Part shown: piece by piece, positions 1 to 64,000 of the stretch
Position numbering within the stretch: the stretch's first letter is position 1
Layout of the letters: each line of letters starts with the position of its first letter
Sequence record: MT833283.1
From: Escherichia coli phage vB_EcoS_Ace
Strand: one strand, 5' to 3'
DNA: 64,000 bases
Made by a program: the position numbers and the translations under genes
The notes under the pieces: model-generated
What the model was told of the DNA's origin: nothing
The model's database searches: none
The model's input: only the letters and a program-made list of their open reading frames with translations

Positions 1-39
1 TGTTATCATTACACAGTGTGACTATTTTATTTTTAATTG

Positions 40-774
40 TTAGGCAACTTTTAATTTATCAATGAATTGTTGCGGAGTGGTACTATATTCCGCGCGTTCT
101 TCCTCGGTCATACCTTCCCAACACATTTTTAAACGTTCGGCTAGGAATTGATAATCGTTATCATCATCAAGCGATTCATCAATAAAGGTTTCACCGATCA
201 ATGTTACGCCGATTGATAGGATATCATTAACGGCTTGAGCGTCCAGCGTTTTAAATCCAGCACTTGCCGCCGCCGATAATACACCTTTATGATCATCAAT
301 CATTGTAAAATCAGCGTTAGGATATAGCTGTTTAAACAGTTCAAAGTAATAAGATTTATATACAGCGTCTTTGCTGTGATATATTTCGCTAACCTTATTT
401 GCATCAAAGTATTTATGTAATGTATCGCGGGAAAATACGCGAATATTACTATTTCCGCGCCCTCGCAAGCCTTGTTTGCGTAAATAAAAATAATCGCTTT
501 TAGACATTAAGCGCGCGGTACAAATTATATTTAATGTATTTGCATCATTCATACATTGGCGCATATATTCAACCAACGGCAATAAAGAATCTTGCATAAT
601 TAAATCATGTTTGCAGGCTTCGCGGGAATACTTAACTAAATCTAAATTCCCGTTATCATCAAAGCAAGGTGCTACACGATGGAAAGAATTTATAATCGTT
701 CCGTCTAAATCCCAAATCATAACGCGGGAAATATGCGGGAAAGCGCGGGTAATATTCATGTTGACTTGATTCAT
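40..774 (-). CDS. dmp: 5'-deoxyribonucleotidase, HAD family (T5 Dmp-like)
   Basis: 244-aa ORF; HAD motif I (IWDLDGTI); position and size match T5 pre-early dmp as recalled. Confidence 0.75.
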   Translation of the reverse strand: MNQVNMNITRAFPHISRVMIWDLDGTIINSFHRVAPCFDDNGNLDLVKYSREACKHDLIMQDSLLPLVEYMRQCMNDANTLNIICTARLMSKSDYFYLRKQGLRGRGNSNIRVFSRDTLHKYFDANKVSEIYHSKDAVYKSYYFELFKQLYPNADFTMIDDHKGVLSAAASAGFKTLDAQAVNDILSIGVTLIGETFIDESLDDDNDYQFLAERLKMCWEGMTEEERAEYSTTPQQFIDKLKVA

Positions 775-861
775 TTGTTACATTCTCCATTTAAGGGATT
801 TAGGTTAATTCAATCTTGCCAGCTAATTATATTAGATTAGCTGGCAATGTTCAATTAACTA

Positions 862-1254
862 TTAGTTAGTGAGGCCATACGCTAGCGCGTCACCGATAAA
901 GGAAAGATCTTCACCATGTACGCTAGAACGGATACCCGCGCAAGTATAAACCATTGCGCTAGCTTCGGGATTGCAGACCGGACACGGCTTAACAACTGCA
1001 AACGCTAGACCTGATTTAAGCGCATCAATAATGATTGTTTGCACTGTCAAAGTATCAGCGTAAACGCCTTTTGCTTTCGTATGGCTTGCCACTTTGCCGG
1101 TATCATAAGCAAAGGTAGTAACCTGCAAAGCGTCGTTATAATTCAGCAAATCGAAATTAACTTGCCCCGCTTCGACGTGATAACGTTCGCCATTAGAGTA
1201 AACTAGAACGATGGAAGAAGTAGCGCGATCAAAAGGAATGTTTTGGTTTTTCAT
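862..1254 (-). CDS. hypothetical pre-early protein (130 aa)
   Basis: ORF in track; same strand and tight spacing with dmp/A1; no recognisable motif. Confidence 0.5.
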   Translation of the reverse strand: MKNQNIPFDRATSSIVLVYSNGERYHVEAGQVNFDLLNYNDALQVTTFAYDTGKVASHTKAKGVYADTLTVQTIIIDALKSGLAFAVVKPCPVCNPEASAMVYTCAGIRSSVHGEDLSFIGDALAYGLTN

Positions 1255-1290
1255 GTTTATGACTCCAGATTGTTTAATTACGGGATTAAT

Positions 1291-1569
1291 TTATTTATTG
1301 ACTTCTAAACTTACAACAAAGTTTAAATTTGTTTCTTTCCACACATCGGGAATATCTTGTTCCTGCAAATAATCCCTCGCTTCATAATCAGTTTCAAAGG
1401 AATAAAAATCCCCTGATTCAATTATATAAGAATGACCATTTATCGGATTTTGATAAATATAACAGTCACCATCTTTTATATTACGGTATACAGTGCCATG
1501 CCCGATATTATCAATGGCATATGTATCAGACATATTTTTACTAGATGGAAGATTAATTTTAATCGTCAT
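1291..1569 (-). CDS. hypothetical pre-early protein (92 aa)
   Basis: ORF in track directly downstream of A1 on the same strand. Confidence 0.5.
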   Translation of the reverse strand: MTIKINLPSSKNMSDTYAIDNIGHGTVYRNIKDGDCYIYQNPINGHSYIIESGDFYSFETDYEARDYLQEQDIPDVWKETNLNFVVSLEVNK

Positions 1570-1621
1570 TTAATTATCCTTTTATTAATGGCGGCATATT
1601 TCAACCGCCGATTAAATTTAA

Positions 1622-3286
1622 TTATGCAAAGAATTTACCGTTTTTGAAATCAATCAAAGTACGTTGCCCGTTTGCATAGGTAATTAAATGCGTTTGCGTC
1701 CAGCTTGACGCGCCCACGTTGTAGCCCATATCAAGGGAACCAGCAACGCCAGCGGTATAAACGCCGCCGTAAATGCTAGCCGTGTGAGTGTGACCAGTGT
1801 TAAGGCGTCCCAACTTTTTAAACTGCTTAGGATTGCCCCGACTGCCGTTAATGCCATTGTGACCATGTACGCCGCACTCAATGCCAGCGATTTTAAATGA
1901 CTGGTCAGTAGTCAGGAAAATGGCGTTAAATACACATCCTGCAACGTAGCGGAGGGCGTAATCCAATACGTTAAAGGTATCATTCTGTTTTGCAATTGCA
2001 GAGTAAATCGCAGCGTTTAAGCTGTGGTATAGTTCGGCGTTTGCGGGGTCGTCTTTAATGTTAGCGTTACGATCATCTAGCCAGCGTGAAAGAGCTAAAT
2101 CATGGTTAGATTCAACAATGATTGTTTGAGAGAAATCACGCTCCATTGATTCTAAAACGCGTCCAGTATCGATAAGATCATCTAAAACCTTGTCACGTCC
2201 TGCGGCGTACTGTTTAGCAAGGAATACACCACTTGCGCGGTTATGATGATTGCGGGATGTAAAATCGTGTACGTCATGGATAAACTGATATTTCGGTTTA
2301 AGAATATCAAGCAATGAATTTTCACTAGCCCATGACGCAATGGCGCATTCATCATCTAATTTTTCGGCGTGAATATCGCCATATTGCAGACCTAAAACAT
2401 GATCAGATGTTTCAAAACATCCGGTAGGCATAGCGCAAATATTCAAATCGTAGAACATCCCGCTTTCGTCCATTGTTTCAAGCTGGCGAACAAAAAATTC
2501 GCCGTCGTCGTCAAATTCTACTAATAAAGCGCCGTAATTATGCAGCGCCTCAGCTTTTTGACCTGCTTTCTGCTGAATATAGTTTTTAAGTGTAGCCGTT
2601 CCGGTGGAGTACATACGGCGTACTACTTCACCTTTTAACGCTGGCACACTTTCAGCGGTGATTTTAGCGTGACCAATTGCCAGACCTTCGATATTTAAAG
2701 CGGTGGCGGTTTCTGCGAATCCTGAAAGCGGATAATCAGCCGTTGGCAAAACGTTAATTTCAGCCATGAAAGCAAAGCGGCGGTTATTTAAAAATACGTT
2801 TTTATCACAAACATATTTATCAAATGCGGGATCGTATTTAATACCGTTTGCACCTTCCCCGTTCTGGAATCCATTTTTATTATAAATGAATTTACTGATT
2901 AGCAATTCAGCGCCGATATATTCAGCGAATTTTTCCAGACTTGCTAAAAAGTTTTTATGCGGGAAAGTATTATTTTGAACCGACGTTAGAATAAAACGGC
3001 GACCGGATTTAACTTCCCATTGTTCAACGGTACTAGAAACAATCCCCGCCGCTTCGGGGCGATCATCATTTTTAATCGCCTTTTCAGCTTTTGCCGCTTT
3101 CGGTTTCGCTGGCTTATTTGCTTCCAACCAGTCACAAATTGCGGTCGAATGTTTCGGCGTATCATAAACAGCTTTTGAAATATCGTCGCAAACTTCCAAT
3201 TTAGTAGCGCGTAAACGCTTACCGTAGAAGTTAAAATCTGCGGCCATTTTCAAAATTTGAGCTTGTTTTTCTGCGGAAATATTCAT
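1622..3286 (-). CDS. A1: A1-like pre-early protein with C-terminal calcineurin-like metallophosphoesterase (Mre11/SbcD-type nuclease) domain
   Basis: 554-aa ORF; motifs GDIHAE, VESNHD, GHNGINGSRGN, GHTHT in the order expected for metallophosphoesterases; size matches T5 A1 as recalled. Confidence 0.7.
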   Translation of the reverse strand: MNISAEKQAQILKMAADFNFYGKRLRATKLEVCDDISKAVYDTPKHSTAICDWLEANKPAKPKAAKAEKAIKNDDRPEAAGIVSSTVEQWEVKSGRRFILTSVQNNTFPHKNFLASLEKFAEYIGAELLISKFIYNKNGFQNGEGANGIKYDPAFDKYVCDKNVFLNNRRFAFMAEINVLPTADYPLSGFAETATALNIEGLAIGHAKITAESVPALKGEVVRRMYSTGTATLKNYIQQKAGQKAEALHNYGALLVEFDDDGEFFVRQLETMDESGMFYDLNICAMPTGCFETSDHVLGLQYGDIHAEKLDDECAIASWASENSLLDILKPKYQFIHDVHDFTSRNHHNRASGVFLAKQYAAGRDKVLDDLIDTGRVLESMERDFSQTIIVESNHDLALSRWLDDRNANIKDDPANAELYHSLNAAIYSAIAKQNDTFNVLDYALRYVAGCVFNAIFLTTDQSFKIAGIECGVHGHNGINGSRGNPKQFKKLGRLNTGHTHTASIYGGVYTAGVAGSLDMGYNVGASSWTQTHLITYANGQRTLIDFKNGKFFA

Positions 3287-3394
3287 AACTAAATCAACTC
3301 CTATAAAGGGATAAATATTAATACTGGCAATATTGCCAAATATAACGCCTTACCTGAAGTGAGGACAATTTAAAAGGCGTTATAATTTGCAATA

Positions 3395-3640
3395 TTATTC
3401 TAGAATTGGCATAAGACTAGAACTAAAACCGCAACTAATAGCCAGCGTTAAAAATATAATCGCTAGATATTTTTGTTTATTAGCTTGACGTTTAAACATA
3501 TCAGCGGCATAAGCTGAATTAATGCCGATAATAGAGATTATATATTTGCCGTAATTAAATATAAATATAGCGGCAACTATAAATAAACCTAAAATAAACG
3601 CTTCACTAGGGAAGAAGATCATTTTAATAACTCCGGTCAA
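3395..3640 (-). CDS. small hydrophobic membrane protein (81 aa)
   Basis: ORF in track; two predicted hydrophobic helices; between A1 and A2. Confidence 0.45.
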   Translation of the reverse strand: MTGVIKMIFFPSEAFILGLFIVAAIFIFNYGKYIISIIGINSAYAADMFKRQANKQKYLAIIFLTLAISCGFSSSLMPILE

Positions 3641-3680
3641 AGGGAAATTATAGCGGGGAATAATCCCCGCTAATTAAAAT

Positions 3681-4097
3681 TTATTCACCTGCGGCCTGTT
3701 TTACTTCCTCCGCTACGCCTAACAATTGCGCTACGGCTTCCAGCGTTTCCAGTTTTGCACTTTCCAGACTTGCCAGATCATCAGCGTCTTTGATAACGCC
3801 AGCATCAATGGCATGTTTAGCCATAACGCGCACATAGTGAGCTTTACGGACACTAGACCCGCCGCCAACTTTACGCGGTTTATCACTTTTCTGGTACGCT
3901 TTTGCGCTTGTCAGTTTAGAACGTACAGAAACAGGGCTTGCAGCGCCAACGGCGGCGGCAATTTCTTTCAGGCCGTCACTGTTAGCAAATTCAATTCCGC
4001 TTTTAGCGACCATTTCAGAATACATAGAAACAGCCTTTTCGGTGTTTTCTTCGTTCCAAGAGAATTTTGCGGTTTTTTCGGTTTTAACGTTAGACAT
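3681..4097 (-). CDS. A2: A2-like pre-early DNA-binding protein (138 aa)
   Basis: ORF size and position right of A1 match T5 A2 as recalled; Ala/Lys-rich; assignment by synteny only. Confidence 0.45.
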   Translation of the reverse strand: MSNVKTEKTAKFSWNEENTEKAVSMYSEMVAKSGIEFANSDGLKEIAAAVGAASPVSVRSKLTSAKAYQKSDKPRKVGGGSSVRKAHYVRVMAKHAIDAGVIKDADDLASLESAKLETLEAVAQLLGVAEEVKQAAGE

Positions 4098-4383
4098 AAT
4101 TTAATACTCCATTCAATTATTAATTAAGGGATTATGATTAACTAAATGTTAATCGCTATATATTCTATTAGCTAGAATATATAACGGAAACATTTTATTT
4201 TTATTTCCAGTTTCAAGCAGTTTATTAGTTCCCGAATATATTTATATTCTCACCTTATCCGGCTTGCCAGAGAATTAATAAGGCAACATTGTATTTATAC
4301 GCTGTTTATTATTCCGTTCACGCTAGGAATATTTCGAGTTATCTTTATTGCCTAACTAAGCATGATATGTAAGGCGCATTAAT

Positions 4384-4635
4384 TTATGCGATAGCTTGCC
4401 ATTTATCATCTTTCTGAATGATTTTTACAACGTCGCCAGATTTAACACGGACGTTATAAATAGGCTTGCCGTGGTTACTGCGTTCCGTTTCCGCATAGAC
4501 CGCTTCAATCTTATCAAAGGGATCAAGCGCCGCACCTTTAATACGTTCGGCTTTTCCGGTTAATTCATCCGTTTTAGTTACAAAAGGAATGAATACAGAT
4601 TGACCTACTTTCGGCGCGGTAATAACGTTTTGCAT
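4384..4635 (-). CDS. hypothetical protein (83 aa)
   Basis: ORF in track, minus strand, pre-early region. Confidence 0.45.
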   Translation of the reverse strand: MQNVITAPKVGQSVFIPFVTKTDELTGKAERIKGAALDPFDKIEAVYAETERSNHGKPIYNVRVKSGDVVKIIQKDDKWQAIA

Positions 4636-4767
4636 TTTTAATACTCCGGTTTATTGGGGATTATTCCACAATAGCGCCTCGATACTTTGAAACGCTATTA
4701 GATTATAATCCGCTAGGAGTTAGCCTAAACATTACCGTTATCCAAATTGTTAAAGAGCAGTTACTAT

Positions 4768-4790
4768 GGGGAACATCTTAAAACCTATCG
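4768..4790. repeat. inverted repeat arm (GGGAACATCTTAAAACCTATCGG)
   Basis: 22/23 match to reverse complement of 5051-5073. Confidence 0.6.
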
Positions 4791-4799
4791 GCTAGCGTG

Positions 4800-5018
4800 T
4801 CAAGCGTTTTTTAAACTTTTTTCGATTTGATGTGAGTTATATAAATCAATCATTATATTACGCCACACCATTTCCAGACCTTGCTGCTTACCTTTCTTGT
4901 ATTGCTTGAATCTGTATTTTACAGATCTTTGCGCTACTGTCAACAAATTTTTTGTTCTGCTATCCAGTGGGCTAGCAGGTTTTGCACTAATCACTAAAGC
5001 GTTTTTTGATTTGATCAT
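4800..5018 (-). CDS. small basic protein (72 aa), flanked by 23-bp inverted repeats
   Basis: ORF in track; Lys/Arg-rich; bracketed by IR 4768-4790 / 5051-5073. Confidence 0.4.
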   Translation of the reverse strand: MIKSKNALVISAKPASPLDSRTKNLLTVAQRSVKYRFKQYKKGKQQGLEMVWRNIMIDLYNSHQIEKSLKNA

Positions 5019-5050
5019 TATCGTCGATTCCTTATAATATCTAAGTTTAC

Positions 5051-5073
5051 CGCCGATAGGCTTTAAGATGTTC
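5051..5073. repeat. inverted repeat arm (CCGATAGGCTTTAAGATGTTCCC)
   Basis: partner of 4768-4790; the two arms bracket ORF 4800..5018. Confidence 0.6.
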
Positions 5074-5770
5074 CCTAATTTTTAAAGAGCATGGCAGGGT
5101 TTTGAAAGGTCAAACAGACTGTCAATCGCTGTTATCCCCGCCGTGTAGTTCGTCATTGCCGCCCTACGTGATAAATAATAGGAGAATACCGAGAAGGGCG
5201 CAAGCGTATTTTTGTAAAGAAACGTAAAGAAAACCACTACTCGCAAACTTCCAGCGGCGCATTAAATTTAATGAAACGGGCGCGCGAATAACACCAAAAC
5301 AACCATTTTAGCAAGTAATTTTTTCATTTATATCTGCTCTAGGGTACTTGACAAAATCTAAAATCCTCGTGGTGAGGTTTTCTCGGTGTACCCCTTATGA
5401 TTGCCTATCTTTTCCTTTGAGGCGCTTAGAATGCGTTACAGAGCGTTTTAGACCCTGTTAATAACTTATACAAAAAGCAAAAATGAAATTTAATGAGTTA
5501 TCCACTTGATTTTTCAAAAAAGTATTTTCTGCTGTTATTTTTCATTGACAAATAAGTCTGGACGTGCATCAGAGCATTAGCAGACTAATAATCGCTAGGA
5601 TGATAATCACGCTGGTGGATTGTAACAGCCGAAACAGTTAGTAGACTATTAATACTCTAAAAATCTATTAGCCAACTAACTATTTCATAATATATAATAT
5701 ACACATAAATTAATGAGAAATAATAACTATGAGAAACTATCGGGCTAAGTGAGAACCACTATCATTTAGG

Positions 5771-5840
5771 TTATGCACAAAGCTATCCACAGCACAAAAT
5801 AACTTGACGCAATAGGCGACGTTTTGGCGACTTATCCACA
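5771..5840. promoter_or_regulatory. cluster of DnaA-box-like 9-mers (TTATGCACA, CTATCCACA, TTATCCACA)
   Basis: three matches to TTATNCACA within 70 bp; further copies at 9460-9468 and 9521-9529. Confidence 0.5.
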
Positions 5841-5880
5841 GACTTATATACAGGTTATCCTACTGTATAAATATACAGGG
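5831..5880. repeat. left arm of ~50-bp inverted repeat carrying DnaA box TTATCCACA and LexA-box-like palindrome CTGT-N8-ACAG
   Basis: about 45/50 identity to reverse complement of 9421-9470. Confidence 0.7.
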
Positions 5881-6127
5881 TAGAATGGTAGCAGTAACAA
5901 CCGCAATCAAATTTAAGCGGCCTAGAACGCGCTACACGGCGTTTTCTCACTGCTACCCTTATTATAATAAAGCCTTGTGTACGCTTACAGAGAGCTAGAA
6001 ATAGAAAACGCGCGATTATCATAAAAATGGGCAGTAGGCAAGGAATAAAAAACCTTTTCTTTTTTCTTGCCCCTAGCGAACAATTATCTATATCATTCAC
6101 TCACCGATTAACGAGGGAGACAAAGAA

Positions 6128-7129
6128 ATGTCTACTGTAAGAATTGCAGTACCAGCAAACGCCACTATTATTAAGGGTAGTTTGCGCAACCTGATAGACG
6201 GATCAAGTCCAGCAAGCCTACAACATACGGCGGCAATGGTTGAAAAGATTCACTATGATATTTTAGATAATAATGATACTCATTATTCAGTCGATGATTT
6301 CACGCTATTACTAGACCAGACAAGGGCGCTAGTAATTTTCAACCGTGATTATCATATTTTCCGTAATAGTCGTGGAACTGATATTGATTTTATCATTGTT
6401 GGCTATAGTGAGTCTCATAGTGGTTACATTGCGCGATTATATAACGTGCAAGAAAAGGAGCAGGTAACAGCAACAAAAGTAAATAATATCCTGCTGGATA
6501 GTGTCGGATCGTTATTAAATAGTATCTGGCGTGAATTATCATCCAGTTATAAAGGTGCGGATAGTGACGCAATCGAAACAACTGGCGTATTGTGTTTTGA
6601 ACGCGCTAGCGGTAACATGTTGATTCCTAACGATTATTTAGAGAATGGGAATGAATCAAACGTTGTAAATGCTGGATTTACACTTTTACCGCTTGACATT
6701 GTAACAAAACAGGCTGTACAATCTCAAACTTCAAGCGCAAATGCGCAAACTACTGAAAATAAAGGAAATATTATGTCTAAAGTATCTTCTATCGTTGCCG
6801 CTAATAAATCCGCCGTTGTAAACGCTGCTAAACTGGAAGCAGGTAAAATTGCACTGACTCAAATCACAAAAGTAGCGGCGAAAAAAGCGCCGTTTATTAT
6901 CAAGGGTTATATTGATACGCCTATCGGTCGGGTAGTTATTGCTAACCTGCTGAGTGTAGCAGTTGACCAGTACGCCCCGAATAACGCGAAAGCAAAAGCG
7001 GTAGCAGGCGCGGCAATGGAAGCGGCAATGCTAGAAATGGTACAATCTTTTAACATCGCTGAAATGATCGACGAAATGGTAAAAGGTATTGACATTTCCA
7101 CCTTTACCCAAAACGCTGAAAGCGAATAA
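6128..7129 (+). CDS. hypothetical protein (333 aa), Ala-rich C-terminus
   Basis: ORF in track; GAGGGAG Shine-Dalgarno 6 nt upstream of ATG; first gene of the plus-strand block. Confidence 0.6.
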   Translation: MSTVRIAVPANATIIKGSLRNLIDGSSPASLQHTAAMVEKIHYDILDNNDTHYSVDDFTLLLDQTRALVIFNRDYHIFRNSRGTDIDFIIVGYSESHSGYIARLYNVQEKEQVTATKVNNILLDSVGSLLNSIWRELSSSYKGADSDAIETTGVLCFERASGNMLIPNDYLENGNESNVVNAGFTLLPLDIVTKQAVQSQTSSANAQTTENKGNIMSKVSSIVAANKSAVVNAAKLEAGKIALTQITKVAAKKAPFIIKGYIDTPIGRVVIANLLSVAVDQYAPNNAKAKAVAGAAMEAAMLEMVQSFNIAEMIDEMVKGIDISTFTQNAESE

Positions 7130-7183
7130 TAATATTTAGCGGGGATTATTTCCCCGCTTTCCCTTTTAGTTAGGAGACTAATT

Positions 7184-7678
7184 ATGTCGGAAGAAAAATA
7201 TGGCTTTTCGCTAGAAAGTGTGAGTGAAGCTAAACACGATATGATCGTTTTAGTTGATTGTCACACTGGCTATTGTGGAGAAAGGAACACTGAGGAACAT
7301 TTTGTTCCCGCTGGATGTGATCTGGACGCGTTCACACATGAAATGGCTATTGATAATGCTTCTAGTTTCGGTAGTGATGGCTATGAAGATGAAGAAACAG
7401 GGGAATGGATTGAAAATGATAATGTATATGCGAGTCTTTATCATTATCAATTGAGTAAGTCCGGCACTTATGTAAATGGCGGCGATCCTATTAATACCGT
7501 TATGAAACTAATTATTAAACACGGTGGCGCGGAAATAATTGGTAACAAGGCGTTATTATATGCAAATCGATTAAAACAGCTTGTTTATATTCCTGATAAT
7601 TCCCGTTGGGATGAATATGCCGTTTTACAGAAAGAACTAAAACGCTGTTTCAATATTGAAGCATTAGAAATAGTCTAA
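7184..7678 (+). CDS. acidic hypothetical protein (164 aa)
   Basis: ORF in track; AGGAG upstream; followed by hairpin plus T-run terminator at 7694-7720. Confidence 0.6.
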   Translation: MSEEKYGFSLESVSEAKHDMIVLVDCHTGYCGERNTEEHFVPAGCDLDAFTHEMAIDNASSFGSDGYEDEETGEWIENDNVYASLYHYQLSKSGTYVNGGDPINTVMKLIIKHGGAEIIGNKALLYANRLKQLVYIPDNSRWDEYAVLQKELKRCFNIEALEIV

Positions 7679-7693
7679 TGTAAAGTCTTGTAA

Positions 7694-7720
7694 AGGTCGC
7701 CTATGTTGGCGGCCTTTTTT
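7694..7720 (+). terminator. rho-independent terminator
   Basis: 8-bp GC-rich stem (AGGTCGCC/GGCGGCCT) followed by T6. Confidence 0.6.
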
Positions 7721-7786
7721 GTTATAATGCCTTTACACCGAAACGGTGGATTGAAAATTTTTCCCTGATTTCTAGGAGGCGTTAAA

Positions 7787-8014
7787 ATGGTATATTCATC
7801 ATCTTCTGCAATTTTTAACGGTATGGAATGGGTATCCGTTCCCGCTATTGTCAGCGTTATGGTTTCTGAATTTGGGATTGGTAAAACTTATGTTACCATT
7901 CAGGGGCTTTACGACAATGACAAGATTGATCAGCAAACCGCCGGATTTTTGCTGGATGAATTGAAAGCTAACCATTGCACTAAAAAGCAAGCGGCAAAAA
8001 TTGTTTTAATGTAA
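7787..8014 (+). CDS. hypothetical protein (75 aa)
   Basis: ORF in track; AGGAGG upstream of ATG. Confidence 0.5.
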   Translation: MVYSSSSAIFNGMEWVSVPAIVSVMVSEFGIGKTYVTIQGLYDNDKIDQQTAGFLLDELKANHCTKKQAAKIVLM

Positions 8015-8212
8015 TTATTAAAGGGGATATATTATCCCCTAATTTCTAGGAGCTAATAAAATGGTTATTTTTCGATCTATTCTGGCTAGTATCTTGGGCG
8101 CTATTTTATCGCTGTTTGTAATAGCTTTCGGCGTTCACGTGGTTATTATTGGAGCAGGTATCGCGGGGTTTTCTTACTTGTTAGGCTGTATGACTGGTAA
8201 AGGGGAATAAAA

Positions 8213-8425
8213 ATGTTAAAAAATGTAAGCCTTGCCCGTTCAAAAGGTTTTAAGCTGGTGGATGTTAACACGTTTGAGCGTACAGATTGTAAAATCGAAT
8301 ATGTACCGCGTAACAAAAACGCTTTCCGTGTTACAGAAAAGAAATTTGACAAGCGCGGAAATTTGGTAGCCGAAACGGTTAAACACTTTGCCACCTTTTA
8401 CGCTGCGTTTCGGGGAGTGTTATAA
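8213..8425 (+). CDS. hypothetical protein (70 aa)
   Basis: ORF in track; stop 1 nt before next ATG. Confidence 0.5.
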   Translation: MLKNVSLARSKGFKLVDVNTFERTDCKIEYVPRNKNAFRVTEKKFDKRGNLVAETVKHFATFYAAFRGVL

Positions 8426-8426
8426 A

Positions 8427-8771
8427 ATGGTAATTTACGAGGGCAATCGCTTTGTAACTAATTGCCGTCCGGCATTATTAGCAAACTATTTAAATCAGCT
8501 TTCACCAGTTTATAAAGGCGTGGTTAATATCTATGAGGGCAAAGCACATTATAAAATTTCTGCCGTTGTCGCCCGTGAACTAGCGTTTCAATTTTTAACT
8601 TTTGGGTCTTGTGACGTTCAGGTTATGGGGGAAGCGTTAATAGCGGAAAATGAAAATGAATTTATTGACATTTTCCGCAAAGTATGTACAGAGCGCCTGA
8701 TTATGAAAGGCGCGTATATTCAATCAACCGCTGAAAGTATCGAAACAGCGTTTCGAAAGGTGGCGCAATGA
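8427..8771 (+). CDS. hypothetical protein (114 aa)
   Basis: in-frame ATG at 8427 immediately after upstream stop; track ORF 8388..8771 trimmed to this ATG. Confidence 0.5.
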   Translation: MVIYEGNRFVTNCRPALLANYLNQLSPVYKGVVNIYEGKAHYKISAVVARELAFQFLTFGSCDVQVMGEALIAENENEFIDIFRKVCTERLIMKGAYIQSTAESIETAFRKVAQ

Positions 8772-9079
8772 CTAGAAATGAAGCTGTTAAAGCTATGTTA
8801 GAAGGTAAAAAAGTAACTCATCGTTATTTTTCCATGCATGAATATTTATTCATGAAATATGAAGTGATCACCACGGAGGATGGTTATAAATTTAATCATG
8901 AATTTTATAGCCGTGAAATGTTTAATGATGGCTGGTAGCTTTATTATGAATAGCTGGTGGCGAAAAACACAAAGCCATAAATCTAATAATACCGCTGGGA
9001 AACATTCCCAGCGTTTACGATTTGGTAATGGCTTCACAATGATATTGATAATCATTCTCATTCTAGGAGCAATGGCGTT

Positions 9080-9274
9080 ATGAGTGATAAAATTGTTGTA
9101 ACTAAAACTACTGTTACCGTTGATACTTTCTTTGTGCCTGATACGCTGGAAAATCGGCAAGCGGTGGAGCGTGGCGATTATGATAAAGTGATTTATGATA
9201 ACGATGGTTACTATCAACATTTGGTAGACTCCTACGGCGAAAGCGAAAAGATCACACATCGACTACCAGACTAA
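9080..9274 (+). CDS. hypothetical protein (64 aa)
   Basis: ORF in track; last gene of the plus-strand block, followed by terminator 9280-9308. Confidence 0.45.
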   Translation: MSDKIVVTKTTVTVDTFFVPDTLENRQAVERGDYDKVIYDNDGYYQHLVDSYGESEKITHRLPD

Positions 9275-9279
9275 TAATA

Positions 9280-9308
9280 ACGGGGCGCAACTATCGGCCC
9301 CGTCTTTT
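9280..9308 (+). terminator. rho-independent terminator closing the plus-strand block
   Basis: stem ACGGGGC/GCCCCGT followed by CTTTT. Confidence 0.6.
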
Positions 9309-9420
9309 CTGGCCTTCCTCAAATTTCCCCTTATTAAAATACCTCCCCCAAAAATAAACGCGTTCTAACGCGTTTGAGAGCGTTTTAGAGCTATATTAGA
9401 GTTATTCACTACGCAGGAAT

Positions 9421-9470
9421 ACTGTATAAATATACAGTAGAATAACCTGTTGATAAGTCTGTGGATAACG
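9421..9470. repeat. right arm of ~50-bp inverted repeat (TACTGTATAAATATACAGTA plus DnaA box TGTGGATAA)
   Basis: reverse complement matches 5831-5880. Confidence 0.7.
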
Positions 9471-9554
9471 CCTCAAAATCACTAGGATTTTGTCAAGTCA
9501 GATCGTGCTGTTAATAAACCTGTGGATAACTTAAATAACAGTGTTTCTCACTTC

Positions 9555-9700
9555 GCTTTGTAAATGCGAGTCATTCTCATTATCATTAGCGTTTCCCTTC
9601 CTAAATGCAAATCATTCTCATTCGTATTCCGGTAGTCAAATGATAACTGTTCTCATTCGCATTCAACTTCTCAAATGCGAATCATTCTCATTATCATTCG
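9555..9700. repeat. three direct copies of ~25-bp motif AAATGCRARTCATTCTCATT(ATCATT)
   Basis: copies near 9563, 9603 and 9672 plus a partial copy near 9640. Confidence 0.6.
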
Positions 9701-9735
9701 CATTTCGGCAGGCAGGGCAATTTGCCCTGCGCTTT

Positions 9736-10476
9736 TGTGCAAATCCGACATTTGCCCCCACGGATTACGTGCCAGTGTGCATGTGCGAATCCGACAATTT
9801 TTGGTAGTGTGCAAATCCGATGGGAAATATTTTTTATATGTGCGAATCCGACAATGAATTTTCCTAAAAACTCCAGCAATCCACAACTGCGATGCAATCC
9901 AGCTGGATTTACTAGAATATGTGCAAATACGACAAGTGTTAAGGTGTGCAAAACCGACAAGATTTTTGTGACTTCGATGAGAGGGTGTATGATTGTGTGA
10001 GTTTGGGGAGAAGTGCGAATCCGACGAGGTTTTTGGGAGGAACTATGGAGGGTGCAGCTGTGGTGGTGCTTCAGCACCGGTTTGCTGCGTTTTTGGGGAT
10101 AATGTGGGATGTTTTGGCTAGAATTGAGATTAGTGGAGATAAAGCGAAATTTTATTAGCAAAATGGGGCAAAATCGCTTGACAAGTGAAAATTCCTGTGG
10201 CTCTAAAAACTCAGGCAAATACGGGCCTTCGGCCCGAAATAATGCTGCTATTTTCAGTGTTCCTAAAAACTTTGGAGACTCCTATCAATGTGCAAATCCG
10301 ACCATAAATTTCTAGAAACATAGTGTGCAAATCCGACAGTAAAATCCAGAAATGTGTTTTGGAAAAATGTTGTCTAGAAATAACCGCCCTCCCCATAACC
10401 GCCCTGTATTAAACCGCCTATTGCTGGAGTTTCTAGGAACAGGAGAAACTGCCCTATAACATGGGCAAATACGACA
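9736..10476. repeat. iteron-like array, about 10 same-orientation copies of 15-bp motif TGTGCRAATCCGACA
   Basis: copies start near 9736, 9782, 9808, 9839, 9920, 9945, 10012, 10289, 10324, 10463; irregular spacing; interleaved TTCCTAAAAAC/TCTAGAAA motifs and three AACCGCC repeats at 10381-10420. Confidence 0.65.
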
Positions 10477-10813
10477 GGGTTTTCCTAGAAACTTAGGAGT
10501 CTACTAGAAAGTGTTGTGCCATCCTAGGAAGAGTGGCGGCAACAAGTGTATCATCTTGAATGTGAATTATGTGGTCAAAAGTTTTACCTTTAATTTAAGT
10601 ATAAGATCCCCAAGGATTGTGAGAGATGCTCCACCCCTGGGATACGAATTGCGTGAGATGGTACAAAACTTCTGAAGATTTCCCTAGCCCTCCGACGAGC
10701 TACGGGGGAAATAGAAGTTTCCCATCCACCATCCGTATCCGGGTGGATCTCTTTATTCTATGTTATTTCATAGAGTTATTATAACATGCAGAAATCATAA
10801 CGTCAAGTAGAGT

Positions 10814-11704
10814 TTATTCATCGAACATGAGGTTTCCTTTCATCCCCATCTCCGCATACTCCATGAGTTCTCCTAGGGATCTCACAGGGTAATCTACTTT
10901 ACTGAAGTTATCATAGATCTTACATGAACTCTCGTACAACTCGTTAGGTATCTGCAATTTGTTATCAGTTAGCTTCTCATAACGTGTAGAAGATTTTGTA
11001 CCTTCAAACAGAACTGCAATAACTGCGGCGATTTGTTTGGTAAGATCATCTGCTCCTAGAATTATTCTATTAATAGCAATCGTTACTTCATGCTTAGGTT
11101 TCACAGGTGGAAGGATAGGCTTGAGATCCTTAGGTAAAGGTTCTGTTCCTAGGAATCCTTCTTTTGTGCGGAACCAATAATTATCTAGATCAGATATTGT
11201 CTTAGACTTATTCCATATAGTGAAGCAAGGTTTATTTCCTTCACGATCTCTGTATTCACGAACTGGAAGATAATGATCAGGGAATGAGTTGAGTGCATCA
11301 TGCATTGGTGAGCCTGTCTTTTTAAATGACAAACCGTACAACTCATTATAATTCATAACTTCATCTTCATAAACATGGAAATCTTTATATGCTGGAAGAT
11401 TAAACCATTCCTGAAGTGAATGAACTGCAAAACGTTGTGCCCAAGCATGCATCACAAGAACTCTGTACTCTTTTACTTCATCTTTTGGAGAAGTACCTCT
11501 AACTGTTCTAGCTGACCGAATACAGAACATCTCAACAACACGTTTCTCGTTTAAAGAAAGCTCAGAGTAACAACGTTCATGGCAACCTTCTAGCATTTCT
11601 AGAAGTTCACATAGTTTCTCTACATCGACCGGTGGAAAAGGTCTCTCTTCCACCGCGAATTTACCAACTACACCTTTCGGCTTTCTATTACTATAAAATC
11701 CCAT
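10814..11704 (-). CDS. hypothetical protein (296 aa)
   Basis: ORF in track; stop/start overlap with next gene on same strand. Confidence 0.55.
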   Translation of the reverse strand: MGFYSNRKPKGVVGKFAVEERPFPPVDVEKLCELLEMLEGCHERCYSELSLNEKRVVEMFCIRSARTVRGTSPKDEVKEYRVLVMHAWAQRFAVHSLQEWFNLPAYKDFHVYEDEVMNYNELYGLSFKKTGSPMHDALNSFPDHYLPVREYRDREGNKPCFTIWNKSKTISDLDNYWFRTKEGFLGTEPLPKDLKPILPPVKPKHEVTIAINRIILGADDLTKQIAAVIAVLFEGTKSSTRYEKLTDNKLQIPNELYESSCKIYDNFSKVDYPVRSLGELMEYAEMGMKGNLMFDE

Positions 11705-12315
11705 TAACGACCTCTAGCCTTATCTGCATCAATAGCTTCGAATACTTTCGTTAACATTTCTTCAAGCTCACCTTCTTTGCTAGGATTGCTCAAACGAATT
11801 GTGTATGAGTTCCTAGAAACTCCGGAGTCTTCTTGTGCTCCGCGATCTTTTGCAAAGCCCATCATTGCAACGCCAGCTTTATTCCACTCGTCTACGCTAG
11901 ATGCTTCCCCAAATTTATATGATTGCGTATTGCTTACCACGCCACCACAAGGAACATTGTGCATATCCGACATTAATCTTTTATCGGAATTATTCAGCAT
12001 TGCGATTGGTCCTGACTGCCACGGATCCCGAATAGTCACTGGAGTACTAGGGCGATTCACCTCAGTCTTCACGAGTTTGTATCCAGCATCGATTAGTGCA
12101 TTAATTAGATTATCAGCCGGGATGCGAGCCGTGCCAAAGATAGCACGAGCATTCATGAGCTTAGCCTGAAATTCCTTGCAACCTTGAAGATCAGTGTGCA
12201 AAAACGACAGTTGCATAGATTTAAACTGTACTGTAGCAGTCAGATCTTTAAAGCTGTAATCCCATGTGTCGAGTTCATGATCTGCTACTACTTTAATGGT
12301 TTGTTGTGTAAACAT
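11704..12315 (-). CDS. hypothetical protein (203 aa)
   Basis: ORF in track. Confidence 0.55.
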   Translation of the reverse strand: MFTQQTIKVVADHELDTWDYSFKDLTATVQFKSMQLSFLHTDLQGCKEFQAKLMNARAIFGTARIPADNLINALIDAGYKLVKTEVNRPSTPVTIRDPWQSGPIAMLNNSDKRLMSDMHNVPCGGVVSNTQSYKFGEASSVDEWNKAGVAMMGFAKDRGAQEDSGVSRNSYTIRLSNPSKEGELEEMLTKVFEAIDADKARGR

Positions 12316-12420
12316 TATTTATTCTCCAGTTTATCTAACAGCTTACAAGCTGCGATATTGTGTTGTTTAATTTCTCGGTTAAGAATTTCATTTTCACTAT
12401 TTAATTCTAGATTCTTAACG

Positions 12421-12969
12421 TTAAGGCGACTGCAAATCAGTATCAGCCCCAGGATTGTCAGGAGTGACACGCCAAGTATTACTAGTAATAAGGTTTCCAT
12501 CGTTTTTCCTCAATTCTTGTTTTAACTTTTGATCTTTATTATACCAAATTATATGCTCACCGTCAACTACAAATTTGTGGAAAGGTGCTGGTACGGTGTA
12601 CACTCCATATTCTGTTAAGCGTGTTACAACTTTATGAGCACATAATCGGCAACCATGTCCTTCTAAGTGAGACCGTGCAGTTTGTAAGAAGTAACCATCG
12701 TGATCTGGGCAATAGATCTCAACCTGCTGTTGCATAGTTCTATACTTAACTCTTTCATATCCAAAGAACTTACCATGTGCTTCTACAGCTCTCCTAATAA
12801 AAATAAGATTAAGTGCATCTTGCTGGAAATCTGGATGAAGTTGTTTGAGCTTAGTTCTATTAATAGATCCATCTGATTTAGTGAATCTATTTATGGGGAA
12901 TTGTAATGCTTCCTCATAAAGTAATTCGTTTATTTTATCTCTCATAGTATACACGAAAGGCCAGAACAA
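12421..12969 (-). CDS. hypothetical protein (182 aa) with Cys/His cluster
   Basis: ORF in track; CPDHDG...HGCRLCAH cluster. Confidence 0.5.
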   Translation of the reverse strand: MFWPFVYTMRDKINELLYEEALQFPINRFTKSDGSINRTKLKQLHPDFQQDALNLIFIRRAVEAHGKFFGYERVKYRTMQQQVEIYCPDHDGYFLQTARSHLEGHGCRLCAHKVVTRLTEYGVYTVPAPFHKFVVDGEHIIWYNKDQKLKQELRKNDGNLITSNTWRVTPDNPGADTDLQSP

Positions 12970-12989
12970 TTAAGTCCTGGCCTCTAGGA

Positions 12990-13373
12990 TTAGTGAAGTT
13001 GCTTGCCGTTTAAGGCCATATCAGCAGTTTCCAGAAGAGATTCGGTAATCTCACGAGAAACTAGATATTCATCAATTGAGTGGCGGCGTTTATAGGCATA
13101 AGCATTAACAATCAGATCTAGAGCACCAAGAACATCATGAACAGTTACTTCTTCATTATTATCTAGCTCTTCTTGTGTAATCTCAATTAACTGGCCAACT
13201 GCCATTAAAAGCCCAAGAATATCTGCTGTTTCACCTGCCACCAGCGGATTAGCACATCCTACTGTAAGATCGAAAGCATGATTGACAATTGACTGTCCAT
13301 CAACGCTTCCTTCCTCAATCTGCTTCTCCAACTGCTTCATCTGCTCTAGCACTGGATTTTTCTTTTGTGTCAT
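12990..13373 (-). CDS. acidic hypothetical protein (127 aa)
   Basis: ORF in track; start may be an internal Met because of overlap with upstream ORF. Confidence 0.45.
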   Translation of the reverse strand: MTQKKNPVLEQMKQLEKQIEEGSVDGQSIVNHAFDLTVGCANPLVAGETADILGLLMAVGQLIEITQEELDNNEEVTVHDVLGALDLIVNAYAYKRRHSIDEYLVSREITESLLETADMALNGKQLH

Positions 13374-13782
13374 GGTAAAGATTTCCTGTATCAGTTGGAA
13401 GGAATGCCGACTGTGCCTTCGGCGGATGTTGTTTAGCGATCCAGTTGAGGATCAGTACACGGCTAGGAACGATATCAGTGTTATACCAGAAGTCATGAAC
13501 CCAATGTCGTGCATCTTCGAACTTACCGAACTTATACGCTTTCTTAAACAGTTCAAAACCAAAACAATCAGGTGCAAAATCTACATCACGATAAGGAATT
13601 ACCTTAGAACCGGTGAGATCTTGAATCGCAGCGTTAATCTCTGTATGCGAGAACTTCGTTTCATGGAAAGTATTAAAGAAGCGGTAATTAAAACGTCCGT
13701 TCGTTTCGACAAACAACTGGATGAATAAATCATTAAATTGGCCATCAAACCAGTAATTCTGTAATCTTTGCAGTGCTGTCAT
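13315..13782 (-). CDS. hypothetical protein (155 aa)
   Basis: ORF in track. Confidence 0.5.
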   Translation of the reverse strand: MTALQRLQNYWFDGQFNDLFIQLFVETNGRFNYRFFNTFHETKFSHTEINAAIQDLTGSKVIPYRDVDFAPDCFGFELFKKAYKFGKFEDARHWVHDFWYNTDIVPSRVLILNWIAKQHPPKAQSAFLPTDTGNLYHDTKEKSSARADEAVGEAD

Positions 13783-13979
13783 TTACGAACTCCATTTATT
13801 GCTGCGATAACGCCTTCATACATGAAAGGAAGAACTTGTGAAATGTGGAAATCTTGAACTGTCCAACCAGCTTCTTGATACATAATATTAATGATTGCAC
13901 AGCTTAGCATGAAGGCTGGCAGGATTATGAAGTAATCCCATGTTGCTTTTTGCAACCGAGGGTTATAAAAATTGATCAT
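13779..13979 (-). CDS. small hydrophobic protein (66 aa)
   Basis: ORF in track; overlapping stop/start with neighbour. Confidence 0.4.
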   Translation of the reverse strand: MINFYNPRLQKATWDYFIILPAFMLSCAIINIMYQEAGWTVQDFHISQVLPFMYEGVIAAINGVRK

Positions 13980-14079
13980 CTGTTTTTAAGTCTCCTTATT
14001 ACTTTGGCCTGCTCCACGATAATGAAAACGGCAACCACTAAACCGAAGACTAGGATTGCCGTAACAGTTGATAATTCAA

Positions 14080-14409
14080 TCACGGGAGGCGCCATTTGTA
14101 ATGGGCTGTCCAGAGGGTTTCTGGTTCATCGTCGTGGTGCATAACCAGAGAAGCTGGAGAATAGCTATCCGCGTACTCTTTACGGATCATTTCACGTTCT
14201 TCACCAGTCTCGATATCTTTAACAATTACCTTCAGTTGAAGTGGTGGTAATTCAGATAGTGGACGCCAGAAATCTTCCAACGTACCTTCTAGCTTTCCAC
14301 GAATCCGCCCGAGAACTTCGGTAGTTTGGGCATCTGTCTGGATGAAACCATCAGTAACAAAACCCAGGAACTCGTGCAGTAAAGTTGCTTCTAAGTGATT
14401 AAGCTTCAT
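14080..14409 (-). CDS. hypothetical protein (109 aa)
   Basis: ORF in track. Confidence 0.5.
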   Translation of the reverse strand: MKLNHLEATLLHEFLGFVTDGFIQTDAQTTEVLGRIRGKLEGTLEDFWRPLSELPPLQLKVIVKDIETGEEREMIRKEYADSYSPASLVMHHDDEPETLWTAHYKWRLP

Positions 14410-14644
14410 CTTTCAGGATATCCTCGATTAGGTCAGAAGATTGCTGGATTTCGTCGATAATACGTTTAACATTAGTCTTAGTGATCTTACCTGCAATCAT
14501 CGTGAGAACTAATGCAACGATAAGAACCGGAACTGGAATAATAAACAGTGCTACTTTCGCAACGTTCTTAATAGACCAAGTGTGGTACTTTTGAACCAGA
14601 ACCGCAGTAACAACAAGGTACATCGCTAGGAGGAACATAATCAT
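14399..14644 (-). CDS. membrane protein (81 aa)
   Basis: ORF in track; two hydrophobic segments. Confidence 0.5.
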   Translation of the reverse strand: MIMFLLAMYLVVTAVLVQKYHTWSIKNVAKVALFIIPVPVLIVALVLTMIAGKITKTNVKRIIDEIQQSSDLIEDILKDEA

Positions 14645-14922
14645 TTCTTAATCTCCGTAATAATCTGTGCGCGTAGTATTTTAACGGGCAGTTTAACGTT
14701 TCCAGCTAGGGATTCGATGTTTGTGAGCTTTTCTTTCAGAAGGTCTGAACGTCTTTGTGCGTCCTCAATATCCTTCTCAGCAGCTACATACTTCTCCCAG
14801 AGACCATTATTGGTAAGCTTCATAGCTTCCATATTTTTATTAGCATTAATAATGCCGATTATACCACCGATTGCTGCTATTGTTGTAATTACTAGCAATC
14901 CAATTAGAATTTCTGTTATCAT
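14641..14922 (-). CDS. membrane-anchored coiled-coil protein (93 aa)
   Basis: ORF in track; N-terminal TM segment. Confidence 0.5.
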   Translation of the reverse strand: MITEILIGLLVITTIAAIGGIIGIINANKNMEAMKLTNNGLWEKYVAAEKDIEDAQRRSDLLKEKLTNIESLAGNVKLPVKILRAQIITEIKK

Positions 14923-15152
14923 TTAACTACTCCATGACCACACTCAATATATGGGCTTATAGTTCTATAGAACGTGATTTTTTCTAAAGATTGGTCAATT
15001 GATTTACAAAATCTTTTGGCCTCTTCAATTTGATGCTTTATTTCTTCTAAATCCTTTAGAACATGCGCATCTTTTATTTCAGCACCTGAATATGCCGAGA
15101 GAGCTTTATCAAACTCTGCTTGATTAAGCACAAGGTTTGCTTCTGCGAGCAT
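14919..15152 (-). CDS. hypothetical protein (77 aa)
   Basis: ORF in track. Confidence 0.45.
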   Translation of the reverse strand: MLAEANLVLNQAEFDKALSAYSGAEIKDAHVLKDLEEIKHQIEEAKRFCKSIDQSLEKITFYRTISPYIECGHGVVK

Positions 15153-15316
15153 TTTATTACGTTCTGCCTGTGCTTTAATTTCAGGGCTAATATATACTTG
15201 TTTAAGAGCTTATTGCTTTTCACGTTGGTTGAGCATATAGTCTGTTACACCGAGCGTGATAGCTACAGAAACTAGGGCATTCAGCCCTAGTACAAGCAAG
15301 AATTTTCCGTTAGTCA

Positions 15317-15568
15317 TTATTTCTTACCTTTCAGTTGTTTAACTTCACGCTCAAAGGAAGCTGCACGACGTTCAGCAGTTGCCTGATGCTCTTTCGCAAA
15401 ACGTGCTTCTTGTTTAGCGAGATTGAATGCCATAGCGTTCTTGTTCAGAGAATCATACATCTTCTTCATTGCCGGAATGGACATCTTCATCAGCTGACCT
15501 TCCAGACCCTGCATATCCAGCAGGATAGCCAGTACGTTTGCCATTTCGTTTTTAGTCATGTTTTCCAT
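15317..15568 (-). CDS. hypothetical protein (about 83 aa)
   Basis: track ORF trimmed to ATG at 15568, which sits 6-8 nt after the GAGAGG Shine-Dalgarno of the promoter cassette at 15601-15629. Confidence 0.55.
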   Translation of the reverse strand: MENMTKNEMANVLAILLDMQGLEGQLMKMSIPAMKKMYDSLNKNAMAFNLAKQEARFAKEHQATAERRAASFEREVKQLKGKK

Positions 15569-15600
15569 GTTTGAATCCTCTCTCATTAATTTATGAAGCT

Positions 15601-15629
15601 ATTATACAGCATTCTGAAGCATCAAGCAA
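15601..15629 (-). promoter_or_regulatory. sigma70 promoter (-10 TATAAT, 17-bp spacer, -35 TTGCTT-like), T5 early-promoter type
   Basis: read on minus strand; followed by conserved leader and GAGAGG SD. Confidence 0.6.
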
Positions 15630-15646
15630 GTGAATTTTTAAATTAA

Positions 15647-16078
15647 TTACCAGTCATTCACAAAACCGGAGAACTCAGAAGCAAATACCATTTCAAACTT
15701 TTCCGCAATCTCAGGATAATCTTTGCAGATCAGTTCGATGCACTTCTCAGGTTCCATACCATCTTCTTCAGGATCACCGTAATACTTGTCCCAAAGATCA
15801 TCAGGTATAACTTGCTCAGCCAGATCTTGGAAGTTCACTAACTGATAGCGTGGAGTATCTTCATTAATAAAGATCTCGTGTAACTCCTCAGATACTTCTC
15901 CCTTATAATCGGAAATTAGCAGAGCATTACAAGCAAAACATTCCCACATCATCAAACGTTCAGAAATAGGGTTTGATTTGTCTTGAACATAGGTCTGGAA
16001 GACTGCTCTAAAAGTAGCTTTAACTTGTTCAAACTTATCTGCTGCTGCGATTAAAAGTGCTTTATCAACCTTTTGCAT
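15647..16078 (-). CDS. hypothetical protein (143 aa)
   Basis: ORF in track; promoter cassette immediately upstream. Confidence 0.55.
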   Translation of the reverse strand: MQKVDKALLIAAADKFEQVKATFRAVFQTYVQDKSNPISERLMMWECFACNALLISDYKGEVSEELHEIFINEDTPRYQLVNFQDLAEQVIPDDLWDKYYGDPEEDGMEPEKCIELICKDYPEIAEKFEMVFASEFSGFVNDW

Positions 16079-16108
16079 TTTGTTTCCTTCTCATCAATTT
16101 ATAAAGTA

Positions 16109-16137
16109 ATTATACAGAAATTAAGGCGTTTTAGCAA
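16109..16137 (-). promoter_or_regulatory. sigma70 promoter (TATAAT / TTGCTA)
   Basis: minus strand; 17-bp spacer. Confidence 0.6.
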
Positions 16138-16239
16138 GTGAAGTTTTAAAATAAAAGGCCTAATCCTAGGCCAGTAAAGAAAGAAATAAGAACTACTATT
16201 GCTATCGCAATAAATATTTCACGAGCCATTCCATCAAAA

Positions 16240-16830
16240 TCAAACATTCGTTTCACCTCGCAGTACAGCAGCCACATCTTCCCCTATTTGTAGAACTTCT
16301 CCAGTAGTGGCGTTAACCACTTTGTCATAGCTTGTAAACTTGCCAGACACGATATCTTCTAAGGGAATCGGTGTCTTACTCATTTCAAATGAGACGTTGA
16401 TATAACGTGGGTCACGCACAGAATTGGTGTGCACATGTCCATGAATGTTCAGCTTACCACGAAGTTCCTCTGGGTGTAAAGGACAATGTGACAGCCAAAA
16501 CTTCTTGCCACCACCTGTTTGCTTACCTAGAGCCTGAATATCATCATAAACGTCTATAAGATCTTTAATATGCAGACCCTGACGTTCAGCATCGTGGTTG
16601 CCCATAATAAGCTGGTTAGGAACGTTGTGGATAACCGACTTCAACTTGGCCAACCCTTCTCGCCCCACGGCACTATCTCCTAGCAGCACAAGTTTTGTAC
16701 GCTTGCCAATGTGCTTGGACAAAGTATCCAGAATATATTCGTCATGCTCTTTCATGTTCTTAAACCACGGACGGAAGCGAAGAGTTCCAGGGTGGTCTAA
16801 GTGCAACTCCGACCAGAATTTAACTTTCAT
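16240..16830 (-). CDS. calcineurin-like metallophosphoesterase (196 aa)
   Basis: motifs LGDSAVG, MGNHDAE, HGHVH. Confidence 0.65.
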   Translation of the reverse strand: MKVKFWSELHLDHPGTLRFRPWFKNMKEHDEYILDTLSKHIGKRTKLVLLGDSAVGREGLAKLKSVIHNVPNQLIMGNHDAERQGLHIKDLIDVYDDIQALGKQTGGGKKFWLSHCPLHPEELRGKLNIHGHVHTNSVRDPRYINVSFEMSKTPIPLEDIVSGKFTSYDKVVNATTGEVLQIGEDVAAVLRGETNV

Positions 16831-17036
16831 TATTTATTCCTTACACATGTGGATGTAATAGTATAACTATCGTAGAATATACCTTTTGTGAGTCCAATTT
16901 GAATACTGGAATAATCTAGCTCACCTCCAGCTACATCACATAAGTGTTTTGTATCTTCTGCAGTAAATCTCATATTATCATCGTAGGAATCACATCCAGC
17001 TAGTATTAGTACTGATAATAGTAGTAATCTCTTCAT
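16830..17036 (-). CDS. small lipoprotein (68 aa)
   Basis: signal peptide with lipobox ILAGC. Confidence 0.5.
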   Translation of the reverse strand: MKRLLLLSVLILAGCDSYDDNMRFTAEDTKHLCDVAGGELDYSSIQIGLTKGIFYDSYTITSTCVRNK

Positions 17037-17404
17037 TACAGAACTTCCTCCGCATATTTATTCCAACCCTGACAATAACTACTAATACCACGAAGTTTGA
17101 ATATTTCATCATAAACCTCATGGTGCTCTTTCGCTTCTTGATATCCTTTGTCAAGTTCTTCCTGTCGTGCTTGCTCAAAATCAACACGATTCTCTAGCAT
17201 TTTCCAGACTTCTTCGTACTCTGGCCAATCATGCTCTACCACGACGGTTTTGAGATCTTCTTTACCACGTTGTGCTCGACTATACCATAGTTTGGACAAG
17301 ATATGTTCCAAAGTGGTAAAGTTACTCTGAGTGATATGCCCTAATTCTAGGGCTTTCTCAATATCAGACAGCTTTATAACTACATAACGTTCTTCACGTT
17401 CCAT
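17036..17404 (-). CDS. hypothetical protein (122 aa)
   Basis: ORF in track. Confidence 0.5.
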   Translation of the reverse strand: MEREERYVVIKLSDIEKALELGHITQSNFTTLEHILSKLWYSRAQRGKEDLKTVVVEHDWPEYEEVWKMLENRVDFEQARQEELDKGYQEAKEHHEVYDEIFKLRGISSYCQGWNKYAEEVL

Positions 17405-18282
17405 TATAGAATCCTCTGTACACCACAGCTATCATCTTTGTCAGTGGTAAATGTCATAATCTTACCAGCTTCATCATTAACTTGCGCAACCGTCAACTGC
17501 CCGTTGAAAACACCGCCAGTATCGAGATAAACACGGTTCTTGTACAGAATTGGGTAAGGAACATCAGTGTGACCATGGAATACGAAATCTACACTTTCAA
17601 CTTCTGGCACTTCCACAGTCAGTTCATCTTTAAATCCTGCATAACGCTGGAAATAGGGGTGCTCTGCACCTTGCTTAGACAGATGAAAACCAATTTCCTG
17701 AATTACATCACGATCCCATAGATATGGCTCAATGTAATAACTAGGATGATCATTAGGATCATTTTCACTTGCAGCGATATGATCAATAATATCGTCCCAA
17801 TTAGGTGTATGTACATCGAATCCCGCATCTTTATATTGGAATGGTATTCCACCATGAACAACACCGTATTTCTTGCCACGATGGAGTACAGTCATGAATA
17901 CTGGCATTTTAACTGCCATATCTTCTGCGATACCTTTAATTGTATCGGTATCCAGATCATTCATTGCCCACATTCCACCATTATACATCCAGTTGGCATA
18001 GTCACCAGCAATCATAAACTGATCATGGTTGCCACGAACGCTACGGAAGCGTGGGTTATATAAGAATTTGGCTAGAACCTGTAAGTTCTGCGGGCCACGG
18101 TCAATTAGGTCGCCAACACAGACAACATAATCACGCTTCTCTTTATACCCTGCTAGTTTAAGAGCATCTTCCAGCATATCATTACAGCCGTGAATATCTC
18201 CTACGAAGAACAGGTTAACATCATCTGGTACTACTAACATTTCATGCAGGTTAAATTCTTTTTTCATTATCGAGTCATCCAA
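17404..18282 (-). CDS. Ser/Thr protein phosphatase (PPP family, lambda-PPase-like)
   Basis: motifs GDIHGC, GDLIDRG, RGNHD. Confidence 0.7.
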   Translation of the reverse strand: MDDSIMKKEFNLHEMLVVPDDVNLFFVGDIHGCNDMLEDALKLAGYKEKRDYVVCVGDLIDRGPQNLQVLAKFLYNPRFRSVRGNHDQFMIAGDYANWMYNGGMWAMNDLDTDTIKGIAEDMAVKMPVFMTVLHRGKKYGVVHGGIPFQYKDAGFDVHTPNWDDIIDHIAASENDPNDHPSYYIEPYLWDRDVIQEIGFHLSKQGAEHPYFQRYAGFKDELTVEVPEVESVDFVFHGHTDVPYPILYKNRVYLDTGGVFNGQLTVAQVNDEAGKIMTFTTDKDDSCGVQRIL

Positions 18283-18647
18283 TTAGTGTGTTTTTCAGCT
18301 TCTGTATCGTTTGGCTCAAAGACAACGTGACAGTCTACTGCTTCCCAGAAAGATTGACGGATGATAGCATTTTGTTCTGCAATATCCAACTCTTCCCATT
18401 CTTCAAGTGTTTCTAGATCTGTATCAACTTCGGTATCACAGCCCACCAGCCCCAGAGTAACAACAATAGTAACACGGCCTTCACGTTCTTCGGGATAAGC
18501 CTCAGCATATTCCCAAGCAGCTTGCTCAACATAATATTCTTGCTCCTTTTCAGGCAGTGACCTATATTTTTCTTCTGTGATTCCCATTTCTACAGCACGA
18601 GTACCACAGACCACGTTGTTATGTATTATAAGATATGCGTAATTCAA
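18267..18647 (-). CDS. hypothetical protein (126 aa)
   Basis: ORF in track; probable TTG start 7 nt after GAGAGGAG SD. Confidence 0.5.
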   Translation of the reverse strand: MNYAYLIIHNNVVCGTRAVEMGITEEKYRSLPEKEQEYYVEQAAWEYAEAYPEEREGRVTIVVTLGLVGCDTEVDTDLETLEEWEELDIAEQNAIIRQSFWEAVDCHVVFEPNDTEAEKHTNWMTR

Positions 18648-18678
18648 TGTGATACTCCTCTCATCAATTTATACATAT

Positions 18679-18707
18679 ATTATATCAAAATTTTTAGCAG
18701 AAAGCAA
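18679..18707 (-). promoter_or_regulatory. sigma70 promoter (TATAAT / TTGCTT)
   Basis: minus strand; 17-bp spacer. Confidence 0.6.
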
Positions 18708-18748
18708 GTAATAAAAAAGCCTAGTCAGCTAAGACTAGGCTTTGGGTA

Positions 18749-19039
18749 TTAATCTTCTGGATTATCTTCCAGGAAGTTTTTGATTGCATCGTGCATAGTT
18801 TCCTTACGAAGCTGACGACCAATCAGAATGTGGTTGGCTTCCACACGACCATTCGGGAGACGATCTGCTAGAACTACTACAGGAACCTGACGAACGCCAA
18901 ATTTCTGCATAAGTTCTGTGTTATCAGTCTCTTTATGAACTTCTAGACTGTAGTCCTGTACTACTTTATCAAATACAGGCTCGAACATTTTGCACGGATT
19001 GCAGGTAGATCCCTTTAATAGATATACTAATTTACTCAT
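18749..19039 (-). CDS. thioredoxin/glutaredoxin-like protein (96 aa)
   Basis: CxxC motif (CNPC) near N-terminus in a thioredoxin-like context. Confidence 0.5.
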   Translation of the reverse strand: MSKLVYLLKGSTCNPCKMFEPVFDKVVQDYSLEVHKETDNTELMQKFGVRQVPVVVLADRLPNGRVEANHILIGRQLRKETMHDAIKNFLEDNPED

Positions 19040-19442
19040 GTTTATTAATGGCCTCCAAAAATGCCTTCATCACTTTAACAGTTGCAGTGCTAAGATCTAA
19101 GGTAGCACCTAAGCACTCAGATACAGCAGCCTGATAAGGGGCTTTTAGCCTGCCTTCCGGTACTTGTACTTTCTTATAGGTTTTCTTTTTGACTTTATCC
19201 AGCATCGTTTCAAGAACATTGAGAGGCAACTTCTGACCTTCAATATTCACGCCAAGCTCTTCCATTAGCATGGTATTTAAGTCAATACGAGTAAGTTTCT
19301 TGCCATTGCTAGACATACGAATTCCCGCCTTTTTCTCAAGTTTTGCACGCTCTGGTGAATCGAGGTCACGTAATGCGATGTTCAATTCATACGGAGCCAT
19401 ATTGTAATGGTTAGCCATCTGAGTATAGTAACGATCTGACAT
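19032..19442 (-). CDS. hypothetical protein (136 aa)
   Basis: ORF in track; promoter cassette upstream. Confidence 0.5.
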   Translation of the reverse strand: MSDRYYTQMANHYNMAPYELNIALRDLDSPERAKLEKKAGIRMSSNGKKLTRIDLNTMLMEELGVNIEGQKLPLNVLETMLDKVKKKTYKKVQVPEGRLKAPYQAAVSECLGATLDLSTATVKVMKAFLEAINKHE

Positions 19443-19475
19443 TTGTGAAACTCCTCTGATTCAATTTATACAAAT

Positions 19476-19504
19476 ATTATATAAAAATTTCAGCGGAAAG
19501 TCAA
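19476..19504 (-). promoter_or_regulatory. sigma70 promoter (TATAAT / TTGACT)
   Basis: minus strand; 17-bp spacer. Confidence 0.6.
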
Positions 19505-19517
19505 CTACTTTTTTATA

Positions 19518-19934
19518 TTAGTGTGCTTGATGTGGGAATCTCTTCCTAACTAAGTACATAGTTATTGGATATATTGAATACATAAGTATAGGGGAGAAAA
19601 GGGTGAAATAAGCCGTGACTCCCCCAGCTAACATCAGTGGTATCAATGCTAGAGTAAGGGCCATAAGAATCATACCGAATGAGACAGCCAGGGCTACTGT
19701 GATGCAGTTCTCTAACTCCATCCAAAGCCAACAATATTTCGTATTCCTCTGGCAGTTGCATTTGCAAACGCCGAATGTGCCCATAATTATATACTCTAGC
19801 CCATGAACGACTTTCTTTAATGTATCATTTTGGGTAACTAGTGCGACAACAGTGAGAATTATCATTAAGATGAAAACTACTAGGCTTATTTTCCATATTC
19901 CTAGTAATATCATGGTGAATAGTTCTGCAAACAT
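19518..19934 (-). CDS. multi-pass membrane protein (138 aa)
   Basis: ORF in track; several hydrophobic helices. Confidence 0.5.
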   Translation of the reverse strand: MFAELFTMILLGIWKISLVVFILMIILTVVALVTQNDTLKKVVHGLEYIIMGTFGVCKCNCQRNTKYCWLWMELENCITVALAVSFGMILMALTLALIPLMLAGGVTAYFTLFSPILMYSIYPITMYLVRKRFPHQAH

Positions 19935-20009
19935 GGCTTTCTCCTATCATTAAGTTTTTAAAGCCCCCTTTGCTTTAAAAGGCGGGAATTACCCCGCCTT
20001 GATTTATTA

Positions 20010-20423
20010 TCAGACTAATTCTACGTGACCACCGTCGTAAGTACCACGATCGATCTCATCATGATAATCACCAGAACTATTCCAGTCGGCACCAAAACGA
20101 AGTTTGACACCAAGTTCCTTACCAGCTTGTTCAAAAGCCTTCTTAACAGCCCAAAATGCTTCCAGATCTTTCCAATCAATCTTACCATTAATATATGGTG
20201 CAAAATCGATAGCGTCTCCAGTTACATGCTTACTTTTGCTAGGGTCTTTCAAAAATGAAGTACCATTAGCAATGTTTTGGGCACTTTGTGCTACTGTACG
20301 AATACCTTGTACGATTGTGAAATCATATGGGGATAGTTCTAAAGCCCTACGAGCTACCTTTTGTAGCTCGGGCTTAACAGTTGCTAATTGTTTTTCGCTA
20401 TTTTTACCAAATTTAAAACTCAT
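20010..20423 (-). CDS. lys: endolysin (L-alanyl-D-glutamate peptidase-type, T5 Lys-like)
   Basis: 137-aa ORF matching T5 endolysin size and sequence as recalled; directly downstream of holin-like gene. Confidence 0.7.
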   Translation of the reverse strand: MSFKFGKNSEKQLATVKPELQKVARRALELSPYDFTIVQGIRTVAQSAQNIANGTSFLKDPSKSKHVTGDAIDFAPYINGKIDWKDLEAFWAVKKAFEQAGKELGVKLRFGADWNSSGDYHDEIDRGTYDGGHVELV

Positions 20424-21076
20424 ATAGATCTACCTAATGATCTTTGCTGCGGTGAGCAAAGCTTTGTTAAGTACTCCTTAAATTGTTCCGAGTCAGCTGT
20501 ATCTACGGGTTTATCCTTCCAGGCAATACCTATGTATCCAGCATAGATATTATTTAGGTTGAAATACGGACAAGTATAGACGTAATTAAAAGTAACGTTC
20601 TTAAACGCGGGTATATTTGACCCCATATATTTATTTACTTTTACACTTAAATCCGAAGCGTAGTTAAAGCCTTCCAGGTGACGTCTATAAAGTTCAGACG
20701 TCTTGTTTACTGCTTTATCGGCCAAGTCAGCCCTATCCAATTGCGCATTGCTTTCCCATGCAATAATGTTAGAATAATCGTTTATAGCATCGGGTTTATA
20801 CTTGACTACAAAAACAGCATCCGCACCCGTCTGAGAGAAAAGGACCATGCTCTTTTCTCGTGCTACATTAGGAAAGTTATCTATCCTTTGGGTTTGAACA
20901 TCCTGTAAAACCGCAGACGTGGAGAAAGTCTTTAAAAATGACATCACCTCGCTAGTGTTACTTACAAACAAGAAAATAATGACAGCAACTAAGATAGTTA
21001 GCAGACGTTTTAGTAGCGAAGCTGGATCTTTCGCTTCTTGGAGCAGTACCGTTAATAGTTGTAGAAACTTTTCCAC
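20420..21076 (-). CDS. hol: holin-like membrane protein (218 aa)
   Basis: N-terminal TM segment; ATGA overlap with endolysin gene; T5 holin-like size. Confidence 0.55.
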   Translation of the reverse strand: MEKFLQLLTVLLQEAKDPASLLKRLLTILVAVIIFLFVSNTSEVMSFLKTFSTSAVLQDVQTQRIDNFPNVAREKSMVLFSQTGADAVFVVKYKPDAINDYSNIIAWESNAQLDRADLADKAVNKTSELYRRHLEGFNYASDLSVKVNKYMGSNIPAFKNVTFNYVYTCPYFNLNNIYAGYIGIAWKDKPVDTADSEQFKEYLTKLCSPQQRSLGRSI

Positions 21077-21232
21077 TTGTAACCTCCTCTAACCATTACC
21101 ATTATACTAATTCTAGAGGAAAATTACAACGTGTTTTTAAAGATCACTTCTGGAGCATAATTTTTTGTCGTTGTCAAGAAGAATTTTAGGCAAAAGAAAA
21201 GCCAGAGTTGTTAAACTCTGGCTTAAAACTAC

Positions 21233-21832
21233 TTACACTTCTCCATGTTCTTCTGGATGCGGAGCTTGAGCTTTACTATATTGCTCTTTGCGATAATTCG
21301 CCAAAATTTCAATACGCTTATTGATTTCTTTGCTGTTGAGGTAGATATTCTTATTCTCTTTTACCATGTCCTCGATCTCGTCAATAGAGAAGAACGGGAA
21401 GTAAACATCGAGCATCATATCTTCTACAAACTGGTTGTAAGATTCATAGGCTTTCTTGATTTCTTGACCTTTCTCACAGAATCCGCCAGAGAACGTATGT
21501 CCCATAAGCGTAGCATGTGGATGTACAACCCAACCGTGGCAAGACAGGAAGATTGTGCAGTAAGCAGAAGCACTAGGACCGAGCAGGTGTCCAATAACCG
21601 TTCCACGACAGTTAGCGATTAGGTTAGATAGTTGTGCAGCAGTATCAACGTAACCACCAGGCCCATTAATCATCAGATTAATTTCATCATCTTCACCAGC
21701 CTGCATCAGTATCATGGATAGGTCACGATACTCATCCGGTGAGCCTAATTCTTCATCAAAGAAAAAGGTATATTCGTTAGATTGGCGAACAGTGTGAAAC
21801 AGGTTAGTCTTTTCTTCTTTCTTATTAGTCAT
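21233..21832 (-). CDS. ClpP-like serine protease (199 aa)
   Basis: ClpP-like core (NGPGGYV...LGPSASAY). Confidence 0.55.
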   Translation of the reverse strand: MTNKKEEKTNLFHTVRQSNEYTFFFDEELGSPDEYRDLSMILMQAGEDDEINLMINGPGGYVDTAAQLSNLIANCRGTVIGHLLGPSASAYCTIFLSCHGWVVHPHATLMGHTFSGGFCEKGQEIKKAYESYNQFVEDMMLDVYFPFFSIDEIEDMVKENKNIYLNSKEINKRIEILANYRKEQYSKAQAPHPEEHGEV

Positions 21833-21844
21833 AGTGATCCTTAA

Positions 21845-22597
21845 TTATCCAACTAGTGGTTCTAGCTCTAAGTCACAGAAGTGGTACACATCGGTACGAA
21901 GTGCATCAAGTCCGTTGAAGGTATTCTCAAATTTATGAGAAATGTATTTTTCAGGAATACCGCTTTCAGACGGATGATCTGTCTCGATGCGATACTTATT
22001 AGTAATACCAGATTCAACCTTAATAAGCATGGAATCCATATCTAGAGTATTGGTTTCCATGATTAGCTCTCCCTCATTGGGGAAACGCACATCGGTAACG
22101 ATTGCGACGTCTGGGTAGTCTTTATCGATGGATTGCTCCAGAATTATGAGCCAAATGCGTTCATGCACCAGCTGCCTTCCTAACTCAGTACCTACAAGCT
22201 GTAGCATTTTTCTTGGGGAGATAAATACGCTATACAGCGCATCATCAGCTTGCCCAATTAACTGCTGAGGATCAAGGTATTTTCCTTCAAATATCGGCCA
22301 AACGTACGAGAAGTCCTCAAACTTATCGATACCATACTTAAACCATACGTCTCTAGCTAGCTCCAATTGAGATTGTGTGACTGTAAACCATTGGTCAATC
22401 TCTTTTCCCCTGCGCTCTCCCAGAAACTCTGGAGTTACCCCGAGGATTACGGATGCAAGTTCGTAAACGGGTTTAGCAAAACTGTAACGACGGGATAAAC
22501 ACGTTGGGAACGTGTCATTACACCAGTCAATCATTAATTCTGCAACGGTATCTTTTCCCGCACCAGCCTCACCATGTAAACCGACTAATACTGACAT
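21845..22597 (-). CDS. dnk: deoxynucleoside monophosphate kinase (P-loop)
   Basis: Walker A GEAGAGKDT at N-terminus; 250 aa as for T5 dNMP kinase as recalled. Confidence 0.6.
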   Translation of the reverse strand: MSVLVGLHGEAGAGKDTVAELMIDWCNDTFPTCLSRRYSFAKPVYELASVILGVTPEFLGERRGKEIDQWFTVTQSQLELARDVWFKYGIDKFEDFSYVWPIFEGKYLDPQQLIGQADDALYSVFISPRKMLQLVGTELGRQLVHERIWLIILEQSIDKDYPDVAIVTDVRFPNEGELIMETNTLDMDSMLIKVESGITNKYRIETDHPSESGIPEKYISHKFENTFNGLDALRTDVYHFCDLELEPLVG

Positions 22598-22950
22598 TAA
22601 TCTTTCCTATTTGTAATGGGTGGATAGTAAACTAAGCAACGTTTTTCTTGTAAATCTTGACGATAGAAGCAAACCATACCGGTCAGTCGTGAAATGTAAG
22701 AGTAAACTGCTTCCTCGCATTTTGCTTTTGCATTCCAATCTTTGTAAGGTACAACAACTACTACGCCATCTTCACCATTTGTAGCTAATTTCTTTTCGAA
22801 TTTGAAATCAAAACTACAAGGCTGAAGTCCTTTAGGCCAATCGACATGAGCTTGCTTTAACTCATGGGATGGCTCTGGTTTTATTTCTTCTGCACAGCCT
22901 GTGATTGTGATTGCGGCTGCGAGCAGTACTCCAAGTTTCCAGTTAAACAC
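22597..22950 (-). CDS. lipoprotein (117 aa); candidate o-spanin
   Basis: lipobox ITGC after signal peptide; start embedded in the 3' end of the upstream TM/coiled-coil ORF. Confidence 0.4.
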   Translation of the reverse strand: MFNWKLGVLLAAAITITGCAEEIKPEPSHELKQAHVDWPKGLQPCSFDFKFEKKLATNGEDGVVVVVPYKDWNAKAKCEEAVYSYISRLTGMVCFYRQDLQEKRCLVYYPPITNRKD

Positions 22951-23330
22951 GCTAATCTTTCCTCGAACTCTTTATTCTGCTTTTTAGCAATTAATGTTAC
23001 CAATCCAGGCTTTGCAGCGATAACATCTTGACGATTAAGAGCTTTATCTAACTGCTTAATCTTTTTGTCTAGATCTGCTTGCGAAATATTATTCATTGTG
23101 AAATACTGGTTCATTCGAGTCTCCCGAAGTTCACTTTCAGTTTTCACCTTATTAAGGGAAGTCTCTAGAGAGGAGATCTTTTTAGCCGCAACTGCAAGAT
23201 CACCTGCTAGAGTCTCAACCTTATTTACTAAGTGATAAGCACCGAATCCGATGCCTATCGCTAGACCTGCTCCCAGGATATACCACTTACCTTGCCATAT
23301 TCCTGAAAGAAGTTTTTGTATCAAATCCAT
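22881..23330 (-). CDS. N-terminal TM plus coiled-coil protein (149 aa); candidate i-spanin
   Basis: single N-terminal TM helix followed by coiled-coil-like periplasmic region. Confidence 0.4.
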   Translation of the reverse strand: MDLIQKLLSGIWQGKWYILGAGLAIGIGFGAYHLVNKVETLAGDLAVAAKKISSLETSLNKVKTESELRETRMNQYFTMNNISQADLDKKIKQLDKALNRQDVIAAKPGLVTLIAKKQNKEFEERLACLTGNLEYCSQPQSQSQAVQKK

Positions 23331-23985
23331 GCGCTGCTAACCTGTCTTTATCTGATACGGTAATCATATCAGGCTCACCAGTTCCTAGTACACCGAAGAT
23401 ATACTGTTCGAGAACTTGGTGTAAACGGTATAAGTTACTTTCAATTTCCTGCCATGGAATACCTGACTGGTGGAAACGAATGTTTGTCTGAATTACGAAG
23501 TTACGAACATCATCGTTATCGTTTTTCTTAATACCTTTCACATATGCAATTGGTACGCGCAGTTCAGATAAGATACGTTCTGCTTTAGGTTTTGCTTCAA
23601 CCAACATATCTCGCATGGTTTCACGAACATCACCACGATTCTTGTCTAGTAAGTAAGAACGGGCATATAATCCCATTTCTTCCATTTTATCAAATACAGC
23701 ATCGATGTTGAACGTTTTGAAACTGAATGCCGGATGCCAGCAGGACAGCTCATGTAACCAGTAAACTTCACCTGCAATAAACAGCGGATTTACTGAGTAT
23801 TCGAAATCACCACGGAAGGATAAGGAACCTTCACGAAACACCTGACGATTATGAACAATATTCTTTTCTACATCGTCGGTTACTTTTACTAGCAGCTCTT
23901 CAGTTTTACGCTCCCAGACACGATCTGGATCAAATAAACTATTCTGCAAATCGTATACATCATTGAACTTTGAAATGATTCTCAT
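23287..23985 (-). CDS. hypothetical protein (232 aa)
   Basis: ORF in track; promoter-like cassette 24017-24045 upstream. Confidence 0.55.
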   Translation of the reverse strand: MRIISKFNDVYDLQNSLFDPDRVWERKTEELLVKVTDDVEKNIVHNRQVFREGSLSFRGDFEYSVNPLFIAGEVYWLHELSCWHPAFSFKTFNIDAVFDKMEEMGLYARSYLLDKNRGDVRETMRDMLVEAKPKAERILSELRVPIAYVKGIKKNDNDDVRNFVIQTNIRFHQSGIPWQEIESNLYRLHQVLEQYIFGVLGTGEPDMITVSDKDRLAAHGFDTKTSFRNMAR

Positions 23986-24016
23986 AAATTATCCTTTTGC
24001 CTCAATCTATAAACAT

Positions 24017-24045
24017 ATTATACAATACTTGTGGCATCTGAGCAA
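24017..24045 (-). promoter_or_regulatory. sigma70 promoter (TATAAT / TTGCTC)
   Basis: minus strand; 17-bp spacer. Confidence 0.5.
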
Positions 24046-24130
24046 CTGAAATTTTATTACAAAAATAGCCCAGTCGCAAAATTGCAGGCTGGGCTTTGTC
24101 ATTATTATTCTTGCTAGGAGGTGATTATCA

Positions 24131-24520
24131 TCACTCTTGTTTACTTAATTCTCTAGCACGACGTAGCGATCCAGCGGTTCTCCATAGTTTAATGTCGTCA
24201 ACAACTTCTTTGTAGGGAGCAATAGTAAGACCTAGCGGCCCCGCTACCAACAGTCCAAAGAAACCAATTACACGCATGTAAAGCAAGCATTCTTTGGGAG
24301 TCATTGACTGGACAGCCTGTCTTTCCTCAGCACTGTCGAACTCGTGTTCTCGATCGTCTAAACGTAGGTACTTAATAAACCATTCAGCAGAATATTCATC
24401 CAGATGACGAATAACTGCAATAGCATAGCCTAAACCAATAATAAACCATGCTGCTACAATGAATAAAATAAAGCTCATGATATCTCCAGTTAAAGTTGAG
24501 GTCAGCGACCAACTCACCAC
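24131..24520 (-). CDS. membrane protein (129 aa)
   Basis: ORF in track; hydrophobic helices. Confidence 0.5.
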   Translation of the reverse strand: MVSWSLTSTLTGDIMSFILFIVAAWFIIGLGYAIAVIRHLDEYSAEWFIKYLRLDDREHEFDSAEERQAVQSMTPKECLLYMRVIGFFGLLVAGPLGLTIAPYKEVVDDIKLWRTAGSLRRARELSKQE

Positions 24521-24595
24521 TTACCGCACTAAAGGGGCACGACTCCCTTATCCGTAACAGTTGCAGGTGACGCAACTCGGTCCTACGCGAGTTCT

Positions 24596-24880
24596 TTACT
24601 TGCTCTGCATTTCAGCGCGAAACTTTTTCATCTTACGAGTTTTACGGAAGAAGAAGTAAGTAGCTACTGGCCCGAACAAGGTGTCCATGATAAGCATACC
24701 TGACATAATGAATTTGAACATCTTTTCATTGTCAAATTCTGCTAATTCTGGTGGACGATATTTGTTTATAACATAAAGAATAACATCTTTATTTTTAGAG
24801 ATATACAGATCATCAATCAGGCTGTAAATCGCGACAACTGCACCAATAACAAACCACAAAGCAAATGGAGAGATAATCAT
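24596..24880 (-). CDS. membrane protein (94 aa)
   Basis: ORF in track. Confidence 0.5.
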   Translation of the reverse strand: MIISPFALWFVIGAVVAIYSLIDDLYISKNKDVILYVINKYRPPELAEFDNEKMFKFIMSGMLIMDTLFGPVATYFFFRKTRKMKKFRAEMQSK

Positions 24881-25170
24881 TTAAGATCCTTTTCATCAAT
24901 TAGAATAGTAACAAACAATGGTACACAACCTGGGCACAAATCTTTACCAAACTTTTCCATCACATCCCAAAGTGGTAAAGTAATCACACCATTCTTAACT
25001 CTAGGATCTGTATACTCAGCTATTCGTTTATTTGCAAAATCAGTAGCTAAATCTGAGTTATGCTCGTAGCTATAATCAGTCCAGAATTTAACATGATCCT
25101 TTCTAAGATATTCTAGTACAGCATCAGTTGCTGGAATCTGTACTAGACTGTTGAGATTTAGCTCTTTCAC
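24877..25170 (-). CDS. hypothetical protein (97 aa)
   Basis: ORF in track. Confidence 0.5.
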   Translation of the reverse strand: MKELNLNSLVQIPATDAVLEYLRKDHVKFWTDYSYEHNSDLATDFANKRIAEYTDPRVKNGVITLPLWDVMEKFGKDLCPGCVPLFVTILIDEKDLK

Positions 25171-25621
25171 GTTCTTCTCTCCGACGTTTGCGTTCTTTCA
25201 TCATGTAAGCTGCTACAACTTCATGATAGTAGTCATTAATGTTATCTTCTGGCAAGAAATGTTTAATTGTTTCTAGCTGACAGATAACACGGTAAAGATG
25301 TTTATTTGGTAGACATAGTTTCATGCCCATAACAAATCCAGAGAAGCCTGGAACACTGAACATGGGTTGGGCTTCTACGTTGCCCTCTGGATTGATACTA
25401 AGTTCAATCGAGATGCCCATTTTCATGCTATAAAGCTGACAGCCTTCACCATTGCCAAATCTTGACCAAACAGTGAAGTCCTCATCTATCTGATCTTGGA
25501 TTTCTTCGACTGCATGTTTAATTCTAGGGTCTAAATTACTCATCTTCACCTTCAAAGCCGCAGTCATAACGGCAAGTAAAAGAATCAGAACTATTAGTAC
25601 GTTGAGTAGTGATTTCACCAC
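25124..25621 (-). CDS. hypothetical protein (165 aa), N-terminal hydrophobic segment
   Basis: ORF in track. Confidence 0.45.
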   Translation of the reverse strand: MVKSLLNVLIVLILLLAVMTAALKVKMSNLDPRIKHAVEEIQDQIDEDFTVWSRFGNGEGCQLYSMKMGISIELSINPEGNVEAQPMFSVPGFSGFVMGMKLCLPNKHLYRVICQLETIKHFLPEDNINDYYHEVVAAYMMKERKRRREERERAKSQQSSTDSSN

Positions 25622-25835
25622 GTTTACTAACAGTAACAGCCGGAGTAGAGAAGTTTTTATTAGTATATATTTCTACTTTGCCATTACGTTCTTTTACATC
25701 ACGTACTTTACCATATTCGGTGGTAATGCCATTCTGCTGAACTTTAACATTACCATTTTTCATAGAAACTTTGGTAGATGCCAGAGAACCGAAACTAACT
25801 GCTGAAATTACTAGAGCAATAATAAACTTATTCAT
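25536..25835 (-). CDS. secreted protein (99 aa)
   Basis: N-terminal signal peptide. Confidence 0.45.
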   Translation of the reverse strand: MNKFIIALVISAVSFGSLASTKVSMKNGNVKVQQNGITTEYGKVRDVKERNGKVEIYTNKNFSTPAVTVSKRGEITTQRTNSSDSFTCRYDCGFEGEDE

Positions 25836-26107
25836 TATTCTTCTCCTTCACAATCGGAACAGTAGGAACCTTCTTCAGAACGATCATGCTCTGGACACCA
25901 CCAATTACAGTTACCACACTGGAAGACTTCAGCACTACTACAAGTTTCCATTAGAAGATCTTCAATTTCAGTATCTTCCATATGTACGCCTTTCTCGGCT
26001 AACATTTCCTGAAATACTATAGCAGACTCGAATAAACTATTGCAACTGCCTTGCATATAGGAAACGATGAATATTCTAGCCATTTCATTAATTTCTGCTT
26101 CTTTCAT
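25835..26107 (-). CDS. Cys-rich protein (90 aa)
   Basis: CGNCNWWC...CSDC cluster; promoter cassette upstream. Confidence 0.5.
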   Translation of the reverse strand: MKEAEINEMARIFIVSYMQGSCNSLFESAIVFQEMLAEKGVHMEDTEIEDLLMETCSSAEVFQCGNCNWWCPEHDRSEEGSYCSDCEGEE

Positions 26108-26137
26108 TTCAAAGCCCTCTCATCAATTTATATAAAT

Positions 26138-26166
26138 ATTATATCAAAAGGAGAGGGTTTTAGCAA
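26138..26166 (-). promoter_or_regulatory. sigma70 promoter (TATAAT / TTGCTA)
   Basis: minus strand; 17-bp spacer. Confidence 0.6.
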
Positions 26167-26183
26167 ATGAATTATTTACGAAA

Positions 26184-26579
26184 TTAGTCGTAGCACCACC
26201 ATAACCCACGCTTACGCAGATCATGATCGCGATTATAGTCGTAATTTTCTGGATCTTTCATCACACGATGAAGTTCGCGATGGTTTCCCTGACGAACCAT
26301 TTTGTTAGAATGCCACTTAACATTCCTACTAACAGAATCCCACCAGTGCCCATCTTTCTTCTCGTTACGGATGATATTTTCCTGAATCTCCTTCTCAATT
26401 TCATCCCAAGTTTTAGCCCATGCTTCATTGGATCGAACTTGATAATACTTCCACTGCTTACCCTCCCTATCCGTGTAGATATACGGAATACGGATATTAG
26501 TGCTATGAAAATTATAAGTAGAACGATGTGCATCACGCCAGTGACGATCACCAGATTGTTTACGATATGTACGGCTCAT
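26184..26579 (-). CDS. basic Trp-rich protein (131 aa)
   Basis: ORF in track. Confidence 0.5.
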   Translation of the reverse strand: MSRTYRKQSGDRHWRDAHRSTYNFHSTNIRIPYIYTDREGKQWKYYQVRSNEAWAKTWDEIEKEIQENIIRNEKKDGHWWDSVSRNVKWHSNKMVRQGNHRELHRVMKDPENYDYNRDHDLRKRGLWWCYD

Positions 26580-26637
26580 ATTACCTCCATTAAGTCTTTT
26601 AAATTAACTTAATGTGGGCGAACTTCAAAATATAACA

Positions 26638-26823
26638 TCAGTAATCTCCGTTGTCGTTGTATACTACCACACCACTCGGGAGTTCTTCTACTGTCACATC
26701 CTCGAATTCTATAGAACTTCTATGGTTTCTAGCCAGTTCGATTGCTTCTTCTGCAGTTTCTGCAACGACAATAGCTGTACCACCTAACCACGGGCCGCTA
26801 TAGTTCACTTTAAAAATTTTCAT
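26638..26823 (-). CDS. hypothetical protein (61 aa)
   Basis: ORF in track. Confidence 0.4.
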   Translation of the reverse strand: MKIFKVNYSGPWLGGTAIVVAETAEEAIELARNHRSSIEFEDVTVEELPSGVVVYNDNGDY

Positions 26824-26888
26824 TTCGAAAATCCTACATACAAGAAAACCCCAGACTACCTATTCAATAGCTGGGGGTTTATTATTAA

Positions 26889-27188
26889 TTAGATAATTTC
26901 GACAATATCCTGAGTTACAAAACTGTCGAATTCATCAGAGATACCACCTGTAAAGGTGATGCCCATAATCATTGCATCCATCTTTTTAATCTCCGAGATT
27001 TTCATACCTGCTTTACTATTCTTATAGTATTTGCGAGGATTCCCACACATCCAACAAGAACAGATGCAAGGAGTGGTAGTGATAATGCCTAACCGCTTAG
27101 GACTTTCTTCATGTGGGAAGACTGTCCAATACTTTTTGCGATTGTTTTTCACACGTTGCCGGTGATGGCGTCTTAATGCTCGATCCAC
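26889..27188 (-). CDS. Cys-rich protein (99 aa)
   Basis: CICSCWMCGNP motif. Confidence 0.45.
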   Translation of the reverse strand: MDRALRRHHRQRVKNNRKKYWTVFPHEESPKRLGIITTTPCICSCWMCGNPRKYYKNSKAGMKISEIKKMDAMIMGITFTGGISDEFDSFVTQDIVEII

Positions 27189-27269
27189 ACATTTCTCCTA
27201 AAACTTGGGAGATAAATGGAGTTTGCTCGACTACCTTGCGTAGCTGGGAGAAATCGTATCCAAACCCCA

Positions 27270-27638
27270 TTATATCGCCTGAGTAAATGTACGACTAATA
27301 ACGTCGTTCTGTTGTTCACGCGTCAATGCGTTAAATCGAACAGCATAGCCAGAGACACGGATGGTCAACTGAGGATATTTTTCAGGATGTTTCTGTGCAT
27401 CCAAAAGCTGATCACGGCTTAACACATTGACATTTAGGTGCTGACCACCCTCGACTTGAGGAACCACTTCCACATCTACAATGCGAAAGGCCTCAGGGTC
27501 AAAGTGAGGTGTGATACCTTCTAGATCTTCGACTAGAACTTTCTGTTTAAGTTCACCATCTTTAGAATATAGTTGAATGATCTGATTGTTATGAACAATG
27601 TTAATTACGCCAGACTTAAGACTTTGATATGCTTTCAT
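27270..27638 (-). CDS. grcA: autonomous glycyl-radical cofactor (GrcA/YfiD-like)
   Basis: C-terminal block [11 protein letters not shown]...[20 protein letters not shown] nearly identical to E. coli YfiD as recalled, including glycyl-radical motif RVSGY. Confidence 0.7.
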
Positions 27639-28000
27639 TAGATCTCCCTGATGTTAGAATTTGGCTCAGCTTTTTGTTAACCCAGAAGCAAGATAAAAAC
27701 TGGAAGGCAGGCTTGCTTATTATCTAATCACTAGCTACTGTTGGGGTGCTAGCATTCCGGTGAGATTGATGGTCTCGATTAGATAAATAAGCACTGGAAC
27801 TTTGATTTTAACGTTGCGATCTTCCAGGTCTGTTGCAACTACGTGATTGCTCACGCTAAGACAATGGCTATCTAAAGTCCTAGCTTCTACATTTATACTC
27901 CTGGATAGCATGGAGTTGCAGTCTACTTCCTGCTGTCACGCCCGGCCATTTATAGAATGTGGACTCTCTTCTCAGCAGGATCTGGTACAATGACCTGATC

Positions 28001-28073
28001 CTCTGTTTAGTAGTTAGTAGTGGATTTGAACCACTGTAGTCACTCCATATGAAGGAGGTGCATAACCACTCTG
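28001..28073 (-). tRNA. tRNA-Met or Ile-lysidine (anticodon CAU)
   Basis: cloverleaf by hand; acceptor AGTTAGT/ACTAACT; T-loop TTCAAAT; anticodon loop TTCATAT; CCA not encoded. Confidence 0.6.
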
Positions 28074-28079
28074 CCAACT

Positions 28080-28155
28080 AACTATAATTTGGTACTCCGA
28101 CTTGGGATCGAACCAAGATTTGACGATTATCGGTCGCCTGTTCTAACCTGTTGAA
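28080..28155 (-). tRNA. tRNA-Ile (GAU)
   Basis: cloverleaf by hand; anticodon loop CCGATAA; T-loop TTCGATC; CCA encoded. Confidence 0.65.
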
Positions 28156-28166
28156 CTATCAGAGCA

Positions 28167-28460
28167 TTACATCATTTCATCTAAGTAAGAAGTATACTGG
28201 TATTTAGCTTCACCAGTCTTATCTACTTCTACCTCAGTTCGTGGTACTTTACGAACTAGACCGTGAATCATCTTATAGTTAATAGACTTAGATGGTTCGT
28301 GATCTTTTGGAAAGACTTGTTTAACCGTTACTACTTTGAAGCCTTCACGAGGTGTTAATACAACAACTTGATCACCTTCTTTAATTTTCCAGGACTCAGG
28401 AAATTCATAAGTGTAGCGTTGACCACCCGTTTGGAATACGACAGAAAGATAACGTTTCAT
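28167..28460 (-). CDS. hypothetical protein (97 aa)
   Basis: ORF in track; promoter cassette upstream. Confidence 0.5.
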   Translation of the reverse strand: MKRYLSVVFQTGGQRYTYEFPESWKIKEGDQVVVLTPREGFKVVTVKQVFPKDHEPSKSINYKMIHGLVRKVPRTEVEVDKTGEAKYQYTSYLDEMM

Positions 28461-28490
28461 TTGGTTTCCCTCTCATTAATTTATATAAAT

Positions 28491-28519
28491 ATTATAACAA
28501 GAAATAAGAGAGAAGGCAA
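28491..28519 (-). promoter_or_regulatory. sigma70 promoter (TATAAT / TTGCCT)
   Basis: minus strand; 17-bp spacer. Confidence 0.55.
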
Positions 28520-28534
28520 ATGAATTTTTAAATT

Positions 28535-28609
28535 TGGTGCTCCCACCAGGAATCGAACCCGGTTCAGATGCTTACAAGGCAACTGCATCGCCAGCAATGC
28601 TTTAGGAGC
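28535..28609 (-). tRNA. tRNA-Thr (UGU)
   Basis: cloverleaf by hand; anticodon loop CTTGTAA; one mismatch in anticodon stem. Confidence 0.55.
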
Positions 28610-28776
28610 AATAAACCCATTATTTCAACGGGATTTCTTTTTCATATACAGGAGACTTATATGATATTACTGTCATAGCCAACTGCTGTAGAAATTCGAA
28701 TGAGAGTTTTAAACGCTCTTCTCCTAACCCAACCTCAACGCACTTCATTCGTTTATCTACTTTTAGCTTTAGATTA

Positions 28777-28998
28777 TCAGCCATCTTTGGATTCTCTTTG
28801 CTCAGCTATTGCTAGCCAGTCTGGTAAAAGAAACTTAGTACGAAATTCTTCATATGTTTCTTCTGGATGAAAGCTATAGCCTTGCTTTTCATCATTTAAT
28901 AAAACCGAACCATCTTCTTGCTCATAAGCTCTATATGTTTCACCAATAATTAAAACTCGTCTATTGGGGTTTTTATTACGAAACTCAAAAACGTCCAT
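28777..28998 (-). CDS. hypothetical protein (73 aa)
   Basis: ORF in track, between tRNA genes. Confidence 0.4.
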   Translation of the reverse strand: MDVFEFRNKNPNRRVLIIGETYRAYEQEDGSVLLNDEKQGYSFHPEETYEEFRTKFLLPDWLAIAEQRESKDG

Positions 28999-29014
28999 AA
29001 CGTTTCCTTATATT

Positions 29015-29089
29015 TGGTGCGGGATACGAGAGTCGAACTCGTGTCTACTGGTTGGAAGCCAGTTATTCTAGCCACTGAACTAATCACGC
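29015..29089 (-). tRNA. tRNA-Gly (UCC)
   Basis: cloverleaf by hand; anticodon arm ACTGG-CTTCCAA-CCAGT. Confidence 0.6.
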
Positions 29090-29095
29090 ATAAAT

Positions 29096-29171
29096 TGGCT
29101 GGAGAAGGAGGAATCGAACCTACCATTAACGGAGTCAAAGGCCGTTGTGCTAACCGTTACACTACTCTCCA
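29096..29171 (-). tRNA. tRNA-Gln (UUG)
   Basis: cloverleaf by hand; U1-A72, G73; anticodon loop CTTTGAC. Confidence 0.55.
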
Positions 29172-29177
29172 ATTGTT

Positions 29178-29253
29178 TGGCTGGGATGCCACGGATCGAA
29201 CGTGGAACCTTCGGAGTCAGAGGCCGACGATCTGCCAATTGATCTACATCCCA
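29178..29253 (-). tRNA. tRNA-Gln (CUG)
   Basis: cloverleaf by hand; U1-A72, G73; anticodon loop CTCTGAC. Confidence 0.55.
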
Positions 29254-29260
29254 ATAATTT

Positions 29261-29461
29261 TTATTCTACAGGAACCGTGGCAATTGGATCTGGTTCTTCT
29301 AGACGTTTACCATTATGGTCAACACGAATAATACCACAACCTTCACAGATTACAACAGCACCATAGCCTTCTTTAACTTCGGCTTCTGTAATCAGACCAG
29401 AAAGATCACCAGTATCTTTGCCCCACATATCGATAGAGCATTCTTTGCAGAAATCAGCCAT
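29261..29461 (-). CDS. Cys-rich small protein (66 aa)
   Basis: CKEC...CEGC pairs. Confidence 0.4.
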   Translation of the reverse strand: MADFCKECSIDMWGKDTGDLSGLITEAEVKEGYGAVVICEGCGIIRVDHNGKRLEEPDPIATVPVE

Positions 29462-29485
29462 ATTTTAGTTCCTGTATAAGTTAAT

Positions 29486-29560
29486 TGGTGCATCCTCAGG
29501 GAATCGAACCCCGATCGTAAAGTTCGTAGCTTTACATTCTTTCCGTTGAAATAAGGACGC
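29486..29560 (-). tRNA. tRNA-Arg (ACG)
   Basis: cloverleaf by hand; anticodon arm GTAAAG-CTACGAA-CTTTAC. Confidence 0.6.
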
Positions 29561-29565
29561 ATATT

Positions 29566-29642
29566 TGGGGTGGCTAGTGGAATTCGAATCCACATAGGCC
29601 TGATTCACAATCAGGATCATTAACCAATTATGATATAGCCAC
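29566..29642 (-). tRNA. tRNA-His (GUG)
   Basis: cloverleaf by hand; anticodon arm CCTGA-TTGTGAA-TCAGG; discriminator C. Confidence 0.6.
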
Positions 29643-30007
29643 AATTGAAAACTCGCAGGGTTAGCGAAACCATCCTCAAATAGCATTTTCTAGAATACTA
29701 ATCAAGTTATCTCCTATTGCACGCAGCTCAAGACGAGTACGAATTTTCAATTGTGGCGGCTCTCCGAAACTCTTCTACTCTAGCCTTAGCAGCTTACTCC
29801 CGAACGCATGTCGGGAAAGTCTTACTAAGAGCATCAAATAGCACCGTTACTCTTTGAGCCATTGAATATCAAGAAGCAGAAGGACTTGAACCTTCACGAG
29901 ATAGACCATTTATCTCAGCCTCGTTTTCGGGTATCTTATGAGGAGTGGATGTTCCCCTTACGCCCTTTAGGAAGCCCCGTCTACCGATTCCGGCATACTT
30001 CAAGATT

Positions 30008-30097
30008 TGGCAGAAGATAATGGAGTCGAACCATCACCATATCACTACAGCGGGCCGGTTTTCAAGACCGGTTACGTACCACTACGTCCTATCTTCT
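30008..30097 (-). tRNA. tRNA-Ser (UGA), class II
   Basis: long variable arm; anticodon arm CCGGT-CTTGAAA-ACCGG; acceptor AGAAGAT/ATCTTCT. Confidence 0.6.
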
Positions 30098-30452
30098 ATT
30101 GTTCGTATATTACAAAGTTTACAGATTCAGAGTAATAACCATTACTAGAACCATGCCATTTAACGGTTACACAGCCTTTAGCTGTGGCAAACTTATACCA
30201 TGTATGGGTTACTGAATCCCAATCTTCTGTAGCGTGTGTGATTACTTCCTCTGCTTCTATGATTGGATAACCTAAAAGGTCATGTAAATCACCAATAATA
30301 TCATCTATATGAACATCTTCACAGCAGTCCTGCTCATGATAAAACTTATAGTTCTTACCATCAGTACAAATGAAGATAAGAGTATCCTGGTCTTGGCATA
30401 CACTAGTAAAAATTTTGCCAAGCATTTCATTATAGATTGTCACTTCTGACAT
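30096..30452 (-). CDS. hypothetical protein (118 aa)
   Basis: ORF in track. Confidence 0.45.
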   Translation of the reverse strand: MSEVTIYNEMLGKIFTSVCQDQDTLIFICTDGKNYKFYHEQDCCEDVHIDDIIGDLHDLLGYPIIEAEEVITHATEDWDSVTHTWYKFATAKGCVTVKWHGSSNGYYSESVNFVIYEQ

Positions 30453-30474
30453 ATTAGTTTCCTAGTAAGTTGTT

Positions 30475-30566
30475 TGGCGGAAGAAGAGAGATTCGAACTC
30501 TCAAGCCTGCTTTCACAAGTCAGCCACTTTCCAAGCGGTTTTCGTCACCTATCGATTTGCTCTTCC
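30475..30566 (-). tRNA. class II tRNA, probably tRNA-Ser (GGA)
   Basis: acceptor and T-arm clear; anticodon arm assignment (loop TTGGAAA) tentative; atypical D-arm. Confidence 0.4.
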
Positions 30567-30745
30567 GTAGATCTCAGGATTAAATCATAAACTTCATTAG
30601 CGGATACTGGAAGTATGAGATTATACATCTTTTGGTCATACCTCTGACCATACTCTATAAACACATACTCTTTAGTTAATGTATTAACAGCTAACCAGAT
30701 ATCAGTTATAGGAGTTATAGGAGTTTTCATCATGAGTTGATCCAA
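30545..30745 (-). CDS. hypothetical protein (66 aa)
   Basis: ORF in track. Confidence 0.4.
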   Translation of the reverse strand: MDQLMMKTPITPITDIWLAVNTLTKEYVFIEYGQRYDQKMYNLILPVSANEVYDLILRSTEEQIDR

Positions 30746-30749
30746 TGTT

Positions 30750-30830
30750 TGGTAGGGATGGAGGGACTCGAACCCACACCCGAAGACTAGAACCTAAATC
30801 TAGCGCGTCTGCCAATTTCGCCACATCCCC
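30750..30830 (-). tRNA. tRNA-Leu (UAG) with short UUCG-type variable hairpin
   Basis: anticodon arm CTAGA-TTTAGGT-TCTAG; A73; 81 nt. Confidence 0.5.
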
Positions 30831-30837
30831 ATTTGTT

Positions 30838-30913
30838 TGGTGGAGTCACTCAGAATTGAACTGAGTTCCACTGCTTGCAAGGCAGTAAGTTTAACCAAAT
30901 AACCTATGACCCC
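30838..30913 (-). tRNA. tRNA-Ala (UGC)
   Basis: G3-U70 wobble; anticodon loop CTTGCAA. Confidence 0.6.
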
Positions 30914-30918
30914 GAATT

Positions 30919-30997
30919 TGGTGGAGAATAAGAGATTCGAACTCTTCTGATATCCTCGGTGCAAGCGAGGTGTCCACTCCAAGCAGACCCATTCCCC
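30919..30997 (-). tRNA. second tRNA-Ala (UGC)-like
   Basis: G3-U70; anticodon arm CCTCG-CTTGCAC-CGAGG; 7-nt variable loop. Confidence 0.45.
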
Positions 30998-31006
30998 AAA
31001 ATTTAT

Positions 31007-31270
31007 TTATTCTCTATACATATCGAGAACAGTTGCTACAATCTGAGCTTCTAGCCTAGCAATATCTTTATTCACTATATCAGATTCTACTACTAAGTGA
31101 TTATATATTGCTTCAGTTTTAGCAAGATCTACATCAGATAGTTTATTAAGACTATTATAATACTTAGCATTATTGCAACGTTTCTTCGTATCGGAAACTC
31201 GTTTATGGAGTGTTCTTTGTTGATAACGTTGCGACATTAGTTTCTTAGCCATATCTTTAAGATCAAACAT
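31007..31270 (-). CDS. hypothetical protein (87 aa)
   Basis: ORF in track; fed by promoter 31513-31541 through a ~235-nt leader. Confidence 0.45.
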   Translation of the reverse strand: MFDLKDMAKKLMSQRYQQRTLHKRVSDTKKRCNNAKYYNSLNKLSDVDLAKTEAIYNHLVVESDIVNKDIARLEAQIVATVLDMYRE

Positions 31271-31512
31271 AGATATTCCTTCTAGTTTACTAAGGCTATT
31301 AGCTCGGTGTGCGTATTACCCTCAGACATTAGCCAGTAGAGTATAACCGCTCTTCACAAACCCGATACACTATTCAGTTGCCACTGAATCTAGTGGACTA
31401 ATCTAGAACTTCTCCCAAGTCGTAGGGATCGTGCTTTTGGCAGCCAGCCCTAGGTCGAGCTAATACCTTAGTGAACTTTGATGAGGATTTCTCCTCATCA
31501 ATTTATATAAAT

Positions 31513-31541
31513 ATTATAACAAGAAATTAAGCATCAAGCAA
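31513..31541 (-). promoter_or_regulatory. sigma70 promoter (TATAAT / TTGCTT)
   Basis: minus strand; 17-bp spacer; overlaps 3' end of ORF 31534..31893. Confidence 0.55.
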
Positions 31542-31893
31542 GTACATTTTTAGCAATTTCTTGTAGTTCCTTAACGTCGCTAACGAAAAGGTAATCAGAG
31601 CTTCCAGAGTGCATACTCTGCATAACCACACCATCCTCTGGTGCATCTTCCTTCAAAGTAAGTCCTAACCAGAACTCGGCAAAACTAGGTGTTACCTCAC
31701 CTTGACTTGCCTTGAACACATCACCTTCTGTGATCTCTTGACCAGTAGAGAGTCCCATGTATGGTACGTTCAGATCAATATCTTTGTAGAATTCAGCTAG
31801 ATCTTGTTCGAAGTCCCAACCTTTAGAGATAGCGAACTCCATTGTTACATGACCGAAATAGCCTTGAACCTTGCTTGATAATTGCATTTGCAA
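31534..31893 (-). CDS. hypothetical protein (119 aa)
   Basis: ORF in track. Confidence 0.5.
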   Translation of the reverse strand: MQMQLSSKVQGYFGHVTMEFAISKGWDFEQDLAEFYKDIDLNVPYMGLSTGQEITEGDVFKASQGEVTPSFAEFWLGLTLKEDAPEDGVVMQSMHSGSSDYLFVSDVKELQEIAKNVLA

Positions 31894-31911
31894 TTCCTTA
31901 TTTTGAGTTAA

Positions 31912-31985
31912 TTGGTACTCGGTGATAGAATCGAACTATCGCAACCGCCGTGTAAAGACGGGGTTCTACCATTAAACTAACCGAG
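31912..31985 (-). tRNA. tRNA-Val (UAC)
   Basis: cloverleaf by hand; anticodon loop TTTACAC. Confidence 0.6.
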
Positions 31986-31989
31986 CAAT

Positions 31990-32067
31990 TTGGTGGATTG
32001 CCTGGGATTCGAACCCAGAACTGACGGATTAAAGGTCCGCTACTCTTATCCAGTTGAGCTAGCAATC
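31990..32067 (-). tRNA. tRNA-Lys (UUU)
   Basis: anticodon loop CCTTTAA (C at position 33). Confidence 0.55.
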
Positions 32068-32700
32068 CAATTTTTCTACTAATAATTTAAAAGCATCTAG
32101 TACAGGTACTTCAAACCACTCTCCAGATACTCTATAATCTTTAAGAAGATTATGTAATTCTTTCTCTGTACGTCTTTTATCCGACGAAAATCTGAAATGG
32201 TATAGCTTGTAGTCTCTATTAGGTGAATAAGTTTGATAACTTGCTAACCTCTCATTCACATCTATAGTCATACCTATTTTATACATGCCTGGCCATGCTG
32301 GATTACCAATTACATATATAAAACCTTCCGTTATAGGTATTTTATGCTCCCTTTTATACTTTAAGAGATTTAAGGCTGCCATTCGATAACAGAATCTAAA
32401 CTCTGAAGTTTTTAACTTACCTTCTTTACCCGAAATTTCGTTATATTTGCTCATATAAGCTCTTATGAGCTTATCATCTATAATGAAGTTATCAGGAAGG
32501 TTTAAGGCAGCTAAAACTTTATTAATTAGCATAGACTTCCTTAATAGAGTATCCTTAATAGAGTAGACTTTCAAGTAAGGATGATTGATTCCTAATTCCG
32601 CCATCACTTCGTTTTTATCTTTACCGTAATGGGCTAGTGGATACTTCTTACGATCTTTGCTAGATCGTAGATCACTTACCTTTAAACGAAATAATTTCAT
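32059..32700 (-). CDS. T5orf172-domain protein (GIY-YIG-like), putative homing endonuclease
   Basis: GFIYVIGN...YKIGMT motif; paralog of ORF 35847..36377; embedded in tRNA cluster. Confidence 0.6.
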   Translation of the reverse strand: MKLFRLKVSDLRSSKDRKKYPLAHYGKDKNEVMAELGINHPYLKVYSIKDTLLRKSMLINKVLAALNLPDNFIIDDKLIRAYMSKYNEISGKEGKLKTSEFRFCYRMAALNLLKYKREHKIPITEGFIYVIGNPAWPGMYKIGMTIDVNERLASYQTYSPNRDYKLYHFRFSSDKRRTEKELHNLLKDYRVSGEWFEVPVLDAFKLLVEKLDC

Positions 32701-32721
32701 TTCGAAATCCTTCTATTAAAT

Positions 32722-32799
32722 TGGAAGCGGGTGTAGGAATCGAACCTACCTCTTTCTAGCTTATGAGACTAGCGATCTCTACCAAAGATCTAACCCGCA
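32722..32799 (-). tRNA. tRNA-Met (CAU), possibly initiator-like
   Basis: anticodon loop CTCATAA; U1-U72 mismatch at top of acceptor stem. Confidence 0.55.
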
Positions 32800-32805
32800 A
32801 TTGTT

Positions 32806-32882
32806 TGGTCTCCAATGAAGGACTCGAACCTTCAACCCCACCGCCCCAAACGGTGTACTCTAGCCAATTGAGCTAATCGGAG
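32806..32882 (-). tRNA. tRNA-Pro (UGG)
   Basis: anticodon arm CACCG-TTTGGGG-CGGTG. Confidence 0.6.
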
Positions 32883-32891
32883 AATATTATT

Positions 32892-33089
32892 TTATTGTGG
32901 TGGAATATTAATATTCCGTCCATCTATGCAGTAAATGGTACTAGGAATTGTAGAGTGTATACTGAAGTTTTGTATTTTACTCTCTCCACCACAGAAATTT
33001 TTTGCAAATTCATACTCCTTGTTAATGGTTGAATCAAATTTAAAGCAACCAGTGAGTAAGAATACAGATAGTAACATAACTTTTTTCAT
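32892..33089 (-). CDS. small lipoprotein (65 aa)
   Basis: signal peptide with lipobox LTGC. Confidence 0.45.
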   Translation of the reverse strand: MKKVMLLSVFLLTGCFKFDSTINKEYEFAKNFCGGESKIQNFSIHSTIPSTIYCIDGRNINIPPQ

Positions 33090-33121
33090 TTTGCTTTCCT
33101 TCTCAACACTTTATAAGATAT

Positions 33122-33150
33122 ATTATACAGAGAATTAAGCAAAATAGCAA
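33122..33150 (-). promoter_or_regulatory. sigma70 promoter (TATAAT / TTGCTA)
   Basis: minus strand; 17-bp spacer. Confidence 0.6.
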
Positions 33151-33408
33151 ATGAATTTTTAATAAATTTACTTATTGCGTAGGCCACCTGGAGGGTTCAA
33201 GCCCCACGTCTGACAAAGAAGTTTGCGAGACTTCTCTTAAACGCCAGAATAGACCCGCCGATCTATCGGAACCTACTCAATAAGTAAACTTTCGTTTACC
33301 TACACCTACCTGGTCGGGAGGATTTTCAGCTACTAGAACCGGCCGGAAACTCATCGCCTTGTTTACCTTGTAGTCCCACTATAAGTGACGCGACCTACAA
33401 AGATTTTG

Positions 33409-33479
33409 TGCGGTCGGAGGGAATCGAACCCTCAACTTCTGGTTGGCAACCAAAAATTATACCTTTTAACTACGAACGC
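33409..33479 (-). tRNA. tRNA-Gly (GCC)
   Basis: anticodon arm TTTGG-TTGCCAA-CCAGA; one acceptor mismatch; CCA not encoded. Confidence 0.5.
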
Positions 33480-33692
33480 ATAATGAGTCAATCTAGGTAG
33501 GACTTGAACCTACTATCACTTGTGCGGATTTACGAGAACCATTCTTTCACTCGAATCGAACGAGCTTCTACCCTCGGCAAGCTGGTGTCCCCTCTCCACC
33601 ACGCTAGAATGATAATTAATGCCTGCTCCTTTGAATCAAGAAGTCCACCCCGGACTTTGGGTCTTTGCAGTACATCACGCTGCTCTGATGTT

Positions 33693-33769
33693 TGGTACAC
33701 CCACTAGGACTTGAACCTAGAACCTACCGCTTAAGAGGCGGTAGCTCTAACCAATTGAGCTATGGATGT
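33693..33769 (-). tRNA. tRNA-Lys (CUU)
   Basis: anticodon arm ACCGC-CTCTTAA-GCGGT. Confidence 0.6.
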
Positions 33770-33775
33770 ATAATT

Positions 33776-33850
33776 TGGCGGTACTAAGGGTAATCGAAAC
33801 CCTACCTCTCCCGTGACAGGGGAGTATCCTAACCGTTAGACTATAGTACC
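33776..33850 (-). tRNA. tRNA-Asp (GUC)
   Basis: anticodon arm CTCCC-CTGTCAC-GGGAG. Confidence 0.65.
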
Positions 33851-34371
33851 TTTAACTTTTTAAGTTCTTTAGGATTGCCTCCTAAAGAAGTGTATCTTTT
33901 ACGCAACCCATTATCTGAATAACTTAACTTTCTCCCTGCACCTGACCAGCCTAGCTCTCTTACTGTAACCTCGATTATTTCTTTAGTTATAGAGATATCT
34001 TTTGGTTTATGTGAAGAGCACTCCTGACATTTTTCAGCTTTTAAAGAAATAGCTTTACCACAATCCTTACAACAATTATCATGGTTTAGTTTACTAAATC
34101 CTTTATCTTTTAAAGTCTTTTCTAGATGCTGCTCTTTTGTGAGCACTTGTAAGTTATTAAGACCCCAATAAGTAATGTCTGTGTTAATATGGTCAACTTC
34201 TAGTTCAGAGTCTAGACTTGGTAATTTCTTAAATGCACATGCTAAAATCCTATGTACACCAGTATTTCTCTGTTGACCATTTTTATGGAGACGTATAGAT
34301 AAGTATCCGTAATTACTGGTTATTGGGGTTAGTATTTTGTTTGATTTGATACTAAATACTAACCCATCCAA
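33841..34371 (-). CDS. HNH homing endonuclease (176 aa)
   Basis: HNH motif (VHRILACAF...EVDHIN...N...H); within tRNA cluster, as for T5 F-Tfl endonucleases as recalled. Confidence 0.65.
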   Translation of the reverse strand: MDGLVFSIKSNKILTPITSNYGYLSIRLHKNGQQRNTGVHRILACAFKKLPSLDSELEVDHINTDITYWGLNNLQVLTKEQHLEKTLKDKGFSKLNHDNCCKDCGKAISLKAEKCQECSSHKPKDISITKEIIEVTVRELGWSGAGRKLSYSDNGLRKRYTSLGGNPKELKKLKVL

Positions 34372-34425
34372 ACTTACTAAGTACTTCTCAAACCCTGGAA
34401 TGGGTAAGGATATTCAGTGCATAAT

Positions 34426-34611
34426 TTACTCAGTTTTGAGTTTTTCGATAGCTTCCTCAACCTCTTTTAGAGCTTCACGACGCTCTACTTGACCTTGAAG
34501 TTCTTCAAGAAGTTCAGCTTTCAGAGCCTTAATAATATTACCACGAACCTTAATATTATTAATCAGATTATCACGATCAGCTTCTAGTCGAGCAATTGCA
34601 CGAGTTGTCAT
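34426..34611 (-). CDS. coiled-coil protein (61 aa)
   Basis: ORF in track. Confidence 0.35.
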   Translation of the reverse strand: MTTRAIARLEADRDNLINNIKVRGNIIKALKAELLEELQGQVERREALKEVEEAIEKLKTE

Positions 34612-34714
34612 ATCTATTTCCTCAGTTGTTAATGAAAAATGGTATCTGTGACTGAATTCGATATCAGCAATGATAGCTGGTTGGCTACCGGTTTACTTAA
34701 CTCTACACAGAATA

Positions 34715-34797
34715 TGGCGGGCCGTGTAGGATTCGAACCTACGTTGTCTTTCGACATGGATTAACAGTCCACCGCCAAACCGCTTGGCTAACGACCC
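34715..34797 (-). tRNA. class II-like tRNA with anticodon GUU (Asn)
   Basis: 3-bp D-stem and 13-nt variable hairpin (Tyr-like scaffold) but anticodon loop CTGTTAA and discriminator G. Confidence 0.45.
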
Positions 34798-34804
34798 TAA
34801 AATT

Positions 34805-34880
34805 TGGACGACCGCATGAGATTCGAACTCACATAAGGAGGTTTTGCAGGCCTCCGCCTAAGCCATTCAGCCAACGGTCG
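34805..34880 (-). tRNA. tRNA-Cys (GCA)
   Basis: anticodon loop CTGCAAA. Confidence 0.55.
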
Positions 34881-35058
34881 ATTTATCTTGCTTTTCGAGA
34901 TTAGTAAACTCTAGATCTATAGAATGTCCTATAGATCTAGCATAATAGCCATCTCCAGCATCATAGCCTGACTTACCACACTCACACATCTTAAACTCTC
35001 TATAACGAGTGAAAATATGTTCAGAACCACAACACTTAAATTTAACTAACATTTTCAT
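34867..35058 (-). CDS. Cys-containing small protein (63 aa)
   Basis: ORF in track; CC...CEC motif. Confidence 0.4.
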   Translation of the reverse strand: MKMLVKFKCCGSEHIFTRYREFKMCECGKSGYDAGDGYYARSIGHSIDLEFTNLEKQDKSTVG

Positions 35059-35297
35059 TTAACACGCTCCGGTAAATCTTCGAGTTTATATTGAGTAGCC
35101 ACATTAGCAGCATCTAGTAACAAACCCATATGTTTAAGAATCCTAGTGATAGCCTCGCCTTCTGCTTCTTCTACAAAAGTGCGTAGTTGAATGAAGTCAA
35201 TACCACCATCCATACCAGAGAAAATGTTAAGTAAGCGAAGCATTACCAGCTTACGTTCTTTCAGTTCTTGTTCTATCATGTTGCTTCTCCAGTTCAA
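35055..35297 (-). CDS. hypothetical protein (80 aa)
   Basis: ORF in track; promoter cassette upstream. Confidence 0.5.
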   Translation of the reverse strand: MNWRSNMIEQELKERKLVMLRLLNIFSGMDGGIDFIQLRTFVEEAEGEAITRILKHMGLLLDAANVATQYKLEDLPERVK

Positions 35298-35308
35298 TTT
35301 ATGTAATA

Positions 35309-35337
35309 ATTATACAGAACTTTAAGGATTTAAGCAA
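35309..35337 (-). promoter_or_regulatory. sigma70 promoter (TATAAT / TTGCTT)
   Basis: minus strand; 17-bp spacer. Confidence 0.6.
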
Positions 35338-35668
35338 CTACATTTTTCAGAAATTTGATGCCTTTCTTACACTTCTTATACCACCACGTCTTAGAGTTTT
35401 GTCGATTATGAACGCTTGAGATCTTCGCCTCATTAAAGTGCTTCAAAAGCATATAATCAGCCCCTAATTGCTCAAGTGGAATGTGATCTCCACTAGAATC
35501 ATAAACATAAGGCCGTTGATTAGCTCTGTAGTGATATACCTTATTAATCCGGCGTTTAAGCAAAGGACTAGTACAGTATATAAAGAAGTTTTTAGGATGC
35601 ATCAGCATCTCCTTCAAAATTGGTGCACCCCGTTGGTAACGATCCAACCTCTCAAGCTCTTCAGGCAA
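35330..35668 (-). CDS. hypothetical protein (112 aa)
   Basis: ORF in track. Confidence 0.45.
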   Translation of the reverse strand: MPEELERLDRYQRGAPILKEMLMHPKNFFIYCTSPLLKRRINKVYHYRANQRPYVYDSSGDHIPLEQLGADYMLLKHFNEAKISSVHNRQNSKTWWYKKCKKGIKFLKNVVA

Positions 35669-35786
35669 GCGCTAATCCATCTCAGCTAAAGGTGCAAATA
35701 TTGGCAAACCTACTAGGACTCGAACCTAGACCGTACGGTTTTGGAGACCGACATGCTGTCCAGTAACACTCTAGGAATGCAGAAAT

Positions 35787-35861
35787 TGGTATTCTCACAC
35801 GGATTCGAACCGAGATTTCTGGAGTGAAGTTCCAGTGACCTAACCATTAGTCGATGAGAAC
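35787..35861 (-). tRNA. tRNA-Glu (UUC)
   Basis: anticodon arm CTGGA-ACTTCAC-TCCAG; one T-stem mismatch. Confidence 0.5.
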
Positions 35862-36377
35862 ATTATATTCTTTTGCTTTCTCTAATTTTAGAAAAGACTT
35901 TAATTCTTCTAAGTTAATTATATTAAACCATTCACCTTCTAGTGCAAAAGGTTTAAGAAACTTATGTATTTTTGATTCTACCGCACGTCTATCGGAGTAG
36001 AATTGATAGTGCTCCAGAGTAAAATCTCTGTAAGGACTATATGTTTGATATGACCTCAGTCTTTCATGGACATTTACTGTCATACCTATTTTGTAACAAT
36101 TAGGCCATGCTTTATTGCCAATAACATATACCATACCTTCATACACAGGTAATTTATGCGCTTGTTTATACTGAATAAGATTTAAAGCAGAAATTCTATC
36201 ATACTGCATTATTCTTTTAGTATTCTTCTTTTCAGTACAAGTACCTTTTATCTCATTATAGATTTCTCGATATTTAGCAAGTAAATCTACATCAATAACA
36301 AAAGGTATAGTAGGAGAGATAATATCTCTTTCCTCCATAGCGCTAATTACTATTTTTGGTATATCTGGTATTGCCAT
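35847..36377 (-). CDS. T5orf172-domain protein (GIY-YIG-like), putative homing endonuclease
   Basis: EGMVYVIGN...YKIGMT...GEWF motifs; paralog of 32059..32700. Confidence 0.6.
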   Translation of the reverse strand: MAIPDIPKIVISAMEERDIISPTIPFVIDVDLLAKYREIYNEIKGTCTEKKNTKRIMQYDRISALNLIQYKQAHKLPVYEGMVYVIGNKAWPNCYKIGMTVNVHERLRSYQTYSPYRDFTLEHYQFYSDRRAVESKIHKFLKPFALEGEWFNIINLEELKSFLKLEKAKEYNVLID

Positions 36378-36398
36378 TTTTAGACCTTAGTTAAATTT

Positions 36399-36486
36399 GG
36401 TGGGCGTTAATGGAGTCGAACCACTCGAGTCGCAATGACCAGGGATTTACAATCCCCTCCGCTACCACTTACGGAATAAACGCCCA
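36399..36486 (-). tRNA. tRNA-Tyr (GUA), class II
   Basis: long variable arm; anticodon arm GGGGA-TTGTAAA-TCCCT; A73. Confidence 0.6.
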
Positions 36487-36616
36487 TATTTAGAAGTATT
36501 CAAAAAATTCTCATTTAAACACTTTTAAATATGTTTCCAAATTAGATAACTATTATATCAAGTTTTATGGCACTGAGCAAGTCAGATTTTAAAGAACTTG
36601 CTCAGTGCTGTATTAG

Positions 36617-36892
36617 TTAGTCGAACTTAGGAGTGACAGTTAAGGAGAACGGAAGTTCAAAAACTTCTTCACCCTCATCACTAACAGTGATTACCCGACC
36701 CTCTAACTTATTCATGCTAATCTCAACATCAGCCGTAGCATCTGGAGCCATGCCAGCTTCAACACATTTAGCTTTAATTTCCGGCAGAAGTTCTACATCA
36801 TAGAAATAAAGCCATTCAATCTCACCTTCCCAGCCTTCCCAGGATTTACAGATTGCACTTTCAATACCAGTTGTTATAACACGATTTTGCAT
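36617..36892 (-). CDS. hypothetical protein (91 aa)
   Basis: ORF in track; promoter cassette upstream. Confidence 0.5.
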   Translation of the reverse strand: MQNRVITTGIESAICKSWEGWEGEIEWLYFYDVELLPEIKAKCVEAGMAPDATADVEISMNKLEGRVITVSDEGEEVFELPFSLTVTPKFD

Positions 36893-36922
36893 TCGTTAAC
36901 TCCTTCATCAATTTATATAACT

Positions 36923-36952
36923 ATTATAACAGAAATCTTAAGTAAAAAGCAA
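36923..36952 (-). promoter_or_regulatory. sigma70 promoter (TATAAT / TTGCTT, 18-bp spacer)
   Basis: minus strand. Confidence 0.55.
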
Positions 36953-36982
36953 GTACATTTTTAAAATTTCTGCTTGGAGGAG

Positions 36983-37255
36983 TTAAACTCCTGATTCTTC
37001 AGCCAGATCAAGCCCAACCAACGTGATTGCCATAATAGCCGCGCCATGTTCCTTCTCTCCTAGCTCTTTAGCTTGAGTGAGAATATTGAGGAATTGCTTT
37101 TGAAAATCTGTAACTTCTTCTGTCATGCCTGCTTCAGCAATAATTCCTTTCAGCATAAAGCGTTGTGCCGTAATTTCAGGATTAGCCATTTGTTTTCTCC
37201 AGTTATTTAGAATGTAAGCCAAACTTAGGATCATAGCGATCATAAGTCGTACCAT
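36983..37255 (-). CDS. hypothetical protein (90 aa)
   Basis: ORF in track. Confidence 0.45.
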   Translation of the reverse strand: MVRLMIAMILSLAYILNNWRKQMANPEITAQRFMLKGIIAEAGMTEEVTDFQKQFLNILTQAKELGEKEHGAAIMAITLVGLDLAEESGV

Positions 37256-37341
37256 TAGTTGAAGCCTTGATGCTATGAAAACGACAGTACATAAATTTAC
37301 GTAGTGCTTTATTAATAGCTTTCATTTTATTTCCTTTTATT

Positions 37342-37418
37342 TGGTAGGGGTGGTGGGATTCGAACCCACAAAACCTGAATTTTAAGTCCAGTACCTATGC
37401 CAATTCGATTACACCCCC
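37342..37418 (-). tRNA. tRNA-Leu (UAA)-like with class I architecture
   Basis: anticodon arm CTGGA-CTTAAAA-TTCAG; A73; only 4-nt variable loop; D-arm atypical. Confidence 0.4.
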
Positions 37419-37426
37419 ATGTAATC

Positions 37427-37768
37427 TTAGCGAATCTCTAAACCCTGGAAATATCGAGGGAATGGAGAGCCAACTTCAAAATTAATACCCCAATTAAGTT
37501 CAACGAGTTCAGATTTATTAAGATCCAGACCATTACCTTCAAAGATATAGCCGTAAACCGCAGGGAACATAGCTGCTAGATCTTCCATATCGGAATGAGC
37601 ATTGTGTTCTTCACGAAACTGCTCAAACTCTTCAAAGAACTTTTCTAGGAAGAACTCTGGTACAATGAACGTTACTACATCTGTGGTATCATCAATACGA
37701 TAGATGGTAGCTTGGAATAGACCTACACCTAAAAGGTTGACTGCCGGAGTTGTAAAAATATCCATTTT
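37427..37768 (-). CDS. acidic hypothetical protein
   Basis: track ORF 37427..37876 trimmed to internal Met that overlaps the upstream stop. Confidence 0.4.
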   Translation of the reverse strand, partial: KMDIFTTPAVNLLGVGLFQATIYRIDDTTDVVTFIVPEFFLEKFFEEFEQFREEHNAHSDMEDLAAMFPAVYGYIFEGNGLDLNKSELVELNWGINFEVGSPFPRYFQGLEIR

Positions 37769-37952
37769 AGCCTCGCTCAATATCAAAAGAAATTGCATAA
37801 TTAGGGTTAATGCCAGAACCTTTACAGGTAGGACATTCCCATTCGTTATAGAAAATGTCCCCAGGTTCAGCATCATTTTGAGTGCCAGAACCCCAACATT
37901 CAGTACACATACATTCTTCTAGCTCTTGAGCAATTTCTCGAAAGCGTGACAT
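37767..37952 (-). CDS. zinc-ribbon protein (61 aa)
   Basis: CxxC...CxxC (CTEC, CPTC). Confidence 0.45.
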   Translation of the reverse strand: MSRFREIAQELEECMCTECWGSGTQNDAEPGDIFYNEWECPTCKGSGINPNYAISFDIERG

Positions 37953-37969
37953 ATAGTCTCCTAATTAAT

Positions 37970-38047
37970 TGGTGGCTCCCGGAGGATTCGAACCTACCTA
38001 CCTTTCGCTTATGAGGCGACGGCTCATACCAAATGAGCTTGAGAACC
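37970..38047 (-). tRNA. tRNA-Met or Ile-lysidine (CAU)
   Basis: anticodon loop CTCATAA; D-arm GCTCA...TGAGC. Confidence 0.55.
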
Positions 38048-38052
38048 AAATC

Positions 38053-38146
38053 TGGAGGAAGATGCCAGATTCGAACTGGCACACCGTGTTTCCACAGCTA
38101 CTGGCTGTTTAGCAAACAGCTCCCTTACCATTAGGGTTAATCTTCC
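38053..38146 (-). tRNA. tRNA-Ser (GCU), class II
   Basis: anticodon arm GCTGT-TTGCTAA-ACAGC; long variable arm; acceptor GGAAGAT/ATCTTCC. Confidence 0.65.
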
Positions 38147-38160
38147 GAATTTATGAATAT

Positions 38161-38189
38161 ATTATACAGAAAATTTCGACATTAAGCAA
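38161..38189 (-). promoter_or_regulatory. sigma70 promoter (TATAAT / TTGCTT) reading into tRNA cluster
   Basis: minus strand; 17-bp spacer; next downstream genes are tRNA-Ser(GCU) and tRNA-Met. Confidence 0.6.
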
Positions 38190-38197
38190 GTGAAATT

Positions 38198-38494
38198 TTA
38201 CTGAACCTTGCACTGATATACTTGTTTGATACGTGTCACTGACTTCTTAGTTGGATTGATAGAAGAACCCTGCCACCAACGTGATTCTGAGCTGAGAACA
38301 GTACCAGGAACAGCTTGTTCTTTTGGCAGAACAATATCAAAACACTGTTCACCCATATTATCTTTAATGTGCGACCAAATGTCTAGAGTAAATCGTTCTA
38401 GCTTATTACAAACTTGAACTTGACAAAGTTCCTGTTGTGGAGCAGCAAATACAGAAGTAGATACTAGAGTCAATGCAAGTACAATGCGTTTCAT
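38198..38494 (-). CDS. secreted protein
   Basis: track ORF trimmed to Met after SD; N-terminal signal peptide. Confidence 0.5.
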   Translation of the reverse strand: MKRIVLALTLVSTSVFAAPQQELCQVQVCNKLERFTLDIWSHIKDNMGEQCFDIVLPKEQAVPGTVLSSESRWWQGSSINPTKKSVTRIKQVYQCKVQ

Positions 38495-38524
38495 ATTTGA
38501 TTCCTCTCTCAAATTTATAAATAT

Positions 38525-38553
38525 ATTATACAGAAATTTTCTATATTAAGCAA
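38525..38553 (-). promoter_or_regulatory. sigma70 promoter (TATAAT / TTGCTT)
   Basis: minus strand; 17-bp spacer. Confidence 0.6.
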
Positions 38554-38571
38554 GTGAAAATTTCTGTATAA

Positions 38572-38591
38572 TAGCCCTCGCTTAGAGGGCT
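38572..38591 (-). terminator. GC hairpin, possible terminator after pnuC
   Basis: stem AGCCCTC/GAGGGCT immediately 3' of pnuC stop; U-tract weak. Confidence 0.35.
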
Positions 38592-38600
38592 ATAGCTACT

Positions 38601-39293
38601 TTATTTGTTAACGCGTACAAAGTATCCTTTATATGCCCCAAGAATAGAGTTACCTAAAAATACTAGCCACATTGCTAGGATTGCATAAGATGCACCTGTA
38701 GATTGAGCAGTTACAAGCCAAATGTATACAGTACCAATGTTAATAGCAATCCAGATCAGCCACTGCTCGGCATACTGCTTAACCATAAGCCACATAGCGA
38801 TCACACTACCTACCGCAGTAAATGCATCCAACATTGGGAATGGATCAGCCGTAGTAGTTAAGAAACTACCATACCCTAACGTGGCTACTGCTAGAATCCC
38901 TAGAGTCAGCAGAGCTTGGACTTTAGTCAGAATCTTAGTTGGAACATCTGGCAGATTACTTGGCTTATTTTTATGCCATAAGTACATTCCATAAAACTGC
39001 ATAGGAACGTAGTATAGCAGGTTTAGTGCAGCGTTACCATAAAGATCTTCGTTTAAAGCTGTAATACCATAGGTAAGAACACCAACTAAGCCCCAAATAT
39101 AGTTAGAAACACGTCCTTTAGCAACCAAAATAACACAAACTACGTTGGTTATCGCAGTAGCCCAATCTAGAGGTGTACCATTATAGTTAGCTAAACTAAT
39201 GAAGGCAACCGCTATGAACAGCCACAGATATTCCAGAGGTTTCCAGTTTTTAAAGTCATTTACGAGATAGTTAGTCATATTAAAACTCTCCAA
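38601..39293 (-). CDS. pnuC: nicotinamide riboside transporter (PnuC family)
   Basis: 230-aa multi-pass membrane protein with PnuC-like conserved blocks; immediately downstream of NadR-like gene. Confidence 0.6.
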   Translation of the reverse strand: MESFNMTNYLVNDFKNWKPLEYLWLFIAVAFISLANYNGTPLDWATAITNVVCVILVAKGRVSNYIWGLVGVLTYGITALNEDLYGNAALNLLYYVPMQFYGMYLWHKNKPSNLPDVPTKILTKVQALLTLGILAVATLGYGSFLTTTADPFPMLDAFTAVGSVIAMWLMVKQYAEQWLIWIAINIGTVYIWLVTAQSTGASYAILAMWLVFLGNSILGAYKGYFVRVNK

Positions 39294-39903
39294 CGTTAAA
39301 GTGATGAATCAGCCAGTCTACTGCGTTTACTGCTTCGTCCATACGAACTTTGTAGTCCGGGGAGTCGATGTACACAGTACGCCCTTCAGGGAACTGATTT
39401 GGAAATTCTTTCTTCATCTGCTCGAACAGTTCAGAAGTAATTGAACGATCGGAGTTAATACGTAAACCATCATCTACCCACTTGACAGTGGGCGCTAGAA
39501 CAATTACTAAATCGTAATGTTCTTCTTTTGCAATTGCTGTAACCACAGGGTTCTTACGATGTTCATAAAGTCTGTGGTAGAACTCAGTAATAAAAGCATT
39601 TGTATCCACAAACATGATCTTATTTGCAGTACGTTCTGCCTCAAACTCTAGCTCTTTGTGTCTGAACGCAATTTTACTATAATCTTCGCTGGTAAGCAGA
39701 TTTTCGTTACCAACTAGATCAACTTCACAATACGTTCGACCATATTCTTCTACCCACGAAGTGTTGTATAGCTTCGCAAGGTATTTTGTTAAAGTAGTCT
39801 TTCCTGAGCTTTCAGTCCCAATGATTACAACCCTACGCACGTAATCTTTACGAACTACGCTAGGAAGAAACTCCCAATACTTCATAAGATCATTACGAAT
39901 CAT
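39280..39903 (-). CDS. nadR: NadR-like protein, C-terminal ribosylnicotinamide kinase domain (part after in-frame TAG)
   Basis: Walker A GTESSGKTT; collinear with E. coli NadR C-terminal domain; same frame as 40117..40335 across a single TAG. Confidence 0.6.
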   Translation of the reverse strand: MIRNDLMKYWEFLPSVVRKDYVRRVVIIGTESSGKTTLTKYLAKLYNTSWVEEYGRTYCEVDLVGNENLLTSEDYSKIAFRHKELEFEAERTANKIMFVDTNAFITEFYHRLYEHRKNPVVTAIAKEEHYDLVIVLAPTVKWVDDGLRINSDRSITSELFEQMKKEFPNQFPEGRTVYIDSPDYKVRMDEAVNAVDWLIHHFNVGEF

Positions 39904-40116
39904 TGTAGCTGAGATTGGAACACGAGTCCGATCAGAATCTACAATATAATGACCAAACTTCGGCAGATATTTCTTATATTCTGCATCATAGTCTAGTTCG
40001 CTAGAGAAAATGGTGATCTCAGGTAAATGTCCGTAATTTTCATTAAGGATTCTAGCATATTCCGGCCAACCATTCGGATATTCAGGAATATCATCTTCAA
40101 TAATATACTCTACCTA

Positions 40117-40335
40117 AACGTGCTCAATATCCGCGTAAGTTTGTTCTAACCAACGAAGACGATTCTTTAACTGTAATACTTCCTGATCACGTGTGTTCTG
40201 CTTATCCAGCCAACGATTATCATGACTAACTACAATAATAACTCGTTCACACATAGTTGCTGCTGTATTTATTAGGTTAATATGGCCACGCGTTAAGGGT
40301 GCGAACTTACCAATTACTAGACCAGTCTTAATCAT
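40117..40335 (-). CDS. nadR: NadR-like protein, N-terminal NMN adenylyltransferase segment ending at in-frame TAG
   Basis: nucleotidyltransferase motif GKFAPLTRGHINLI; start set at Met after SD because the track ATG at 40386 lies inside the promoter. Confidence 0.55.
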
Positions 40336-40365
40336 GTTTGATTCCTCTCTCAAATTTATAAATAT

Positions 40366-40394
40366 ATTATACAGAGAATTTAGCATTCAAGCAA
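40366..40394 (-). promoter_or_regulatory. sigma70 promoter (TATAAT / TTGCTT) for nadR-like/pnuC
   Basis: minus strand; 17-bp spacer. Confidence 0.6.
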
Positions 40395-40598
40395 ACGAAT
40401 TTTTAAACTTTTTAGTGGAAAAATCTCAGGGCATTTAATGGTAGCACGTTGTTGCAGCAACAATAGTATGCGATTCTAAAGAATTAAATACTAAAGACCT
40501 TAGTTGAATAACTTATGGGCTTTTCTTTTGCCTTAAATACAGAAAAGCCCGCGCTCTCGGAGGGAACGCGGGCTTGGTTCGAAGATTACGTGTAACTA

Positions 40599-41543
40599 TT
40601 ACTTGTTACGCATATCCATGATCATTTGACCATCGTAGCCAGTACCAACAACAGTCTGCGGTACACCACCTTGGTATTTTTCAGCACGAAGCATTTCAAC
40701 TTCCAGCTGCTTCCAACGAATCATTTCAGGAGTAATGGTACGTTGCAGCGCGGCGTTAGCTTCAGCTTCTTTCTTAGCTGCGTACAGTTTAGCATCTGCG
40801 TCACGTTCGTTAGCTACTGCCATGTTTTCACGAGCAGAACGATCAGCTTCAGCTTGCTTAACTTTCTGCTGTGCTTCTTGTTCAACACGAGCCAATTCAG
40901 CTTTTGCAGCGTTAACTTGTTCTTCACGAACTTTAGTGTTCTGTACCTGTTCCATGATTACCGGTGGCAGAGTAATATCCTGAAGGAATACTTGCTTAAC
41001 CGTGTAACCATAAGGACGCGCGTACTCTTCTACCTCTTGCTGAATAGCAGTTTGCAGTTGAGCCTGAATCTTAGCGTCGAACAGATCTTGTGCTTTTGGT
41101 ACGGACTTACCAAACTCACGAATCGTAGACAGCATCTTCTCTTCAACGTACTTGTTCAGAGCTTGATCCTGAGTACCTGCGTTAACACGGTTCATAGGAG
41201 CTTTAGCACCATCAAACTGCAACATAACGGTAATGTCAACAGTAGACTTAAACTTATCCTGGCTAGGAACCTGAAGTTTATCCAGTTTCATGGAAATATC
41301 TTTCGTACTAAAAGTATCAAAAGAAGCAAATGGGTTAACAATATGGAAGCCTGGCAGTACAGGGTTCGGGCTAACTTTACCCAGGAAGGTCTGAGTCTTT
41401 ACAGTACCATCCTGAACAACTGTGTAGGAATTGAGAGCCAGAATAAGAGCACCAAGACCAACTACAGCACCAACACCCCAACGTTTAATAGTACGAATTA
41501 CTTTTTGCTCAGAAGTCAGTTCTTTAGTGTTTTTAGTAAACAT
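40599..41543 (-). CDS. SPFH/band-7 (prohibitin/HflK-like) membrane protein
   Basis: N-terminal TM, SPFH-like core, long Ala/Glu/Gln-rich coiled-coil C-terminus. Confidence 0.6.
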   Translation of the reverse strand: MFTKNTKELTSEQKVIRTIKRWGVGAVVGLGALILALNSYTVVQDGTVKTQTFLGKVSPNPVLPGFHIVNPFASFDTFSTKDISMKLDKLQVPSQDKFKSTVDITVMLQFDGAKAPMNRVNAGTQDQALNKYVEEKMLSTIREFGKSVPKAQDLFDAKIQAQLQTAIQQEVEEYARPYGYTVKQVFLQDITLPPVIMEQVQNTKVREEQVNAAKAELARVEQEAQQKVKQAEADRSARENMAVANERDADAKLYAAKKEAEANAALQRTITPEMIRWKQLEVEMLRAEKYQGGVPQTVVGTGYDGQMIMDMRNK

Positions 41544-41554
41544 ATATTTCCTTA

Positions 41555-41755
41555 TTATTTAGAAGAGTTAGCTACTACAGTTACTTTAGTTGCAGAAATA
41601 AACAGGCCAGCATCCACAGCAAATTCAGGAGCTTTGATATCTCCATTATGAAATATGACTATACCGGAGATTACCTCAAATGCTAGTGCTGTAACATCGG
41701 TGGTATTTACTTGTGAATGTTCACCTACTACTTTTACTATATATCGTGTTTTCAT
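41555..41755 (-). CDS. hypothetical protein (66 aa)
   Basis: ORF in track. Confidence 0.4.
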   Translation of the reverse strand: MKTRYIVKVVGEHSQVNTTDVTALAFEVISGIVIFHNGDIKAPEFAVDAGLFISATKVTVVANSSK

Positions 41756-41781
41756 TTTATTTTCCTAACAGTTAATAAAAT

Positions 41782-41856
41782 TGGCCGAGGTGACAGGATT
41801 TGAACCTGCATAAAGGAATTTAGAAGACTCCTGCCTATCCCTTAGACTACACCCCG
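41782..41856 (-). tRNA. tRNA-Arg (UCU)
   Basis: anticodon arm AGGAGT-CTTCTAA-ATTCCT; isolated from main cluster. Confidence 0.55.
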
Positions 41857-41864
41857 AAAGTTAA

Positions 41865-42374
41865 TCATTTAATGACTTTATTCAATTTAGTTTGACTTTC
41901 AACAGCTTCTTTAGCAGATTTCTCAGCATTTTTAGCTGCACGTTGTGCTTTAGAGTCAATCAATAGCTTGTCATACTTGATATTAACGAACTCTTTAATA
42001 TCGTGGTAGAAACGTTGATGTGCCATGTATTCTTGTGCATCTGCGTCATAACAGCGCATATAGAAGTAATCACTAGGCTCTCCGCGAAGTGTACTCTCTA
42101 GAATCTGCGGGCGATAACGACGTAATGTATCTTTCGCCATTTTTACTTCATCAGTTTCTTCACCAAGCTGAACTAGGTGATAAAGACGAGTATTGTCGAT
42201 GTAATCCAAAGCTACGCTAAAGTATTCACCTTCTCGAAGATTATATCCTGTAATCTCACTCATTTTCTCGCGAGCTTGATCAAGTGTCAATCGTTCAGAG
42301 AAATGTGCTATATGCAGAATACGAGGGCAACACATTTCTTGAAGATCAAAGATACAAGTTGTTCCTAGATTCAT
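41865..42374 (-). CDS. hypothetical protein (169 aa)
   Basis: ORF in track; lies downstream of the ~870-nt ORF-free transcribed region. Confidence 0.5.
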   Translation of the reverse strand: MNLGTTCIFDLQEMCCPRILHIAHFSERLTLDQAREKMSEITGYNLREGEYFSVALDYIDNTRLYHLVQLGEETDEVKMAKDTLRRYRPQILESTLRGEPSDYFYMRCYDADAQEYMAHQRFYHDIKEFVNIKYDKLLIDSKAQRAAKNAEKSAKEAVESQTKLNKVIK

Positions 42375-43247
42375 ATTGATTCCTTTTGTTAGGTATTTTT
42401 AAGAACTCTCGAAAAAGCTCTTAAAGATACCCGGCGGTAGGTAGGGTCAGCCCCCTCAGATTAAGCTCTGCAGCCCTTCCGTCAGACAATATCCTCCAGT
42501 TTAAGTCAGGGTGACTTTGTGGTTATGTTCTCCGTATGTGAAGAACTCGGTTAGGCTTAGGTCATGACTCCCAGCCTACTGCTGCCACTCAACAGGAATT
42601 ATCGCGAATTACCTGTACTATTGGGCACCATTAGTGACATCTCTCATGCCAGCATTTCCCACTCTCATATTCACGCGGTCTGGTAGAATCACACCTCCGA
42701 TTTTCGATGCGAAGCTGGATGCCTAGTCTCTATGTTAAACGGGGCACACACTAGGCAGTGATCCCGAGTTCCGAGTTTGGTTGAGGCCGTCAGGTTTCCT
42801 CGTGGTTTAGCTGTTTCGATTCTAACCTAATACTGATCAGGCGGCGTACCTCCTGAACCGTCATAGTATGTACTCCAGCAGCGAATGCTTATCCGGTATA
42901 AGCCCGAGTTATCCGATTCTTTCCGACCGCAGGATTCGAACCTGCATCTTCCACCAGTTACGGTTTAATATTACCGTTTATACTAGGACGGCAGTGTTAT
43001 CACATAAGTCAGTTCGACACCCCACTAACATAAACTAGAGAAGAGTTTACGAGATTTCGGGACAGCTCCCGTGTTTTCCGCAGATTTTCAGTTCCCTATC
43101 AATAGCAATAAGCGTTAGCTCGTAGCCTCTCTCAGAGTACTTACTAGTCTCCAACTCACCGACTCTATTCAGTGGAATAGCTATCCTAGTAGGAATCACT
43201 AAACTCACTCAGCGTAATCGGCTCGCTGTTCTCTACTTTATGAATTT

Positions 43248-43276
43248 ATTATACAGAATTTTGAAGCGTTTAGCAA
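43248..43276 (-). promoter_or_regulatory. sigma70 promoter (TATAAT / TTGCTA) reading into ORF-free region 42375-43247
   Basis: minus strand; 17-bp spacer; no SD/ATG follows. Confidence 0.6.
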
Positions 43277-43284
43277 ACCAATTT

Positions 43285-43728
43285 TTAATTAAATTCGCCA
43301 GCAACCTGAGCAGCAATGCCACCGTCGTAACGACCAGGAAACTCTTCCTTAATCGCTTTCATCAGCATACCCTTTGTAATCCCAGGATTCAGCTTAACTA
43401 ATTCTGCGAAGTATTTGCGAATCTCAGTAGGAGATAACTGAGGCGGCAGATACTGCTGTAGCCATTTGTTCAGTATATACTCATACTGAGCAGACTGCAA
43501 GCTATAATTATCGAGGTCTTGACCGTGAAGTTTAGCTTTCGTATGATTAATGCTTTTCAGTTGAGCTTTTAGATAAGATACAAACTGTTCAGAAGTTATG
43601 AAGTCTTTATCAATACGCTGAAGATCTCCGATTATGGTCTGGTAGCTTTTAGCTACTTCTTTATCAGAACCATCAACCTTAGATTCCTGCAAAACTCTAC
43701 GCAAAACAGATAGAATATTCTCTTCCAT
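43285..43728 (-). CDS. GatB/YqeY-domain protein (147 aa)
   Basis: C-terminal GMLMKAIKEEFPGRYDGGIAAQVAGEF resembles YqeY signature. Confidence 0.5.
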   Translation of the reverse strand: MEENILSVLRRVLQESKVDGSDKEVAKSYQTIIGDLQRIDKDFITSEQFVSYLKAQLKSINHTKAKLHGQDLDNYSLQSAQYEYILNKWLQQYLPPQLSPTEIRKYFAELVKLNPGITKGMLMKAIKEEFPGRYDGGIAAQVAGEFN

Positions 43729-43898
43729 TATTTAATTTCCAGTGCTTGGTTAAAAGATTGTTCTGTCATAACTGCTGAGACTTTGGCGAAATCAAACTTC
43801 TTAGGGTTTGTAGTAATTTCAGCAACGTTAGTAGTTTTAACTGTTTTCGTAGTACGGATACCACGAGTATTAACACCAATAATTACAACTGATTTCAT
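43728..43898 (-). CDS. small protein (56 aa), not in ORF track
   Basis: ATG 6 nt after GAGAGGAAG SD of promoter cassette 43930-43958; stop overlaps next ATG (TAATG). Confidence 0.45.
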   Translation of the reverse strand: MKSVVIIGVNTRGIRTTKTVKTTNVAEITTNPKKFDFAKVSAVMTEQSFNQALEIK

Positions 43899-43929
43899 AT
43901 TTCGCTTCCTCTCATTAATTTATGAAAGT

Positions 43930-43958
43930 ATTATACAGAAATTTAAGGCTTTAAGCAA
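43930..43958 (-). promoter_or_regulatory. sigma70 promoter (TATAAT / TTGCTT)
   Basis: minus strand; 17-bp spacer. Confidence 0.6.
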
Positions 43959-43966
43959 TCGAATTT

Positions 43967-44467
43967 TTAAGTTTTCTTAACCACAGGCTTGTAGAACGTA
44001 TGGCCTTGAATCTTCGTTGTTTTCTTAAACTTCTTTGTCCAGTACGGTTTATCTTTACCACTATGGAAGTATAACGCTCCATGTGTTGGATCTTGTGGTA
44101 AATCAACGTAGTATATCACTCTAGCTAAATTCTTAGCAACTTGCCAAGCCTCATCGGTTTTATCAACTTTTGGTCTCTTGGCCACCCAAGAGAACTGGTT
44201 AGACTGATATACTACTTTACAGTAAGAATCAGGAAAAGTACCAGAGTTAACACGATTTTTAGTAACCTGTGCAACTGCGATCATTCCTTTAGTGCCCTCA
44301 CCACGACTCTCAAAATAGATGTTTTTTGCAATACAGTCTATCTCTTTAGCATCATGTGTGGCATAAGCAGGTAAGCTACTTATAGTAGTGGCCAGCAGGA
44401 GTAATACTTTCAACATAGTATCACTCCTTATACGGCTGGTATAGGGCAAATTCACCGAATAGGTCAA
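43967..44467 (-). CDS. SleB/CwlJ-like cell-wall hydrolase with signal peptide
   Basis: blocks NIYFESRGE, AVAQVTKNRV, SYCKVVYQ..QFSW. Confidence 0.55.
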   Translation of the reverse strand: MTYSVNLPYTSRIRSDTMLKVLLLLATTISSLPAYATHDAKEIDCIAKNIYFESRGEGTKGMIAVAQVTKNRVNSGTFPDSYCKVVYQSNQFSWVAKRPKVDKTDEAWQVAKNLARVIYYVDLPQDPTHGALYFHSGKDKPYWTKKFKKTTKIQGHTFYKPVVKKT

Positions 44468-44945
44468 ACCTTAAATCATTTGCTACATCTACCGCTTCTT
44501 TTAGACTAAGAAAGGTTCCGCCCTCTATAGGCTTTTTATCTTTCTTTACAATAACCCTCCACCCTTGAGGTGTTTTATACACATTTTTATAGCCAGAAGT
44601 ATTGGCCTTCCCAATATCTTTATTAGCATTATTTTGTGAATGAGTGGCGTCTCTGAGATTTTCTATTTTATCGCAGAAAGGATTAGTGTCATGCCTAGTC
44701 CTATCTTTATGATCAACTTGTACTGGTAAGTATCCTTTATGATATAAAAATACTAATCTATGGTGTCTGTATGATTTATTATCAATGGACACTACTATTG
44801 ATTTCCCATCTTTAGCCCCAGCAGGCTTATCCGCCCATTTGGCATTCCATGCAGGGGCTTTATTGGGATTAGCTTTCCAGTACAATCTACCTTCCTCACT
44901 ATTGTAGTGAAATAAGGATAATAGGTTTTCCTGGGTTATTTCCAT
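44421..44945 (-). CDS. HNH endonuclease with AP2-like DNA-binding domain
   Basis: HNH motif (HHRLV...VDHKDR...N...H) plus AP2-like C-terminus; 3' end overlaps SleB-like gene start. Confidence 0.6.
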   Translation of the reverse strand: MEITQENLLSLFHYNSEEGRLYWKANPNKAPAWNAKWADKPAGAKDGKSIVVSIDNKSYRHHRLVFLYHKGYLPVQVDHKDRTRHDTNPFCDKIENLRDATHSQNNANKDIGKANTSGYKNVYKTPQGWRVIVKKDKKPIEGGTFLSLKEAVDVANDLRFDLFGEFALYQPYKE

Positions 44946-44949
44946 TTAT

Positions 44950-45267
44950 TTACTCCTGCCAATCGTACTCAATACGATTGGGGTTTTCTTGATAACCAGC
45001 TGTTTTTAACTGTTGGCGCATATTTTCTGCAGCAACAGAATTGCTGGTGACTAAAACCACCTTTTTAGGGTACAAATCTTTATCTTCTAGGATACGACTT
45101 AACAAATGGTGGCCTTCTACTTTACTACCCATGTCATTATCTAAATAAAGATAATTACCCTGGAGTTGTAACTGATAGAGCATTTCGTACGCTACATCAG
45201 GGTTTCTGATGATGATATCCATTCCATTTAAGTCACGTACATCATCAAACAAAATATGTAAAGTCAT
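44950..45267 (-). CDS. hypothetical protein (105 aa)
   Basis: ORF in track; promoter cassette upstream. Confidence 0.5.
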   Translation of the reverse strand: MTLHILFDDVRDLNGMDIIIRNPDVAYEMLYQLQLQGNYLYLDNDMGSKVEGHHLLSRILEDKDLYPKKVVLVTSNSVAAENMRQQLKTAGYQENPNRIEYDWQE

Positions 45268-45295
45268 AGGAGCCTCGTCTCATCAATTTAAAAAT

Positions 45296-45324
45296 ATATT
45301 ATACAGATAATTAAACTGTTTTGC
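45296..45324 (-). promoter_or_regulatory. sigma70 promoter (TATAAT / TTGCAA)
   Basis: minus strand; 17-bp spacer. Confidence 0.55.
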
Positions 45325-45711
45325 AAATACATTTTTAGATTGAGAGAACTAGTAAACCGATAAACAGCCTAGAGGCGCCACAGGCCATATCTTATGAGCC
45401 ATGTACCTTTGATCTAGGGTTTGAATCATCAACGAATACTTTGCATCTTTTAGCTTTAGAAGGTTAGAAGTTTGAGTGCTTTTAACTTTTCAGCTTTCAT
45501 ACTTGAGCGTTGATCTTTGAAGTTGTGTTGGTACTACCAACGACCTTTTGTTTTTACGTGTCAGATTAAATGTCTGATGTAATAAACATAATCTCCAATA
45601 GATTATACTTTATAGTATGGTCAGCGGTCTTATTTAACCTCGTATTTCAACCGCTGCTGCGAGGTAAGATGCTTGGGCTTTCGTCTACCGATTTACTAGT
45701 CTTTTAAATTA

Positions 45712-46350
45712 TTACTCTACTTCGATAAAAGTAGAGGCGTTGGACTCAGACAGAACAAAGTCAACGTTAGTTGCAAAGTCCTGGTACTCTTCGTCGTGTT
45801 GCTTGATCAGCTTTTCCAGCTCCAGCGGATCGATCAGGAACGGAGTGTTCTTGAGTTCCAGCAGGTTAAGCTGCATCTTAACTTCATCCTCGGAAGTCTT
45901 CTTGTCGCGGGTAGCCATGGTATCCTGCAAACGCTCATACTTAGCATCAAACTGAGCTTTCTGAGTGTTAAACTTAACAGTAGCAGCATGGAACTGCTTA
46001 CGCATGTTAGCCAGCAACTGAGCTTTGAGTTCCATAGAACGCTTAGCTTCGATTGCTTCCGCAACAGTCATAGAGCGAGAACCGATCTCTACAACAGTTT
46101 CAGCATTGCTCTTGATCAGCGCAGCTTTCAGACTATCACGCTGGGACATCATATCCAACAGAGACTGGAAATCAGTCTTAATACGAGTAGACAGAGCATC
46201 TACTTCGATTGCAGCGCCAACTACAACTTGGTTCTTATCCTTACCTTCACCAACAGCAATCAAAAGCTGTTGTTCAGTAGCTTTACGGATTTTAGCTTCT
46301 AGAGACTTGATAGTTGCCAGAGCACGAGTTTTAGAGATACGAGTAGTCAT
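45712..46350 (-). CDS. hypothetical protein (212 aa)
   Basis: ORF in track. Confidence 0.55.
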   Translation of the reverse strand: MTTRISKTRALATIKSLEAKIRKATEQQLLIAVGEGKDKNQVVVGAAIEVDALSTRIKTDFQSLLDMMSQRDSLKAALIKSNAETVVEIGSRSMTVAEAIEAKRSMELKAQLLANMRKQFHAATVKFNTQKAQFDAKYERLQDTMATRDKKTSEDEVKMQLNLLELKNTPFLIDPLELEKLIKQHDEEYQDFATNVDFVLSESNASTFIEVE

Positions 46351-46403
46351 TATTTCTTCCTTATATGAAGTTTGAGATTTGAATTTGTTTTAAAAATGGT
46401 CTA

Positions 46404-46586
46404 TTACAGACCGATTGCCAGCAGAGTGCGCAGAACAGTATCAGAACTGTTATCAATATTCGGGTTGGCGCGATTCAGCACATTAAAGATTTTCTGGATG
46501 CCGGACTGACGCTCAGCCATACGACGCAGACCCAGGTTACGTTTTGCTACTTTACCATTTTTACGGACGTTTTTAGATACTGGCAT
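46404..46586 (-). CDS. small basic protein (60 aa)
   Basis: ATG directly after SD of promoter cassette. Confidence 0.5.
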   Translation of the reverse strand: MPVSKNVRKNGKVAKRNLGLRRMAERQSGIQKIFNVLNRANPNIDNSSDTVLRTLLAIGL

Positions 46587-46626
46587 AATTATTTTCCTTT
46601 TGTTGTTCTCTCAAATTTATGAATAT

Positions 46627-46655
46627 ATTATACAGAATTTTGGAGCTGAAAGCAA
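46627..46655 (-). promoter_or_regulatory. sigma70 promoter (TATAAT / TTGCTT)
   Basis: minus strand; 17-bp spacer. Confidence 0.6.
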
Positions 46656-46656
46656 A

Positions 46657-47358
46657 TCAAATTTTGATTTTTTTGATCATGACGGCTACACAATAACTTT
46701 CAACTAAAGCATCAAATGCTGGATCATGCTTCACAGGATAGATTCCATAACGAATGGTGTCCATCTTTTCCATTTTAGCTTTTGCCCAGCTAGCACCTTC
46801 GGCTTCTAGATCTTTATAGCTATAACCAGCTTGCATCCACTGATTACGGAAAGATCGAACGTTACCTAAGTTCCAGAATTTCCACGGAACTATTTCTTCA
46901 TGGGTTCCGGCATGGAACGTATTTGCAGAGTAGATTGTCATATCAAACTCTGGGCCATTGCCGTAATACAGAGCATTATCTCCTAGAGACAATTCCATAA
47001 TGTTCTGAGCCATAGAGAAGGCAGCATAATTAGAGCCTACGTCATTAGTGCAGTGATGCTTACCATCACGGAAGGCAATTAGTTTAGGATTACGACCATT
47101 TAGAGCCTCCATAATATGGAGCGCAGATGGACTGTTTTTAGCTTGATCCATCCAGAATGCAATAGTAGAGGCAGTTACCTTAGCACCCGCATTAAGCTGA
47201 TCTTGAACGTCTAGAGTAACGAATACCAGATCAGGATCTTTATCAATTCCGTGCATCGCTACAAAAGCGAAAGAAGGCATTGCAATATGAGTAGTACCGC
47301 AATTTCCTGGAGTACCTAGAGATTCAATGTCCAGCATACCAAAGGGCTTGAATTTCAT
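46657..47358 (-). CDS. putative DnaQ-like 3'-5' exonuclease (233 aa)
   Basis: LDIESLG (Exo I-like) near N-terminus and H-x4-D (HDPAFD) near C-terminus; tentative. Confidence 0.4.
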   Translation of the reverse strand: MKFKPFGMLDIESLGTPGNCGTTHIAMPSFAFVAMHGIDKDPDLVFVTLDVQDQLNAGAKVTASTIAFWMDQAKNSPSALHIMEALNGRNPKLIAFRDGKHHCTNDVGSNYAAFSMAQNIMELSLGDNALYYGNGPEFDMTIYSANTFHAGTHEEIVPWKFWNLGNVRSFRNQWMQAGYSYKDLEAEGASWAKAKMEKMDTIRYGIYPVKHDPAFDALVESYCVAVMIKKIKI

Positions 47359-47388
47359 AATTATGTCCTTTATTGTTGTAGAAAACTA

Positions 47389-47601
47389 TTAAAGAGCTGT
47401 CTCTTTAATAGACTCCCACTGTTTGGGGTCTTTCAGAGGAAGTTCCTCTTCTTCAAACAGGTCTGTTCCATTTTCACTAACATCCCAGTTTTCTTCCATG
47501 ATTTCTTCTAGAAGCTCATGTTTAGAAAGACGAGTGTAGTCTCTAGCAGACTTGTGAGTGCTAGCACGGTTAAAATCATTCTTTGCAACGAAGTTACGCA
47601 T
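47389..47601 (-). CDS. hypothetical protein (70 aa)
   Basis: ORF in track. Confidence 0.45.
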   Translation of the reverse strand: MRNFVAKNDFNRASTHKSARDYTRLSKHELLEEIMEENWDVSENGTDLFEEEELPLKDPKQWESIKETAL

Positions 47602-47642
47602 AGTTTCTCCAAATAAGAGGGGCTTTCGCCCCCTGATTTAAA

Positions 47643-47858
47643 TTACTTGCCCAGCAGTTTAAGGATATTTTCCTTAATAGTTTGAGCAGATTTTTCACTC
47701 TTATTGGTTTCAGCCAGTTTCAGAGCGAGTTCTTCCTGCTGTTTCTGAATATCAGCAGCAGTTTTCTGGTCAGCTTCAATACGAGCTTGAAGTTCATCAG
47801 TAATAGTGGTAAAGGAAGCAACGATTTCAGTAACGGAACGTGGTTTCTTAGAGAACAT
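47643..47858 (-). CDS. hypothetical coiled-coil protein (71 aa)
   Basis: ORF in track. Confidence 0.45.
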   Translation of the reverse strand: MFSKKPRSVTEIVASFTTITDELQARIEADQKTAADIQKQQEELALKLAETNKSEKSAQTIKENILKLLGK

Positions 47859-47919
47859 AAAAATATCCTTGATTAGTCAGAGAAAGAGTTAGTATATGGG
47901 GCTTTCGCCCCCTCAATCA

Positions 47920-48435
47920 TTACTTCGCTTTACGCTTACGAGTAGGTTTAGCGGATTTACGATCAGAAGCACCAGTAAACTTAATACCGATACCGTAGCA
48001 CAGAGCGCGAACGTTGTCACGGCTATACTCTACACCTAAAATATTCGGTTTAACGGAGCCAAACTGTCCACGGGATTCACGCATTACGTCAGCCATTGGC
48101 TTACGCTTCTGATTGACTGCTTTTTCGTAGTCTTTCAGAGCCATACCGTTGCGGGCGAACATCTCAGCACCGCCGTTAAAGCTCAGAGTTACAGGTACAG
48201 ACTTATGACCTTCACCCTTGATGAACACAACCTGCTTAGCAGTTGCGCGAGTAGAGTTCTTGGCCTTCGGCTTCTGGCGAACCGGAGCCGCAGACTTCAG
48301 GGCAGTCTGAGCCTGAGCATCAGTAGGATGCTTACGCAGATGACGTTCCAGACGAGCCTTACGATTGGCCTCGGTCTGAGCGAAAGTTTTAACTGCCGGA
48401 GCTGCCTGAGTTTTTGCGTTTTTCTGCTTAGCCAT
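47920..48435 (-). CDS. basic Ala/Lys-rich protein (171 aa)
   Basis: ORF in track; promoter cassette upstream. Confidence 0.55.
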   Translation of the reverse strand: MAKQKNAKTQAAPAVKTFAQTEANRKARLERHLRKHPTDAQAQTALKSAAPVRQKPKAKNSTRATAKQVVFIKGEGHKSVPVTLSFNGGAEMFARNGMALKDYEKAVNQKRKPMADVMRESRGQFGSVKPNILGVEYSRDNVRALCYGIGIKFTGASDRKSAKPTRKRKAK

Positions 48436-48473
48436 TATTTGTTTTCCTTTTTGTTGATCAATTTATGAGATAT

Positions 48474-48502
48474 ATTATACGAAATTTTGAAGCGTTTAGC
48501 AA
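48474..48502 (-). promoter_or_regulatory. sigma70 promoter (TATAAT / TTGCTA)
   Basis: minus strand; spacer nearly identical to promoter at 43248-43276. Confidence 0.6.
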
Positions 48503-48518
48503 ATGAATTTTTTAAAAA

Positions 48519-48797
48519 TTATCTGCCGATCATCTTAGCTTGTTCCTCACTGGAAACGTACTGATAACCACCCTTGTTATATGCAGGAGCAGTACACAGT
48601 TTCTTGCGCTCAATTTCTTCTTGAGCTTTGCGTTCCCTTTCGGCTAATTCTTCATCTAGATAAACTAGACGCTGCTCCGGAGGTGGTGGAAGCCTAGTTT
48701 CTGGCTCACCAATATTTGCCTTTCTGATCTGACGCGGAGATTGTGCGCGTTTTCTCAAAGGTTTAAATCCTAATGAATTTGAGTTGTAAATTCGCAT
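48519..48797 (-). CDS. hypothetical protein (92 aa)
   Basis: ORF in track; promoter cassette upstream. Confidence 0.5.
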   Translation of the reverse strand: MRIYNSNSLGFKPLRKRAQSPRQIRKANIGEPETRLPPPPEQRLVYLDEELAERERKAQEEIERKKLCTAPAYNKGGYQYVSSEEQAKMIGR

Positions 48798-48824
48798 AAA
48801 GCCCTCCTCACTTTCAATACGAAT

Positions 48825-48853
48825 ATTATACTAAATTCGAGGGCTTTAAGCAA
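48825..48853 (-). promoter_or_regulatory. sigma70 promoter (TATAAT / TTGCTT)
   Basis: minus strand; 17-bp spacer. Confidence 0.6.
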
Positions 48854-48873
48854 GTGAATTTTTAAATTATTTA

Positions 48874-49362
48874 TTACATCTCAGCAAGTTCTTGCTCAGT
48901 AATTACAGTATTGCATAGAGCATCAACTTCTTCATTACCACGAATACCTGAGTGACCTTTAACCTTAACAAAGGTTGGATTGGTATCATGGAAGTTAATA
49001 TACTGTTGAGTTAGTTTAAATGCTTCTTGCCAGAGTTCTAGATTAAGAGGAGTTTCACCATCTCCCTTCTTCCAGCCTTTCTTCTGCCAAGACCACATCC
49101 AGCTTTCCATACCATTTTTGCAGTAAGCAGAATCAGTGTAGATAATTACTGGACGATTATCTTTCTTAGTAGACCAACGAAGAACTTCTACAATTGCAGT
49201 AAGTTCCATTTCGTTATTAGTAGTTTTAGGGCTGAAGCCAGATTTAGAGCCAATACGATCATCATTATCATTATAGACAACGAATCCCCACGCACCTAAA
49301 CCAGGATTGCCTTTACATGCACCATCTGTATATATGTGGAAAACCGACATTATTTGCTCCAA
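48874..49362 (-). CDS. rnh: ribonuclease H (RnhA-like)
   Basis: YTDGACKGNPG, ELTA, DS.Y, HSG..GNE.D motifs. Confidence 0.75.
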   Translation of the reverse strand: MEQIMSVFHIYTDGACKGNPGLGAWGFVVYNDNDDRIGSKSGFSPKTTNNEMELTAIVEVLRWSTKKDNRPVIIYTDSAYCKNGMESWMWSWQKKGWKKGDGETPLNLELWQEAFKLTQQYINFHDTNPTFVKVKGHSGIRGNEEVDALCNTVITEQELAEM

Positions 49363-49619
49363 TCAATTTCAAGCCAAAAACCTTCACGTTGCTCATACTT
49401 AGCTTCCACAACATAACCTAGTTTGCTAAGTTTTTGCATGACGCTATTTCTAGCGTTTTCTGAGTATTCAGTTAATCCCTGGATGTGACAATTAAATTCT
49501 TTATCTTTAATAGCTTTGTCAATCTCTACGGCAATAAGTGATTCTAGGTCAATTACTTCCTTTTTAATGCTAGCAATAGTATTTTGTTTTGCTTCTAGAG
49601 CAGATAAAAGAATAGACAT
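49350..49619 (-). CDS. hypothetical protein (89 aa)
   Basis: ORF in track. Confidence 0.45.
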   Translation of the reverse strand: MSILLSALEAKQNTIASIKKEVIDLESLIAVEIDKAIKDKEFNCHIQGLTEYSENARNSVMQKLSKLGYVVEAKYEQREGFWLEIDWSK

Positions 49620-49621
49620 AT

Positions 49622-50200
49622 TTATTCTCCAATTACTAAAACATCATGTTGAGAAGATACACCACACATATAATCTGCACAATGCGTAAAAGCCAGATCA
49701 ATGATTTCAAATATATCATCTACATCTAAATCTGTGGCTCGACAATACGCAATAGCTAAACCTGTACGAATACTGGAAAGTACATCTTCTCCTCCACAGC
49801 CTACACCGGCATATTCAACTTCTAGAATAGAAGCATTAGATTGGAAAATAAAGATTCTTCCTTTGTAGAGCATAATAAATTGTCCCAGATTAGGTTCAGC
49901 ATATTTTTCATTTTTCTTTTCGCCAAAATCTTTCTGGTTAAACATATCACGTAATTTAGGTACTATTTCCGTGTATAAATATTTATCATCAGAAATATCT
50001 GCTAAACGTGGTGGTACAGTAAAGCTATGCTCTAGTAATTGTCCCATGTAGAAGGAACTAGTGTATCCGAAGTACAAATCATCAGAGATTTTGAATACTT
50101 TCGGATTTTTAACCAGCAGTTTCGTATAGCCATTAGAACCCATACGATCACCAGCTAAGTATACTTTATCTTTATATTTAAATGCTACTATGGCTGTCAT
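49622..50200 (-). CDS. Ntn-hydrolase, HslV/proteasome-beta-like (192 aa)
   Basis: N-terminal MTAIVAF...VYLAGDRMGS pattern resembling HslV; tentative. Confidence 0.4.
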   Translation of the reverse strand: MTAIVAFKYKDKVYLAGDRMGSNGYTKLLVKNPKVFKISDDLYFGYTSSFYMGQLLEHSFTVPPRLADISDDKYLYTEIVPKLRDMFNQKDFGEKKNEKYAEPNLGQFIMLYKGRIFIFQSNASILEVEYAGVGCGGEDVLSSIRTGLAIAYCRATDLDVDDIFEIIDLAFTHCADYMCGVSSQHDVLVIGE

Positions 50201-50230
50201 TATTAAATCCTTCTGTCAAATTAGAAGTAT

Positions 50231-50259
50231 ATTATATTTAAATTTCACTCAGTAAGCAA
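50231..50259 (-). promoter_or_regulatory. sigma70 promoter (TATAAT / TTGCTT)
   Basis: minus strand; 17-bp spacer. Confidence 0.55.
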
Positions 50260-50277
50260 ATGAAATTTAAATATAAT

Positions 50278-50295
50278 AGCCCCGAAGGGCTATTT
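50278..50295 (-). terminator. GC hairpin, possible terminator
   Basis: AGCCCCGAAGGGCT hairpin (GAAG tetraloop-like) between two minus-strand genes. Confidence 0.4.
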
Positions 50296-50298
50296 GAA

Positions 50299-50652
50299 TT
50301 AGATTATAATCAAGATTATTAGGGCGTATGTCAGATAATGCAGTAACTGATCAAATCCTAAAGCTATCCAAAACTTAGCATCGCTTATAGCGTATTTACA
50401 GCGTTGTGCTTTCCAATAATCTATAATAAAGTGTAGAATTAATTCCATAATAGCTAAAGCTATAGACATTCCTGGTGATGTGAATAGGATTAGAATTGCA
50501 AATGTTAATCCAGCATGTACTAGCGAATGGGTTAATAATGGAAGTTTCCACCCTATTTTATGCGTCTTTCTTAGCATATATGGTGTTTGGAGTGGATAAT
50601 CGGCCATAAAATGTTTTAGAAATAATATGACAAATAATAGTATAATTAACAT
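50299..50652 (-). CDS. multi-pass membrane protein (117 aa)
   Basis: ORF in track; strongly hydrophobic. Confidence 0.5.
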   Translation of the reverse strand: MLIILLFVILFLKHFMADYPLQTPYMLRKTHKIGWKLPLLTHSLVHAGLTFAILILFTSPGMSIALAIMELILHFIIDYWKAQRCKYAISDAKFWIALGFDQLLHYLTYALIILIII

Positions 50653-50655
50653 ATG

Positions 50656-51510
50656 TTACACCGTAAATGGATATGCAATAGCAGGATGGTGTTCATAGCC
50701 ACGAACAGTAAAATCATCCTTACTTACCCACGTTAATACATCATCCAAAGTTCTAATATTTGGATTGATTTCTAAAGTAGGAGGTGCAAAAGGTTCACGA
50801 TCGAATTGCTTGTGCTCCATCAGAACATTATACTGATCTTCATAGATATGAAGATTAATAATCTTTTGACGAGCAATACCTGGCTTAAGACCTGTAATCT
50901 GTGCCATAATAGCTAGAAGTGCATAGCATTGCACCATATTAAATACTTGGCCCAGCAAGAAATCATTAGACCTCTGGAAAGAGTTTAGGTATAGTGTATC
51001 ACCTAAAATAGAGAATTGATGGGTATGCATACACGGACGTAGGCATCCTTTACGAAATTCCCCAGGGTTCCAAAAAGTTAAAATTTCTCCACGATCGTCA
51101 ATCCCTCTTTTCAAATTATGATAGACTTTGGCTAACTGATCAAATACCATACCATCAGAATTAGTCCAATGACGTCCTTGAACACCATAAACTCGTCCCA
51201 TATCATCCTCGCCTTTACGGAATGGATTACCTAGCCAGGCAATATTTTCATTTGCATTAGCATTCCATGTATTAACACCAATAGCGCGGAATTGTGCTGC
51301 TGAGTCGTACCCACGGAGATATCCGATCATTTCCATTATTGCTTGTTTAGCAAATGCTTTACGAGTAGTTACTAGCGGCAGTTCTCCTGCTCCTACGTTA
51401 AAGGTAAAGTCTGCATCAATAATGGTTAGGCAACGAACCCCTGTTCTAGGATTCGTTACCCATACACCCTCTTCAAGAATACGTTTTCCAGTTTCAATAT
51501 ATTGCTTCAT
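50656..51510 (-). CDS. thyA: thymidylate synthase (ThyA family)
   Basis: 284 aa; ThyA-like blocks including catalytic Cys region (RPCMHTHQF). Confidence 0.7.
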
Positions 51511-52037
51511 TTAAATATCACCAATTCTTGTAAGAATGAAAGCGTTTTATCTGCATTCTGTCCTGCCACATAGTCCATTCTAGTTGCCATTGAATTAGTT
51601 AAAGTAATATGATGATGCAGATGTACATCAGCAGATAATGGTGTGGCTGAAGTAATAGTAGAGATATACGCCATATCTAGATGATTTTTGACATACATTT
51701 CAAGAAGCAGAGTTGCTCCCCCTAATACTACAGTTACCTCTTCCTTGAGAAAATCAGGCAGACGGTATCCAATGTTGCTTATGCGTGTAGCTGATCCTAC
51801 AGAGTTAGGTAGTGGTCTATTTGCATAAATAAATAGGTCAGAATCTCCTAGTATTCTTTTTTGCAGAGTCTCAGGGAAGGCTAACCAAGTTCCTGCTCCT
51901 ACAATAATATTATCAGGTGCTAGAGAATCCAAAGTAGCATAGAAAGTATTTAGTTCTTCTTTGAAAGAACCCCAAGGGAGTTTACCATTGAGGCCGAACT
52001 CCCCATTCGGCCCAGTTGCATAGATTGCTGCTATCAT
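51507..52037 (-). CDS. frd: dihydrofolate reductase
   Basis: 176 aa; N-terminal MIAAI...GKLPW motif; overlapped stop/start with thyA and nrdB. Confidence 0.65.
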
Positions 52038-53182
52038 TAGAACATGCCCTCAAATTCGTTACCCAGATCTTTCAGGGTATCAGCAGAAGTTTCAGTTACC
52101 TGACCCACACGATATGCTGCACCAATCTGGATTTCTTGTGGGGCAGGCTGTAAGGAAGTAGTATCCAGCCAGTTCATAATCCACGGAATAGGGTTCTTAG
52201 TAATTACAGGTAAGTGGCTTGGCCATTCTACACCAATGTGCATAAATGCGTTACGTCCTACAAAGTAAAGGTATTCTTCAAGCAGTTCTGCGTTCAAACC
52301 AATCAGACTACGGCCTTTAAAGATAAAGTGACCCCATTCAATCTCAGTTTTCAGAGTTTTTAGGAGTTGTGTTGGTGCTTTAGCTAATGCTTCATCTACC
52401 AGATCTTTATCAAACTGCTGGAACATAATCTGGATGATAGCTTTAGACATTTGAGTATGTAGAGCTTCATCTTTAGCGATTAATTGCAGGTTCTTAGCAA
52501 TACCTTGCAGAATATCGTTCTCTGCTAGAGCAAAGGTACATGCAAAGGATGCGTAGAACTGCATTGCTTCTAGACCGTAGATTGCAAAGTAAGCGTCTAA
52601 CAGTTTAGCCTGAGTTTCACGTTTAACTTCAGGGAACTCAGTTTCTGGATAAGTATTATCACCACGATGATCACGTACTGCAAGGAAATACTGGCCTAAC
52701 AGATACAATTCATCAAACAGTTCAACAGAATCTGCGATACGTGCAAATGCTTCTTGGTTTTTAGTTACAGAATCAATAAATTCTGCTGGATCAGTCAGAA
52801 CGTTACGAATAATGTTACTATATGCACGGCTATGCAGATCTTCGAAGTAGCTCCACTGCTTGAGCATACCCTCCAATTCAGGACGGCTTACAAGCGGCAT
52901 AATAGCTGCTTCAGGAGCACGGCTAATGAAAGAATCTGTTTGGGTCTGCCATGCTAAGTTCAGGAGAGTAATTTCCTGAATATCACGCGGAAGGTTTGGC
53001 CATTGTTTCTTATCAGCTTCCAGACTGATTTCAGTTTCAGTCCAAAATTGAGAACGTTGCAGAAGTGCTAGACGCTCAAGTTCAGGATGTGCTACACGAA
53101 CGTAATCTGCGATACCAAGAGAATCGCCCAGGAAAAGGTCAGCGTTAGTATGATCCCAATTCAGGTTTAGTAAAGTAGTCAT
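52037..53182 (-). CDS. nrdB: ribonucleotide reductase small subunit (NrdB)
   Basis: 381 aa with class Ia R2-like conserved regions. Confidence 0.75.
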   Translation of the reverse strand: MTTLLNLNWDHTNADLFLGDSLGIADYVRVAHPELERLALLQRSQFWTETEISLEADKKQWPNLPRDIQEITLLNLAWQTQTDSFISRAPEAAIMPLVSRPELEGMLKQWSYFEDLHSRAYSNIIRNVLTDPAEFIDSVTKNQEAFARIADSVELFDELYLLGQYFLAVRDHRGDNTYPETEFPEVKRETQAKLLDAYFAIYGLEAMQFYASFACTFALAENDILQGIAKNLQLIAKDEALHTQMSKAIIQIMFQQFDKDLVDEALAKAPTQLLKTLKTEIEWGHFIFKGRSLIGLNAELLEEYLYFVGRNAFMHIGVEWPSHLPVITKNPIPWIMNWLDTTSLQPAPQEIQIGAAYRVGQVTETSADTLKDLGNEFEGMF

Positions 53183-53213
53183 TGATTTTCCTCTTTCTCA
53201 CTATTTCAGGAAT

Positions 53214-53242
53214 ATTATAGCAAATCTGGTAGCGATTAGCAA
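53214..53242 (-). promoter_or_regulatory. sigma70 promoter (TATAAT / TTGCTA) for nrdB-frd-thyA
   Basis: minus strand; 17-bp spacer. Confidence 0.6.
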
Positions 53243-53260
53243 GTAAAATTTCAAAGAAAA

Positions 53261-53287
53261 AGGAGACCCGAAGATCTCCTTGTTTTT
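53261..53287. terminator. bidirectional hairpin terminator downstream of nrdA
   Basis: stem AGGAGA/TCTCCT with A-run on one side and T-run on the other. Confidence 0.55.
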
Positions 53288-53288
53288 A

Positions 53289-55619
53289 TTATAGGTTACA
53301 ACCACCGGATGCACAACCTGCTGCTTCTTCACCAGCTCCACCACCATTTTCAGTGTTGAAGTTAGCGTAGTACCAAGTTTTCCAACCGTACTTAACAGCA
53401 GTCATGAAATCACGAACTACTACTGGACCAGGAATGATTTCATTCTCAAACTTGGTGTAGTCATAGTACATATTCGTACTGATAGACTGACTGAAAAATT
53501 TCTGCATGGTTGCTACCCATTTGATCCACTCGATACGATCTACATCATAAGCCAGTTTATAGCTCATTAATATATCCCAATCGGTTGCACCTGGAGCAAT
53601 TGCAATTACTTTATTCACTGCACTACCCTTGATAGATACAATCTTACGAGGTGGTTCAATAGAGTTAGTAACACCTAGCAGTACAGAGGAACTTTCACCC
53701 GGCATCTGAGCAGTCAGAACAGAGTTACGCATACCGTATTTCAGGATATCTGCACGCAGAGATTCCCAATCCATTTCTAGACCTACGGTTACCAGTTCAT
53801 CAACAGTTTTCTTGTACGTGTCGATTACCAGAGTTCCTTTGGATGGCTTAGTACGATTAAACCAGTCACATGCACCTTGTTCTTTAGCCAGACGTACAGA
53901 TGCTTTGTGCAGGAAGTAAGACAGTTTTTCAGCTTCACGGTGAATCCAGTTACGAGCTTCAACACCTTCGTAAGCCAAACCTTCTGCTGCCATTGCACCT
54001 GCTGCGTTCATCAGGCCAATACCAACGTTTCGACGTTTCTTAGCCGTGTATTCCATAGTTGGGAATGGGTAATCCTGAATCTCGATGATTGTATCAACTA
54101 ATTTCAGAAGGATGTAGCAAGTTTTCTCCCATTCAGCCAGAGATTCCATGCGGCCTAGTACAACACCACCTAAGTTACACAGAGATACTTCACCAATATC
54201 TTCTGGACGCATATCGTCTAACTGATCTTGGGTTTTATACAGTTCCGTAATGTGATGGAATGGACGGGTTGGCTGAGTAATTTCAACACAAAGGTTGGTC
54301 ATACGAATCGGGTCAAGGAAGTTACCATGACGGTTAGATTCACCAATGTGATGAGCATACATACGCCCTGTTTCCATACGGATACGTAACCAAGTATCTA
54401 GGATTTCTTTTGCAGAGATTCTAGGAGCTGCTGGAATTGTTTTTCCTTCGTGGTCGGTCTTTGTAAGAGATGCCACACGTTTCTCCGCTGCCACGTAGAT
54501 TTCTTCAAACTTAGCCTCATCTTCACCATAAAACGCTTCATGAACTTCTGGTGCGTAGAAGTAGGACATTAGCGTAATATCTTCGTTTTTCAGGTAACGT
54601 TTTAACAGAAGGTTGTTAAAGCTCAGAGAATAATCCATCTTATCGATTTTATTCTCGTCTGTAGCACGTTGCTGCTTAACCTGCATCAACTGAATGATTT
54701 CAGGATCGAAGTATGGATAAGACACAGTAGCAGAACCGCCACGGGTTTGCTGAGTGTTAGCTTTTACTGAACGGTCAATGTGTCTATAATATGGCAGTTT
54801 TCCGGAATGCGGGAATGCCCCATTTCGCACCGGATCAGCAATTGATCGGCTTTCAAGATGATACCCGATTCCCGCTCTGGCTGCGACCATTTTGAAGACG
54901 ATATGCTCGGCTGTGTCGATTGAATCGAGGGTATCAGTACTATCAACAAGACAACAAGAAGCAAAACCGCGGTCGCTGCTCCTAAGACCCACGAGAGGTG
55001 GAGTAGGAACGTTGATTTTGTGGAGCGACATTGCATTGTAGAGGTCGATTGCATCTAGAATTGTCCAGTTAGGTTGAGATAACATCGCCATTGCCATACC
55101 CATGTAAGCAAACTGCGGGGTTTCATAAATTTCACCAGTTGCAATATTACGACGGGAATACTTGTCGAAGAACTGTTTCAGCCCACCACTGGTGAATAAA
55201 CGATCGCGATCATGATCAATAACTTGATTCAGAGCATCAAACTGATCATCGCTAATCCATGCACTCATGTCTTCCCAAGCTCCAACACTAACCATATGAT
55301 CGTGGAAGAAACGCAGAGAAGGAGGCTCGAAGGAGTCATATAGACGTTTACGCATCTGCGCAAGACGTAATTCCTTAGCTGGCACATCATATGCTGGGTT
55401 ATCTTTGATAAGACCTTCAGCGGCTTTAATTAACGCATCCATTAGGGTGTCGGAGTCTACAACACCTTTAGGTAGAGTTTTTTGAGCAGCCATAGTGATG
55501 GATGACCAGCTTACATCAACTGTTTTGCAGCCATACACTGCCCAACCATTGAGTTTTTCAGGAGCAAAGTCTTCTACAGTACCGTCACGTTTGATTACTT
55601 TTTCTATGCGATGGCTCAT
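53289..55619 (-). CDS. nrdA: ribonucleotide reductase large subunit (NrdA)
   Basis: class I RNR alpha with ATP-cone (VIKRDGT) and C-terminal Cys pair; start set at ATG 55619 after AAGGAAAG SD rather than the longer track ORF. Confidence 0.75.
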   Translation of the reverse strand: MSHRIEKVIKRDGTVEDFAPEKLNGWAVYGCKTVDVSWSSITMAAQKTLPKGVVDSDTLMDALIKAAEGLIKDNPAYDVPAKELRLAQMRKRLYDSFEPPSLRFFHDHMVSVGAWEDMSAWISDDQFDALNQVIDHDRDRLFTSGGLKQFFDKYSRRNIATGEIYETPQFAYMGMAMAMLSQPNWTILDAIDLYNAMSLHKINVPTPPLVGLRSSDRGFASCCLVDSTDTLDSIDTAEHIVFKMVAARAGIGYHLESRSIADPVRNGAFPHSGKLPYYRHIDRSVKANTQQTRGGSATVSYPYFDPEIIQLMQVKQQRATDENKIDKMDYSLSFNNLLLKRYLKNEDITLMSYFYAPEVHEAFYGEDEAKFEEIYVAAEKRVASLTKTDHEGKTIPAAPRISAKEILDTWLRIRMETGRMYAHHIGESNRHGNFLDPIRMTNLCVEITQPTRPFHHITELYKTQDQLDDMRPEDIGEVSLCNLGGVVLGRMESLAEWEKTCYILLKLVDTIIEIQDYPFPTMEYTAKKRRNVGIGLMNAAGAMAAEGLAYEGVEARNWIHREAEKLSYFLHKASVRLAKEQGACDWFNRTKPSKGTLVIDTYKKTVDELVTVGLEMDWESLRADILKYGMRNSVLTAQMPGESSSVLLGVTNSIEPPRKIVSIKGSAVNKVIAIAPGATDWDILMSYKLAYDVDRIEWIKWVATMQKFFSQSISTNMYYDYTKFENEIIPGPVVVRDFMTAVKYGWKTWYYANFNTENGGGAGEEAAGCASGGCNL

Positions 55620-55740
55620 TTGGCTTTCCTTTTTGTAGTTATCAGGATTTAGGAAATAGTTTACTTTATTCTCAGTCATTTGGCAAATAAAATTTTCTGA
55701 TAGAAAAGGCCCGAGTATTTTCATACCCAGGCCTTCTATA

Positions 55741-55983
55741 TTACCAGTCTAGTTTTTCGGCTTGATTAATTACTTTTGCTTTCGCATTCGCCCTCAGAAG
55801 AATATCTACTGATGTTGAAAGTTCATTATAATTAAAAGGCCGATTTGGATTAGAGGCTACAATTTTCCACGCTAGGGTAGTCTTAGGACTTTCTTCCCCT
55901 TCCTTACGTGTAATCATATTAGCAGCACTCAGTGAAGTACGGTGGATCTTAGTTTTGCGGTGCAGATGTACGACGTTTCCCAT
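55741..55983 (-). CDS. hypothetical protein (80 aa)
   Basis: ORF in track between phoH and nrdA. Confidence 0.4.
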   Translation of the reverse strand: MGNVVHLHRKTKIHRTSLSAANMITRKEGEESPKTTLAWKIVASNPNRPFNYNELSTSVDILLRANAKAKVINQAEKLDW

Positions 55984-55984
55984 A

Positions 55985-56746
55985 TTACACCTTCCCCATA
56001 TCCTTAAAGATATCGTAGAATGCTTTAGACTCTGGTGAGCGAACGTTGTCGATCAGTTCGATCATAGAGAAAGGAGAGTTTTCATACTTCTCATAGACTT
56101 CCATAAGAAGTGCTAGACCTGAATCACCCTTGATGTCTTTCTGAGCTATATCTCCACAGATAATTAAACGACAATCTTGTCCTACACGAGTCAAAAGACA
56201 GATCATTGCTTCAACGGAGATATTCTGAGCTTCATCGACAATTACATAGGAGTTGTTGAAAGTTCGGCCACGGGCATGTTCGATAGCCAGGAATTTGATT
56301 TTCTGACGTTCGACATATCCTTTGTAGGCATGATCACCGATTGCCCATTTCATACCATCGGCTATTGGTTCCAACCAAGGCTCTAGCTTTTCTGCTAGAT
56401 CACCTGGGAGCATACCAAGAGATTTACCTAGAGGTTCGTTCGGACGCACGAGGATCACTTGCTCAATATCTGAGTGAATGTCTACGAGTTCCTGAGCTGC
56501 AAGAACGGATGGAATAAAGGTTTTACCAGTACCTGGTTCACCTATACCCACAGTCACTGTGTTGTTCTTGATCATATTGATATATGATTTTTGCTCACGG
56601 TTTTTACCAACTAGGGATTTAGCAACTGGATTGGCGTAATCACCAGAGAAATCTGCTTGAATTACGTTACTCTCGTACTTGTTGCCACGCTTTCTTGAAC
56701 CATTGCGGTTCTCTCTTTTTTGACGTGCTTTTCCCATAAATAACAC
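55985..56746 (-). CDS. phoH: PhoH-like ATPase
   Basis: Walker A GEPGTGKTF and PhoH-like core. Confidence 0.75.
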   Translation of the reverse strand: MLFMGKARQKRENRNGSRKRGNKYESNVIQADFSGDYANPVAKSLVGKNREQKSYINMIKNNTVTVGIGEPGTGKTFIPSVLAAQELVDIHSDIEQVILVRPNEPLGKSLGMLPGDLAEKLEPWLEPIADGMKWAIGDHAYKGYVERQKIKFLAIEHARGRTFNNSYVIVDEAQNISVEAMICLLTRVGQDCRLIICGDIAQKDIKGDSGLALLMEVYEKYENSPFSMIELIDNVRSPESKAFYDIFKDMGKV

Positions 56747-56810
56747 TCCTATAGTGTACTTCGCTAACAGAGGATCAACAAAAAGATCTTGTTTATCAAC
56801 TTACAAATAT

Positions 56811-56839
56811 ATTATACCAATATATACGGGAGAAAGCAA
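56811..56839 (-). promoter_or_regulatory. sigma70 promoter (TATAAT / TTGCTT) for phoH
   Basis: minus strand; 17-bp spacer. Confidence 0.6.
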
Positions 56840-57030
56840 CTACAATTTTAAATAAGCCTATGATATTGCATTTAAATAAAAAATTTGCTTGCTTTTATTG
56901 GGAAATGTATGGTACTAGATAATCATTTTATATCGCGTACACGGGTGCGTGATTATACTATTTTTAGTAGAGGTTGGCAAATAAAATTTTTTGACTCAGA
57001 TCAATTTACAGAATGTTATAGTAAAATATT

Positions 57031-57059
57031 GTTGACATCCGCCTTCGAATGAGTTATAA
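57031..57059 (+). promoter_or_regulatory. consensus sigma70 promoter (TTGACA-17-TATAAT) for nrdD
   Basis: plus strand; perfect hexamers with 17-bp spacer, 30 bp upstream of nrdD SD. Confidence 0.7.
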
Positions 57060-57089
57060 TAGTAGTCTTAGTTAGAGAAGGAGAGTATA

Positions 57090-58964
57090 ATGAATCGCAA
57101 TGAAGAACTAAAGTATAAAGGAATGCAGTCCTTGATTCGAAACTGCAAAGAAATTATCGAAGGTTCAGCAGATGAAGAGCTGCTGTTTAATAATGCCAAT
57201 AAGCCCTCAGAACGTTTCCCTACACAAAGGGATATGCTTGCAGGGGAATTGAGTAAATATCTGATTCTGGAAGAAATGCCAATCCAGATTCGAAATGCTC
57301 ACATGATTGGTGATATTCACTTCCATGATGCTGATTACGCTGCATTAGGTATGACTAACTGTTGCCTGGTTGCTTTGGAAGATATGTTGAAAAACGGTAT
57401 GAAGGTTGGTAATGCTGAAATCAGTACGCCAAACTCCATTACTACTGCGGCTGCTATTACAGCTCAGATTATTACTCAGGTTAGCTCCCATCAATATGGT
57501 GGTACTTCTGTAGACCGATTAGATGAAGTACTGGCTCCTTATGTTCGTAAGTCTTATGATAAGAATCATGCGTTTGCAAAACGTTGGACTAAGGATGAAG
57601 CCAAAGCATCTGTAATGGCTACGGAAATGACTGAGAAAGAAGTTTACGATGCCTGTCAGGGCCTGGAGTATGAAATCAATACGATGTTCAACTCTAATGG
57701 TCAAAGTCCGTTTATTACCTTTGGGTTTGGTCTAGGAACTTCTTGGGAAGCACGTCTTGTACAGAAAGCAATCCTAGAAGTGCGTATGGATGGTTTGGGT
57801 ATCAATAAACGTACAGCTATCTTCCCTAAACTGGTATTTGTTTTGCGTGATGGCGTAAACATGAAACCTGGTGATGTTAACTATGATATCAAGAAGTTAG
57901 CTATGAAATGTACTGCTGAACGTATGTATCCTGACTACATCAGTTATGATAAGGTTGTAGAAGTTACGGGAGACTACAAAGTCTCTATGGGCTGTCGTTC
58001 ATTCCTGGCTGCTGCGGAAGATGGTGAAACTTCTGGTCGTAACAACTTAGGCGTTGTTTCCGTAAACCTTCCTCGAATCGCTATCGAAGCGGAAGGAAAT
58101 ATTGATCTATTCTTCGATCTACTTGAGCTGCGTGTGGATACCGCGTTAAAAGCATTGGAGTGGAGGGTTGATCGCTTAAAATACATTCAAGCTAAAGCTG
58201 CGCCCATCCTCTATATGTCAGGAGCCTTTGGATTACGTCTGGGGCCAGATGAATATGTATTTGATCATTTCTACAAGCGTGCTTCCGTATCTCTAGGATA
58301 TATTGGTTGCCACGAAATGTTGCAGCTCATGTTTGGTAAAGATGTAGATACAATGTCTGAGTCTTGTATCAAGTTCGTTCAACGTGTGCTACAATATATG
58401 CGTGATCGTGCTGATCAGAAGAAGGAAGAGACTCAGTTAGGTTATAGTCTGTATGCTACACCATCTGAATCTCTGTGTGATCGCTTCTGTCGTCTAGACC
58501 GTGAGTACTTCCCAGAGCATGAGGATATTCTGGCTAAAGGATATTACACTAACTCCCATCACCTTGATGTAGAACGTAAGGTTGCTCCAAATGTGAAATT
58601 TGATTATGAGTCTAACTTTACTCCTATTGCTTCTGGTGGGTGCATTTCCTACGTGGAATTACCTGACATGAAGAAATTCCCAGATGCCCTAGAATGGGTA
58701 ATTAACTATGCTGCAAGTAAAGTTCACTACTTTGGTATTAATACTCCAGTTGATTCTTGTGGTGAGTGTGGATTCTTAGGCGAAACAATTGCTTCTGAAG
58801 ATGGATTTAAATGCCCAATTTGTGGCAACCATGATCCTGAGACTCTTGAGGTAACACGTCGTGTTTGTGGGTACCTTGGTAATCCAGGTGCACGCCCATT
58901 TAACCCAGGTAAACAGCATGAGGTTATGGGACGAATCAAGCATGCAGATGTAAGAGCTAAATAA
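57090..58964 (+). CDS. nrdD: anaerobic ribonucleoside-triphosphate reductase (NrdD)
   Basis: 624 aa; C-terminal Cys cluster and glycyl-radical motif RVCGYLG; consensus promoter and SD upstream. Confidence 0.8.
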   Translation: MNRNEELKYKGMQSLIRNCKEIIEGSADEELLFNNANKPSERFPTQRDMLAGELSKYLILEEMPIQIRNAHMIGDIHFHDADYAALGMTNCCLVALEDMLKNGMKVGNAEISTPNSITTAAAITAQIITQVSSHQYGGTSVDRLDEVLAPYVRKSYDKNHAFAKRWTKDEAKASVMATEMTEKEVYDACQGLEYEINTMFNSNGQSPFITFGFGLGTSWEARLVQKAILEVRMDGLGINKRTAIFPKLVFVLRDGVNMKPGDVNYDIKKLAMKCTAERMYPDYISYDKVVEVTGDYKVSMGCRSFLAAAEDGETSGRNNLGVVSVNLPRIAIEAEGNIDLFFDLLELRVDTALKALEWRVDRLKYIQAKAAPILYMSGAFGLRLGPDEYVFDHFYKRASVSLGYIGCHEMLQLMFGKDVDTMSESCIKFVQRVLQYMRDRADQKKEETQLGYSLYATPSESLCDRFCRLDREYFPEHEDILAKGYYTNSHHLDVERKVAPNVKFDYESNFTPIASGGCISYVELPDMKKFPDALEWVINYAASKVHYFGINTPVDSCGECGFLGETIASEDGFKCPICGNHDPETLEVTRRVCGYLGNPGARPFNPGKQHEVMGRIKHADVRAK

Positions 58965-58970
58965 TGAATC

Positions 58971-59001
58971 AGCCAGGTCGCTAGTCGATCTGGCTTTTAT
59001 T
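58971..59001 (+). terminator. rho-independent terminator downstream of nrdD
   Basis: stem AGCCAG/CTGGCT followed by TTTTATTTT. Confidence 0.55.
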
Positions 59002-59005
59002 TTAC

Positions 59006-59034
59006 TTGCTTTCTAGCTAAAACTTATGTATAAT
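59006..59034 (+). promoter_or_regulatory. sigma70 promoter (TTGCTT-17-TATAAT) with plus-strand copy of the early leader/SD cassette
   Basis: followed by TGATTTATAAATTTGAGAGGAG and ATG at 59064. Confidence 0.6.
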
Positions 59035-59063
59035 TGATTTATAAATTTGAGAGGAGAAAACGA

Positions 59064-59282
59064 ATGGCAAAAGTACCACAAGAATTTACGGATGGAATTA
59101 AGGCAGATCTAGATGTAATGCTAATGGCCCAATGGGAGTCTGGCTTCCGAGATGGAATTGATTGTTGTGTGGCCGTGCTCGATACTATTAGTTGGCAGCT
59201 TATTCAATCTGGAAATGATGCAGAAGGCAACCTTCTAGCTAACCTTTCTAAACAAATTAGGGAAATGAAATGCGCAGATTAA
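59064..59282 (+). CDS. hypothetical protein (72 aa)
   Basis: ATG after GAGAGGAGAAAACGA leader of plus-strand promoter cassette; overlaps start of next gene. Confidence 0.45.
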   Translation: MAKVPQEFTDGIKADLDVMLMAQWESGFRDGIDCCVAVLDTISWQLIQSGNDAEGNLLANLSKQIREMKCAD

Positions 59283-60112
59283 TTATTGTTAGTGGTGCAG
59301 GTTTGAGTGTAGATAGTGGTGTTCGTGCTTTCCGTACTGATACTGCTAGTGGGAAATCCTTGTGGGATGAGTACGATCTAGAGGAAGTATGTAGCTTGCC
59401 TAACTTTGAAGCTGGCTTCCGTCGCTTCTGTGGTGAAGATGATCCTAACTACTTCAGTGCTCGTTTCCCTGGCATTGATGAAGATGGTAACGATCTGTAT
59501 CTCAAGACTCATGAGTTCTACAACATGCGTCGTCAGGAATTACAGACTGTTGAGCCTAACATTGCCCATCTGCGAATTGCAGAATGGTTCCAGCGTTATG
59601 ATGCGGATAGCGTGAAGAACTTCACTACTAACGTTGATGACCTTCTGGAACGTGCTGGTATCCCTCGTGATGAAATCATTCACGCTCACGGGTACTTGAA
59701 AGAGGTGATCTATCGTCAGGGTCGCAATCAAATCATCGAAGATGTTGGGTATACTGCGATTGCCCCTGAAGATTACGAATGGGTAAAACCAAACGTAACA
59801 TTCTTTGGTGAGACGGCTCCGTGGTATATGGGTCAGATTAACCTGTTTGATACGCTTACTAGCAATGATATGGTTATTGTGGTAGGTTGTAGCAACCAAG
59901 TGATTGACTTCAACTGGGAACTATTCCCTGCTGTATGTCGTGGAACTAAGATGATGGTTGTTAACCCTCAAGTTCGCTATGATGAACAGCTTGAATATGA
60001 GAAACGTGGTGTTACTGTATGGCGGGCTGGAGCTGCCGAAGTTTTTGGTAACAAGCATTTCATTGGTCAAGTAGAAGCCTTTATGGAAGGAACTATTTAT
60101 GTCGCATCCTAA
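59270..60112 (+). CDS. Sir2-family (sirtuin-like) protein
   Basis: GAGLSVDSGVRAFR, TTNVDDLLERAG, HAHG, VTFFGE, VVGCS blocks; no Zn-ribbon Cys pairs seen. Confidence 0.6.
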   Translation: MRRLIIVSGAGLSVDSGVRAFRTDTASGKSLWDEYDLEEVCSLPNFEAGFRRFCGEDDPNYFSARFPGIDEDGNDLYLKTHEFYNMRRQELQTVEPNIAHLRIAEWFQRYDADSVKNFTTNVDDLLERAGIPRDEIIHAHGYLKEVIYRQGRNQIIEDVGYTAIAPEDYEWVKPNVTFFGETAPWYMGQINLFDTLTSNDMVIVVGCSNQVIDFNWELFPAVCRGTKMMVVNPQVRYDEQLEYEKRGVTVWRAGAAEVFGNKHFIGQVEAFMEGTIYVAS

Positions 60113-60314
60113 TAAGGGTAAAATGGGAGATATGGGATCAGACCCCCGATTTTACAAATCGCCTAAAAGACACCCTGATGATATAATTGTATGGCCAGAT
60201 AAAACATGGTGCTATCGTGAAGAGTTGTGGGAAATGGATTATATGTCAGATGATTTCTGTGTAATCTATATCGACACACCGGAACATAAAGCGTTCCTAG
60301 AGGAGAACGAATGA
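60099..60314 (+). CDS. hypothetical protein (71 aa)
   Basis: ORF in track. Confidence 0.4.
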   Translation: MSHPNKGKMGDMGSDPRFYKSPKRHPDDIIVWPDKTWCYREELWEMDYMSDDFCVIYIDTPEHKAFLEENE

Positions 60315-60496
60315 TAAAGAAGATTTTTAAGGGTATCTGGAAAGGTCTAGTATGGTTTGTCAACCTAATCGGTATGATTACCATTTATTCTCTGTTCCTA
60401 TCTGTTATGTGGGGTAAAGGTGAATTGAAGGTTCCGGTTCCTTTTACTGAGGAAGTTAAAGTCTGGACGTGGGATGCTACTGGTGGAAATAAGTAA
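60311..60496 (+). CDS. small membrane protein (61 aa)
   Basis: ORF in track; hydrophobic. Confidence 0.4.
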   Translation: MIKKIFKGIWKGLVWFVNLIGMITIYSLFLSVMWGKGELKVPVPFTEEVKVWTWDATGGNK

Positions 60497-60989
60497 TACT
60501 CCTGTGATTTTCCTGGATATTGATGGGGTGCTCAATTCGAGCATCTCTCACCATCATGCTCCAGACAGTGAAAAGCTGTTCTTTGGCAGTGATTGGGTTT
60601 ATAAGCCATTACTCCAGGCTTTTCAGAACTTTCTTAAACCCTCCCCAATAATGATTGTTGGGGTCTCTTCATGGTTTTCTGTACGAAATGAAATGGAGAA
60701 CGTTCAGATTATGACCGGACTCGGTTTGATCGATCGTTTCCTTGGTACAACAGATTTTACTGGAGGTGGTTTATCTCGGGGTAATTCTGTTTTACGTTTC
60801 GTCGAAAAATATAAGCTCAAGCATTGGTGTGTCCTAGATGATGCTGGTGCTATGATGTACCAATTCCCTACTGTTATTGTAAATGGCAGGACTGGAATAA
60901 ACCTTCAAGATTTAAATGCTATCAGCTATATGCTGGAGTTTAGTCCAGATCTTGAAATGTGTAAGGCTCTTCAGAAACTTAAGGTGTAA
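60474..60989 (+). CDS. HAD-superfamily phosphatase-like protein
   Basis: HAD motif I FLDIDGVLN; start codon uncertain. Confidence 0.5.
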   Translation: MLLVEISNTPVIFLDIDGVLNSSISHHHAPDSEKLFFGSDWVYKPLLQAFQNFLKPSPIMIVGVSSWFSVRNEMENVQIMTGLGLIDRFLGTTDFTGGGLSRGNSVLRFVEKYKLKHWCVLDDAGAMMYQFPTVIVNGRTGINLQDLNAISYMLEFSPDLEMCKALQKLKV

Positions 60990-60991
60990 AT

Positions 60992-61420
60992 ATGTTCGAT
61001 AATCTTTTCATGAAAGAGGTAAACCCTATGCTCCTCAACTTCTGGCGTTCTCTCCCTAATGGTATGTATAATGAAACCATCAATCTGCTTAAGATTTGGT
61101 GTGAGAATAACGATATCTTCCTATCCTTTAAAGGCCCACTAGAGGAAGCTCCATGTATTGGAGTTAGCGTGGATTTAGGTGAGGGAGTAGAAGAAATTGT
61201 AGACTGGAAAGAACTCGATGAAATGGGTCTGGTTTTTGCCTTGAACCATAAGCTGTTTATGCCTGCAAATCACCGTCTTATTGTAAACTATCGCACTGGT
61301 GAAGCTCCTGCTTTCCAGGTAAATGAACGTGAGGGCTGGTCATATTCGCCCAAAGAAGTAAATGAGGGGATTCAGAAACTTCGTCGTTTCGGGTATATGA
61401 TCCCAGGTTTAACTGCTTAA
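60992..61420 (+). CDS. hypothetical protein (142 aa), paralog of 61430..61825
   Basis: shared C-terminal block (W.EL..MGL..ALN...F.P......TGE.P...V......Y......E....L.R.G...PGL). Confidence 0.55.
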   Translation: MFDNLFMKEVNPMLLNFWRSLPNGMYNETINLLKIWCENNDIFLSFKGPLEEAPCIGVSVDLGEGVEEIVDWKELDEMGLVFALNHKLFMPANHRLIVNYRTGEAPAFQVNEREGWSYSPKEVNEGIQKLRRFGYMIPGLTA

Positions 61421-61429
61421 GGAGGCAGA

Positions 61430-61825
61430 ATGGAACAAGTATTTTGGCGTCAGATAGATCCTAGTTTGGTAGAGCGTGCTGAAGGGCTCCTTGCACGTTG
61501 GTTGGGGGTTGACAAGGTTAGTGTAACATTTCCGTTTACTTCTGTAACAGACCCTAGTGTAGGTGTCTTTGTGGACGAAGATGAAGATGATGGTTGGGAA
61601 GCTGACTGGAATGAATTGTCCAGTATGGGCTTGATTGTTGCCCTCAACTTCTCTATATTCCATCCACGTGGCTTAGCCATTACACGTGACCCCGAAACTG
61701 GTGAATCCCCTTATCTTTTGCAAGTAGAAGATGATATTTGGGAGTACACCGAAGATATTCTCGAAGAAGCTAAAGGTCAATTAAATCGCATTGGGATCTA
61801 TGTTCCAGGCCTAAATGATGATTGA
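61430..61825 (+). CDS. hypothetical protein (131 aa), paralog of 60992..61420
   Basis: tandem duplicate; GGAGG SD upstream. Confidence 0.55.
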   Translation: MEQVFWRQIDPSLVERAEGLLARWLGVDKVSVTFPFTSVTDPSVGVFVDEDEDDGWEADWNELSSMGLIVALNFSIFHPRGLAITRDPETGESPYLLQVEDDIWEYTEDILEEAKGQLNRIGIYVPGLNDD

Positions 61826-61916
61826 TTTTCATTAGTCCAATCCTGATTACCGAGTCATTTTGGCTCGGTTTTCTCTGTGCTCAAAGACACTGATAGCACC
61901 TTCGGAAAAATTTTAC

Positions 61917-61945
61917 TTGCAGGATGCTCAAAATCTTGATATAAT
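61917..61945 (+). promoter_or_regulatory. sigma70 promoter (TTGCAG-17-TATAAT) heading a ~500-nt ORF-free leader
   Basis: plus strand; A-tract upstream; no start codon follows the leader. Confidence 0.5.
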
Positions 61946-62438
61946 ATTTATATTGAATTGAGAGACATTAGTAAAAATTGATTTTGCTAATTTTTCTTGT
62001 TTACAATCCGCAATACGGAACAGTTAGGCTGCCCCATTAAGGGTTGTTTTAACTATTACTAGTGTTTATACTGCATTAGTTAATTATCAATTAAGTGATC
62101 TGCGTACCCTGAATTCGGAAAGGTAAATCCAAACCGTGCATATTTAGCTCGTTATATAGGCAGAGCTTTATATGGGGGTGCGAACGAAAAGAGCAGCGAA
62201 TGGTGACACGTCCAGTAGCCACCTACCAATAGGATAGTGAGGGCAATCAGAATAGGCTTAGCGGCCAATGACCTAGGTTCTGATCTGGATAAGAGTTAAG
62301 AGAGCGCAGCACTGAGGTATGATAACTTATTCATACTGCTTGATGATTAATGTTTGTGTAAATGGTAGTAATAGTTGTTCTATTCTTTTGAATAGTCCTA
62401 AAGAAAGATATCCGAATAACCAACATAGGAGTATTGTT

Positions 62439-64000
62439 GTGTTCTCAATCCTACAAGGTCACGCAGGATTTTCCAGAGATAAAGCCACTGGCATCTGGAA
62501 AGAGATCAAAGTGGAAGATTACACCTTTGCAAAGCGATTCTCTAAAGAGCATCCAGAAGGTAAACCAGCTTCCATGCCCTTCAAATTTGATGTACTTGAA
62601 GAACTTGACCCGCAAAACCTTGCTGAAATGTTACCTATCATGCGTCGTCTTACCAAAGACCCGCATATTGTAGCTATTCGTGGTAAATGTCTAGCTCCAA
62701 AAGATAATGTGCGTCGTACCAGAGGAAACTTTAACGTATCCAATCCTAGTCATATTATCGCTATGGACGTGGATGGTATTGTAGATACTGGTGGCTATGA
62801 CAAGTTTAATCTTGTTGGCATGGCACGTCATATTATTAAGATGTTGAATAGTATTAGTGAGGATATGTTTCCTCTTGATGCAGGGTTTATTGCTCATGCA
62901 TCGTCTTCGGCTGGATTAAAACCAGGTATCCGAATGCACTTAATGCTAGAATCTAATGTCAAGGTAACGCAGGGGCAATTAAAATTCTTATTTACATCCA
63001 TCAATGACAGTAGTAAGCAAAAGTATGGCTTTGATATTGCTGACTTAGCTTATTATTCTTCTGTTCAGCTTCACTATTTCGCAGATCCCTTATTTGATGA
63101 TGGTATAGTCGATCCGTTTAAAGCGGAGAATAAACCACGTCTTGTGTATGTTAAGGGTTCGAAAGTGAATCTACCCAATAACCTAGTTGACTTTGAAACA
63201 ACTAGAGGTGAGTTTAAAGAAGAATTCTACTCCTTACTTGACCAAATTAAAGGCAAGAAGGCTGCATCTGATAAAGTGGAAGAAACCATCAGCGAACTAG
63301 AAGAAGCTGAGGATGGGGTGTACCTGCGTATTATCCCAAAACTTTATCACAGAGCGTTAGAAGATGGTGTTGACTTTACGTGGTTAGAACGTGAGATTAA
63401 ACCAGCTTTATCTGAATATATTGCAACTAAAGATAATAGTCGTAATATTCAAGATTACTTTAATAACGGTCGTAAGCAGGCTCTAAAAGCCTTTGTGAAT
63501 AACTCCAAACGTGAGATTCCACCCAACTTAAAAGGTGTACCACTAAAGCGTCTGGACACAGATTCACCGCCAGAAGTTCCATACTTGAAGATTAACATTG
63601 TACCCCCAAAAGGACATTTAACATTTGTTAAGGCAAGTCTTGGTACAGGTAAAACCACAGCAGTAACTAAGTGGCTAGATGCAGGTGTTCTTCCAGGAAA
63701 CTTTATTGCAATCACGAATACTAGGGCACTTGTATCTTCAAACGCGAAGAAATTCGGTGCTGGTCAGTATGATAAGTCAGTTGATATGCTGAACTTCAAA
63801 CGTGGTGCTATTGATCGTATGTCTTCAACTATTCACTCTATCCATAAGTTCAAGAGCTTTGTGGGTCAGATTGATACGATCTTTATTGATGAATGTGACG
63901 CAGTAATGAATGATCTGTTATTCGCCCCGGTTGTTAAAAACCGTCGTGAATGTATTCAGGTTCTTCGCGATATTCTTATTACTGCAAAAACGGTTATCTT
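62439..64000 (+). CDS. putative replicative helicase-like P-loop NTPase, 5' partial (runs off window)
   Basis: open frame from GTG at 62439 (AGGAG 7 nt upstream) to window end; Walker A LGTGKTT and IFIDECD (Walker B/DExx); not in ORF track because it has no stop. Confidence 0.55.
   Translation, partial: MFSILQGHAGFSRDKATGIWKEIKVEDYTFAKRFSKEHPEGKPASMPFKFDVLEELDPQNLAEMLPIMRRLTKDPHIVAIRGKCLAPKDNVRRTRGNFNVSNPSHIIAMDVDGIVDTGGYDKFNLVGMARHIIKMLNSISEDMFPLDAGFIAHASSSAGLKPGIRMHLMLESNVKVTQGQLKFLFTSINDSSKQKYGFDIADLAYYSSVQLHYFADPLFDDGIVDPFKAENKPRLVYVKGSKVNLPNNLVDFETTRGEFKEEFYSLLDQIKGKKAASDKVEETISELEEAEDGVYLRIIPKLYHRALEDGVDFTWLEREIKPALSEYIATKDNSRNIQDYFNNGRKQALKAFVNNSKREIPPNLKGVPLKRLDTDSPPEVPYLKINIVPPKGHLTFVKASLGTGKTTAVTKWLDAGVLPGNFIAITNTRALVSSNAKKFGAGQYDKSVDMLNFKRGAIDRMSSTIHSIHKFKSFVGQIDTIFIDECDAVMNDLLFAPVVKNRRECIQVLRDILITAKTVI

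What the first reader, a model, noticed from the sequence alone, without database searches (positions are those of the whole stretch)
29877..35729. Orphan tRNA T-arm hairpins without acceptor stems inside the tRNA/homing-endonuclease cluster
At 29877-29895, 33497-33513, 33549-33565 and 35713-35729 the plus strand carries the reverse-complement signature of a tRNA T-arm (5-bp stem, loop TTCRANT), but I could not find a complementary 5' acceptor strand within 60-100 nt even allowing G-U pairs. They lie beside HNH or T5orf172 endonuclease genes. They may be tRNA remnants left by endonuclease-mediated rearrangement, processing or termination signals that mimic tRNA 3' halves, or tRNAs with non-canonical acceptors. 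No tRNA-Phe or tRNA-Trp was found among the complete folds, so two of these could be atypical versions of those genes.
Basis: seen in the sequence. Interest (0 to 1): 0.5.

Follow-up and report, generated by a model that had tools for sequence, protein, structure and literature searches.

The report
Phage T5 tRNA-shaped RNAs, not orphans
The four "orphan" hairpins belong to one ordinary tRNA-Trp gene and to two long-annotated but functionally unexplained phage T5 RNAs (RNA1 and rna2), which are complete tRNA-shaped molecules whose anticodon loop is replaced by a conserved structured insert.

Summary
The window is a T5-like phage whose tRNA cluster reads on the minus strand. All four T-arm hairpins are real: 27 strict matches in the window against 0.3 expected by chance. 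The claim that they lack acceptor stems is wrong.

- **Site 4** is the T-arm of an ordinary tRNA-Trp. tRNA-Phe lies next to it.
- **Site 1** is the T-arm of the homologue of T5 "RNA1".
- **Sites 2 and 3** both lie inside the homologue of T5 "rna2".

GenBank annotates T5 RNA1 as "tRNA-like RNA with unknown functions". Covariation shows that each is a full tRNA shell: acceptor, D-arm, anticodon stem and T-arm, plus a long variable arm in RNA1. A 48-55 nt structured insert replaces the anticodon loop. About 98% of pair cells form standard pairs, against 28-53% when the partners are slid. Neither RNA matches Rfam, ARAGORN calls neither, and neither encodes the 3' CCA that 28 of 30 neighbouring tRNAs encode.

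RNA1 was found only in T5-like phages. The rna2 insert is nearly invariant in T4-like Acinetobacter phages and in metagenomic phages, while every stem around it has changed.

The best reading is a natural "tRNA scaffold" carrying a cargo domain of unknown function. The elements are already known. Their function is open, and the conserved cargo makes it testable.

The parts
29871..30002 (-). RNA1 homologue. A 132-nt tRNA-shaped RNA of class II type with a long variable arm. The equivalent of the T5 annotation spans 29861-30004.
   Evidence: It is 82-88% identical to the misc_RNA 'RNA1' of T5 (AY692264) and of phage 5 (AJ604531, note 'tRNA-like RNA with unknown functions'). The structure is supported on MAFFT alignment A5 of 30 distinct sequences: 97.8% paired, 14 pairs changed on both sides, 0 of 500 shuffles reach the observed value for 4 of the 5 measures. 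RNAalifold gives the same fold apart from the D region.
29879..29895 (-). RNA1 T-arm, GAAGG UUCAAGU CCUUC.
   Evidence: Found in the census. It is helix 7.
29996..30001 (-). RNA1 acceptor 5' strand, GAAGUA. It pairs with 29873-29878 (UGCUUC). Position 1 (30002) faces U131 as a U.U mismatch.
   Evidence: Helix 1. Four of its six pairs change on both sides, for example GGAAUA/UGUUCC in T5 and GGAGUA/UACUCC in L124.
29923..29970 (-). RNA1 cargo. A 48-nt insert closed by the anticodon-stem analogue (29971-29975 with 29918-29922). It contains stem P-a and hairpin P-b, whose loop ACAUCCAC is conserved in 29 of 30 sequences.
   Evidence: Helices 3, 4 and 5. The anticodon-stem analogue covaries as GCUUC/GAGGC, GCUGC/GCGGC and ACUGC/GCGGU.
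29898..29916 (-). RNA1 long variable arm, GAGAU AAAUGGUCU AUCUC. The loop is invariant.
   Evidence: Helix 6. Variants are GAGUU/AACUC, GAGCU/AGCUC and AAGAU/AUCUU.
33489..33610 (-). rna2 homologue. A 122-nt tRNA-shaped RNA of class I type with a 55-nt cargo.
   Evidence: It is 88% identical to the misc_RNA 'rna2' of T5 AY692264. It scores 142.6 bits with model R1. The structure is supported on A4: 98.0% paired, 23 of 29 pairs changed on both sides, 0 of 500 shuffles.
33497..33513 (-). rna2 true T-arm, GUAGG UUCAAGU CCUAC. It is followed by the acceptor 3' strand at 33490-33496.
33549..33565 (-). Inner T-arm-like hairpin of the rna2 cargo, (G)CUCG UUCGAUU CGAG(U).
   Evidence: Helix 4. Three of its four pairs change on both sides: CUCG/CGAG, UUGG/CCAA, AUGG/CCAU, CCCG/CGGG and ACGG/CCGU.
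33523..33577 (-). rna2 cargo. It consists of CCGAGGGUAGAAG, the inner T-like hairpin, and the near-invariant linker UGAAAGAAUGGUUCnCGUAAAUCCGCA. It is closed by the anticodon-stem analogue (33578-33582 with 33518-33522).
   Evidence: The linker is conserved between T5-like phages, T4-like Acinetobacter phages and metagenomic phages, while all stems differ.
33604..33610 (-). rna2 acceptor 5' strand, AUUCUAG. It pairs with 33490-33496 (CUAGAUU). U2.U71 is a mismatch in this window.
   Evidence: Helix 1, where all 7 pairs change on both sides. Examples are L004 GACUUUG/CAAAGUC and L024 ACUGACC/GGUCAGU.
35702..35778 (-). Ordinary tRNA-Trp(cca).
   Evidence: ARAGORN, Rfam 36.3 bits, and annotation as tRNA-Trp in relatives.
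It has an atypical T loop (AUCGUUA), two U.U mismatches in the anticodon stem, and an encoded CCA.
   Evidence: Rfam RF00005 33.4 bits. Annotated tRNA-Phe in identical relatives. The anticodon was read directly from the sequence.

Best explanation
Sites 1 to 3 belong to two small non-decoding RNAs. They are the orthologues of the phage T5 features RNA1 and rna2.

Each RNA is a complete tRNA shell: an acceptor stem, a D-arm with the GG of the D loop, an anticodon-stem analogue, and a canonical T-arm. RNA1 also has a class-II long variable arm. In both, the 7-nt anticodon loop is replaced by a conserved, structured cargo of 48 nt (RNA1) or 55 nt (rna2).

Shown here: the homology, the architecture, the covariation, the absence of an anticodon loop, the absence of an encoded CCA, the co-orientation and close packing with tRNA genes, and the distribution of the families.

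Inferred: they are transcribed as part of the minus-strand polycistronic tRNA precursors. Because they look like tRNAs, the host tRNA-maturation enzymes cut them out (RNase P at the 5' end and the usual 3' trimming). The L-shaped shell protects them from decay. This is the same principle as the engineered 'tRNA scaffold' used to express foreign RNAs in E. coli.

The working part is the cargo, displayed where the anticodon would be. It cannot decode. It most likely binds a conserved host or phage factor, for example as a decoy for an enzyme or defence nuclease that grips tRNAs by the anticodon end. This last step is speculation.

Site 4 is simply tRNA-Trp.

The confidence given applies to the identity, the architecture and the scaffold-type biogenesis. 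The decoy function on its own would rate about 0.2.
For: - **Homology and synteny.** Both RNAs match the annotated T5 and phage-5 features. The order tRNA-Ser, RNA1, RNAI, RNAIII, tRNA-His is kept.
- **rna2 structure.** 98.0% of pair cells form standard pairs, against 28-46% when the partners are slid. 23 of 29 pairs change on both sides, and 0 of 500 shuffles reach the observed values.
- **RNA1 structure.** On a structure-blind MAFFT alignment, 97.8% of cells pair, against 42-53% when slid. 14 pairs change on both sides. RNAalifold independently returns the same helices apart from the D region.
- **tRNA likeness of the shell.** Ordinary tRNAs score 25-35 bits on the rna2 model across its full length by deleting the cargo.
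- **Not tRNAs.** Neither element is called by ARAGORN or matches any Rfam family at E<=1.
- **3' ends.** 28 of 30 tRNAs in the window encode CCA. RNA1 and rna2 do not.
- **Cargo more constrained than shell.** About 27 nt of the rna2 linker are nearly identical in Demerecviridae, Acinetobacter Straboviridae (Acj133, ZZ1, L006), Serratia Kamaji and metagenomic contigs L004, L018, L024 and L142, while all stems differ.
- **Reduced shell in one lineage.** In Acj133 the element fills the spacer between tRNA-Gly and tRNA-Cys. It has a reduced 5' part and only 4 nt after its T-arm, so processing of the flanking tRNAs would define its ends. This fits a shell whose role is processing.
- **Phage-only.** Two scans of 185,579 bacterial and archaeal species genomes found no true member except one 167-kb contig that is probably a phage.
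- **Scaffold principle.** The engineered tRNA scaffold is documented in PMC3753655.
Against: - No expression, end-mapping or processing data were available for this phage. The GenBank notes call RNAI, RNAIII and RNA2H 'stable RNA', but they call RNA1 only 'tRNA-like RNA with unknown functions', and rna2 has no note.
- The RNA1 acceptor has only 6 good pairs, and the Sugarlandvirus copies have a weaker one.
- The MFE z-scores of the single sequences are unremarkable: -1.17 for RNA1 and +0.86 for the rna2 region.
- The short second hairpin proposed in the rna2 linker rests on invariant G-C pairs and one one-sided change, so it is untested.
- The A4 alignment was fitted to the model, so its pair counts lean towards the structure.
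- No conserved partner gene was found next to rna2, so nothing points to a particular target.
- The decoy idea has no direct support.
Confidence: 0.75

Rival explanations
1. They are tRNA remnants or pseudogenes left by rearrangement mediated by homing endonucleases, and they are decaying neutrally.
For: They lie in a cluster rich in T5orf172/HNH genes. The cluster's gene content varies between relatives. Weak tRNA-like elements do exist, for example 42921-42992 at 29.7 bits.
Against: All helices are kept by compensatory changes in hundreds of genomes. The non-tRNA insert is the best conserved part, and it is shared across phage families that otherwise differ in every stem. Neutral decay would destroy the pairing and the insert first.
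Confidence: 0.04
2. They are purely cis-acting punctuation. The tRNA-like folds only direct RNase P/RNase E cleavage or termination to separate neighbouring RNAs and mRNAs, and the excised piece has no function of its own.
For: They are tightly packed between tRNAs and other stable RNAs. The Acj133 copy is literally a tRNA-tRNA spacer. The RNA1 T-arm followed by a U-rich acceptor strand is flagged as terminator-like by a simple scan.
Against: Processing needs only an acceptor/T-arm minihelix. It does not explain a D-arm, an anticodon stem, or a 27-nt sequence held nearly constant across phage families. L004 carries rna2 with no tRNA within about 3.7-6.5 kb on the fetched 10-kb locus. The 'terminator' T-run is the covarying acceptor strand, and terminator and promoter counts are near chance.
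Confidence: 0.12
3. They are intron-containing or otherwise atypical decoding tRNAs, possibly the 'missing' Phe or Trp, that become functional after the insert is removed.
For: The shell is a full cloverleaf. One relative's record labels the RNA1 locus tRNA-Phe (H37).
Against: tRNA-Phe and tRNA-Trp are present as normal genes. The insert ends do not leave a consistent 7-nt loop with U33 across lineages (CUAAAGG.., CGAAUAGG.. and CUAACGAG.. in RNA1). At 48-55 nt the insert is far below group I intron size. No intron or ribozyme family of Rfam matches. No CCA is encoded, unlike 28 of 30 neighbouring tRNAs.
Confidence: 0.03
4. The regions encode small proteins. ORFs at 29869-30003 (44 aa) and 33530-33700 (56 aa) lie on the minus strand, and several GenBank records annotate 'hypothetical protein' there.
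For: The ORFs exist. Annotations exist in some records.
Against: One-nucleotide indels separate lineages inside both elements (A5 column 77, and the D loop of rna2). The substitutions are paired stem changes rather than third-codon-position changes. The ORFs use TTG and GTG starts and are not kept in divergent members.
Confidence: 0.02

Closest known systems
Phage T5 'RNA1' and 'rna2' (misc_RNA features of GenBank AY692264 and AJ604531, the T5/phage 5 tRNA gene region)
   Same: They are direct orthologues, 82-88% identical, with the same position among the same neighbours (tRNA-Ser, RNA1, RNAI, RNAIII, tRNA-His, and rna2 upstream of RNAIV). The GenBank note for RNA1 reads 'tRNA-like RNA with unknown functions'.
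   Different: Nothing essential differs. In this window the ORF between tRNA-Ser and RNA1 is absent, a tRNA-Gly(gcc) lies between rna2 and RNAIV, and the rna2 acceptor carries one U.U mismatch. The records give no structure or function. The scaffold-plus-cargo model and the distribution outside T5-like phages come from this analysis.
Phage T4 species 1 RNA (rnaC), a small stable RNA in the T4 tRNA cluster
   Same: It is the same kind of object: a ~140-nt RNA encoded at the end of a phage tRNA cluster, ending in a canonical T-arm plus a 7-bp acceptor-like stem, with no assigned function in the record.
   Different: It is not the same family. The rna2 model scores it at only 11.4 bits, through the T-arm and acceptor alone, and the cargo sequence is not shared. 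rnaD has no T-arm.
Engineered 'tRNA scaffold' for recombinant RNA expression in E. coli (PMC3753655)
   Same: The design is identical. The acceptor stem, T-arm and D-arm are kept, and the anticodon stem-loop is turned into an insertion site closed by a stem. The paper attributes the success of such stable-RNA-based expression to recognition by the cellular machinery, precise processing, modification and escape from 3' polyadenylation, and it states that the embedded RNA is protected by the tRNA scaffold.
   Different: The scaffold is man-made and carries arbitrary cargo. Here the design is natural and the cargo is a specific, conserved domain. The similarity is an analogy of mechanism, not a shared family.
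Canonical tRNA (Rfam RF00005)
   Same: Acceptor, D, anticodon-stem and T helices are in the standard order. The T loop is UUCRANU and the D loop contains GG. Real tRNAs align end to end with the rna2 model.
   Different: There is no 7-nt anticodon loop and no anticodon. There is no Rfam hit at E<=1 and no ARAGORN call. No CCA is encoded, unlike 28 of 30 tRNAs in the same cluster.

Membership tests
Canonical tRNA (RF00005) | Acceptor stem of 7 bp closing the molecule | tested here: met
   rna2 has 7 pairs, all covarying, with one U.U mismatch in the window. RNA1 has 6 covarying pairs plus a U1.U131 mismatch.
Canonical tRNA (RF00005) | T-arm with a 5-bp stem and a UUCRANN loop, and a D-arm with GG in its loop | tested here: met
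   The D stems are 5 bp in rna2 and 3 bp in RNA1, which is class-II-like.
Canonical tRNA (RF00005) | Seven-nucleotide anticodon loop with U33 and an anticodon | tested here: not met
   The anticodon-stem analogue encloses 48 nt (RNA1) or 55 nt (rna2) of structured insert.
Canonical tRNA (RF00005) | Score at or above the Rfam gathering threshold (29 bits), or an ARAGORN call | tested here: not met
   There is no hit at E<=1 over 29861-30004 or 33487-33611, and no ARAGORN call. Site 4 (tRNA-Trp) does meet the test, at 36.3 bits.
T5 RNA1 (annotated misc_RNA) | Sequence homology to the annotated feature over its full length, and the same neighbours | tested here: met
   82% identity to T5 over 144 nt and about 88% to phage 5. 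It is flanked by tRNA-Ser and by RNAI/RNAIII/tRNA-His.
T5 rna2 (annotated misc_RNA) | Sequence homology to the annotated feature, and the shared structure model | tested here: met
   88% identity over 125 nt. It scores 142.6 bits on model R1, and T5's own copy scores 145.2 bits.
T5 RNA1/rna2 | Accumulates as a discrete RNA in infected cells | not testable with these tools
   Only GenBank notes are available. They say 'stable RNA' for RNAI, RNAIII and RNA2H, not for RNA1 or rna2.
T4 species 1 RNA (rnaC) | Homology in sequence and structure | tested here: not met
   Model R1 with filters off gives 11.4 bits, with only the T-arm and acceptor aligned.
tmRNA | tRNA-like domain plus a tag-peptide reading frame, detected by ARAGORN or Rfam | tested here: not met
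   ARAGORN reports no tmRNA and Rfam gives no hit. The only AUG-initiated frame in the rna2 linker is not conserved in length or sequence between lineages (read from the sequences).
Group I intron-containing tRNA, or a self-cleaving ribozyme insert | Insert matching an intron or ribozyme family and leaving a 7-nt anticodon loop | tested here: not met
   No Rfam intron or ribozyme hit. The inserts are 48-55 nt. The loop ends are inconsistent between lineages.
Bacterial Y RNA (YrlA), a tRNA-like module | Match to the Rfam YrlA/Y RNA models; an Rsr-binding stem | tested here: not met
   No Rfam hit at E<=1. Rsr binding is not testable here.
tRNA-scaffold design (analogy, not a family) | Acceptor, D and T arms retained, with the anticodon stem-loop replaced by an insert closed by a stem | tested here: met
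   The definition is taken from PMC3753655.

The most novel reading that the evidence does not exclude
The rna2 cargo (CGAGGGUAG, a T-loop hairpin, and UGAAAGAAUGGUUCnCGUAAAUCCGCA) is an ancient, phage-specific functional RNA module, displayed on a tRNA scaffold. It is shared by otherwise unrelated phage families (Demerecviridae, Straboviridae and uncultured phages). It acts in trans on a factor common to many Proteobacteria, for example as a decoy or inhibitor for a tRNA-directed defence nuclease, or as a modulator of a tRNA-processing or translation component. RNA1 would be a second, Demerecviridae-specific cargo on the same kind of scaffold. Together they would define a class of natural tRNA-scaffolded effector RNAs that Rfam does not represent.
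Probability: 0.3. Interest if true: 0.7.

Novelty: already known. Interest (0 to 1): 0.38.

Why it matters
As a scan finding, this is mostly a clean-up. One site is an ordinary tRNA-Trp, and the other three belong to T5 RNA1 and rna2, which have been annotated in GenBank for about two decades.

The value lies in what remains open. These RNAs are present in more than 400 sequenced T5-like phages. They are usually unannotated or mis-annotated as hypothetical proteins, tRNA-Phe, tRNA-Sec or tRNA-OTHER. They have no Rfam family and no known function.

Both RNAs turn out to be full tRNA shells carrying a conserved cargo in place of the anticodon loop. The rna2 cargo is held almost constant across unrelated phage families and is absent from bacterial genomes. 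That gives a concrete, testable handle: mutate the cargo but not the shell, pull down its partners, and challenge the phage with tRNA-targeting defences. This addresses an old question about why phage tRNA clusters carry tRNA-like 'stable RNAs'.

It would also improve annotation, through two new covariance models, and it gives a natural precedent for the engineered tRNA scaffold.

Tried and rejected
- **Rfam.** Permissive thresholds over 27500-42500 and 42400-43600 gave nothing for RNA1 or rna2. Only tRNAs and noise appeared.
- **T4 rnaC/rnaD as homologues of rna2.** Motifs seen by eye in the same order (GCCGAG-UAG, GUUCG, AUAUGGUU) were not supported by the model, which gave 11.4 bits through the T-arm and acceptor only.
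- **A conserved partner gene next to rna2.** ORFs around L004, L018, L024, L054, L006, L003 and L055 share nothing consistent. Only ZZ1 and L006 share a small RF-1-domain protein, and T5-likes lack it.
- **Host origin of the cargo.** Two scans of the bacterial and archaeal genome collection found none, apart from one probable phage contig.
- **Shell derived from a tRNA of the same phage.** Global alignment of the cargo-less shells to the window's 30 tRNAs gave only weak scores. The best matches were Leu(tag) for RNA1 and Trp/Met for rna2.
- **A mini-ORF in the rna2 linker (AUG GUU CUC GUA AAU CCG...).** Rejected. The variable position n is a second codon position, and the stop is not conserved (sequences).
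- **Complementarity of the linker to the 23S sarcin-ricin loop (8 bp, by eye from memory).** Rejected. This is the level expected by chance, and the variable n falls inside the duplex.
- **UGGU in the rna2 linker and the RNA1 variable loop pairing with NCCA-3' ends, as in T-box or RNase P.** Recorded as an idea only. The motif is invariant, so covariation cannot test it, and the RNA1 discriminator does not fit.
- **Distant RNA1 relatives.** A scan of viral contigs with the two invariant loops gave 62 loci. By a motif screen (D-loop GGTA plus T-loop GTTCRA), all hits outside Demerecviridae were chance matches.
- **Literature.** Four full-text searches found no paper characterising T5 RNA1 or rna2. 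The original 1980s papers are not in the library.

Full report
**What the window is.** The region 29600-34000 matches 566 phage records, nearly all T5-like phages of Salmonella, Escherichia and Klebsiella (Demerecviridae), at up to 98% identity. ARAGORN finds 29 tRNA genes between 28010 and 41856, all on the minus strand. Rfam confirms them and adds one more at 35624-35695.

**Checking the observation.** A strict search used a 5-bp stem with G-U allowed, a closing G-C pair, and loop TTCRANN. It finds exactly 27 hairpins in the 64-kb window, all in minus-strand sense. Shuffles of the sequence give 0.285 on average and never more than 3. Twenty-three lie in called tRNAs. One of these is 35713-35729, which is the T-arm of tRNA-Trp(cca) 35702-35778, so site 4 is an ordinary tRNA. 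The neighbouring Rfam-only hit at 35624-35695 has the anticodon loop CUGAAGA and an encoded CCA. It is annotated tRNA-Phe in identical relatives.

**Identity of sites 1 to 3.** BLAST of 29865-30007 finds 492 phage records. In most the region is unannotated, and in a few it is called a hypothetical protein or tRNA-Phe. T5 (AY692264) also annotates it as RNA1. BLAST of 33485-33620 finds 424 records, and in T5 it falls on the misc_RNA "rna2". Mapping all T5 features onto the window gives these coordinates:
- RNA1: 29861-30004
- RNAI: 29754-29860
- RNAIII: 29644-29749
- rna2: 33487-33611
- RNAIV: 33176-33276
- part of RNA2H: 31354-31465

Sites 2 and 3 are two hairpins of one RNA.

**Architecture of rna2.** Comparison with divergent copies shows the fold directly. 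An Acinetobacter T4-like phage (Acj133) has a partial match in an unannotated spacer between tRNA-Gly and tRNA-Cys. Both T-arm-like stems differ from the window's by compensatory changes, yet the ~27-30-nt linker between them is almost identical. Pattern scans of the viral, metagenome and genome collections added further copies:
- L004, a 164-kb viral contig
- L006, a 170-kb viral contig
- L018 and L024, metagenome contigs
- Serratia phage Kamaji, Yersinia phage phiR2-01 and Acinetobacter phage ZZ1
- L142, a 167-kb contig in a "bacterium" bin

Read 5' to 3', all full-length copies have the following order:
1. a 7-bp acceptor stem
2. a D-arm whose loop contains GG
3. a 5-6-bp stem in the position of the anticodon stem
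4. an insert of about 55 nt
5. a short variable region
6. a canonical T-arm
7. the acceptor 3' strand

The insert consists of CGAGGGUAG, a 4-bp hairpin with a perfect T-loop (UUCGAUU), and UGAAAGAAUGGUUCnCGUAAAUCCGCA.

I built a covariance model from five sequences using this structure. It separates 44 true members (68-149 bits) from everything else in 720 kb of held sequence. Ordinary tRNAs score 25-35 bits over the whole model by skipping the insert, so the shell really is tRNA-like. On the alignment of 26 distinct members, 98.0% of pair cells are standard pairs, against 28-46% when the partners are slid by 1-3 columns. 23 of 29 pairs show changes on both sides, and no shuffle out of 500 reaches any of the observed measures. 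That alignment was fitted to the model, so the counts lean towards the structure. The compensatory changes are nevertheless visible in the raw sequences. In window coordinates the acceptor is 33604-33610 with 33490-33496. It has one U.U mismatch here and is perfect in most relatives.

**Architecture of RNA1.** The same logic holds. Thirty distinct sequences align without structural guidance. My hand-derived structure has these parts:
- a 6-bp acceptor
- a class-II-type D-arm, CCG GAAUCGGUAGA CGG
- a 5-bp anticodon-stem analogue enclosing a 48-nt insert with two helices
- a long variable arm
- the T-arm

It has 97.8% of cells paired, against 42-53% when slid. Fourteen pairs change on both sides, and 0 of 500 shuffles reach the observed value on four of five measures. 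RNAalifold predicts the same helices on its own, except in the D region. Two loops are conserved: ACAUCCAC in the insert (29 of 30 sequences) and AAAUGGUCU in the variable arm (all 30). A scan anchored on those loops found true copies only in Demerecviridae, including Sugarlandvirus and one divergent contig, L124.

**What they are not.**
- Neither matches any of 4227 Rfam families at E<=1. ARAGORN sees no tRNA or tmRNA there.
- They have no 7-nt anticodon loop. The ends of the inserts do not leave a consistent loop between lineages, and the inserts are far too short for group I introns.
- 28 of the 30 tRNAs of this window encode their 3' CCA, but RNA1 and rna2 do not.
- The overlapping small ORFs are contradicted by 1-nt indels between lineages and by the paired pattern of substitutions.
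- They are not decaying remnants, because the insert is the most conserved part.
- T4 rnaC is the same general kind of RNA: a T-arm plus a 7-bp acceptor at the end of a ~140-nt RNA in a tRNA cluster. It is not a member of the rna2 family, scoring 11.4 bits through the T-arm and acceptor only.

**How they most likely work.** The following is shown: a full tRNA shell under selection, a cargo under stronger selection displayed at the anticodon end, co-orientation and tight packing with tRNA genes, no encoded CCA, and a phage-only distribution.

The following is inferred. The shell makes the host's tRNA-maturation enzymes excise the RNA precisely from the polycistronic precursor, and it protects the RNA from decay. 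This is the principle exploited by the engineered tRNA scaffold, in which the anticodon stem-loop of a tRNA is replaced by an arbitrary RNA (PMC3753655). The Acj133 copy fits this reading. It has lost most of the 5' shell and has only 4 nt after its T-arm, so its ends would be set by processing of the two flanking tRNAs, yet its cargo is intact.

What the cargo does is unknown. It is conserved in phages of Enterobacteria, Serratia, Yersinia, Acinetobacter and uncultured hosts. This suggests a target common to many Proteobacteria. A plausible but unsupported guess is a decoy for something that holds tRNAs by the anticodon end. No conserved neighbouring gene points to a partner.

**Context claims.** T5orf172/MUG113-type genes lie at 32059-32700 and 35847-36377, and there is a weak HNH_3 match at 33841-34371. 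The sites are therefore indeed near homing-endonuclease-like genes. Promoter-like sites are at the chance level. The only terminator-like call at a site is the RNA1 T-arm followed by its own acceptor strand, which covaries as a stem.

**Verdict.** The hairpins are real, but the reading "orphan, without acceptor" is not right. One site is tRNA-Trp. The other three belong to two already annotated T5 RNAs of unknown function. What this analysis adds is a covariation-backed model, a tRNA scaffold plus cargo, for both RNAs. It also shows that the rna2 cargo is shared, nearly unchanged, with T4-like Acinetobacter phages and other uncultured phages, and is absent from bacterial genomes. The elements are known. 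Their function is an old open question that these results make easier to test.

Noticed in passing
Rfam scores it as a marginal tRNA (29.7 bits against a threshold of 29), with two mispaired acceptor positions and an odd 18-nt anticodon region. It encodes no CCA. Relatives annotate the locus variously as tRNA-Sec, tRNA-OTHER, hypothetical protein, or nothing.
   Followed up: partly
window 29644-29860 (-): These are homologues of the T5 'stable RNAs' RNAI (29754-29860) and RNAIII (29644-29749), packed directly between RNA1 and tRNA-His. They are better conserved across T5-likes (94-98%) than RNA1 (82-88%). RNAI has a terminal stem GGCUC/GAGCC followed by GCCA, which resembles a tRNA acceptor end. 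RNAIII has a ~12-bp terminal stem. Neither has an Rfam match.
   Followed up: partly
window 33176-33276 (-) and 31354-31465 (-): These are homologues of T5 RNAIV (93% identity) and of the first 113 nt of RNA2H (95%). Both are further unannotated, unexplained RNAs of the tRNA region. In this window a tRNA-Gly(gcc) (33408-33479) lies between rna2 and RNAIV, unlike in T5.
   Followed up: no
window 28010-28083 (-) and 33408-33479 (-): tRNA-Met (28010-28083) and tRNA-Gly(gcc) are the only two of the 30 tRNAs that do not encode a 3' CCA. All the others end in NCCA, usually followed by A-rich sequence.
   Followed up: no
window 35624-35695 (-): ARAGORN misses tRNA-Phe(GAA). It has two U.U mismatches in the anticodon stem and an unusual T loop (AUCGUUA instead of UUCRANN). 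Rfam scores it at 33.4 bits.
   Followed up: partly
L054 1628-1858 (Acinetobacter phage ZZ1) and L006 1278-1508 (-): Both Acinetobacter T4-like phages encode a homologous 76-aa protein in the tRNA region. ZZ1 annotates it as 'RF-1 domain peptide chain release factor'. The GGQ motif appears to be absent (GKHSNW in its place, by eye). In ZZ1 the gene starts 19 nt after the rna2-like element.
   Followed up: partly
L142 (contig CAVJPU010000002.1, 167,038 bp, binned as 'bacterium isolate H07650-L1_cleanbin_000012'): This contig carries a true rna2-family member (72.6 bits) and has the size of a T4-like phage genome. It is probably a phage contig placed in a bacterial bin.
   Followed up: no
window 30096-30452 (-): The 118-aa ORF next to tRNA-Ser matches Pfam DUF7448 strongly (92 bits). 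Its function is unknown.
   Followed up: no

Follow-up and report, generated by a model that had tools for sequence, protein, structure and literature searches.

The tRNA gene cluster in the window analysed here (64,000 nucleotides of Escherichia coli phage vB_EcoS_Ace, MT833283.1; an Epseptimavirus-type, T5-like phage) has probably been shaped by intronless homing, in which freestanding endonuclease genes co-convert the tRNA alleles lying downstream of them. Each cluster endonuclease gene forms a compact unit with the entire adjoining downstream tRNA gene; the ORF lacks a stop codon of its own and ends at the conserved U8-A9-G10 of the tRNA or at bases 13-15. During co-infection by two related phages, the putative endonuclease would cut or nick the endonuclease-free genome at a target in or beside the cognate tRNA gene. 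Repair off the donor genome would then copy in the endonuclease gene together with the divergent tRNA allele of the donor, which is presumably cleavage-resistant. Such joint copying would make the inter-tRNA spacers hot spots that are invaded by successive different endonuclease genes. With their stop codons placed within the tRNAs, the endonuclease messages would lose them if RNase P cut a shared transcript, which probably limits endonuclease expression. The arrangement has already been documented in T4 and T5, and the window offers a clear example of it, not a novel type of system.

Endonuclease genes and their boundaries

The window holds 29 tRNA genes, all of them on the (-) strand according to ARAGORN. 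For tRNA-Lys, tRNA-Asp and tRNA-Glu, Rfam places the 5' ends at 32068, 33850 and 35861, respectively, in base-for-base agreement with ARAGORN. Three endonuclease genes are interspersed with the tRNA genes, namely a pair of T5orf172-family paralogs and a single gene of the NUMOD4/HNH type, and a fourth gene, of the HNH type, lies 8 kb from the cluster on the 5' side of a hydrolase gene (Table 1). The first-pass annotation had already placed two T5orf172 paralogs and one HNH gene between tRNA genes, and this is borne out by Pfam, ARAGORN and Rfam. A promoter scan of the window performed no better than chance (36 sites against 41 expected); thus, co-transcription of the cluster is assumed.

Table 1. 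Features of the endonuclease loci, with coordinates in the window.
Feature	Coordinates	Strand	Basis
tRNA-Lys(UUU), allele K1	31991..32068	(-)	ARAGORN; Rfam 59.9 bits
T5orf172-1, freestanding GIY-YIG-like (T5orf172/MUG113) endonuclease gene, 157 aa	32059..32532	(-)	Pfam; phrog_5032
14-nt tandem duplication, TACTCTATTAAGGA x2	32538..32565	(-)	Alignment with seven relatives
tRNA-Asp(GUC), allele A	33776..33850	(-)	ARAGORN; Rfam 63.1 bits
NUMOD4 + HNH (I-HmuI-like) endonuclease gene	33841..34422	(-)	Alignment with relatives
tRNA-Glu(UUC), allele 1, with C33	35787..35861	(-)	ARAGORN; Rfam 52.1 bits
T5orf172-2, intact paralog, 176 aa	35847..36377	(-)	Pfam; phrog_5032
tRNA-Tyr, allele a, bordering the Glu|Tyr hot spot on its upstream side	36398..36485	(-)	Allele comparison
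SleB-like cell-wall hydrolase, 149 aa	43967..44416	(-)	Start ATG 44416, from annotation in relatives
Freestanding HNH_3 endonuclease gene	44421..44945	(-)	Pfam E 1e-8; phrog_99 E 4.5e-49

The T5orf172 ORFs at 32059..32700 and 35847..36377 match Pfam MUG113/T5orf172 with E-values of 1e-11 to 2e-18, far exceeding the curated cut-offs, and are paralogs with 50% identity (E 4e-48). In both proteins the domain is C-terminal (residues ~70-165) and the N-terminal part comprises only ~70-95 residues. All eight diverse homologs compared share the same core residues, Y, K-x-G, R and E-W. The first of these ORFs, 213 aa long, had been taken as a single T5orf172 gene, which is incorrect: it is a fusion in which the 14-nt duplication, lacking in all seven aligned relatives (alignment columns 166-179), puts a separate upstream 54-aa gene in frame with T5orf172-1. 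The true gene (Pfam E 1.3e-18 and 5.4e-15) has its own SD and ATG and is annotated in relatives as a stand-alone CDS of 474 nt; it is intact in six of the seven, and the EPS7 copy is frameshifted.

The boundaries earlier given to the cluster HNH gene, 33841..34371, also have to be revised. In relatives the gene encodes 193 aa from a start corresponding to ATG 34422, but codon 3 in the window is TGA (34416..34414), and the earlier ORF is only the residual 176 aa from TTG 34371. A full-length relative matches Pfam NUMOD4 (24.2 bits), with HNH_3 under the cut-off, as well as phrog_59/959 and PDB 1U3E (E 2e-4). The latter is I-HmuI, an intron-encoded homing endonuclease of the HNH nicking type from Bacillus phage SPO1; its alignment with the full-length form of the window HNH spans residues 8-102 and takes in both the DNA-binding strands at the N-terminus and the HNH motif. 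The window gene differs from I-HmuI in being freestanding, in having a C-terminal CxxC...CxxC motif and, for the window copy, in the nonsense codon at position 3.

The hydrolase-side gene had been described as HNH-AP2 and as overlapping the SleB-like hydrolase gene by 47 nt. Its HNH assignment holds (Table 1), but a Pfam search detected no AP2 domain in the protein, and the overlap is a longest-ORF artefact. The real hydrolase start is preceded by AAGGAG, falls 4 nt past the HNH stop and yields the 149-aa protein annotated in relatives. The HNH_3 gene occupies the intergenic spacer on the upstream side of the hydrolase gene. The first ~23 hydrolase codons (signal peptide), adjacent to the HNH gene, are unlike those of HNH-less phages.

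Patchy occupancy and private tRNA alleles

Among 562 related phage records (440 matched for the hydrolase-side HNH query), empty or alternatively occupied sites exist for all four endonuclease genes, so the presence/absence comparison that the first-pass annotation had proposed is positive throughout. Its view of these genes as selfish elements is well supported by their patchy presence and by cassettes whose similarity between genomes mostly exceeds that of the flanks. Its proposal that tRNA genes are the targets gains support only indirectly, from the co-inheritance of private downstream tRNA alleles and from reciprocal chimeric tRNA-Asp genes. Every cluster endonuclease gene is linked to a divergent downstream tRNA allele of its own, and the cassette borders match the ORF plus the whole tRNA.

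The clearest case is T5orf172-2, which is found in eight of the 562 records at an identity of at least 99.6%; the same eight records are those carrying tRNA-Glu allele 1. Gene and allele form a 601-nt cassette (35790..36390, with borders set by comparison with Wa28) that is 99.8% identical between genomes, against 90.4% and 92.0% for its flanks. The other cassettes show 97.5-99.5% identity against 82-99% for flanks. The cassette is the more conserved in most pairings, IrmaTschudi being an exception, where one HNH flank (99.6%) exceeds the cassette (99.4%). The spacer between tRNA-Glu and tRNA-Tyr, the latter with three alleles, is only 7-8 nt at the empty sites of EPS7, KFSSM, T5_ev219 and IrmaTschudi, and is filled by other T5orf172 paralogs in Wa28, S114 and SE3.

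The T5orf172-1 query is at least 80% covered in 67 of the 562 records, and the gene is missing from vB_SenS-3, falkor and beppo. All eight examined genomes with T5orf172-1 have tRNA-Lys allele K1, which occurs in 86 phage records, whereas the four examined loci without an endonuclease have K2, K3 or K4 instead. The HNH gene is present in 55 of 562 records at the megablast level and absent from rokbiter, EPS7 and S114; HNH-carrying genomes have tRNA-Asp allele A, and HNH-less genomes have allele B. Full-length allele A occurs in 65 records against these 55, and two checked records with allele A beyond the HNH matches had an unannotated HNH gene. Two HNH-less phages carry non-foldable chimeric tRNA-Asp genes that are reciprocal to each other: in smaug the 5' half is B and the 3' half A, and in Kenya-K38 the 5' half is A and the 3' half B. 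The linkage is not absolute, given these counts and the allele A 5' half that occurs in Kenya-K38 in the absence of the HNH gene. For the hydrolase-side HNH gene, a 1,701-nt query is at least 80% covered in only 13 of 440 related records, and most matches span 529 nt less.

Stop codons inside tRNA genes

Both T5orf172 ORFs overlap the next tRNA gene at their 3' ends, as noted earlier, by 15 nt at tRNA-Glu and by 10 nt, not 9 nt, at tRNA-Lys. A third overlap, absent from the first-pass annotation, joins the HNH ORF to tRNA-Asp (10 nt). Bases 8-10 (TAG) of tRNA-Lys K1 and of tRNA-Asp allele A, and bases 13-15 (TAA) of tRNA-Glu allele 1, serve as the respective stop codons. A coupling of tRNA processing to the mRNA 3' end, as the first reading suggested, would follow logically from these positions. 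Mitochondrial tRNA punctuation offers a parallel, in which tRNA excision sets the 3' end of the coding RNA that lies upstream and the stop codon is completed by polyadenylation. In the window, excision would likewise define that end, but it would take off a complete stop codon, harming rather than finishing the message. The idea is not new: stop codon removal by tRNA processing was proposed in 2008 for T4 segB/tRNA-Arg and for T5 F-TflI, F-TflII as well as F-TflIV (PMC2330249).

It is possible, though somewhat doubtful, that the overlap is an adaptive regulatory device, which would be compatible with homing. RNase P would cut at the tRNA 5' end, 7-12 nt upstream of the stop codon, and the stop-less endonuclease message would be degraded or tmRNA-tagged; a potentially toxic nuclease would thereby be kept scarce, its synthesis tied to unprocessed precursor transcripts. 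Besides the stop positions and the earlier proposal, the recurrence of this geometry at many different tRNAs speaks for such a device. A member of the T5orf172 subfamily has a tRNA directly downstream of it in all 11 closest IMG/VR relatives and in five of seven sampled distant phages, Straboviridae included, with spacings of -37 to +5 nt; this placement also counts in favour of homing. Nevertheless, three non-endonuclease ORFs of the cluster also reach into tRNAs (DUF7695 into tRNA-Cys by 14 nt, a 66-aa ORF into tRNA-Ser by 22 nt and DUF7448 into tRNA-Ser by 2 nt), and the other junctions checked have gaps of 8-9 nt. Overlaps are thus not endonuclease-specific; since short gaps and overlaps are general in this compact cluster, an overlap by itself is no evidence for anything specific to endonucleases. 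Genome compaction suffices, and TAG at tRNA positions 8-10 provides a ready stop codon in one of three frames.

Known systems, a possible tRNA partnership and possible decay

The closest precedent is SegB, a freestanding GIY-YIG homing endonuclease of the T4 tRNA gene cluster, which cuts inside a tRNA gene of SegB-less phage so that the tRNA region is preferentially inherited (PMC2330249). As in the window, the gene lies within a phage tRNA cluster and is missing from related phages that have different tRNA genes there; its ORF runs as far as the 5' end of the following tRNA, and maturation of that tRNA separates the final codon from the stop codon. SegB belongs to the canonical GIY-YIG family, whereas the window proteins, known from sequence only, fall into Pfam T5orf172/MUG113 with a C-terminal domain, and their phage, unlike T4, is a siphovirus of Demerecviridae. 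Intronless homing with co-conversion was shown for SegB; for the window genes we infer it.

Within T5-like phages, the passages on F-TflI, F-TflII as well as F-TflIV (Akulenko et al. 2004) in PMC2330249 and PMC10644984 place these endonuclease genes, like those of the window, in the tRNA gene region and recognise them as the chief source of local genome differences. The former proposes that processing of the primary transcript down-regulates them, and the latter describes them as H-N-H enzymes; hence, going by these passages, they may have a counterpart only in the window HNH gene, the T5orf172 paralogs being of another family. T5orf172 and HNH homing endonuclease genes are enriched in T5-like phages and lie at recombination tract boundaries, and T5orf172 and AP2-associated HNH genes of ICP1 and other phages show domain shuffling (Barth et al. 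2023, PMC10448857). The nuclease domains of those genes are the same as in the window. The emphasis of that study is on DNA-binding domains of the zinc-finger type (CapR/DUF723) and on gene neighbourhoods close to those for terminase, ribonucleotide reductase and capsid, with no mention of tRNA gene association; in contrast, the window subfamily (phrog_5032), located directly 5' of tRNA genes, has no Pfam match to a CapR/DUF723-type domain.

That the endonucleases are kept for the benefit of the phage, as tRNA partners that spread or amplify variant tRNA genes escaping host tRNA-cleaving defences rather than as pure parasites, seems unlikely. A T5 tRNA-Lys(UUU) of the same locus neutralises PARIS (PMC11464382), SegB with tRNA-Tyr was recently shown to provide escape from tRNA cleavage by Septu, and SegB amplifies anti-defence tRNAs and is widely associated with tRNAs (PMC13096335). 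The endonuclease-linked tRNA-Lys K1 and tRNA-Glu have an unusual C at position 33, where endonuclease-free phage alleles have U, and the same anticodon arm recurs in the tRNA-Lys that Aeromonas phage phiAS4 carries beside a T5orf172 homolog, with compensatory changes in the other stems of that tRNA. However, C33 occurs in only three of ~11 independent endonuclease-adjacent tRNA lineages, the window lacks tandem amplification of tRNA genes, and the damage to two of its three cluster endonuclease genes, along with the EPS7 frameshift, resembles decay rather than selection.

The two lesions, the HNH nonsense codon and the duplication fusing T5orf172-1 to the upstream ORF, are private to the window and fit the usual cycle of invasion, fixation and decay, although they may instead be sequencing errors. 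Together with the EPS7 frameshift and the high mosaicism of many non-endonuclease segments of the region, they could suggest inactive relics or ordinary accessory genes made patchy by deletions and general recombination among co-infecting T5-like phages, but this is highly improbable given that most cassettes exceed their flanks in conservation, the same spacers hold different endonuclease paralogs, the genes are tightly linked to private tRNA alleles, distant homologs share an unvarying catalytic core and most relatives have intact ORFs. Under intronless homing, with two of the three cluster genes damaged, the capacity to home from the window genome may remain for T5orf172-2 only, with T5orf172-1 possibly still competent by way of its own start codon.

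tRNA alleles linked to the endonuclease genes

The main new point is that, as judged from aligned relatives, every endonuclease of the tRNA cluster is accompanied by its own allele of the downstream tRNA gene. In the cluster ARAGORN predicts 29 tRNA genes (28010 to 41856), every one on the minus strand; Rfam confirmed these and gave one more, weak match at 35624..35695. A megablast search of GenBank phage records with 31500..37500 matched 562 related records, nearly all of them T5-like phages of Salmonella, Escherichia and Klebsiella (Demerecviridae, Markadamsvirinae, mostly Epseptimavirus). Since the best coverage of this query by any record is at most 86%, the combination of inserts in the window has no match in the collection.

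Coordinates of the features discussed, with tRNA junctions and cassette borders (ORF plus whole downstream tRNA gene)
Feature	Coordinates	Strand	tRNA at 3' end	Overlap	Stop codon	Cassette borders
T5orf172-1	32059..32532	-	tRNA-Lys(UUU) allele K1, 31991..32068	10 nt	TAG, U8-A9-G10 of tRNA	about 31988..32551
HNH gene	33841..34422	-	tRNA-Asp allele A, 5' end 33850	10 nt	TAG, U8-A9-G10 of tRNA	33776..34423
T5orf172-2	35847..36377	-	tRNA-Glu(UUC) allele 1, 35787..35861	15 nt	TAA, tRNA positions 13-15	35790..36390
DUF7695/phrog_7042 ORF	34867..35058	-	tRNA-Cys	14 nt
phrog_11405 ORF	30545..30745	-	tRNA-Ser(GGA)	22 nt
DUF7448/phrog_2650 ORF	30096..30452	-	tRNA-Ser(UGA)	2 nt
14-nt tandem duplication	32538..32565
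tRNA-Ile(GAU)	28090..28165	-
tRNA-Phe(GAA)	35621..35695	-
112-aa ORF	35330..35668
tRNA-Tyr	36398..36485	-
SleB-like hydrolase	43967..44416	-
Hydrolase-side HNH	44421..44945	-
cREC_REC ORF	44950..45267	-

The comparison of presence and absence across relatives, which the first-pass annotation had proposed as a check, revealed empty or alternative sites for all four endonuclease genes. T5orf172-2 occurs in only eight related records, at an identity of at least 99.6%. The distance from tRNA-Glu to tRNA-Tyr is 7-8 nt in EPS7, KFSSM, T5_ev219 and IrmaTschudi, and this spacer is occupied by a different 163-aa gene in Wa28 and S114 and by an unannotated gene in SE3, all additional paralogs within this T5orf172 subfamily. 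The HNH gene upstream of tRNA-Asp was found in 55 records (43 of these at 99% identity or more) and is absent from rokbiter, EPS7 and S114. At least 80% of a T5orf172-1 query was covered in 67 records; vB_SenS-3 lacks the gene, so that a 54-aa gene directly adjoins tRNA-Lys, and falkor and beppo carry different ORFs beyond tRNA-Lys. Finally, a 1,701-nt query with the hydrolase-side HNH was at least 80% covered in 13 of 440 records, and most of the others matched it over a span 529 nt shorter, a clean empty site.

tRNA-Asp exists as two alleles whose common part is the 18-nt anticodon arm only: allele A in all HNH-carrying genomes examined, including EH1 and mar003J3 (in which the HNH gene is intact and unannotated), and allele B in the HNH-less genomes. 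Of the three tRNA-Glu alleles, allele 1 is found in exactly the same eight records as T5orf172-2. For tRNA-Lys(UUU) there are at least four alleles; K1 is present in eight of eight genomes with T5orf172-1, and K2, K3 or K4 in four loci without it. Against cassette-free or differently occupied genomes, homology breaks at the ends of the unit formed by the ORF and the whole downstream tRNA. By percentage identity, the cassettes are usually better conserved than both flanks: 99.8% versus 90.4% and 92.0% for T5orf172-2, 97.5-99.4% versus 82-99% for the HNH gene, and 98.9-99.5% versus 89-97% for T5orf172-1 in five of seven relatives. An exception is IrmaTschudi, in which one HNH flank (99.6%) lies slightly above the cassette (99.4%); KFSSM has a divergent T5orf172-1 allele (80%) between flanks of 94-96%.

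Two phages without the HNH gene carry reciprocal tRNA-Asp chimeras. In Salmonella phage smaug (901..977 of L017, the locus fetched from this phage) the 5' half comes from allele B and the 3' half from allele A, and in Kenya-K38 (~870..945 of its locus L026) it is the other way round. The halves meet within the common anticodon arm in both cases, and the acceptor stem cannot form; smaug and Kenya-K38 appear to have lost tRNA-Asp.

Endonuclease genes and their junctions

The presence of two T5orf172-type paralogs between the tRNA genes, as first annotated, was upheld. The ORFs (32059..32700 and 35847..36377) score well over the curated cut-offs of the Pfam families MUG113 and T5orf172 (PF13455, 67.8 and 59.2 bits, cut-off 22.3; PF10544, 56.2 and 43.7 bits, cut-off 20), both proteins belong to phrog_5032, and their mutual identity is 50% (E = 4e-48). 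The core motifs are EGF[IV]Y-VI, YKIGMT, ERL and E...GEW. Residues G81, Y84, K96, G98, R106, E134, E149 and W150 are invariant among eight diverse homologs, and the core residues would correspond by analogy to the GIY...YIG, Arg and catalytic Glu of GIY-YIG nucleases (PMC10448857). A PDB sequence search with T5orf172-2 returned no solved relative, and tblastn within the window found no further endonuclease paralogs.

The extent of the first paralog had to be revised. Alignment with seven relatives revealed a 14-nt tandem duplication (TACTCTATTAAGGA, twice) that is present in none of them and through which a separate gene of 54 aa is read in frame with the T5orf172 gene of 157 aa; 32059..32700 is a fusion peculiar to the window, and the true gene is the shorter one, which retains its own Shine-Dalgarno sequence and ATG. 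The HNH annotation was right in that an HNH-like gene lies upstream of tRNA-Asp, but the ORF 33841..34371, which has a weak HNH_3 match, is a remnant read from an internal TTG. The true start is at 34422, and the frame is not intact in the window: it reads ATG CAC TGA (34422..34414), with GGA as codon 3 in six of six relatives. The gene of the relatives encodes 193 aa (MHGISLPIPGFEEYLVSLDG...), and a full-length relative matches NUMOD4 (24.2 bits, cut-off 23.4), HNH_3 at 18.5-18.8 bits, under the cut-off of 24.8, phrog_59 (E = 6e-22) and I-HmuI (PDB 1U3E, E = 2e-4). Its sequence reads VDHIN...NNLQVLTKEQH.

The hydrolase-side HNH gene matches HNH_3 (35.1 bits, cut-off 24.8) and phrog_99 (E = 4.5e-49). 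The AP2 assignment reflects a resemblance by sequence reading, the C-terminal 60 aa having no Pfam match at E <= 1, and a PDB sequence search with the protein gave no match. The 47-nt overlap once assigned to this gene and the hydrolase is an artefact because the TTG at 44467 falls within the inserted HNH gene; the hydrolase starts at ATG 44416, which is preceded by AAGGAG and lies 4 nt past the HNH stop, and relatives with or without the HNH gene are annotated likewise. The next ORF on the upstream side of this HNH gene encodes a cREC_REC (cyclic-phosphate processing receiver) domain (E = 1.9e-12), and its homolog in Kenya-K38 (930..1751 of locus L014) is joined in frame to another HNH gene, giving a 273-aa HNH-receiver protein.

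ARAGORN and Rfam are concordant on the 5' ends of tRNA-Lys, tRNA-Asp and tRNA-Glu, and the overlaps of the three cluster endonucleases are therefore those listed in the table. Those of both T5orf172 ORFs had been recognized, and that of the HNH gene had not been mentioned. In all three endonuclease genes the stop codon falls among the first bases of a tRNA gene of the same orientation, the arrangement described for SegB. The idea that overlap is peculiar to endonucleases was rejected, as three non-endonuclease small ORFs of the cluster also terminate within tRNAs; such termination is a general habit of the cluster, and other ORF-tRNA junctions in it are gaps of 8-9 nt. Promoter-like sites in the cluster were no more frequent than by chance (36 found, 41 expected), and the predicted terminators, which fall within tRNAs, were uninformative as well.

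Probable homing with co-conversion, and known systems

The endonuclease genes display features of freestanding homing endonucleases, namely site polymorphism, conservation above the flanks or decoupling from them, and co-converted flanking markers. Next to the hydrolase-side HNH, the hydrolase gene opens with ~23 codons (signal-peptide codons) that are unlike those of HNH-less phages. From the comparison we infer that this divergence, the allele linkage and the tRNA-Asp chimeras represent co-conversion of flanking markers. At the sequence level, these are the signatures that intronless homing with co-conversion, and recombination with the tRNA gene at its centre, should leave. The earlier view of these genes as selfish elements is well supported. 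Observed directly in the sequences are the gene families, their overlaps with tRNAs, the polymorphic sites, the linked tRNA alleles, the chimeric tRNAs and, for most cassettes, an identity above that of the flanks. During co-infection, the proteins would cleave or nick a genome that lacks the cassette, in or beside the cognate tRNA gene, and repair would then copy the endonuclease gene along with the tRNA allele of the donor. The two lesions private to the window, together with a frameshifted T5orf172-1 in EPS7, are consistent with the decay that commonly follows fixation. The window lesions (the 14-nt duplication and the codon-3 TGA) may instead be sequencing errors; exact-pattern scans of IMG/VR for both found no match, a result of little weight since the wild-type control pattern gave one match only.

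As the stop codons belong to the tRNA sequences, cleavage of a common transcript by RNase P would strip the stop codon from the endonuclease message, which may restrain endonuclease expression. The closest known case to the window cassettes is SegB, a GIY-YIG endonuclease of the T4 tRNA cluster, which cleaves a tRNA gene of SegB-less phages and causes its region to be inherited preferentially (PMC2330249). Its authors proposed that tRNA-Arg maturation cuts between the last and the stop codon of segB (PMC2330249); according to a passage of the same paper, such processing had been proposed earlier for F-TflI/II/IV of the T5 tRNA cluster (PMC2330249). According to Barth et al. (2023; PMC10448857), T5-like phages are enriched in T5orf172 and AP2-associated HNH endonuclease genes, which mark the boundaries of recombination. 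tRNAs are not mentioned in that study, whereas the subfamily of the window lies 5' of tRNA genes. The kind of system is already known; the cassette-level linkage and the subfamily's fixed place 5' of tRNA genes are useful extensions.

The cluster would be a clean and well-sampled natural case of homing endonucleases turning over tRNA genes in T5-like phages, with tRNA-Lys, -Asp, -Glu and -Tyr alleles swapped as cassettes and dead chimeric tRNAs left by some exchanges. The T5 tRNA-Lys(UUU) of this locus neutralises PARIS (PMC11464382). More generally, two tRNA-cleaving defences, PARIS and the retron Eco7 toxin PtuAB, are countered by tRNAs of T5-like phages, and Septu restricts this phage family. 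Since tRNAs counter host defences, elements that shuffle tRNA alleles may help to set the host range of therapeutic or environmental phages.

Breadth of the tRNA association and C33

A tblastn search with T5orf172-2 found 447 places in 374 phage records. Seven distant homologs were sampled, and five of them are followed directly by a tRNA: Aeromonas phiAS4 (27-nt overlap, tRNA-Lys), Providencia PSTRCR_121 (3-nt overlap, tRNA-Asn), Vibrio VF16 (37-nt overlap, tRNA-Ser), Pectobacterium My1 (33-nt overlap, tRNA-Arg) and Klebsiella K7_rec26 (0-nt gap, tRNA-Pro). No tRNA lies near the homologs of Roseobacter phage CRP-2 and jumbo phage PBECO4. Of 80 loci sampled from IMG/VR, the 11 closest relatives each end -24 to +5 nt from a tRNA 5' end; the other 69 lack an adjacent tRNA, and only one of them has any tRNA within 1.5 kb. 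The association therefore belongs to the subfamily of the window. A tie of the T5orf172 domain at large to tRNAs was rejected on these 69 loci, CRP-2 and PBECO4.

Position 33 of the tRNA anticodon loop is a near-universal U. It is C in both T5orf172-linked tRNAs of the window, tRNA-Lys(UUU) and tRNA-Glu(UUC), and beside T5orf172 homologs in phiAS4 (tRNA-Lys, 1929..2004 of its locus L018) and PSTRCR_121 (tRNA-Asn, 1187..1261 of its locus L019); the phiAS4 tRNA-Lys has the anticodon arm of the window tRNA-Lys and compensatory changes in other stems. Among 132 distinct sequences, C33 occurs in 5 of 19 endonuclease-adjacent versus 2 of 113 other tRNAs (Fisher p = 6.5e-4, in a small sample with non-independent cases), and among the endonuclease-adjacent tRNAs of a larger IMG/VR set in K1 only. 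The C33 pattern is the basis of a speculative reading, which we regard as improbable, that the phrog_5032 subfamily is a tRNA-gene specialist moving as an endonuclease-tRNA module between the unrelated families Demerecviridae and Straboviridae, that the C33 often present in its tRNA is protective and that anti-defence tRNA variants are thereby spread. C33 could shield the linked allele from the endonuclease it accompanies, provided that the enzyme recognises conserved anticodon-loop DNA, and could also protect the tRNA against anticodon nucleases of the host; in either case, the selfish nuclease would be a vehicle spreading anti-defence tRNA variants. C33 is also found in tRNA-Ile(GAU) of the window.

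For annotation, longest-ORF calling makes false overlaps and conceals lesions, endonuclease genes are often unannotated, and variant tRNAs can be overlooked. ARAGORN missed a tRNA-Phe(GAA) with a weak Rfam score (33.4 bits) and an unusual T-loop, ATCGTTA instead of TTCGAAT, a variant shared with IrmaTschudi. The 112-aa ORF that runs into it is therefore over-extended, and the corresponding gene is annotated as 273 nt in relatives. Intact endonuclease ORFs unannotated in GenBank, comprising T5orf172 paralogs and the 193-aa HNH, are found in the loci fetched from T5_ev219 (L010, ~7940..8460) and SE3 (L006, ~5340..5890) and in two further loci (L015 and L016, 976..1550). Among close relatives (loci L001-L007 and L010), tRNA-Tyr occurs as three highly dissimilar alleles that differ in their variable arms; this tRNA is the reported target of Septu and the retron-Eco7 PtuAB toxin, and its allele turnover may bear on defence evasion.

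What the first reader, a model, noticed from the sequence alone, without database searches (positions are those of the whole stretch)
34715..34797. Class II (long variable arm, 3-bp D-stem) tRNA carrying an Asn anticodon
The fold has the architecture of tRNA-Tyr (3-bp D-stem GCC/GGC, 13-nt variable hairpin) but the anticodon loop is CTGTTAA (GUU, Asn) and the discriminator is G, whereas the separate tRNA-Tyr (GUA) at 36399-36486 has A73. Bacterial tRNA-Asn is normally class I, so this looks like a Tyr-type scaffold re-assigned to Asn, or a mis-fold on my part.
Basis: seen in the sequence. Interest (0 to 1): 0.45.

Follow-up and report, generated by a model that had tools for sequence, protein, structure and literature searches.

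The report
Phage asparagine tRNA with extra arm
A T5-like phage carries a real asparagine tRNA gene with an extra hairpin arm that normally occurs only in leucine, serine and tyrosine tRNAs; the same odd design turns up in many unrelated phages but hardly at all in bacterial genomes, and I found no description of it in the literature I could search.

Summary
Window 34715-34797 (- strand) is an 83-nt tRNA gene with encoded CCA, anticodon GUU, discriminator G73 and a 13-nt variable region, GUC-GAAA-GAC-AAC. ARAGORN calls it tRNA-Asn and Rfam scores it 59 bits. One detail differs: the D-stem here can form 4 bp (A13-U22), while relatives have 3 bp plus G13.A22.

It is not a mis-fold. Homologues of 83-87 nt occur in T5-like, T4-like, Marfa-like, phAPEC8-like and phiKZ-like phages. 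All four variable-arm pairs covary. A pattern scan found 112 such loci in IMG/VR and 15 in 185,579 reference genomes, several inside phage-like tRNA arrays.

The arm has tRNA-Tyr geometry: 3-4 bp and 3-4 unpaired 3' bases. It is unlike tRNA-Ser or tRNA-Leu arms. The rest of the molecule is no closer to Tyr than to class I Asn or Lys tRNAs. G73 occurs in 87 of 91 sequences and U1-A72 in 55 of 91; both are Asn marks.

Best reading: a working Asn tRNA charged by host AsnRS. Descent from tRNA-Tyr is unproven. Phage T5 itself has an ordinary class I tRNA-Asn at the same locus. A defence-evasion role for the arm is untested. This is a new variant of a known kind, of moderate interest.

The parts
34715..34797 (-). 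Complete tRNA-Asn(GUU) gene, 83 nt including the encoded 3' CCA (34715-34717) and discriminator G73 (34718)
   Evidence: ARAGORN; Rfam RF00005 59 bits; sequence; parsed segments
34791..34797 (-). Acceptor stem 5' strand GGGUCGU, pairing with ACGGCCC at 34719-34725 (G1-C72, G2-C71, one U4.G69 wobble)
   Evidence: all 7 pairs show compensatory changes among homologues
34774..34788 (-). D arm GCCA-AGCGGUU-UGGC: a 4-bp stem in this copy (A13-U22), with a loop carrying A14, G15, C16 and G18G19
   Evidence: relatives have GCUG...AAGC, i.e. 3 bp plus G13.A22
34756..34772 (-). Anticodon arm GUGGA-CUGUUAA-UCCAU. The anticodon GUU lies at 34763-34765. U36-A-A-U-C-C41 matches the sequence reported at the AriB cleavage site of E. 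coli tRNA-Asn
   Evidence: site sequence from PMC12409363
34743..34755 (-). Long variable arm, 13 nt: stem GUC/GAC (34753-34755 with 34746-34748), GNRA tetraloop GAAA (34749-34752), and three unpaired bases AAC (34743-34745) ending in C48
   Evidence: 4 of 4 arm pairs covary; hairpins far exceed shuffled expectation; geometry compared with Tyr, Ser and Leu
34726..34742 (-). T arm GUAGG-UUCGAAU-CCUAC

Best explanation
This is a genuine, conserved tRNA-Asn(GUU) gene in the tRNA array of a T5-like phage. ARAGORN finds 29 tRNA genes in the array and Rfam adds two weaker ones. The gene is built on a class II-type frame: its variable region is a covarying 3-4 bp hairpin capped by a GNRA tetraloop and followed by 3-4 unpaired bases, which is the geometry of bacterial and phage tRNA-Tyr.

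Shown here: the gene, its fold, covariation in every helix including the extra arm, near-invariance of GUU and G73, and a wide, phage-biased distribution.

Inferred: the host asparaginyl-tRNA synthetase charges it with asparagine, because the two elements that define Asn identity in E. coli (the anticodon and G73) are intact. G73 protects it from TyrRS and LeuRS. The arm is too short and wrongly oriented for SerRS. The tRNA then reads AAC and AAU during infection, supplementing or replacing host tRNA-Asn.

More speculative: the arm, together with C16 in the D-loop, helps the phage tRNA escape host nucleases that attack tRNA-Asn, such as PARIS AriB. AriB is modelled to bind tRNA from C40-A41 to U16-U17, across the face where a long variable arm emerges.
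For: Gene and fold.

Conservation: 534 INPHARED records cover at least 80% of the gene, 207 of them at 99% identity or more.

Spread across phage groups: homologues of 83-87 nt with GUU and G73 occur in Straboviridae (X20, KpV477), Marfavirus, Phapecoctavirus, Demerecviridae (S114, PM135) and a phiKZ-like Pseudomonas phage.

Covariation: all 4 variable-arm pairs and 18 of 24 pairs overall show compensatory changes; 0 of 500 shuffles reach the observed score.

Hairpin statistics: 43 of 81 distinct variable regions have a stem of at least 3 bp, a 4-nt loop and at most 1 unpaired 5' base, against 5.3 +/- 2.2 in shuffles.

Phage bias: 112 IMG/VR loci against 15 in the 185,579-genome set. ARAGORN calls a long-arm tRNA-Asn in 10 of those 15, and 6 of the 10 lie in arrays of 10-21 tRNAs.

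Identity marks: G73 in 87 of 91 unique sequences, the loop CUGUUAA in 90 of 91, and U1-A72 in 55 of 91. In E. coli, Asn identity is the anticodon plus G73 and can be transplanted into tRNA-Lys; G73 is an antideterminant against TyrRS and LeuRS; U1-A72 is the GatCAB determinant (PMC9976931).

Arm geometry: like Tyr, unlike Ser and Leu.

Tolerance of arm changes: the same phage has tRNA-Leu with only a 5-nt or 9-nt variable region, so arm length varies where the synthetase does not read it (PMC9976931).

Biological context: host tRNA-Asn(GUU) is an AriB target, and T5's own class I tRNA-Asn helps rescue PARIS toxicity (PMC12409363).
Against: No aminoacylation, expression or tRNA-seq data exist for this tRNA type.

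The PARIS rescue experiments used T5's unrelated class I allele.

AsnRS is a class II synthetase. By analogy with AspRS, such enzymes approach tRNA from the variable-loop side (my own knowledge, not tested here). A long arm could therefore reduce charging rather than be neutral.

This copy has G1-C72, G2-C71, C11-G24, G73 and an extra arm, which are all partial tRNA-Ser features. Some serylation cannot be excluded from sequence alone.

The anticodon stem keeps the host-like UAAUC|C AriB site, so any nuclease evasion would have to come from the arm or from C16. Neither has been tested.
Confidence: 0.75

Rival explanations
1. One reading: the gene descends from a class II tRNA-Tyr. An A36-to-U anticodon change and an A73-to-G discriminator change switched its identity to Asn, and the Tyr scaffold was retained.
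For: GUA to GUU is a single substitution, and A73 to G73 a second. The variable-arm geometry (3-4 bp, 3-4 unpaired 3' bases) matches phage tRNA-Tyr and not Ser or Leu. Relatives carry the class II core marks G9 and G13.A22. The D-arm of the phiKZ-like copy, CCCGAGCGGUAGCAGGG, resembles what I recall of the bacterial tRNA-Tyr D-arm; I did not compare them here.
Against: The masked-body similarity to Tyr (top-5 mean 0.70-0.73) is no higher than to class I Asn (0.73-0.74) or Lys (0.72-0.74). The nearest full-length non-Asn neighbours are Lys tRNAs. U1-A72 occurs in 55 of 91 long-arm Asn tRNAs but in 1 of 71 Tyr tRNAs. The phage's own tRNA-Tyr is not notably similar. Similar arms occur in other isotypes. 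tRNA sequences are too short to resolve such deep ancestry.
Confidence: 0.2
2. The tRNA is mis-charged by seryl-tRNA synthetase, or has dual Asn/Ser identity. SerRS reads a long variable arm plus G73 and ignores the anticodon, so some AAC/AAU codons would be read as Ser.
For: This copy has G73, G1-C72, G2-C71, C11-G24 and an extra arm. Reviews state that a long arm plus G73 suggests serine identity (PMC5389517; PMC9976931).
Against: The arm is 13 nt with a 3-bp stem and 3 unpaired 3' bases. The three tRNA-Ser genes of the same phage have 19-23-nt arms. Across phages, tRNA-Ser has 5-7 bp stems in 105 of 136 cases and at most 1 unpaired 3' base in 105 of 136. Arm length and orientation are what SerRS reads (PMC9976931). 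From memory, E. coli tRNA-Tyr needed nucleotides inserted into its arm to become a Ser acceptor (Himeno 1990; I could not read the paper). The near-invariant GUU and G73 are the AsnRS identity set.
Confidence: 0.05
3. The RNA works mainly as a decoy or competitive inhibitor of a host tRNA-targeting nuclease, or another tRNA-binding factor, rather than as a translation substrate.
For: The PARIS authors raise the possibility that over-expressed viral tRNAs inhibit AriB by competition (PMC12409363). This tRNA keeps the host-like UAAUCC site.
Against: Everything translation needs is conserved and covaries: the 7/5 acceptor/T branch, the T-loop, G18G19, the encoded CCA, and the identity elements. 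A decoy would not need G73, and would not need U1-A72 in the lineages that have it.
Confidence: 0.08
4. The gene is a decaying pseudogene, or the call is a software artefact.
For: Phage tRNA arrays do contain broken copies. The annotated tRNA-Asn of phage Bas34 (SelmaRatti) is a chimera with a broken acceptor stem.
Against: There are no mismatches in any stem of this copy. It scores 59 bits. It is identical in about 200 genomes, and more distant homologues show compensatory changes.
Confidence: 0.02

Closest known systems
Canonical bacterial and phage class I tRNA-Asn(GUU), for example the phage T5 gene T5t17 (NC_005859 33952-34029)
   Same: The anticodon GUU, G73 and the encoded CCA are the same. 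It occupies the same position in the T5-type tRNA array, after tRNA-Cys, and the downstream flank that T5 annotates as 'rna3' is conserved. It presumably serves the same decoding role.
   Different: T5's gene is 78 nt with a 5-nt variable loop and an unrelated sequence, so the locus holds a replaced allele. The window gene has a 13-nt hairpin arm. Class I Asn tRNAs mostly have A9 and C13, whereas the long-arm relatives mostly have G9 and G13.
Bacterial class II tRNA-Tyr(GUA)
   Same: The long variable arm has a 3-4 bp stem and about 3 unpaired 3' bases. G34-U35 is shared. Most relatives have a 3-bp D-stem with a 13.22 mismatch.
   Different: Tyr tRNAs have A73 in 68 of 68 cases with a scored arm hairpin and A36 in the anticodon; here they are G73 and U36. 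There is no preferential sequence similarity to Tyr. U1-A72, common in long-arm Asn tRNAs, is nearly absent from Tyr.
Long-arm tRNAs with anticodons outside Leu, Ser and Tyr: nematode nev-tRNAs and bacterial allo-tRNAs (PMC5389517; Hamashima 2016, cited there)
   Same: A long variable arm sits on a tRNA whose anticodon is not Leu, Ser or Tyr.
   Different: Those tRNAs are thought to keep Ser, Leu or Ala identity and so to mistranslate or suppress. Allo-tRNAs have 8/4 or 9/3 acceptor/T branches. This tRNA has the standard 7/5 branch and carries the identity set that matches its own anticodon, so no recoding is implied.
[quoted passage not shown]
   Same: It is a phage-encoded copy of a host tRNA that AriB cleaves, in the same phage family and the same tRNA array.
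   Different: The T5 alleles escape through substitutions at or near the 40|41 cleavage site and at U16. This allele keeps UAAUC|C, and differs by the long arm and C16. Its resistance has not been tested.

Membership tests
tRNA (Rfam RF00005) | Cloverleaf sequence and structure scoring above the family's gathering threshold | tested here: met
   59.0 bits against a gathering score of 29, with full-length model match 1-71
tRNA (Rfam RF00005) | Helices maintained by compensatory substitutions in homologues | tested here: met
   99% of cells paired; 18 of 24 pairs have changes on both sides; 0 of 500 shuffles reach the score. The alignment was fitted to the model, which favours the structure
Bacterial tRNA-Asn isoacceptor | Anticodon G34-U35-U36 in a 7-nt loop with U33 and A37 | tested here: met
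   The loop is CUGUUAA, as in 90 of 91 long-arm homologues
Bacterial tRNA-Asn isoacceptor | Discriminator G73, the second AsnRS identity element in E. coli (PMC9976931) | tested here: met
   G at 34718; G73 in 87 of 91 homologues
Bacterial tRNA-Asn isoacceptor | U1-A72 first pair (typical of bacterial tRNA-Asn; the determinant for GatCAB transamidation) | tested here: not met
   This copy has G1-C72. U1-A72 is present in 55 of 91 long-arm Asn tRNAs, including the Pseudomonas phage copy. From my own knowledge, enterobacterial hosts use AsnRS directly and do not need this pair.
Bacterial tRNA-Asn isoacceptor | Class I architecture with a 4-5-nt variable loop | tested here: not met
   The variable region is a 13-nt hairpin
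Bacterial tRNA-Asn isoacceptor | Aminoacylation with asparagine by AsnRS | not testable with these tools
   Needs a biochemical charging assay or charged-tRNA sequencing
Bacterial class II tRNA-Tyr | Long variable arm with a short (about 3 bp) stem and about 3 unpaired 3' bases | tested here: met
   GUC-GAAA-GAC-AAC. Phage Tyr tRNAs have a 3-bp stem in 42 of 68 cases and 3 unpaired 3' bases in 39 of 68
Bacterial class II tRNA-Tyr | 3-bp D-stem with an unpaired 13.22 | tested here: inconclusive
   This copy has A13-U22, which allows 4 bp. Relatives have G13.A22
Bacterial class II tRNA-Tyr | Discriminator A73 and anticodon GUA (tyrosine identity: A73 and U35, PMC9976931) | tested here: not met
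   G73 and GUU here. All 68 phage Tyr tRNAs with a scored arm hairpin have A73
Bacterial class II tRNA-Tyr | Closer in sequence to Tyr tRNAs than to other isotypes | tested here: not met
   Masked-body similarity: Tyr 0.70-0.73, class I Asn 0.73-0.74, Lys 0.72-0.74
Bacterial tRNA-Ser | Long variable arm with a stem of at least 5 bp and at most 1 unpaired 3' base (the length and orientation SerRS reads) | tested here: not met
   3-bp stem and 3 unpaired 3' bases. Phage Ser tRNAs have 5-7 bp in 105 of 136 cases and at most 1 unpaired 3' base in 105 of 136. The window's own Ser arms are 19-23 nt
Bacterial tRNA-Ser | G73, G1-C72, G2-C71 and C11-G24 | tested here: met
   All four are present in this copy. 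They are not sufficient without the Ser-type arm.

The most novel reading that the evidence does not exclude
Phages maintain a distinct class II-type tRNA-Asn lineage that cells essentially lack, along with rarer class II-type Thr, Cys, Trp, Glu, Met and Lys tRNAs. The extra arm would be a counter-defence adaptation. It projects from the face between C40-A41 and U16-U17, where the PARIS AriB dimer is modelled to bind, and so shields a host-identical anticodon stem from nucleases that cut the anticodon stem, while AsnRS still charges the tRNA. The two alternating alleles at the T5 locus, class I with a mutated cleavage site and class II with the site intact, would be two solutions to the same defence.
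Probability: 0.2. Interest if true: 0.75.

Novelty: new variant of a known kind. Interest (0 to 1): 0.5.

Why it matters
Textbooks limit long variable arms in bacteria to Leu, Ser, Tyr and Sec tRNAs, and treat the arm as part of Ser and Tyr recognition. A widespread, covarying, phage-borne tRNA-Asn with such an arm matters in three ways.

First, it would show, once charging is confirmed, that AsnRS, EF-Tu and the ribosome tolerate a class II frame on an Asn tRNA.

Second, it offers natural tRNAs for testing how SerRS and TyrRS reject arm-bearing non-cognate tRNAs. That question is relevant to designing orthogonal tRNAs.

Third, host tRNA-Asn is a target of anti-phage nucleases such as PARIS AriB and colicin E5. 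The arm is therefore a candidate mechanism of nuclease evasion that does not rely on anticodon-loop or anticodon-stem substitutions.

There is also a practical point for annotation. These genes are correctly called Asn by anticodon, but isotype-specific models may flag them as inconsistent.

Tried and rejected
1. A close E. coli tRNA as source. blastn of the gene against 5,426 E. coli genomes gave only E of about 1 hits, to tRNA-Lys. There is no host-derived copy.

2. Tyr ancestry by nearest neighbour. Both the full-length and the masked-body comparisons were non-discriminating.

3. Published tRNAscan-SE isotype scores as a proxy. The Sf14 paper reports that its Asn-GTT scores highest as Lys, but Sf14's gene is a 77-nt class I tRNA, so the result does not apply here.

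4. The PARIS paper's Bas34 result as evidence about the long-arm allele. Bas34 is SelmaRatti, and its 'tRNA-Asn' is a broken chimera, so it is uninformative on resistance.

5. Reading Himeno 1990 (PMC332736) on the Tyr-to-Ser conversion. The paper is not held.

6. Literature searches for a prior description. Six term combinations found none. The library holds open-access papers only, so the 1980s T5 tRNA sequencing papers could not be checked.

7. The first covariance-model search, at E of 1e-8 or better, pulled in all tRNAs. I repeated it at 1e-18 to obtain an Asn-only alignment.

8. The promoter and terminator scan around the gene gave nothing above the shuffled expectation. The one terminator-like hit inside the gene is the T arm read on the opposite strand.

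Full report
WHAT IS THERE

The window is a T5-like phage of the Demerecviridae. A 2.6-kb stretch around the finding is about 95% identical to Salmonella phages rokbiter, SE19 and SE24 and to Escherichia phages of the BASEL collection.

ARAGORN finds 29 tRNA genes, all on the minus strand between 28.0 and 41.9 kb. Rfam finds 28 above its gathering score, including two weaker ones that ARAGORN does not call.

The gene in question lies at 34715-34797 on the minus strand. It starts 7 nt after tRNA-Cys (34805-34880). Upstream of tRNA-Cys and downstream of the gene lie small ORFs and homing-endonuclease-like genes.

Read 5' to 3', the tRNA is GGGUCGU UA GCCA AGCGGUU UGGC G GUGGA CUGUUAA UCCAU GUC-GAAA-GAC-AAC GUAGG UUCGAAU CCUAC ACGGCCC G CCA.

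ARAGORN calls it tRNA-Asn(GTT). Rfam's tRNA model scores it 59 bits and treats 10 nt of the variable region as an insertion. RNAfold returns the cloverleaf plus a variable hairpin as both the minimum-energy and the centroid structure.

The one exception is that A13 and U22 can pair here, giving a 4-bp D-stem.

IS IT REAL, AND IS THE ARM REAL?

The gene is identical or nearly identical in about 270 deposited phage genomes. In 534 records a match covers at least 80% of the gene.

Homologues at 77-88% identity occur in unrelated phage groups:
- T4-like Straboviridae: Serratia phage X20 and Klebsiella phage KpV477
- Marfavirus
- Phapecoctavirus (Escherichia phage nepoznato)
- Other Demerecviridae: Salmonella phage S114 and Proteus phage PM135

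A phiKZ-like Pseudomonas phage, PA1C, carries a more distant 87-nt version of the same design.

All keep GUU, G73 and a variable hairpin. The hairpin sequence differs between them in compensatory fashion: GUC/GAC, GUUC/GAAC, GUCA/UGAC, AUCC/GGAU and GGC/GCC, mostly closed by a GNRA tetraloop.

I built a covariance model from eight of these. It recovered 46 copies, 22 of them distinct, at E of 1e-18 or better. On that alignment:
- 99% of cells form standard pairs.
- All four variable-arm pairs show changes on both sides.
- No shuffle out of 500 reaches the observed covariation score.
- Sliding the partners by 1-3 columns drops pairing to 33-44%.

The alignment was fitted to the model, which favours the structure. 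An independent control that does not use the model agrees. Among 81 distinct variable regions, 43 have a stem of at least 3 bp with a 4-nt loop and at most one unpaired 5' base. Shuffled sequences give 5.3 +/- 2.2, with a maximum of 14.

HOW WIDESPREAD IS IT?

I searched for GGACTGTTAATCC, then 15-25 nt, then GGTTCRAWHCC. Only an Asn anticodon arm followed by a long variable region can satisfy this pattern.

- In IMG/VR it hits 112 loci. Most lie in tRNA arrays, with a median of 11 tRNAs per locus.
- In one genome for each of 185,579 bacterial and archaeal species it hits 15 loci.

Of those 15, ARAGORN calls a long-arm tRNA-Asn in 10. Six of the 10 sit in arrays of 10-21 tRNAs within 8 kb, which looks phage-like.

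In total I obtained 91 distinct long-arm tRNA-Asn sequences with variable regions of 11-24 nt.

Among T5-like phages, the long-arm allele appears in roughly 280 records at 90% identity or more. T5's class I allele appears in 139.

WHAT KIND OF ARM IS IT?

I compared arms from the same phage contigs.

| tRNA group | Stem length | Unpaired 3' bases | Loop | Discriminator |
|---|---|---|---|---|
| Long-arm Asn | 3-4 bp in 75 of 91 | 3-4 in 68 of 91 | 4 nt in 64 of 91 | G73 in 87 of 91 |
| Tyr | 3-4 bp in 56 of 68 | 3 in 39 of 68 | 3-4 nt in 54 of 68 | A73 in 68 of 68 |
| Ser | 5-7 bp in 105 of 136 | at most 1 in 105 of 136 | 4 nt in 85 of 136 | G73 in 94 of 136 |
| Leu | 3-5 bp in 96 of 111 | 1-2 in 93 of 111 | 4 nt in 72 of 111 | A73 in 111 of 111 |

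The arm is therefore Tyr-like in geometry.

Long-arm Asn tRNAs also tend to carry the class II core marks. G9 occurs in 47 of 91 and G13 in 51 of 91. Class I Asn tRNAs have A9 in 107 of 126 and C13 in 78 of 126. The copy in this window has shifted back toward the class I form, with A9 and A13-U22.

IS IT A CONVERTED tRNA-Tyr?

The evidence does not show that.

- With the anticodon loop and variable arm masked, the body is as similar to class I Asn (0.73-0.74) and Lys (0.72-0.74) as to Tyr (0.70-0.73).
- The nearest full-length non-Asn neighbours are Lys tRNAs.
- Of the long-arm Asn tRNAs, 55 of 91 have U1-A72, the hallmark of bacterial tRNA-Asn and the determinant for GatCAB (PMC9976931). Tyr tRNAs have it in 1 of 71. 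The Pseudomonas phage copy has U1-A72. This fits a host that, from my own knowledge, makes Asn-tRNA by transamidation.
- Arms of the same geometry also appear, rarely, in phage Thr, Cys, Trp, Glu, Met and Lys tRNAs. They are enriched in arrays that carry a long-arm Asn.
- This same phage has tRNA-Leu(UAA) with a 5-nt variable loop and tRNA-Leu(UAG) with a 9-nt one.

In phage tRNA arrays, then, the variable region appears free to grow or shrink where the cognate synthetase does not read it. E. coli LeuRS does not need the arm (PMC9976931).

HOW IT MOST LIKELY WORKS

In E. coli, Asn identity is set by the three anticodon bases and G73, and it can be transplanted into tRNA-Lys (PMC9976931). Both elements are near-invariant in the long-arm tRNAs.

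G73 is an antideterminant against TyrRS and LeuRS (PMC9976931 table). The short arm with three unpaired 3' bases is unlike any tRNA-Ser arm in the same phages.

I therefore infer, with a confidence of about 0.75, that host AsnRS charges the tRNA and that it decodes AAC and AAU during infection.

One caveat is that AsnRS is a class II enzyme expected to approach from the variable-loop side, so the arm may not be neutral. That rests on my own knowledge, and no biochemical data exist for this tRNA.

WHY PHAGES MIGHT KEEP IT

[quoted passage not shown] T5's own tRNA-Asn, together with its tRNA-Lys and tRNA-Thr, rescues PARIS toxicity (PMC12409363).

T5's tRNA-Asn is a different gene: a 78-nt class I tRNA with an altered anticodon stem. 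It sits at the same locus with conserved flanks. The locus therefore alternates between two alleles.

The long-arm allele keeps UAAUCC but has C16. U16-to-C impaired AriB cleavage of tRNA-Lys. Its arm emerges between C40-A41 and U16-U17, the two points the AriB dimer is modelled to contact.

A steric-shield role is therefore plausible but untested. I give it about 0.2.

The T4-like copies in X20 and KpV477 sit directly after tRNA-Lys(UUU), another AriB target.

COMPARISON WITH WHAT IS KNOWN, AND NOVELTY

The gene is routinely annotated as tRNA-Asn in GenBank, so the gene itself is known.

I found no paper in the searchable open-access corpus that describes a long variable arm on a phage or bacterial tRNA-Asn. 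Six searches gave nothing. A review of non-canonical tRNAs does not mention phages at all, and the allo-tRNA paper describes phage tRNAs only with 8/4 acceptor branches, for Ser and His. Older T5 tRNA papers could not be checked.

The closest known cases of arm-bearing tRNAs with other anticodons are nev-tRNAs and allo-tRNAs. Those are thought to keep Ser, Leu or Ala identity and so to recode. This tRNA carries the identity set of its own anticodon.

I rate it a new variant of a known kind, with interest 0.5. It is a small but real exception to the class I / class II rule. It is widespread in phages, and it sits in a topical defence and counter-defence context.

Noticed in passing
window 37342-37418 (-) and 30750-30830 (-): tRNA-Leu(UAA) has only a 5-nt variable loop, which is class I-like, and tRNA-Leu(UAG) has a 9-nt one (UCUUCGGGU). 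Both keep A73. This is the mirror image of the Asn case: this phage's Leu tRNAs have lost the long arm. Shigella phage Sf14 also has 77-79-nt Leu tRNAs.
   Followed up: partly
L259 6598-6683 (Escherichia phage SelmaRatti = Bas34, MZ501103 about 72597-72682): The annotated 'tRNA-Asn' of Bas34 is a chimera. Its 5' part is the long-arm Asn tRNA up to the T arm; its 3' end resembles tRNA-fMet (ACCCGCU). The acceptor stem is broken and ARAGORN does not call it. This probably explains why Bas34's own tRNA-Asn did not rescue PARIS in PMC12409363.
   Followed up: yes
window 34640-34714 compared with L008 7878-7950 (T5 'rna3'): T5 has an unrelated 78-nt class I tRNA-Asn at the same locus, while the downstream flank (T5's 'putative tRNA-like RNA3') is conserved. 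This looks like a cassette-style allele replacement in a region full of homing-endonuclease genes. The class I allele is in 139 phage records and the long-arm allele in about 280.
   Followed up: partly
IMG/VR loci, e.g. L018, L036, L145; genome-set loci L122, L126: Long variable arms of the same geometry (about 3 bp, often a GNRA loop, 3-4 unpaired 3' bases) also occur on phage Thr, Cys, Trp, Glu, Met, Lys, Asp and His tRNAs. They are rare in control arrays (about 15 of 860) and enriched in arrays that carry a long-arm Asn.
   Followed up: partly
window 35624-35695 (-) and 42921-42992 (-): Two Rfam tRNA hits that ARAGORN misses. The first (33.4 bits) is a tRNA-Phe(GAA)-like gene with two non-standard anticodon-stem pairs and an odd T-loop. 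The second (29.7 bits) is a weak tRNA-like element whose 18-nt anticodon region Rfam leaves unaligned.
   Followed up: partly
L001 67-234 and L002 67-235: In the T4-like phages X20 and KpV477, the long-arm tRNA-Asn directly follows tRNA-Lys(UUU). Lys(UUU) and Asn(GUU) are both AriB targets, so this may be a linked counter-defence pair.
   Followed up: no
window 43285-43728 (-): A 147-aa ORF with a weak YqeY-like (GatB tail-type) match, 22.7 bits against Pfam's cutoff of 27. By position, beside the tRNA region, it probably corresponds to T5.081, which T5 annotates as 'tRNA amidotransferase'; I did not align the two. T5 carries that gene with a class I Asn, so it is not specific to the long-arm tRNA.
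   Followed up: partly
window 33841-34371 (-) and 35847-36377 (-): Two 176-aa ORFs lie between tRNA genes. One has a weak HNH_3 match and the other has T5orf172/MUG113 (GIY-YIG-like) domains. These are the homing-endonuclease-type genes typical of the T5 tRNA region.
   Followed up: partly
window 38053-38146 (-) and 32722-32799 (-): tRNA-Ser(GCU) has U73 rather than G73, with a 23-nt arm. The tRNA-Met at 32722-32799 has a U1.U72 mismatch at the first acceptor position and U73. These are further non-standard identity positions in this array.
   Followed up: no
L260 75-149 (E. coli O19:H7 chromosome NZ_CP061764 about 2841716-2841790): A chromosomal, non-housekeeping class I tRNA-Asn(GUU) with G1-C72 and A73. 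Its 3' end (GGUUCGAAUCC..CACGGCCC) resembles that of the phage gene. It could be prophage-borne; I did not check.
   Followed up: no
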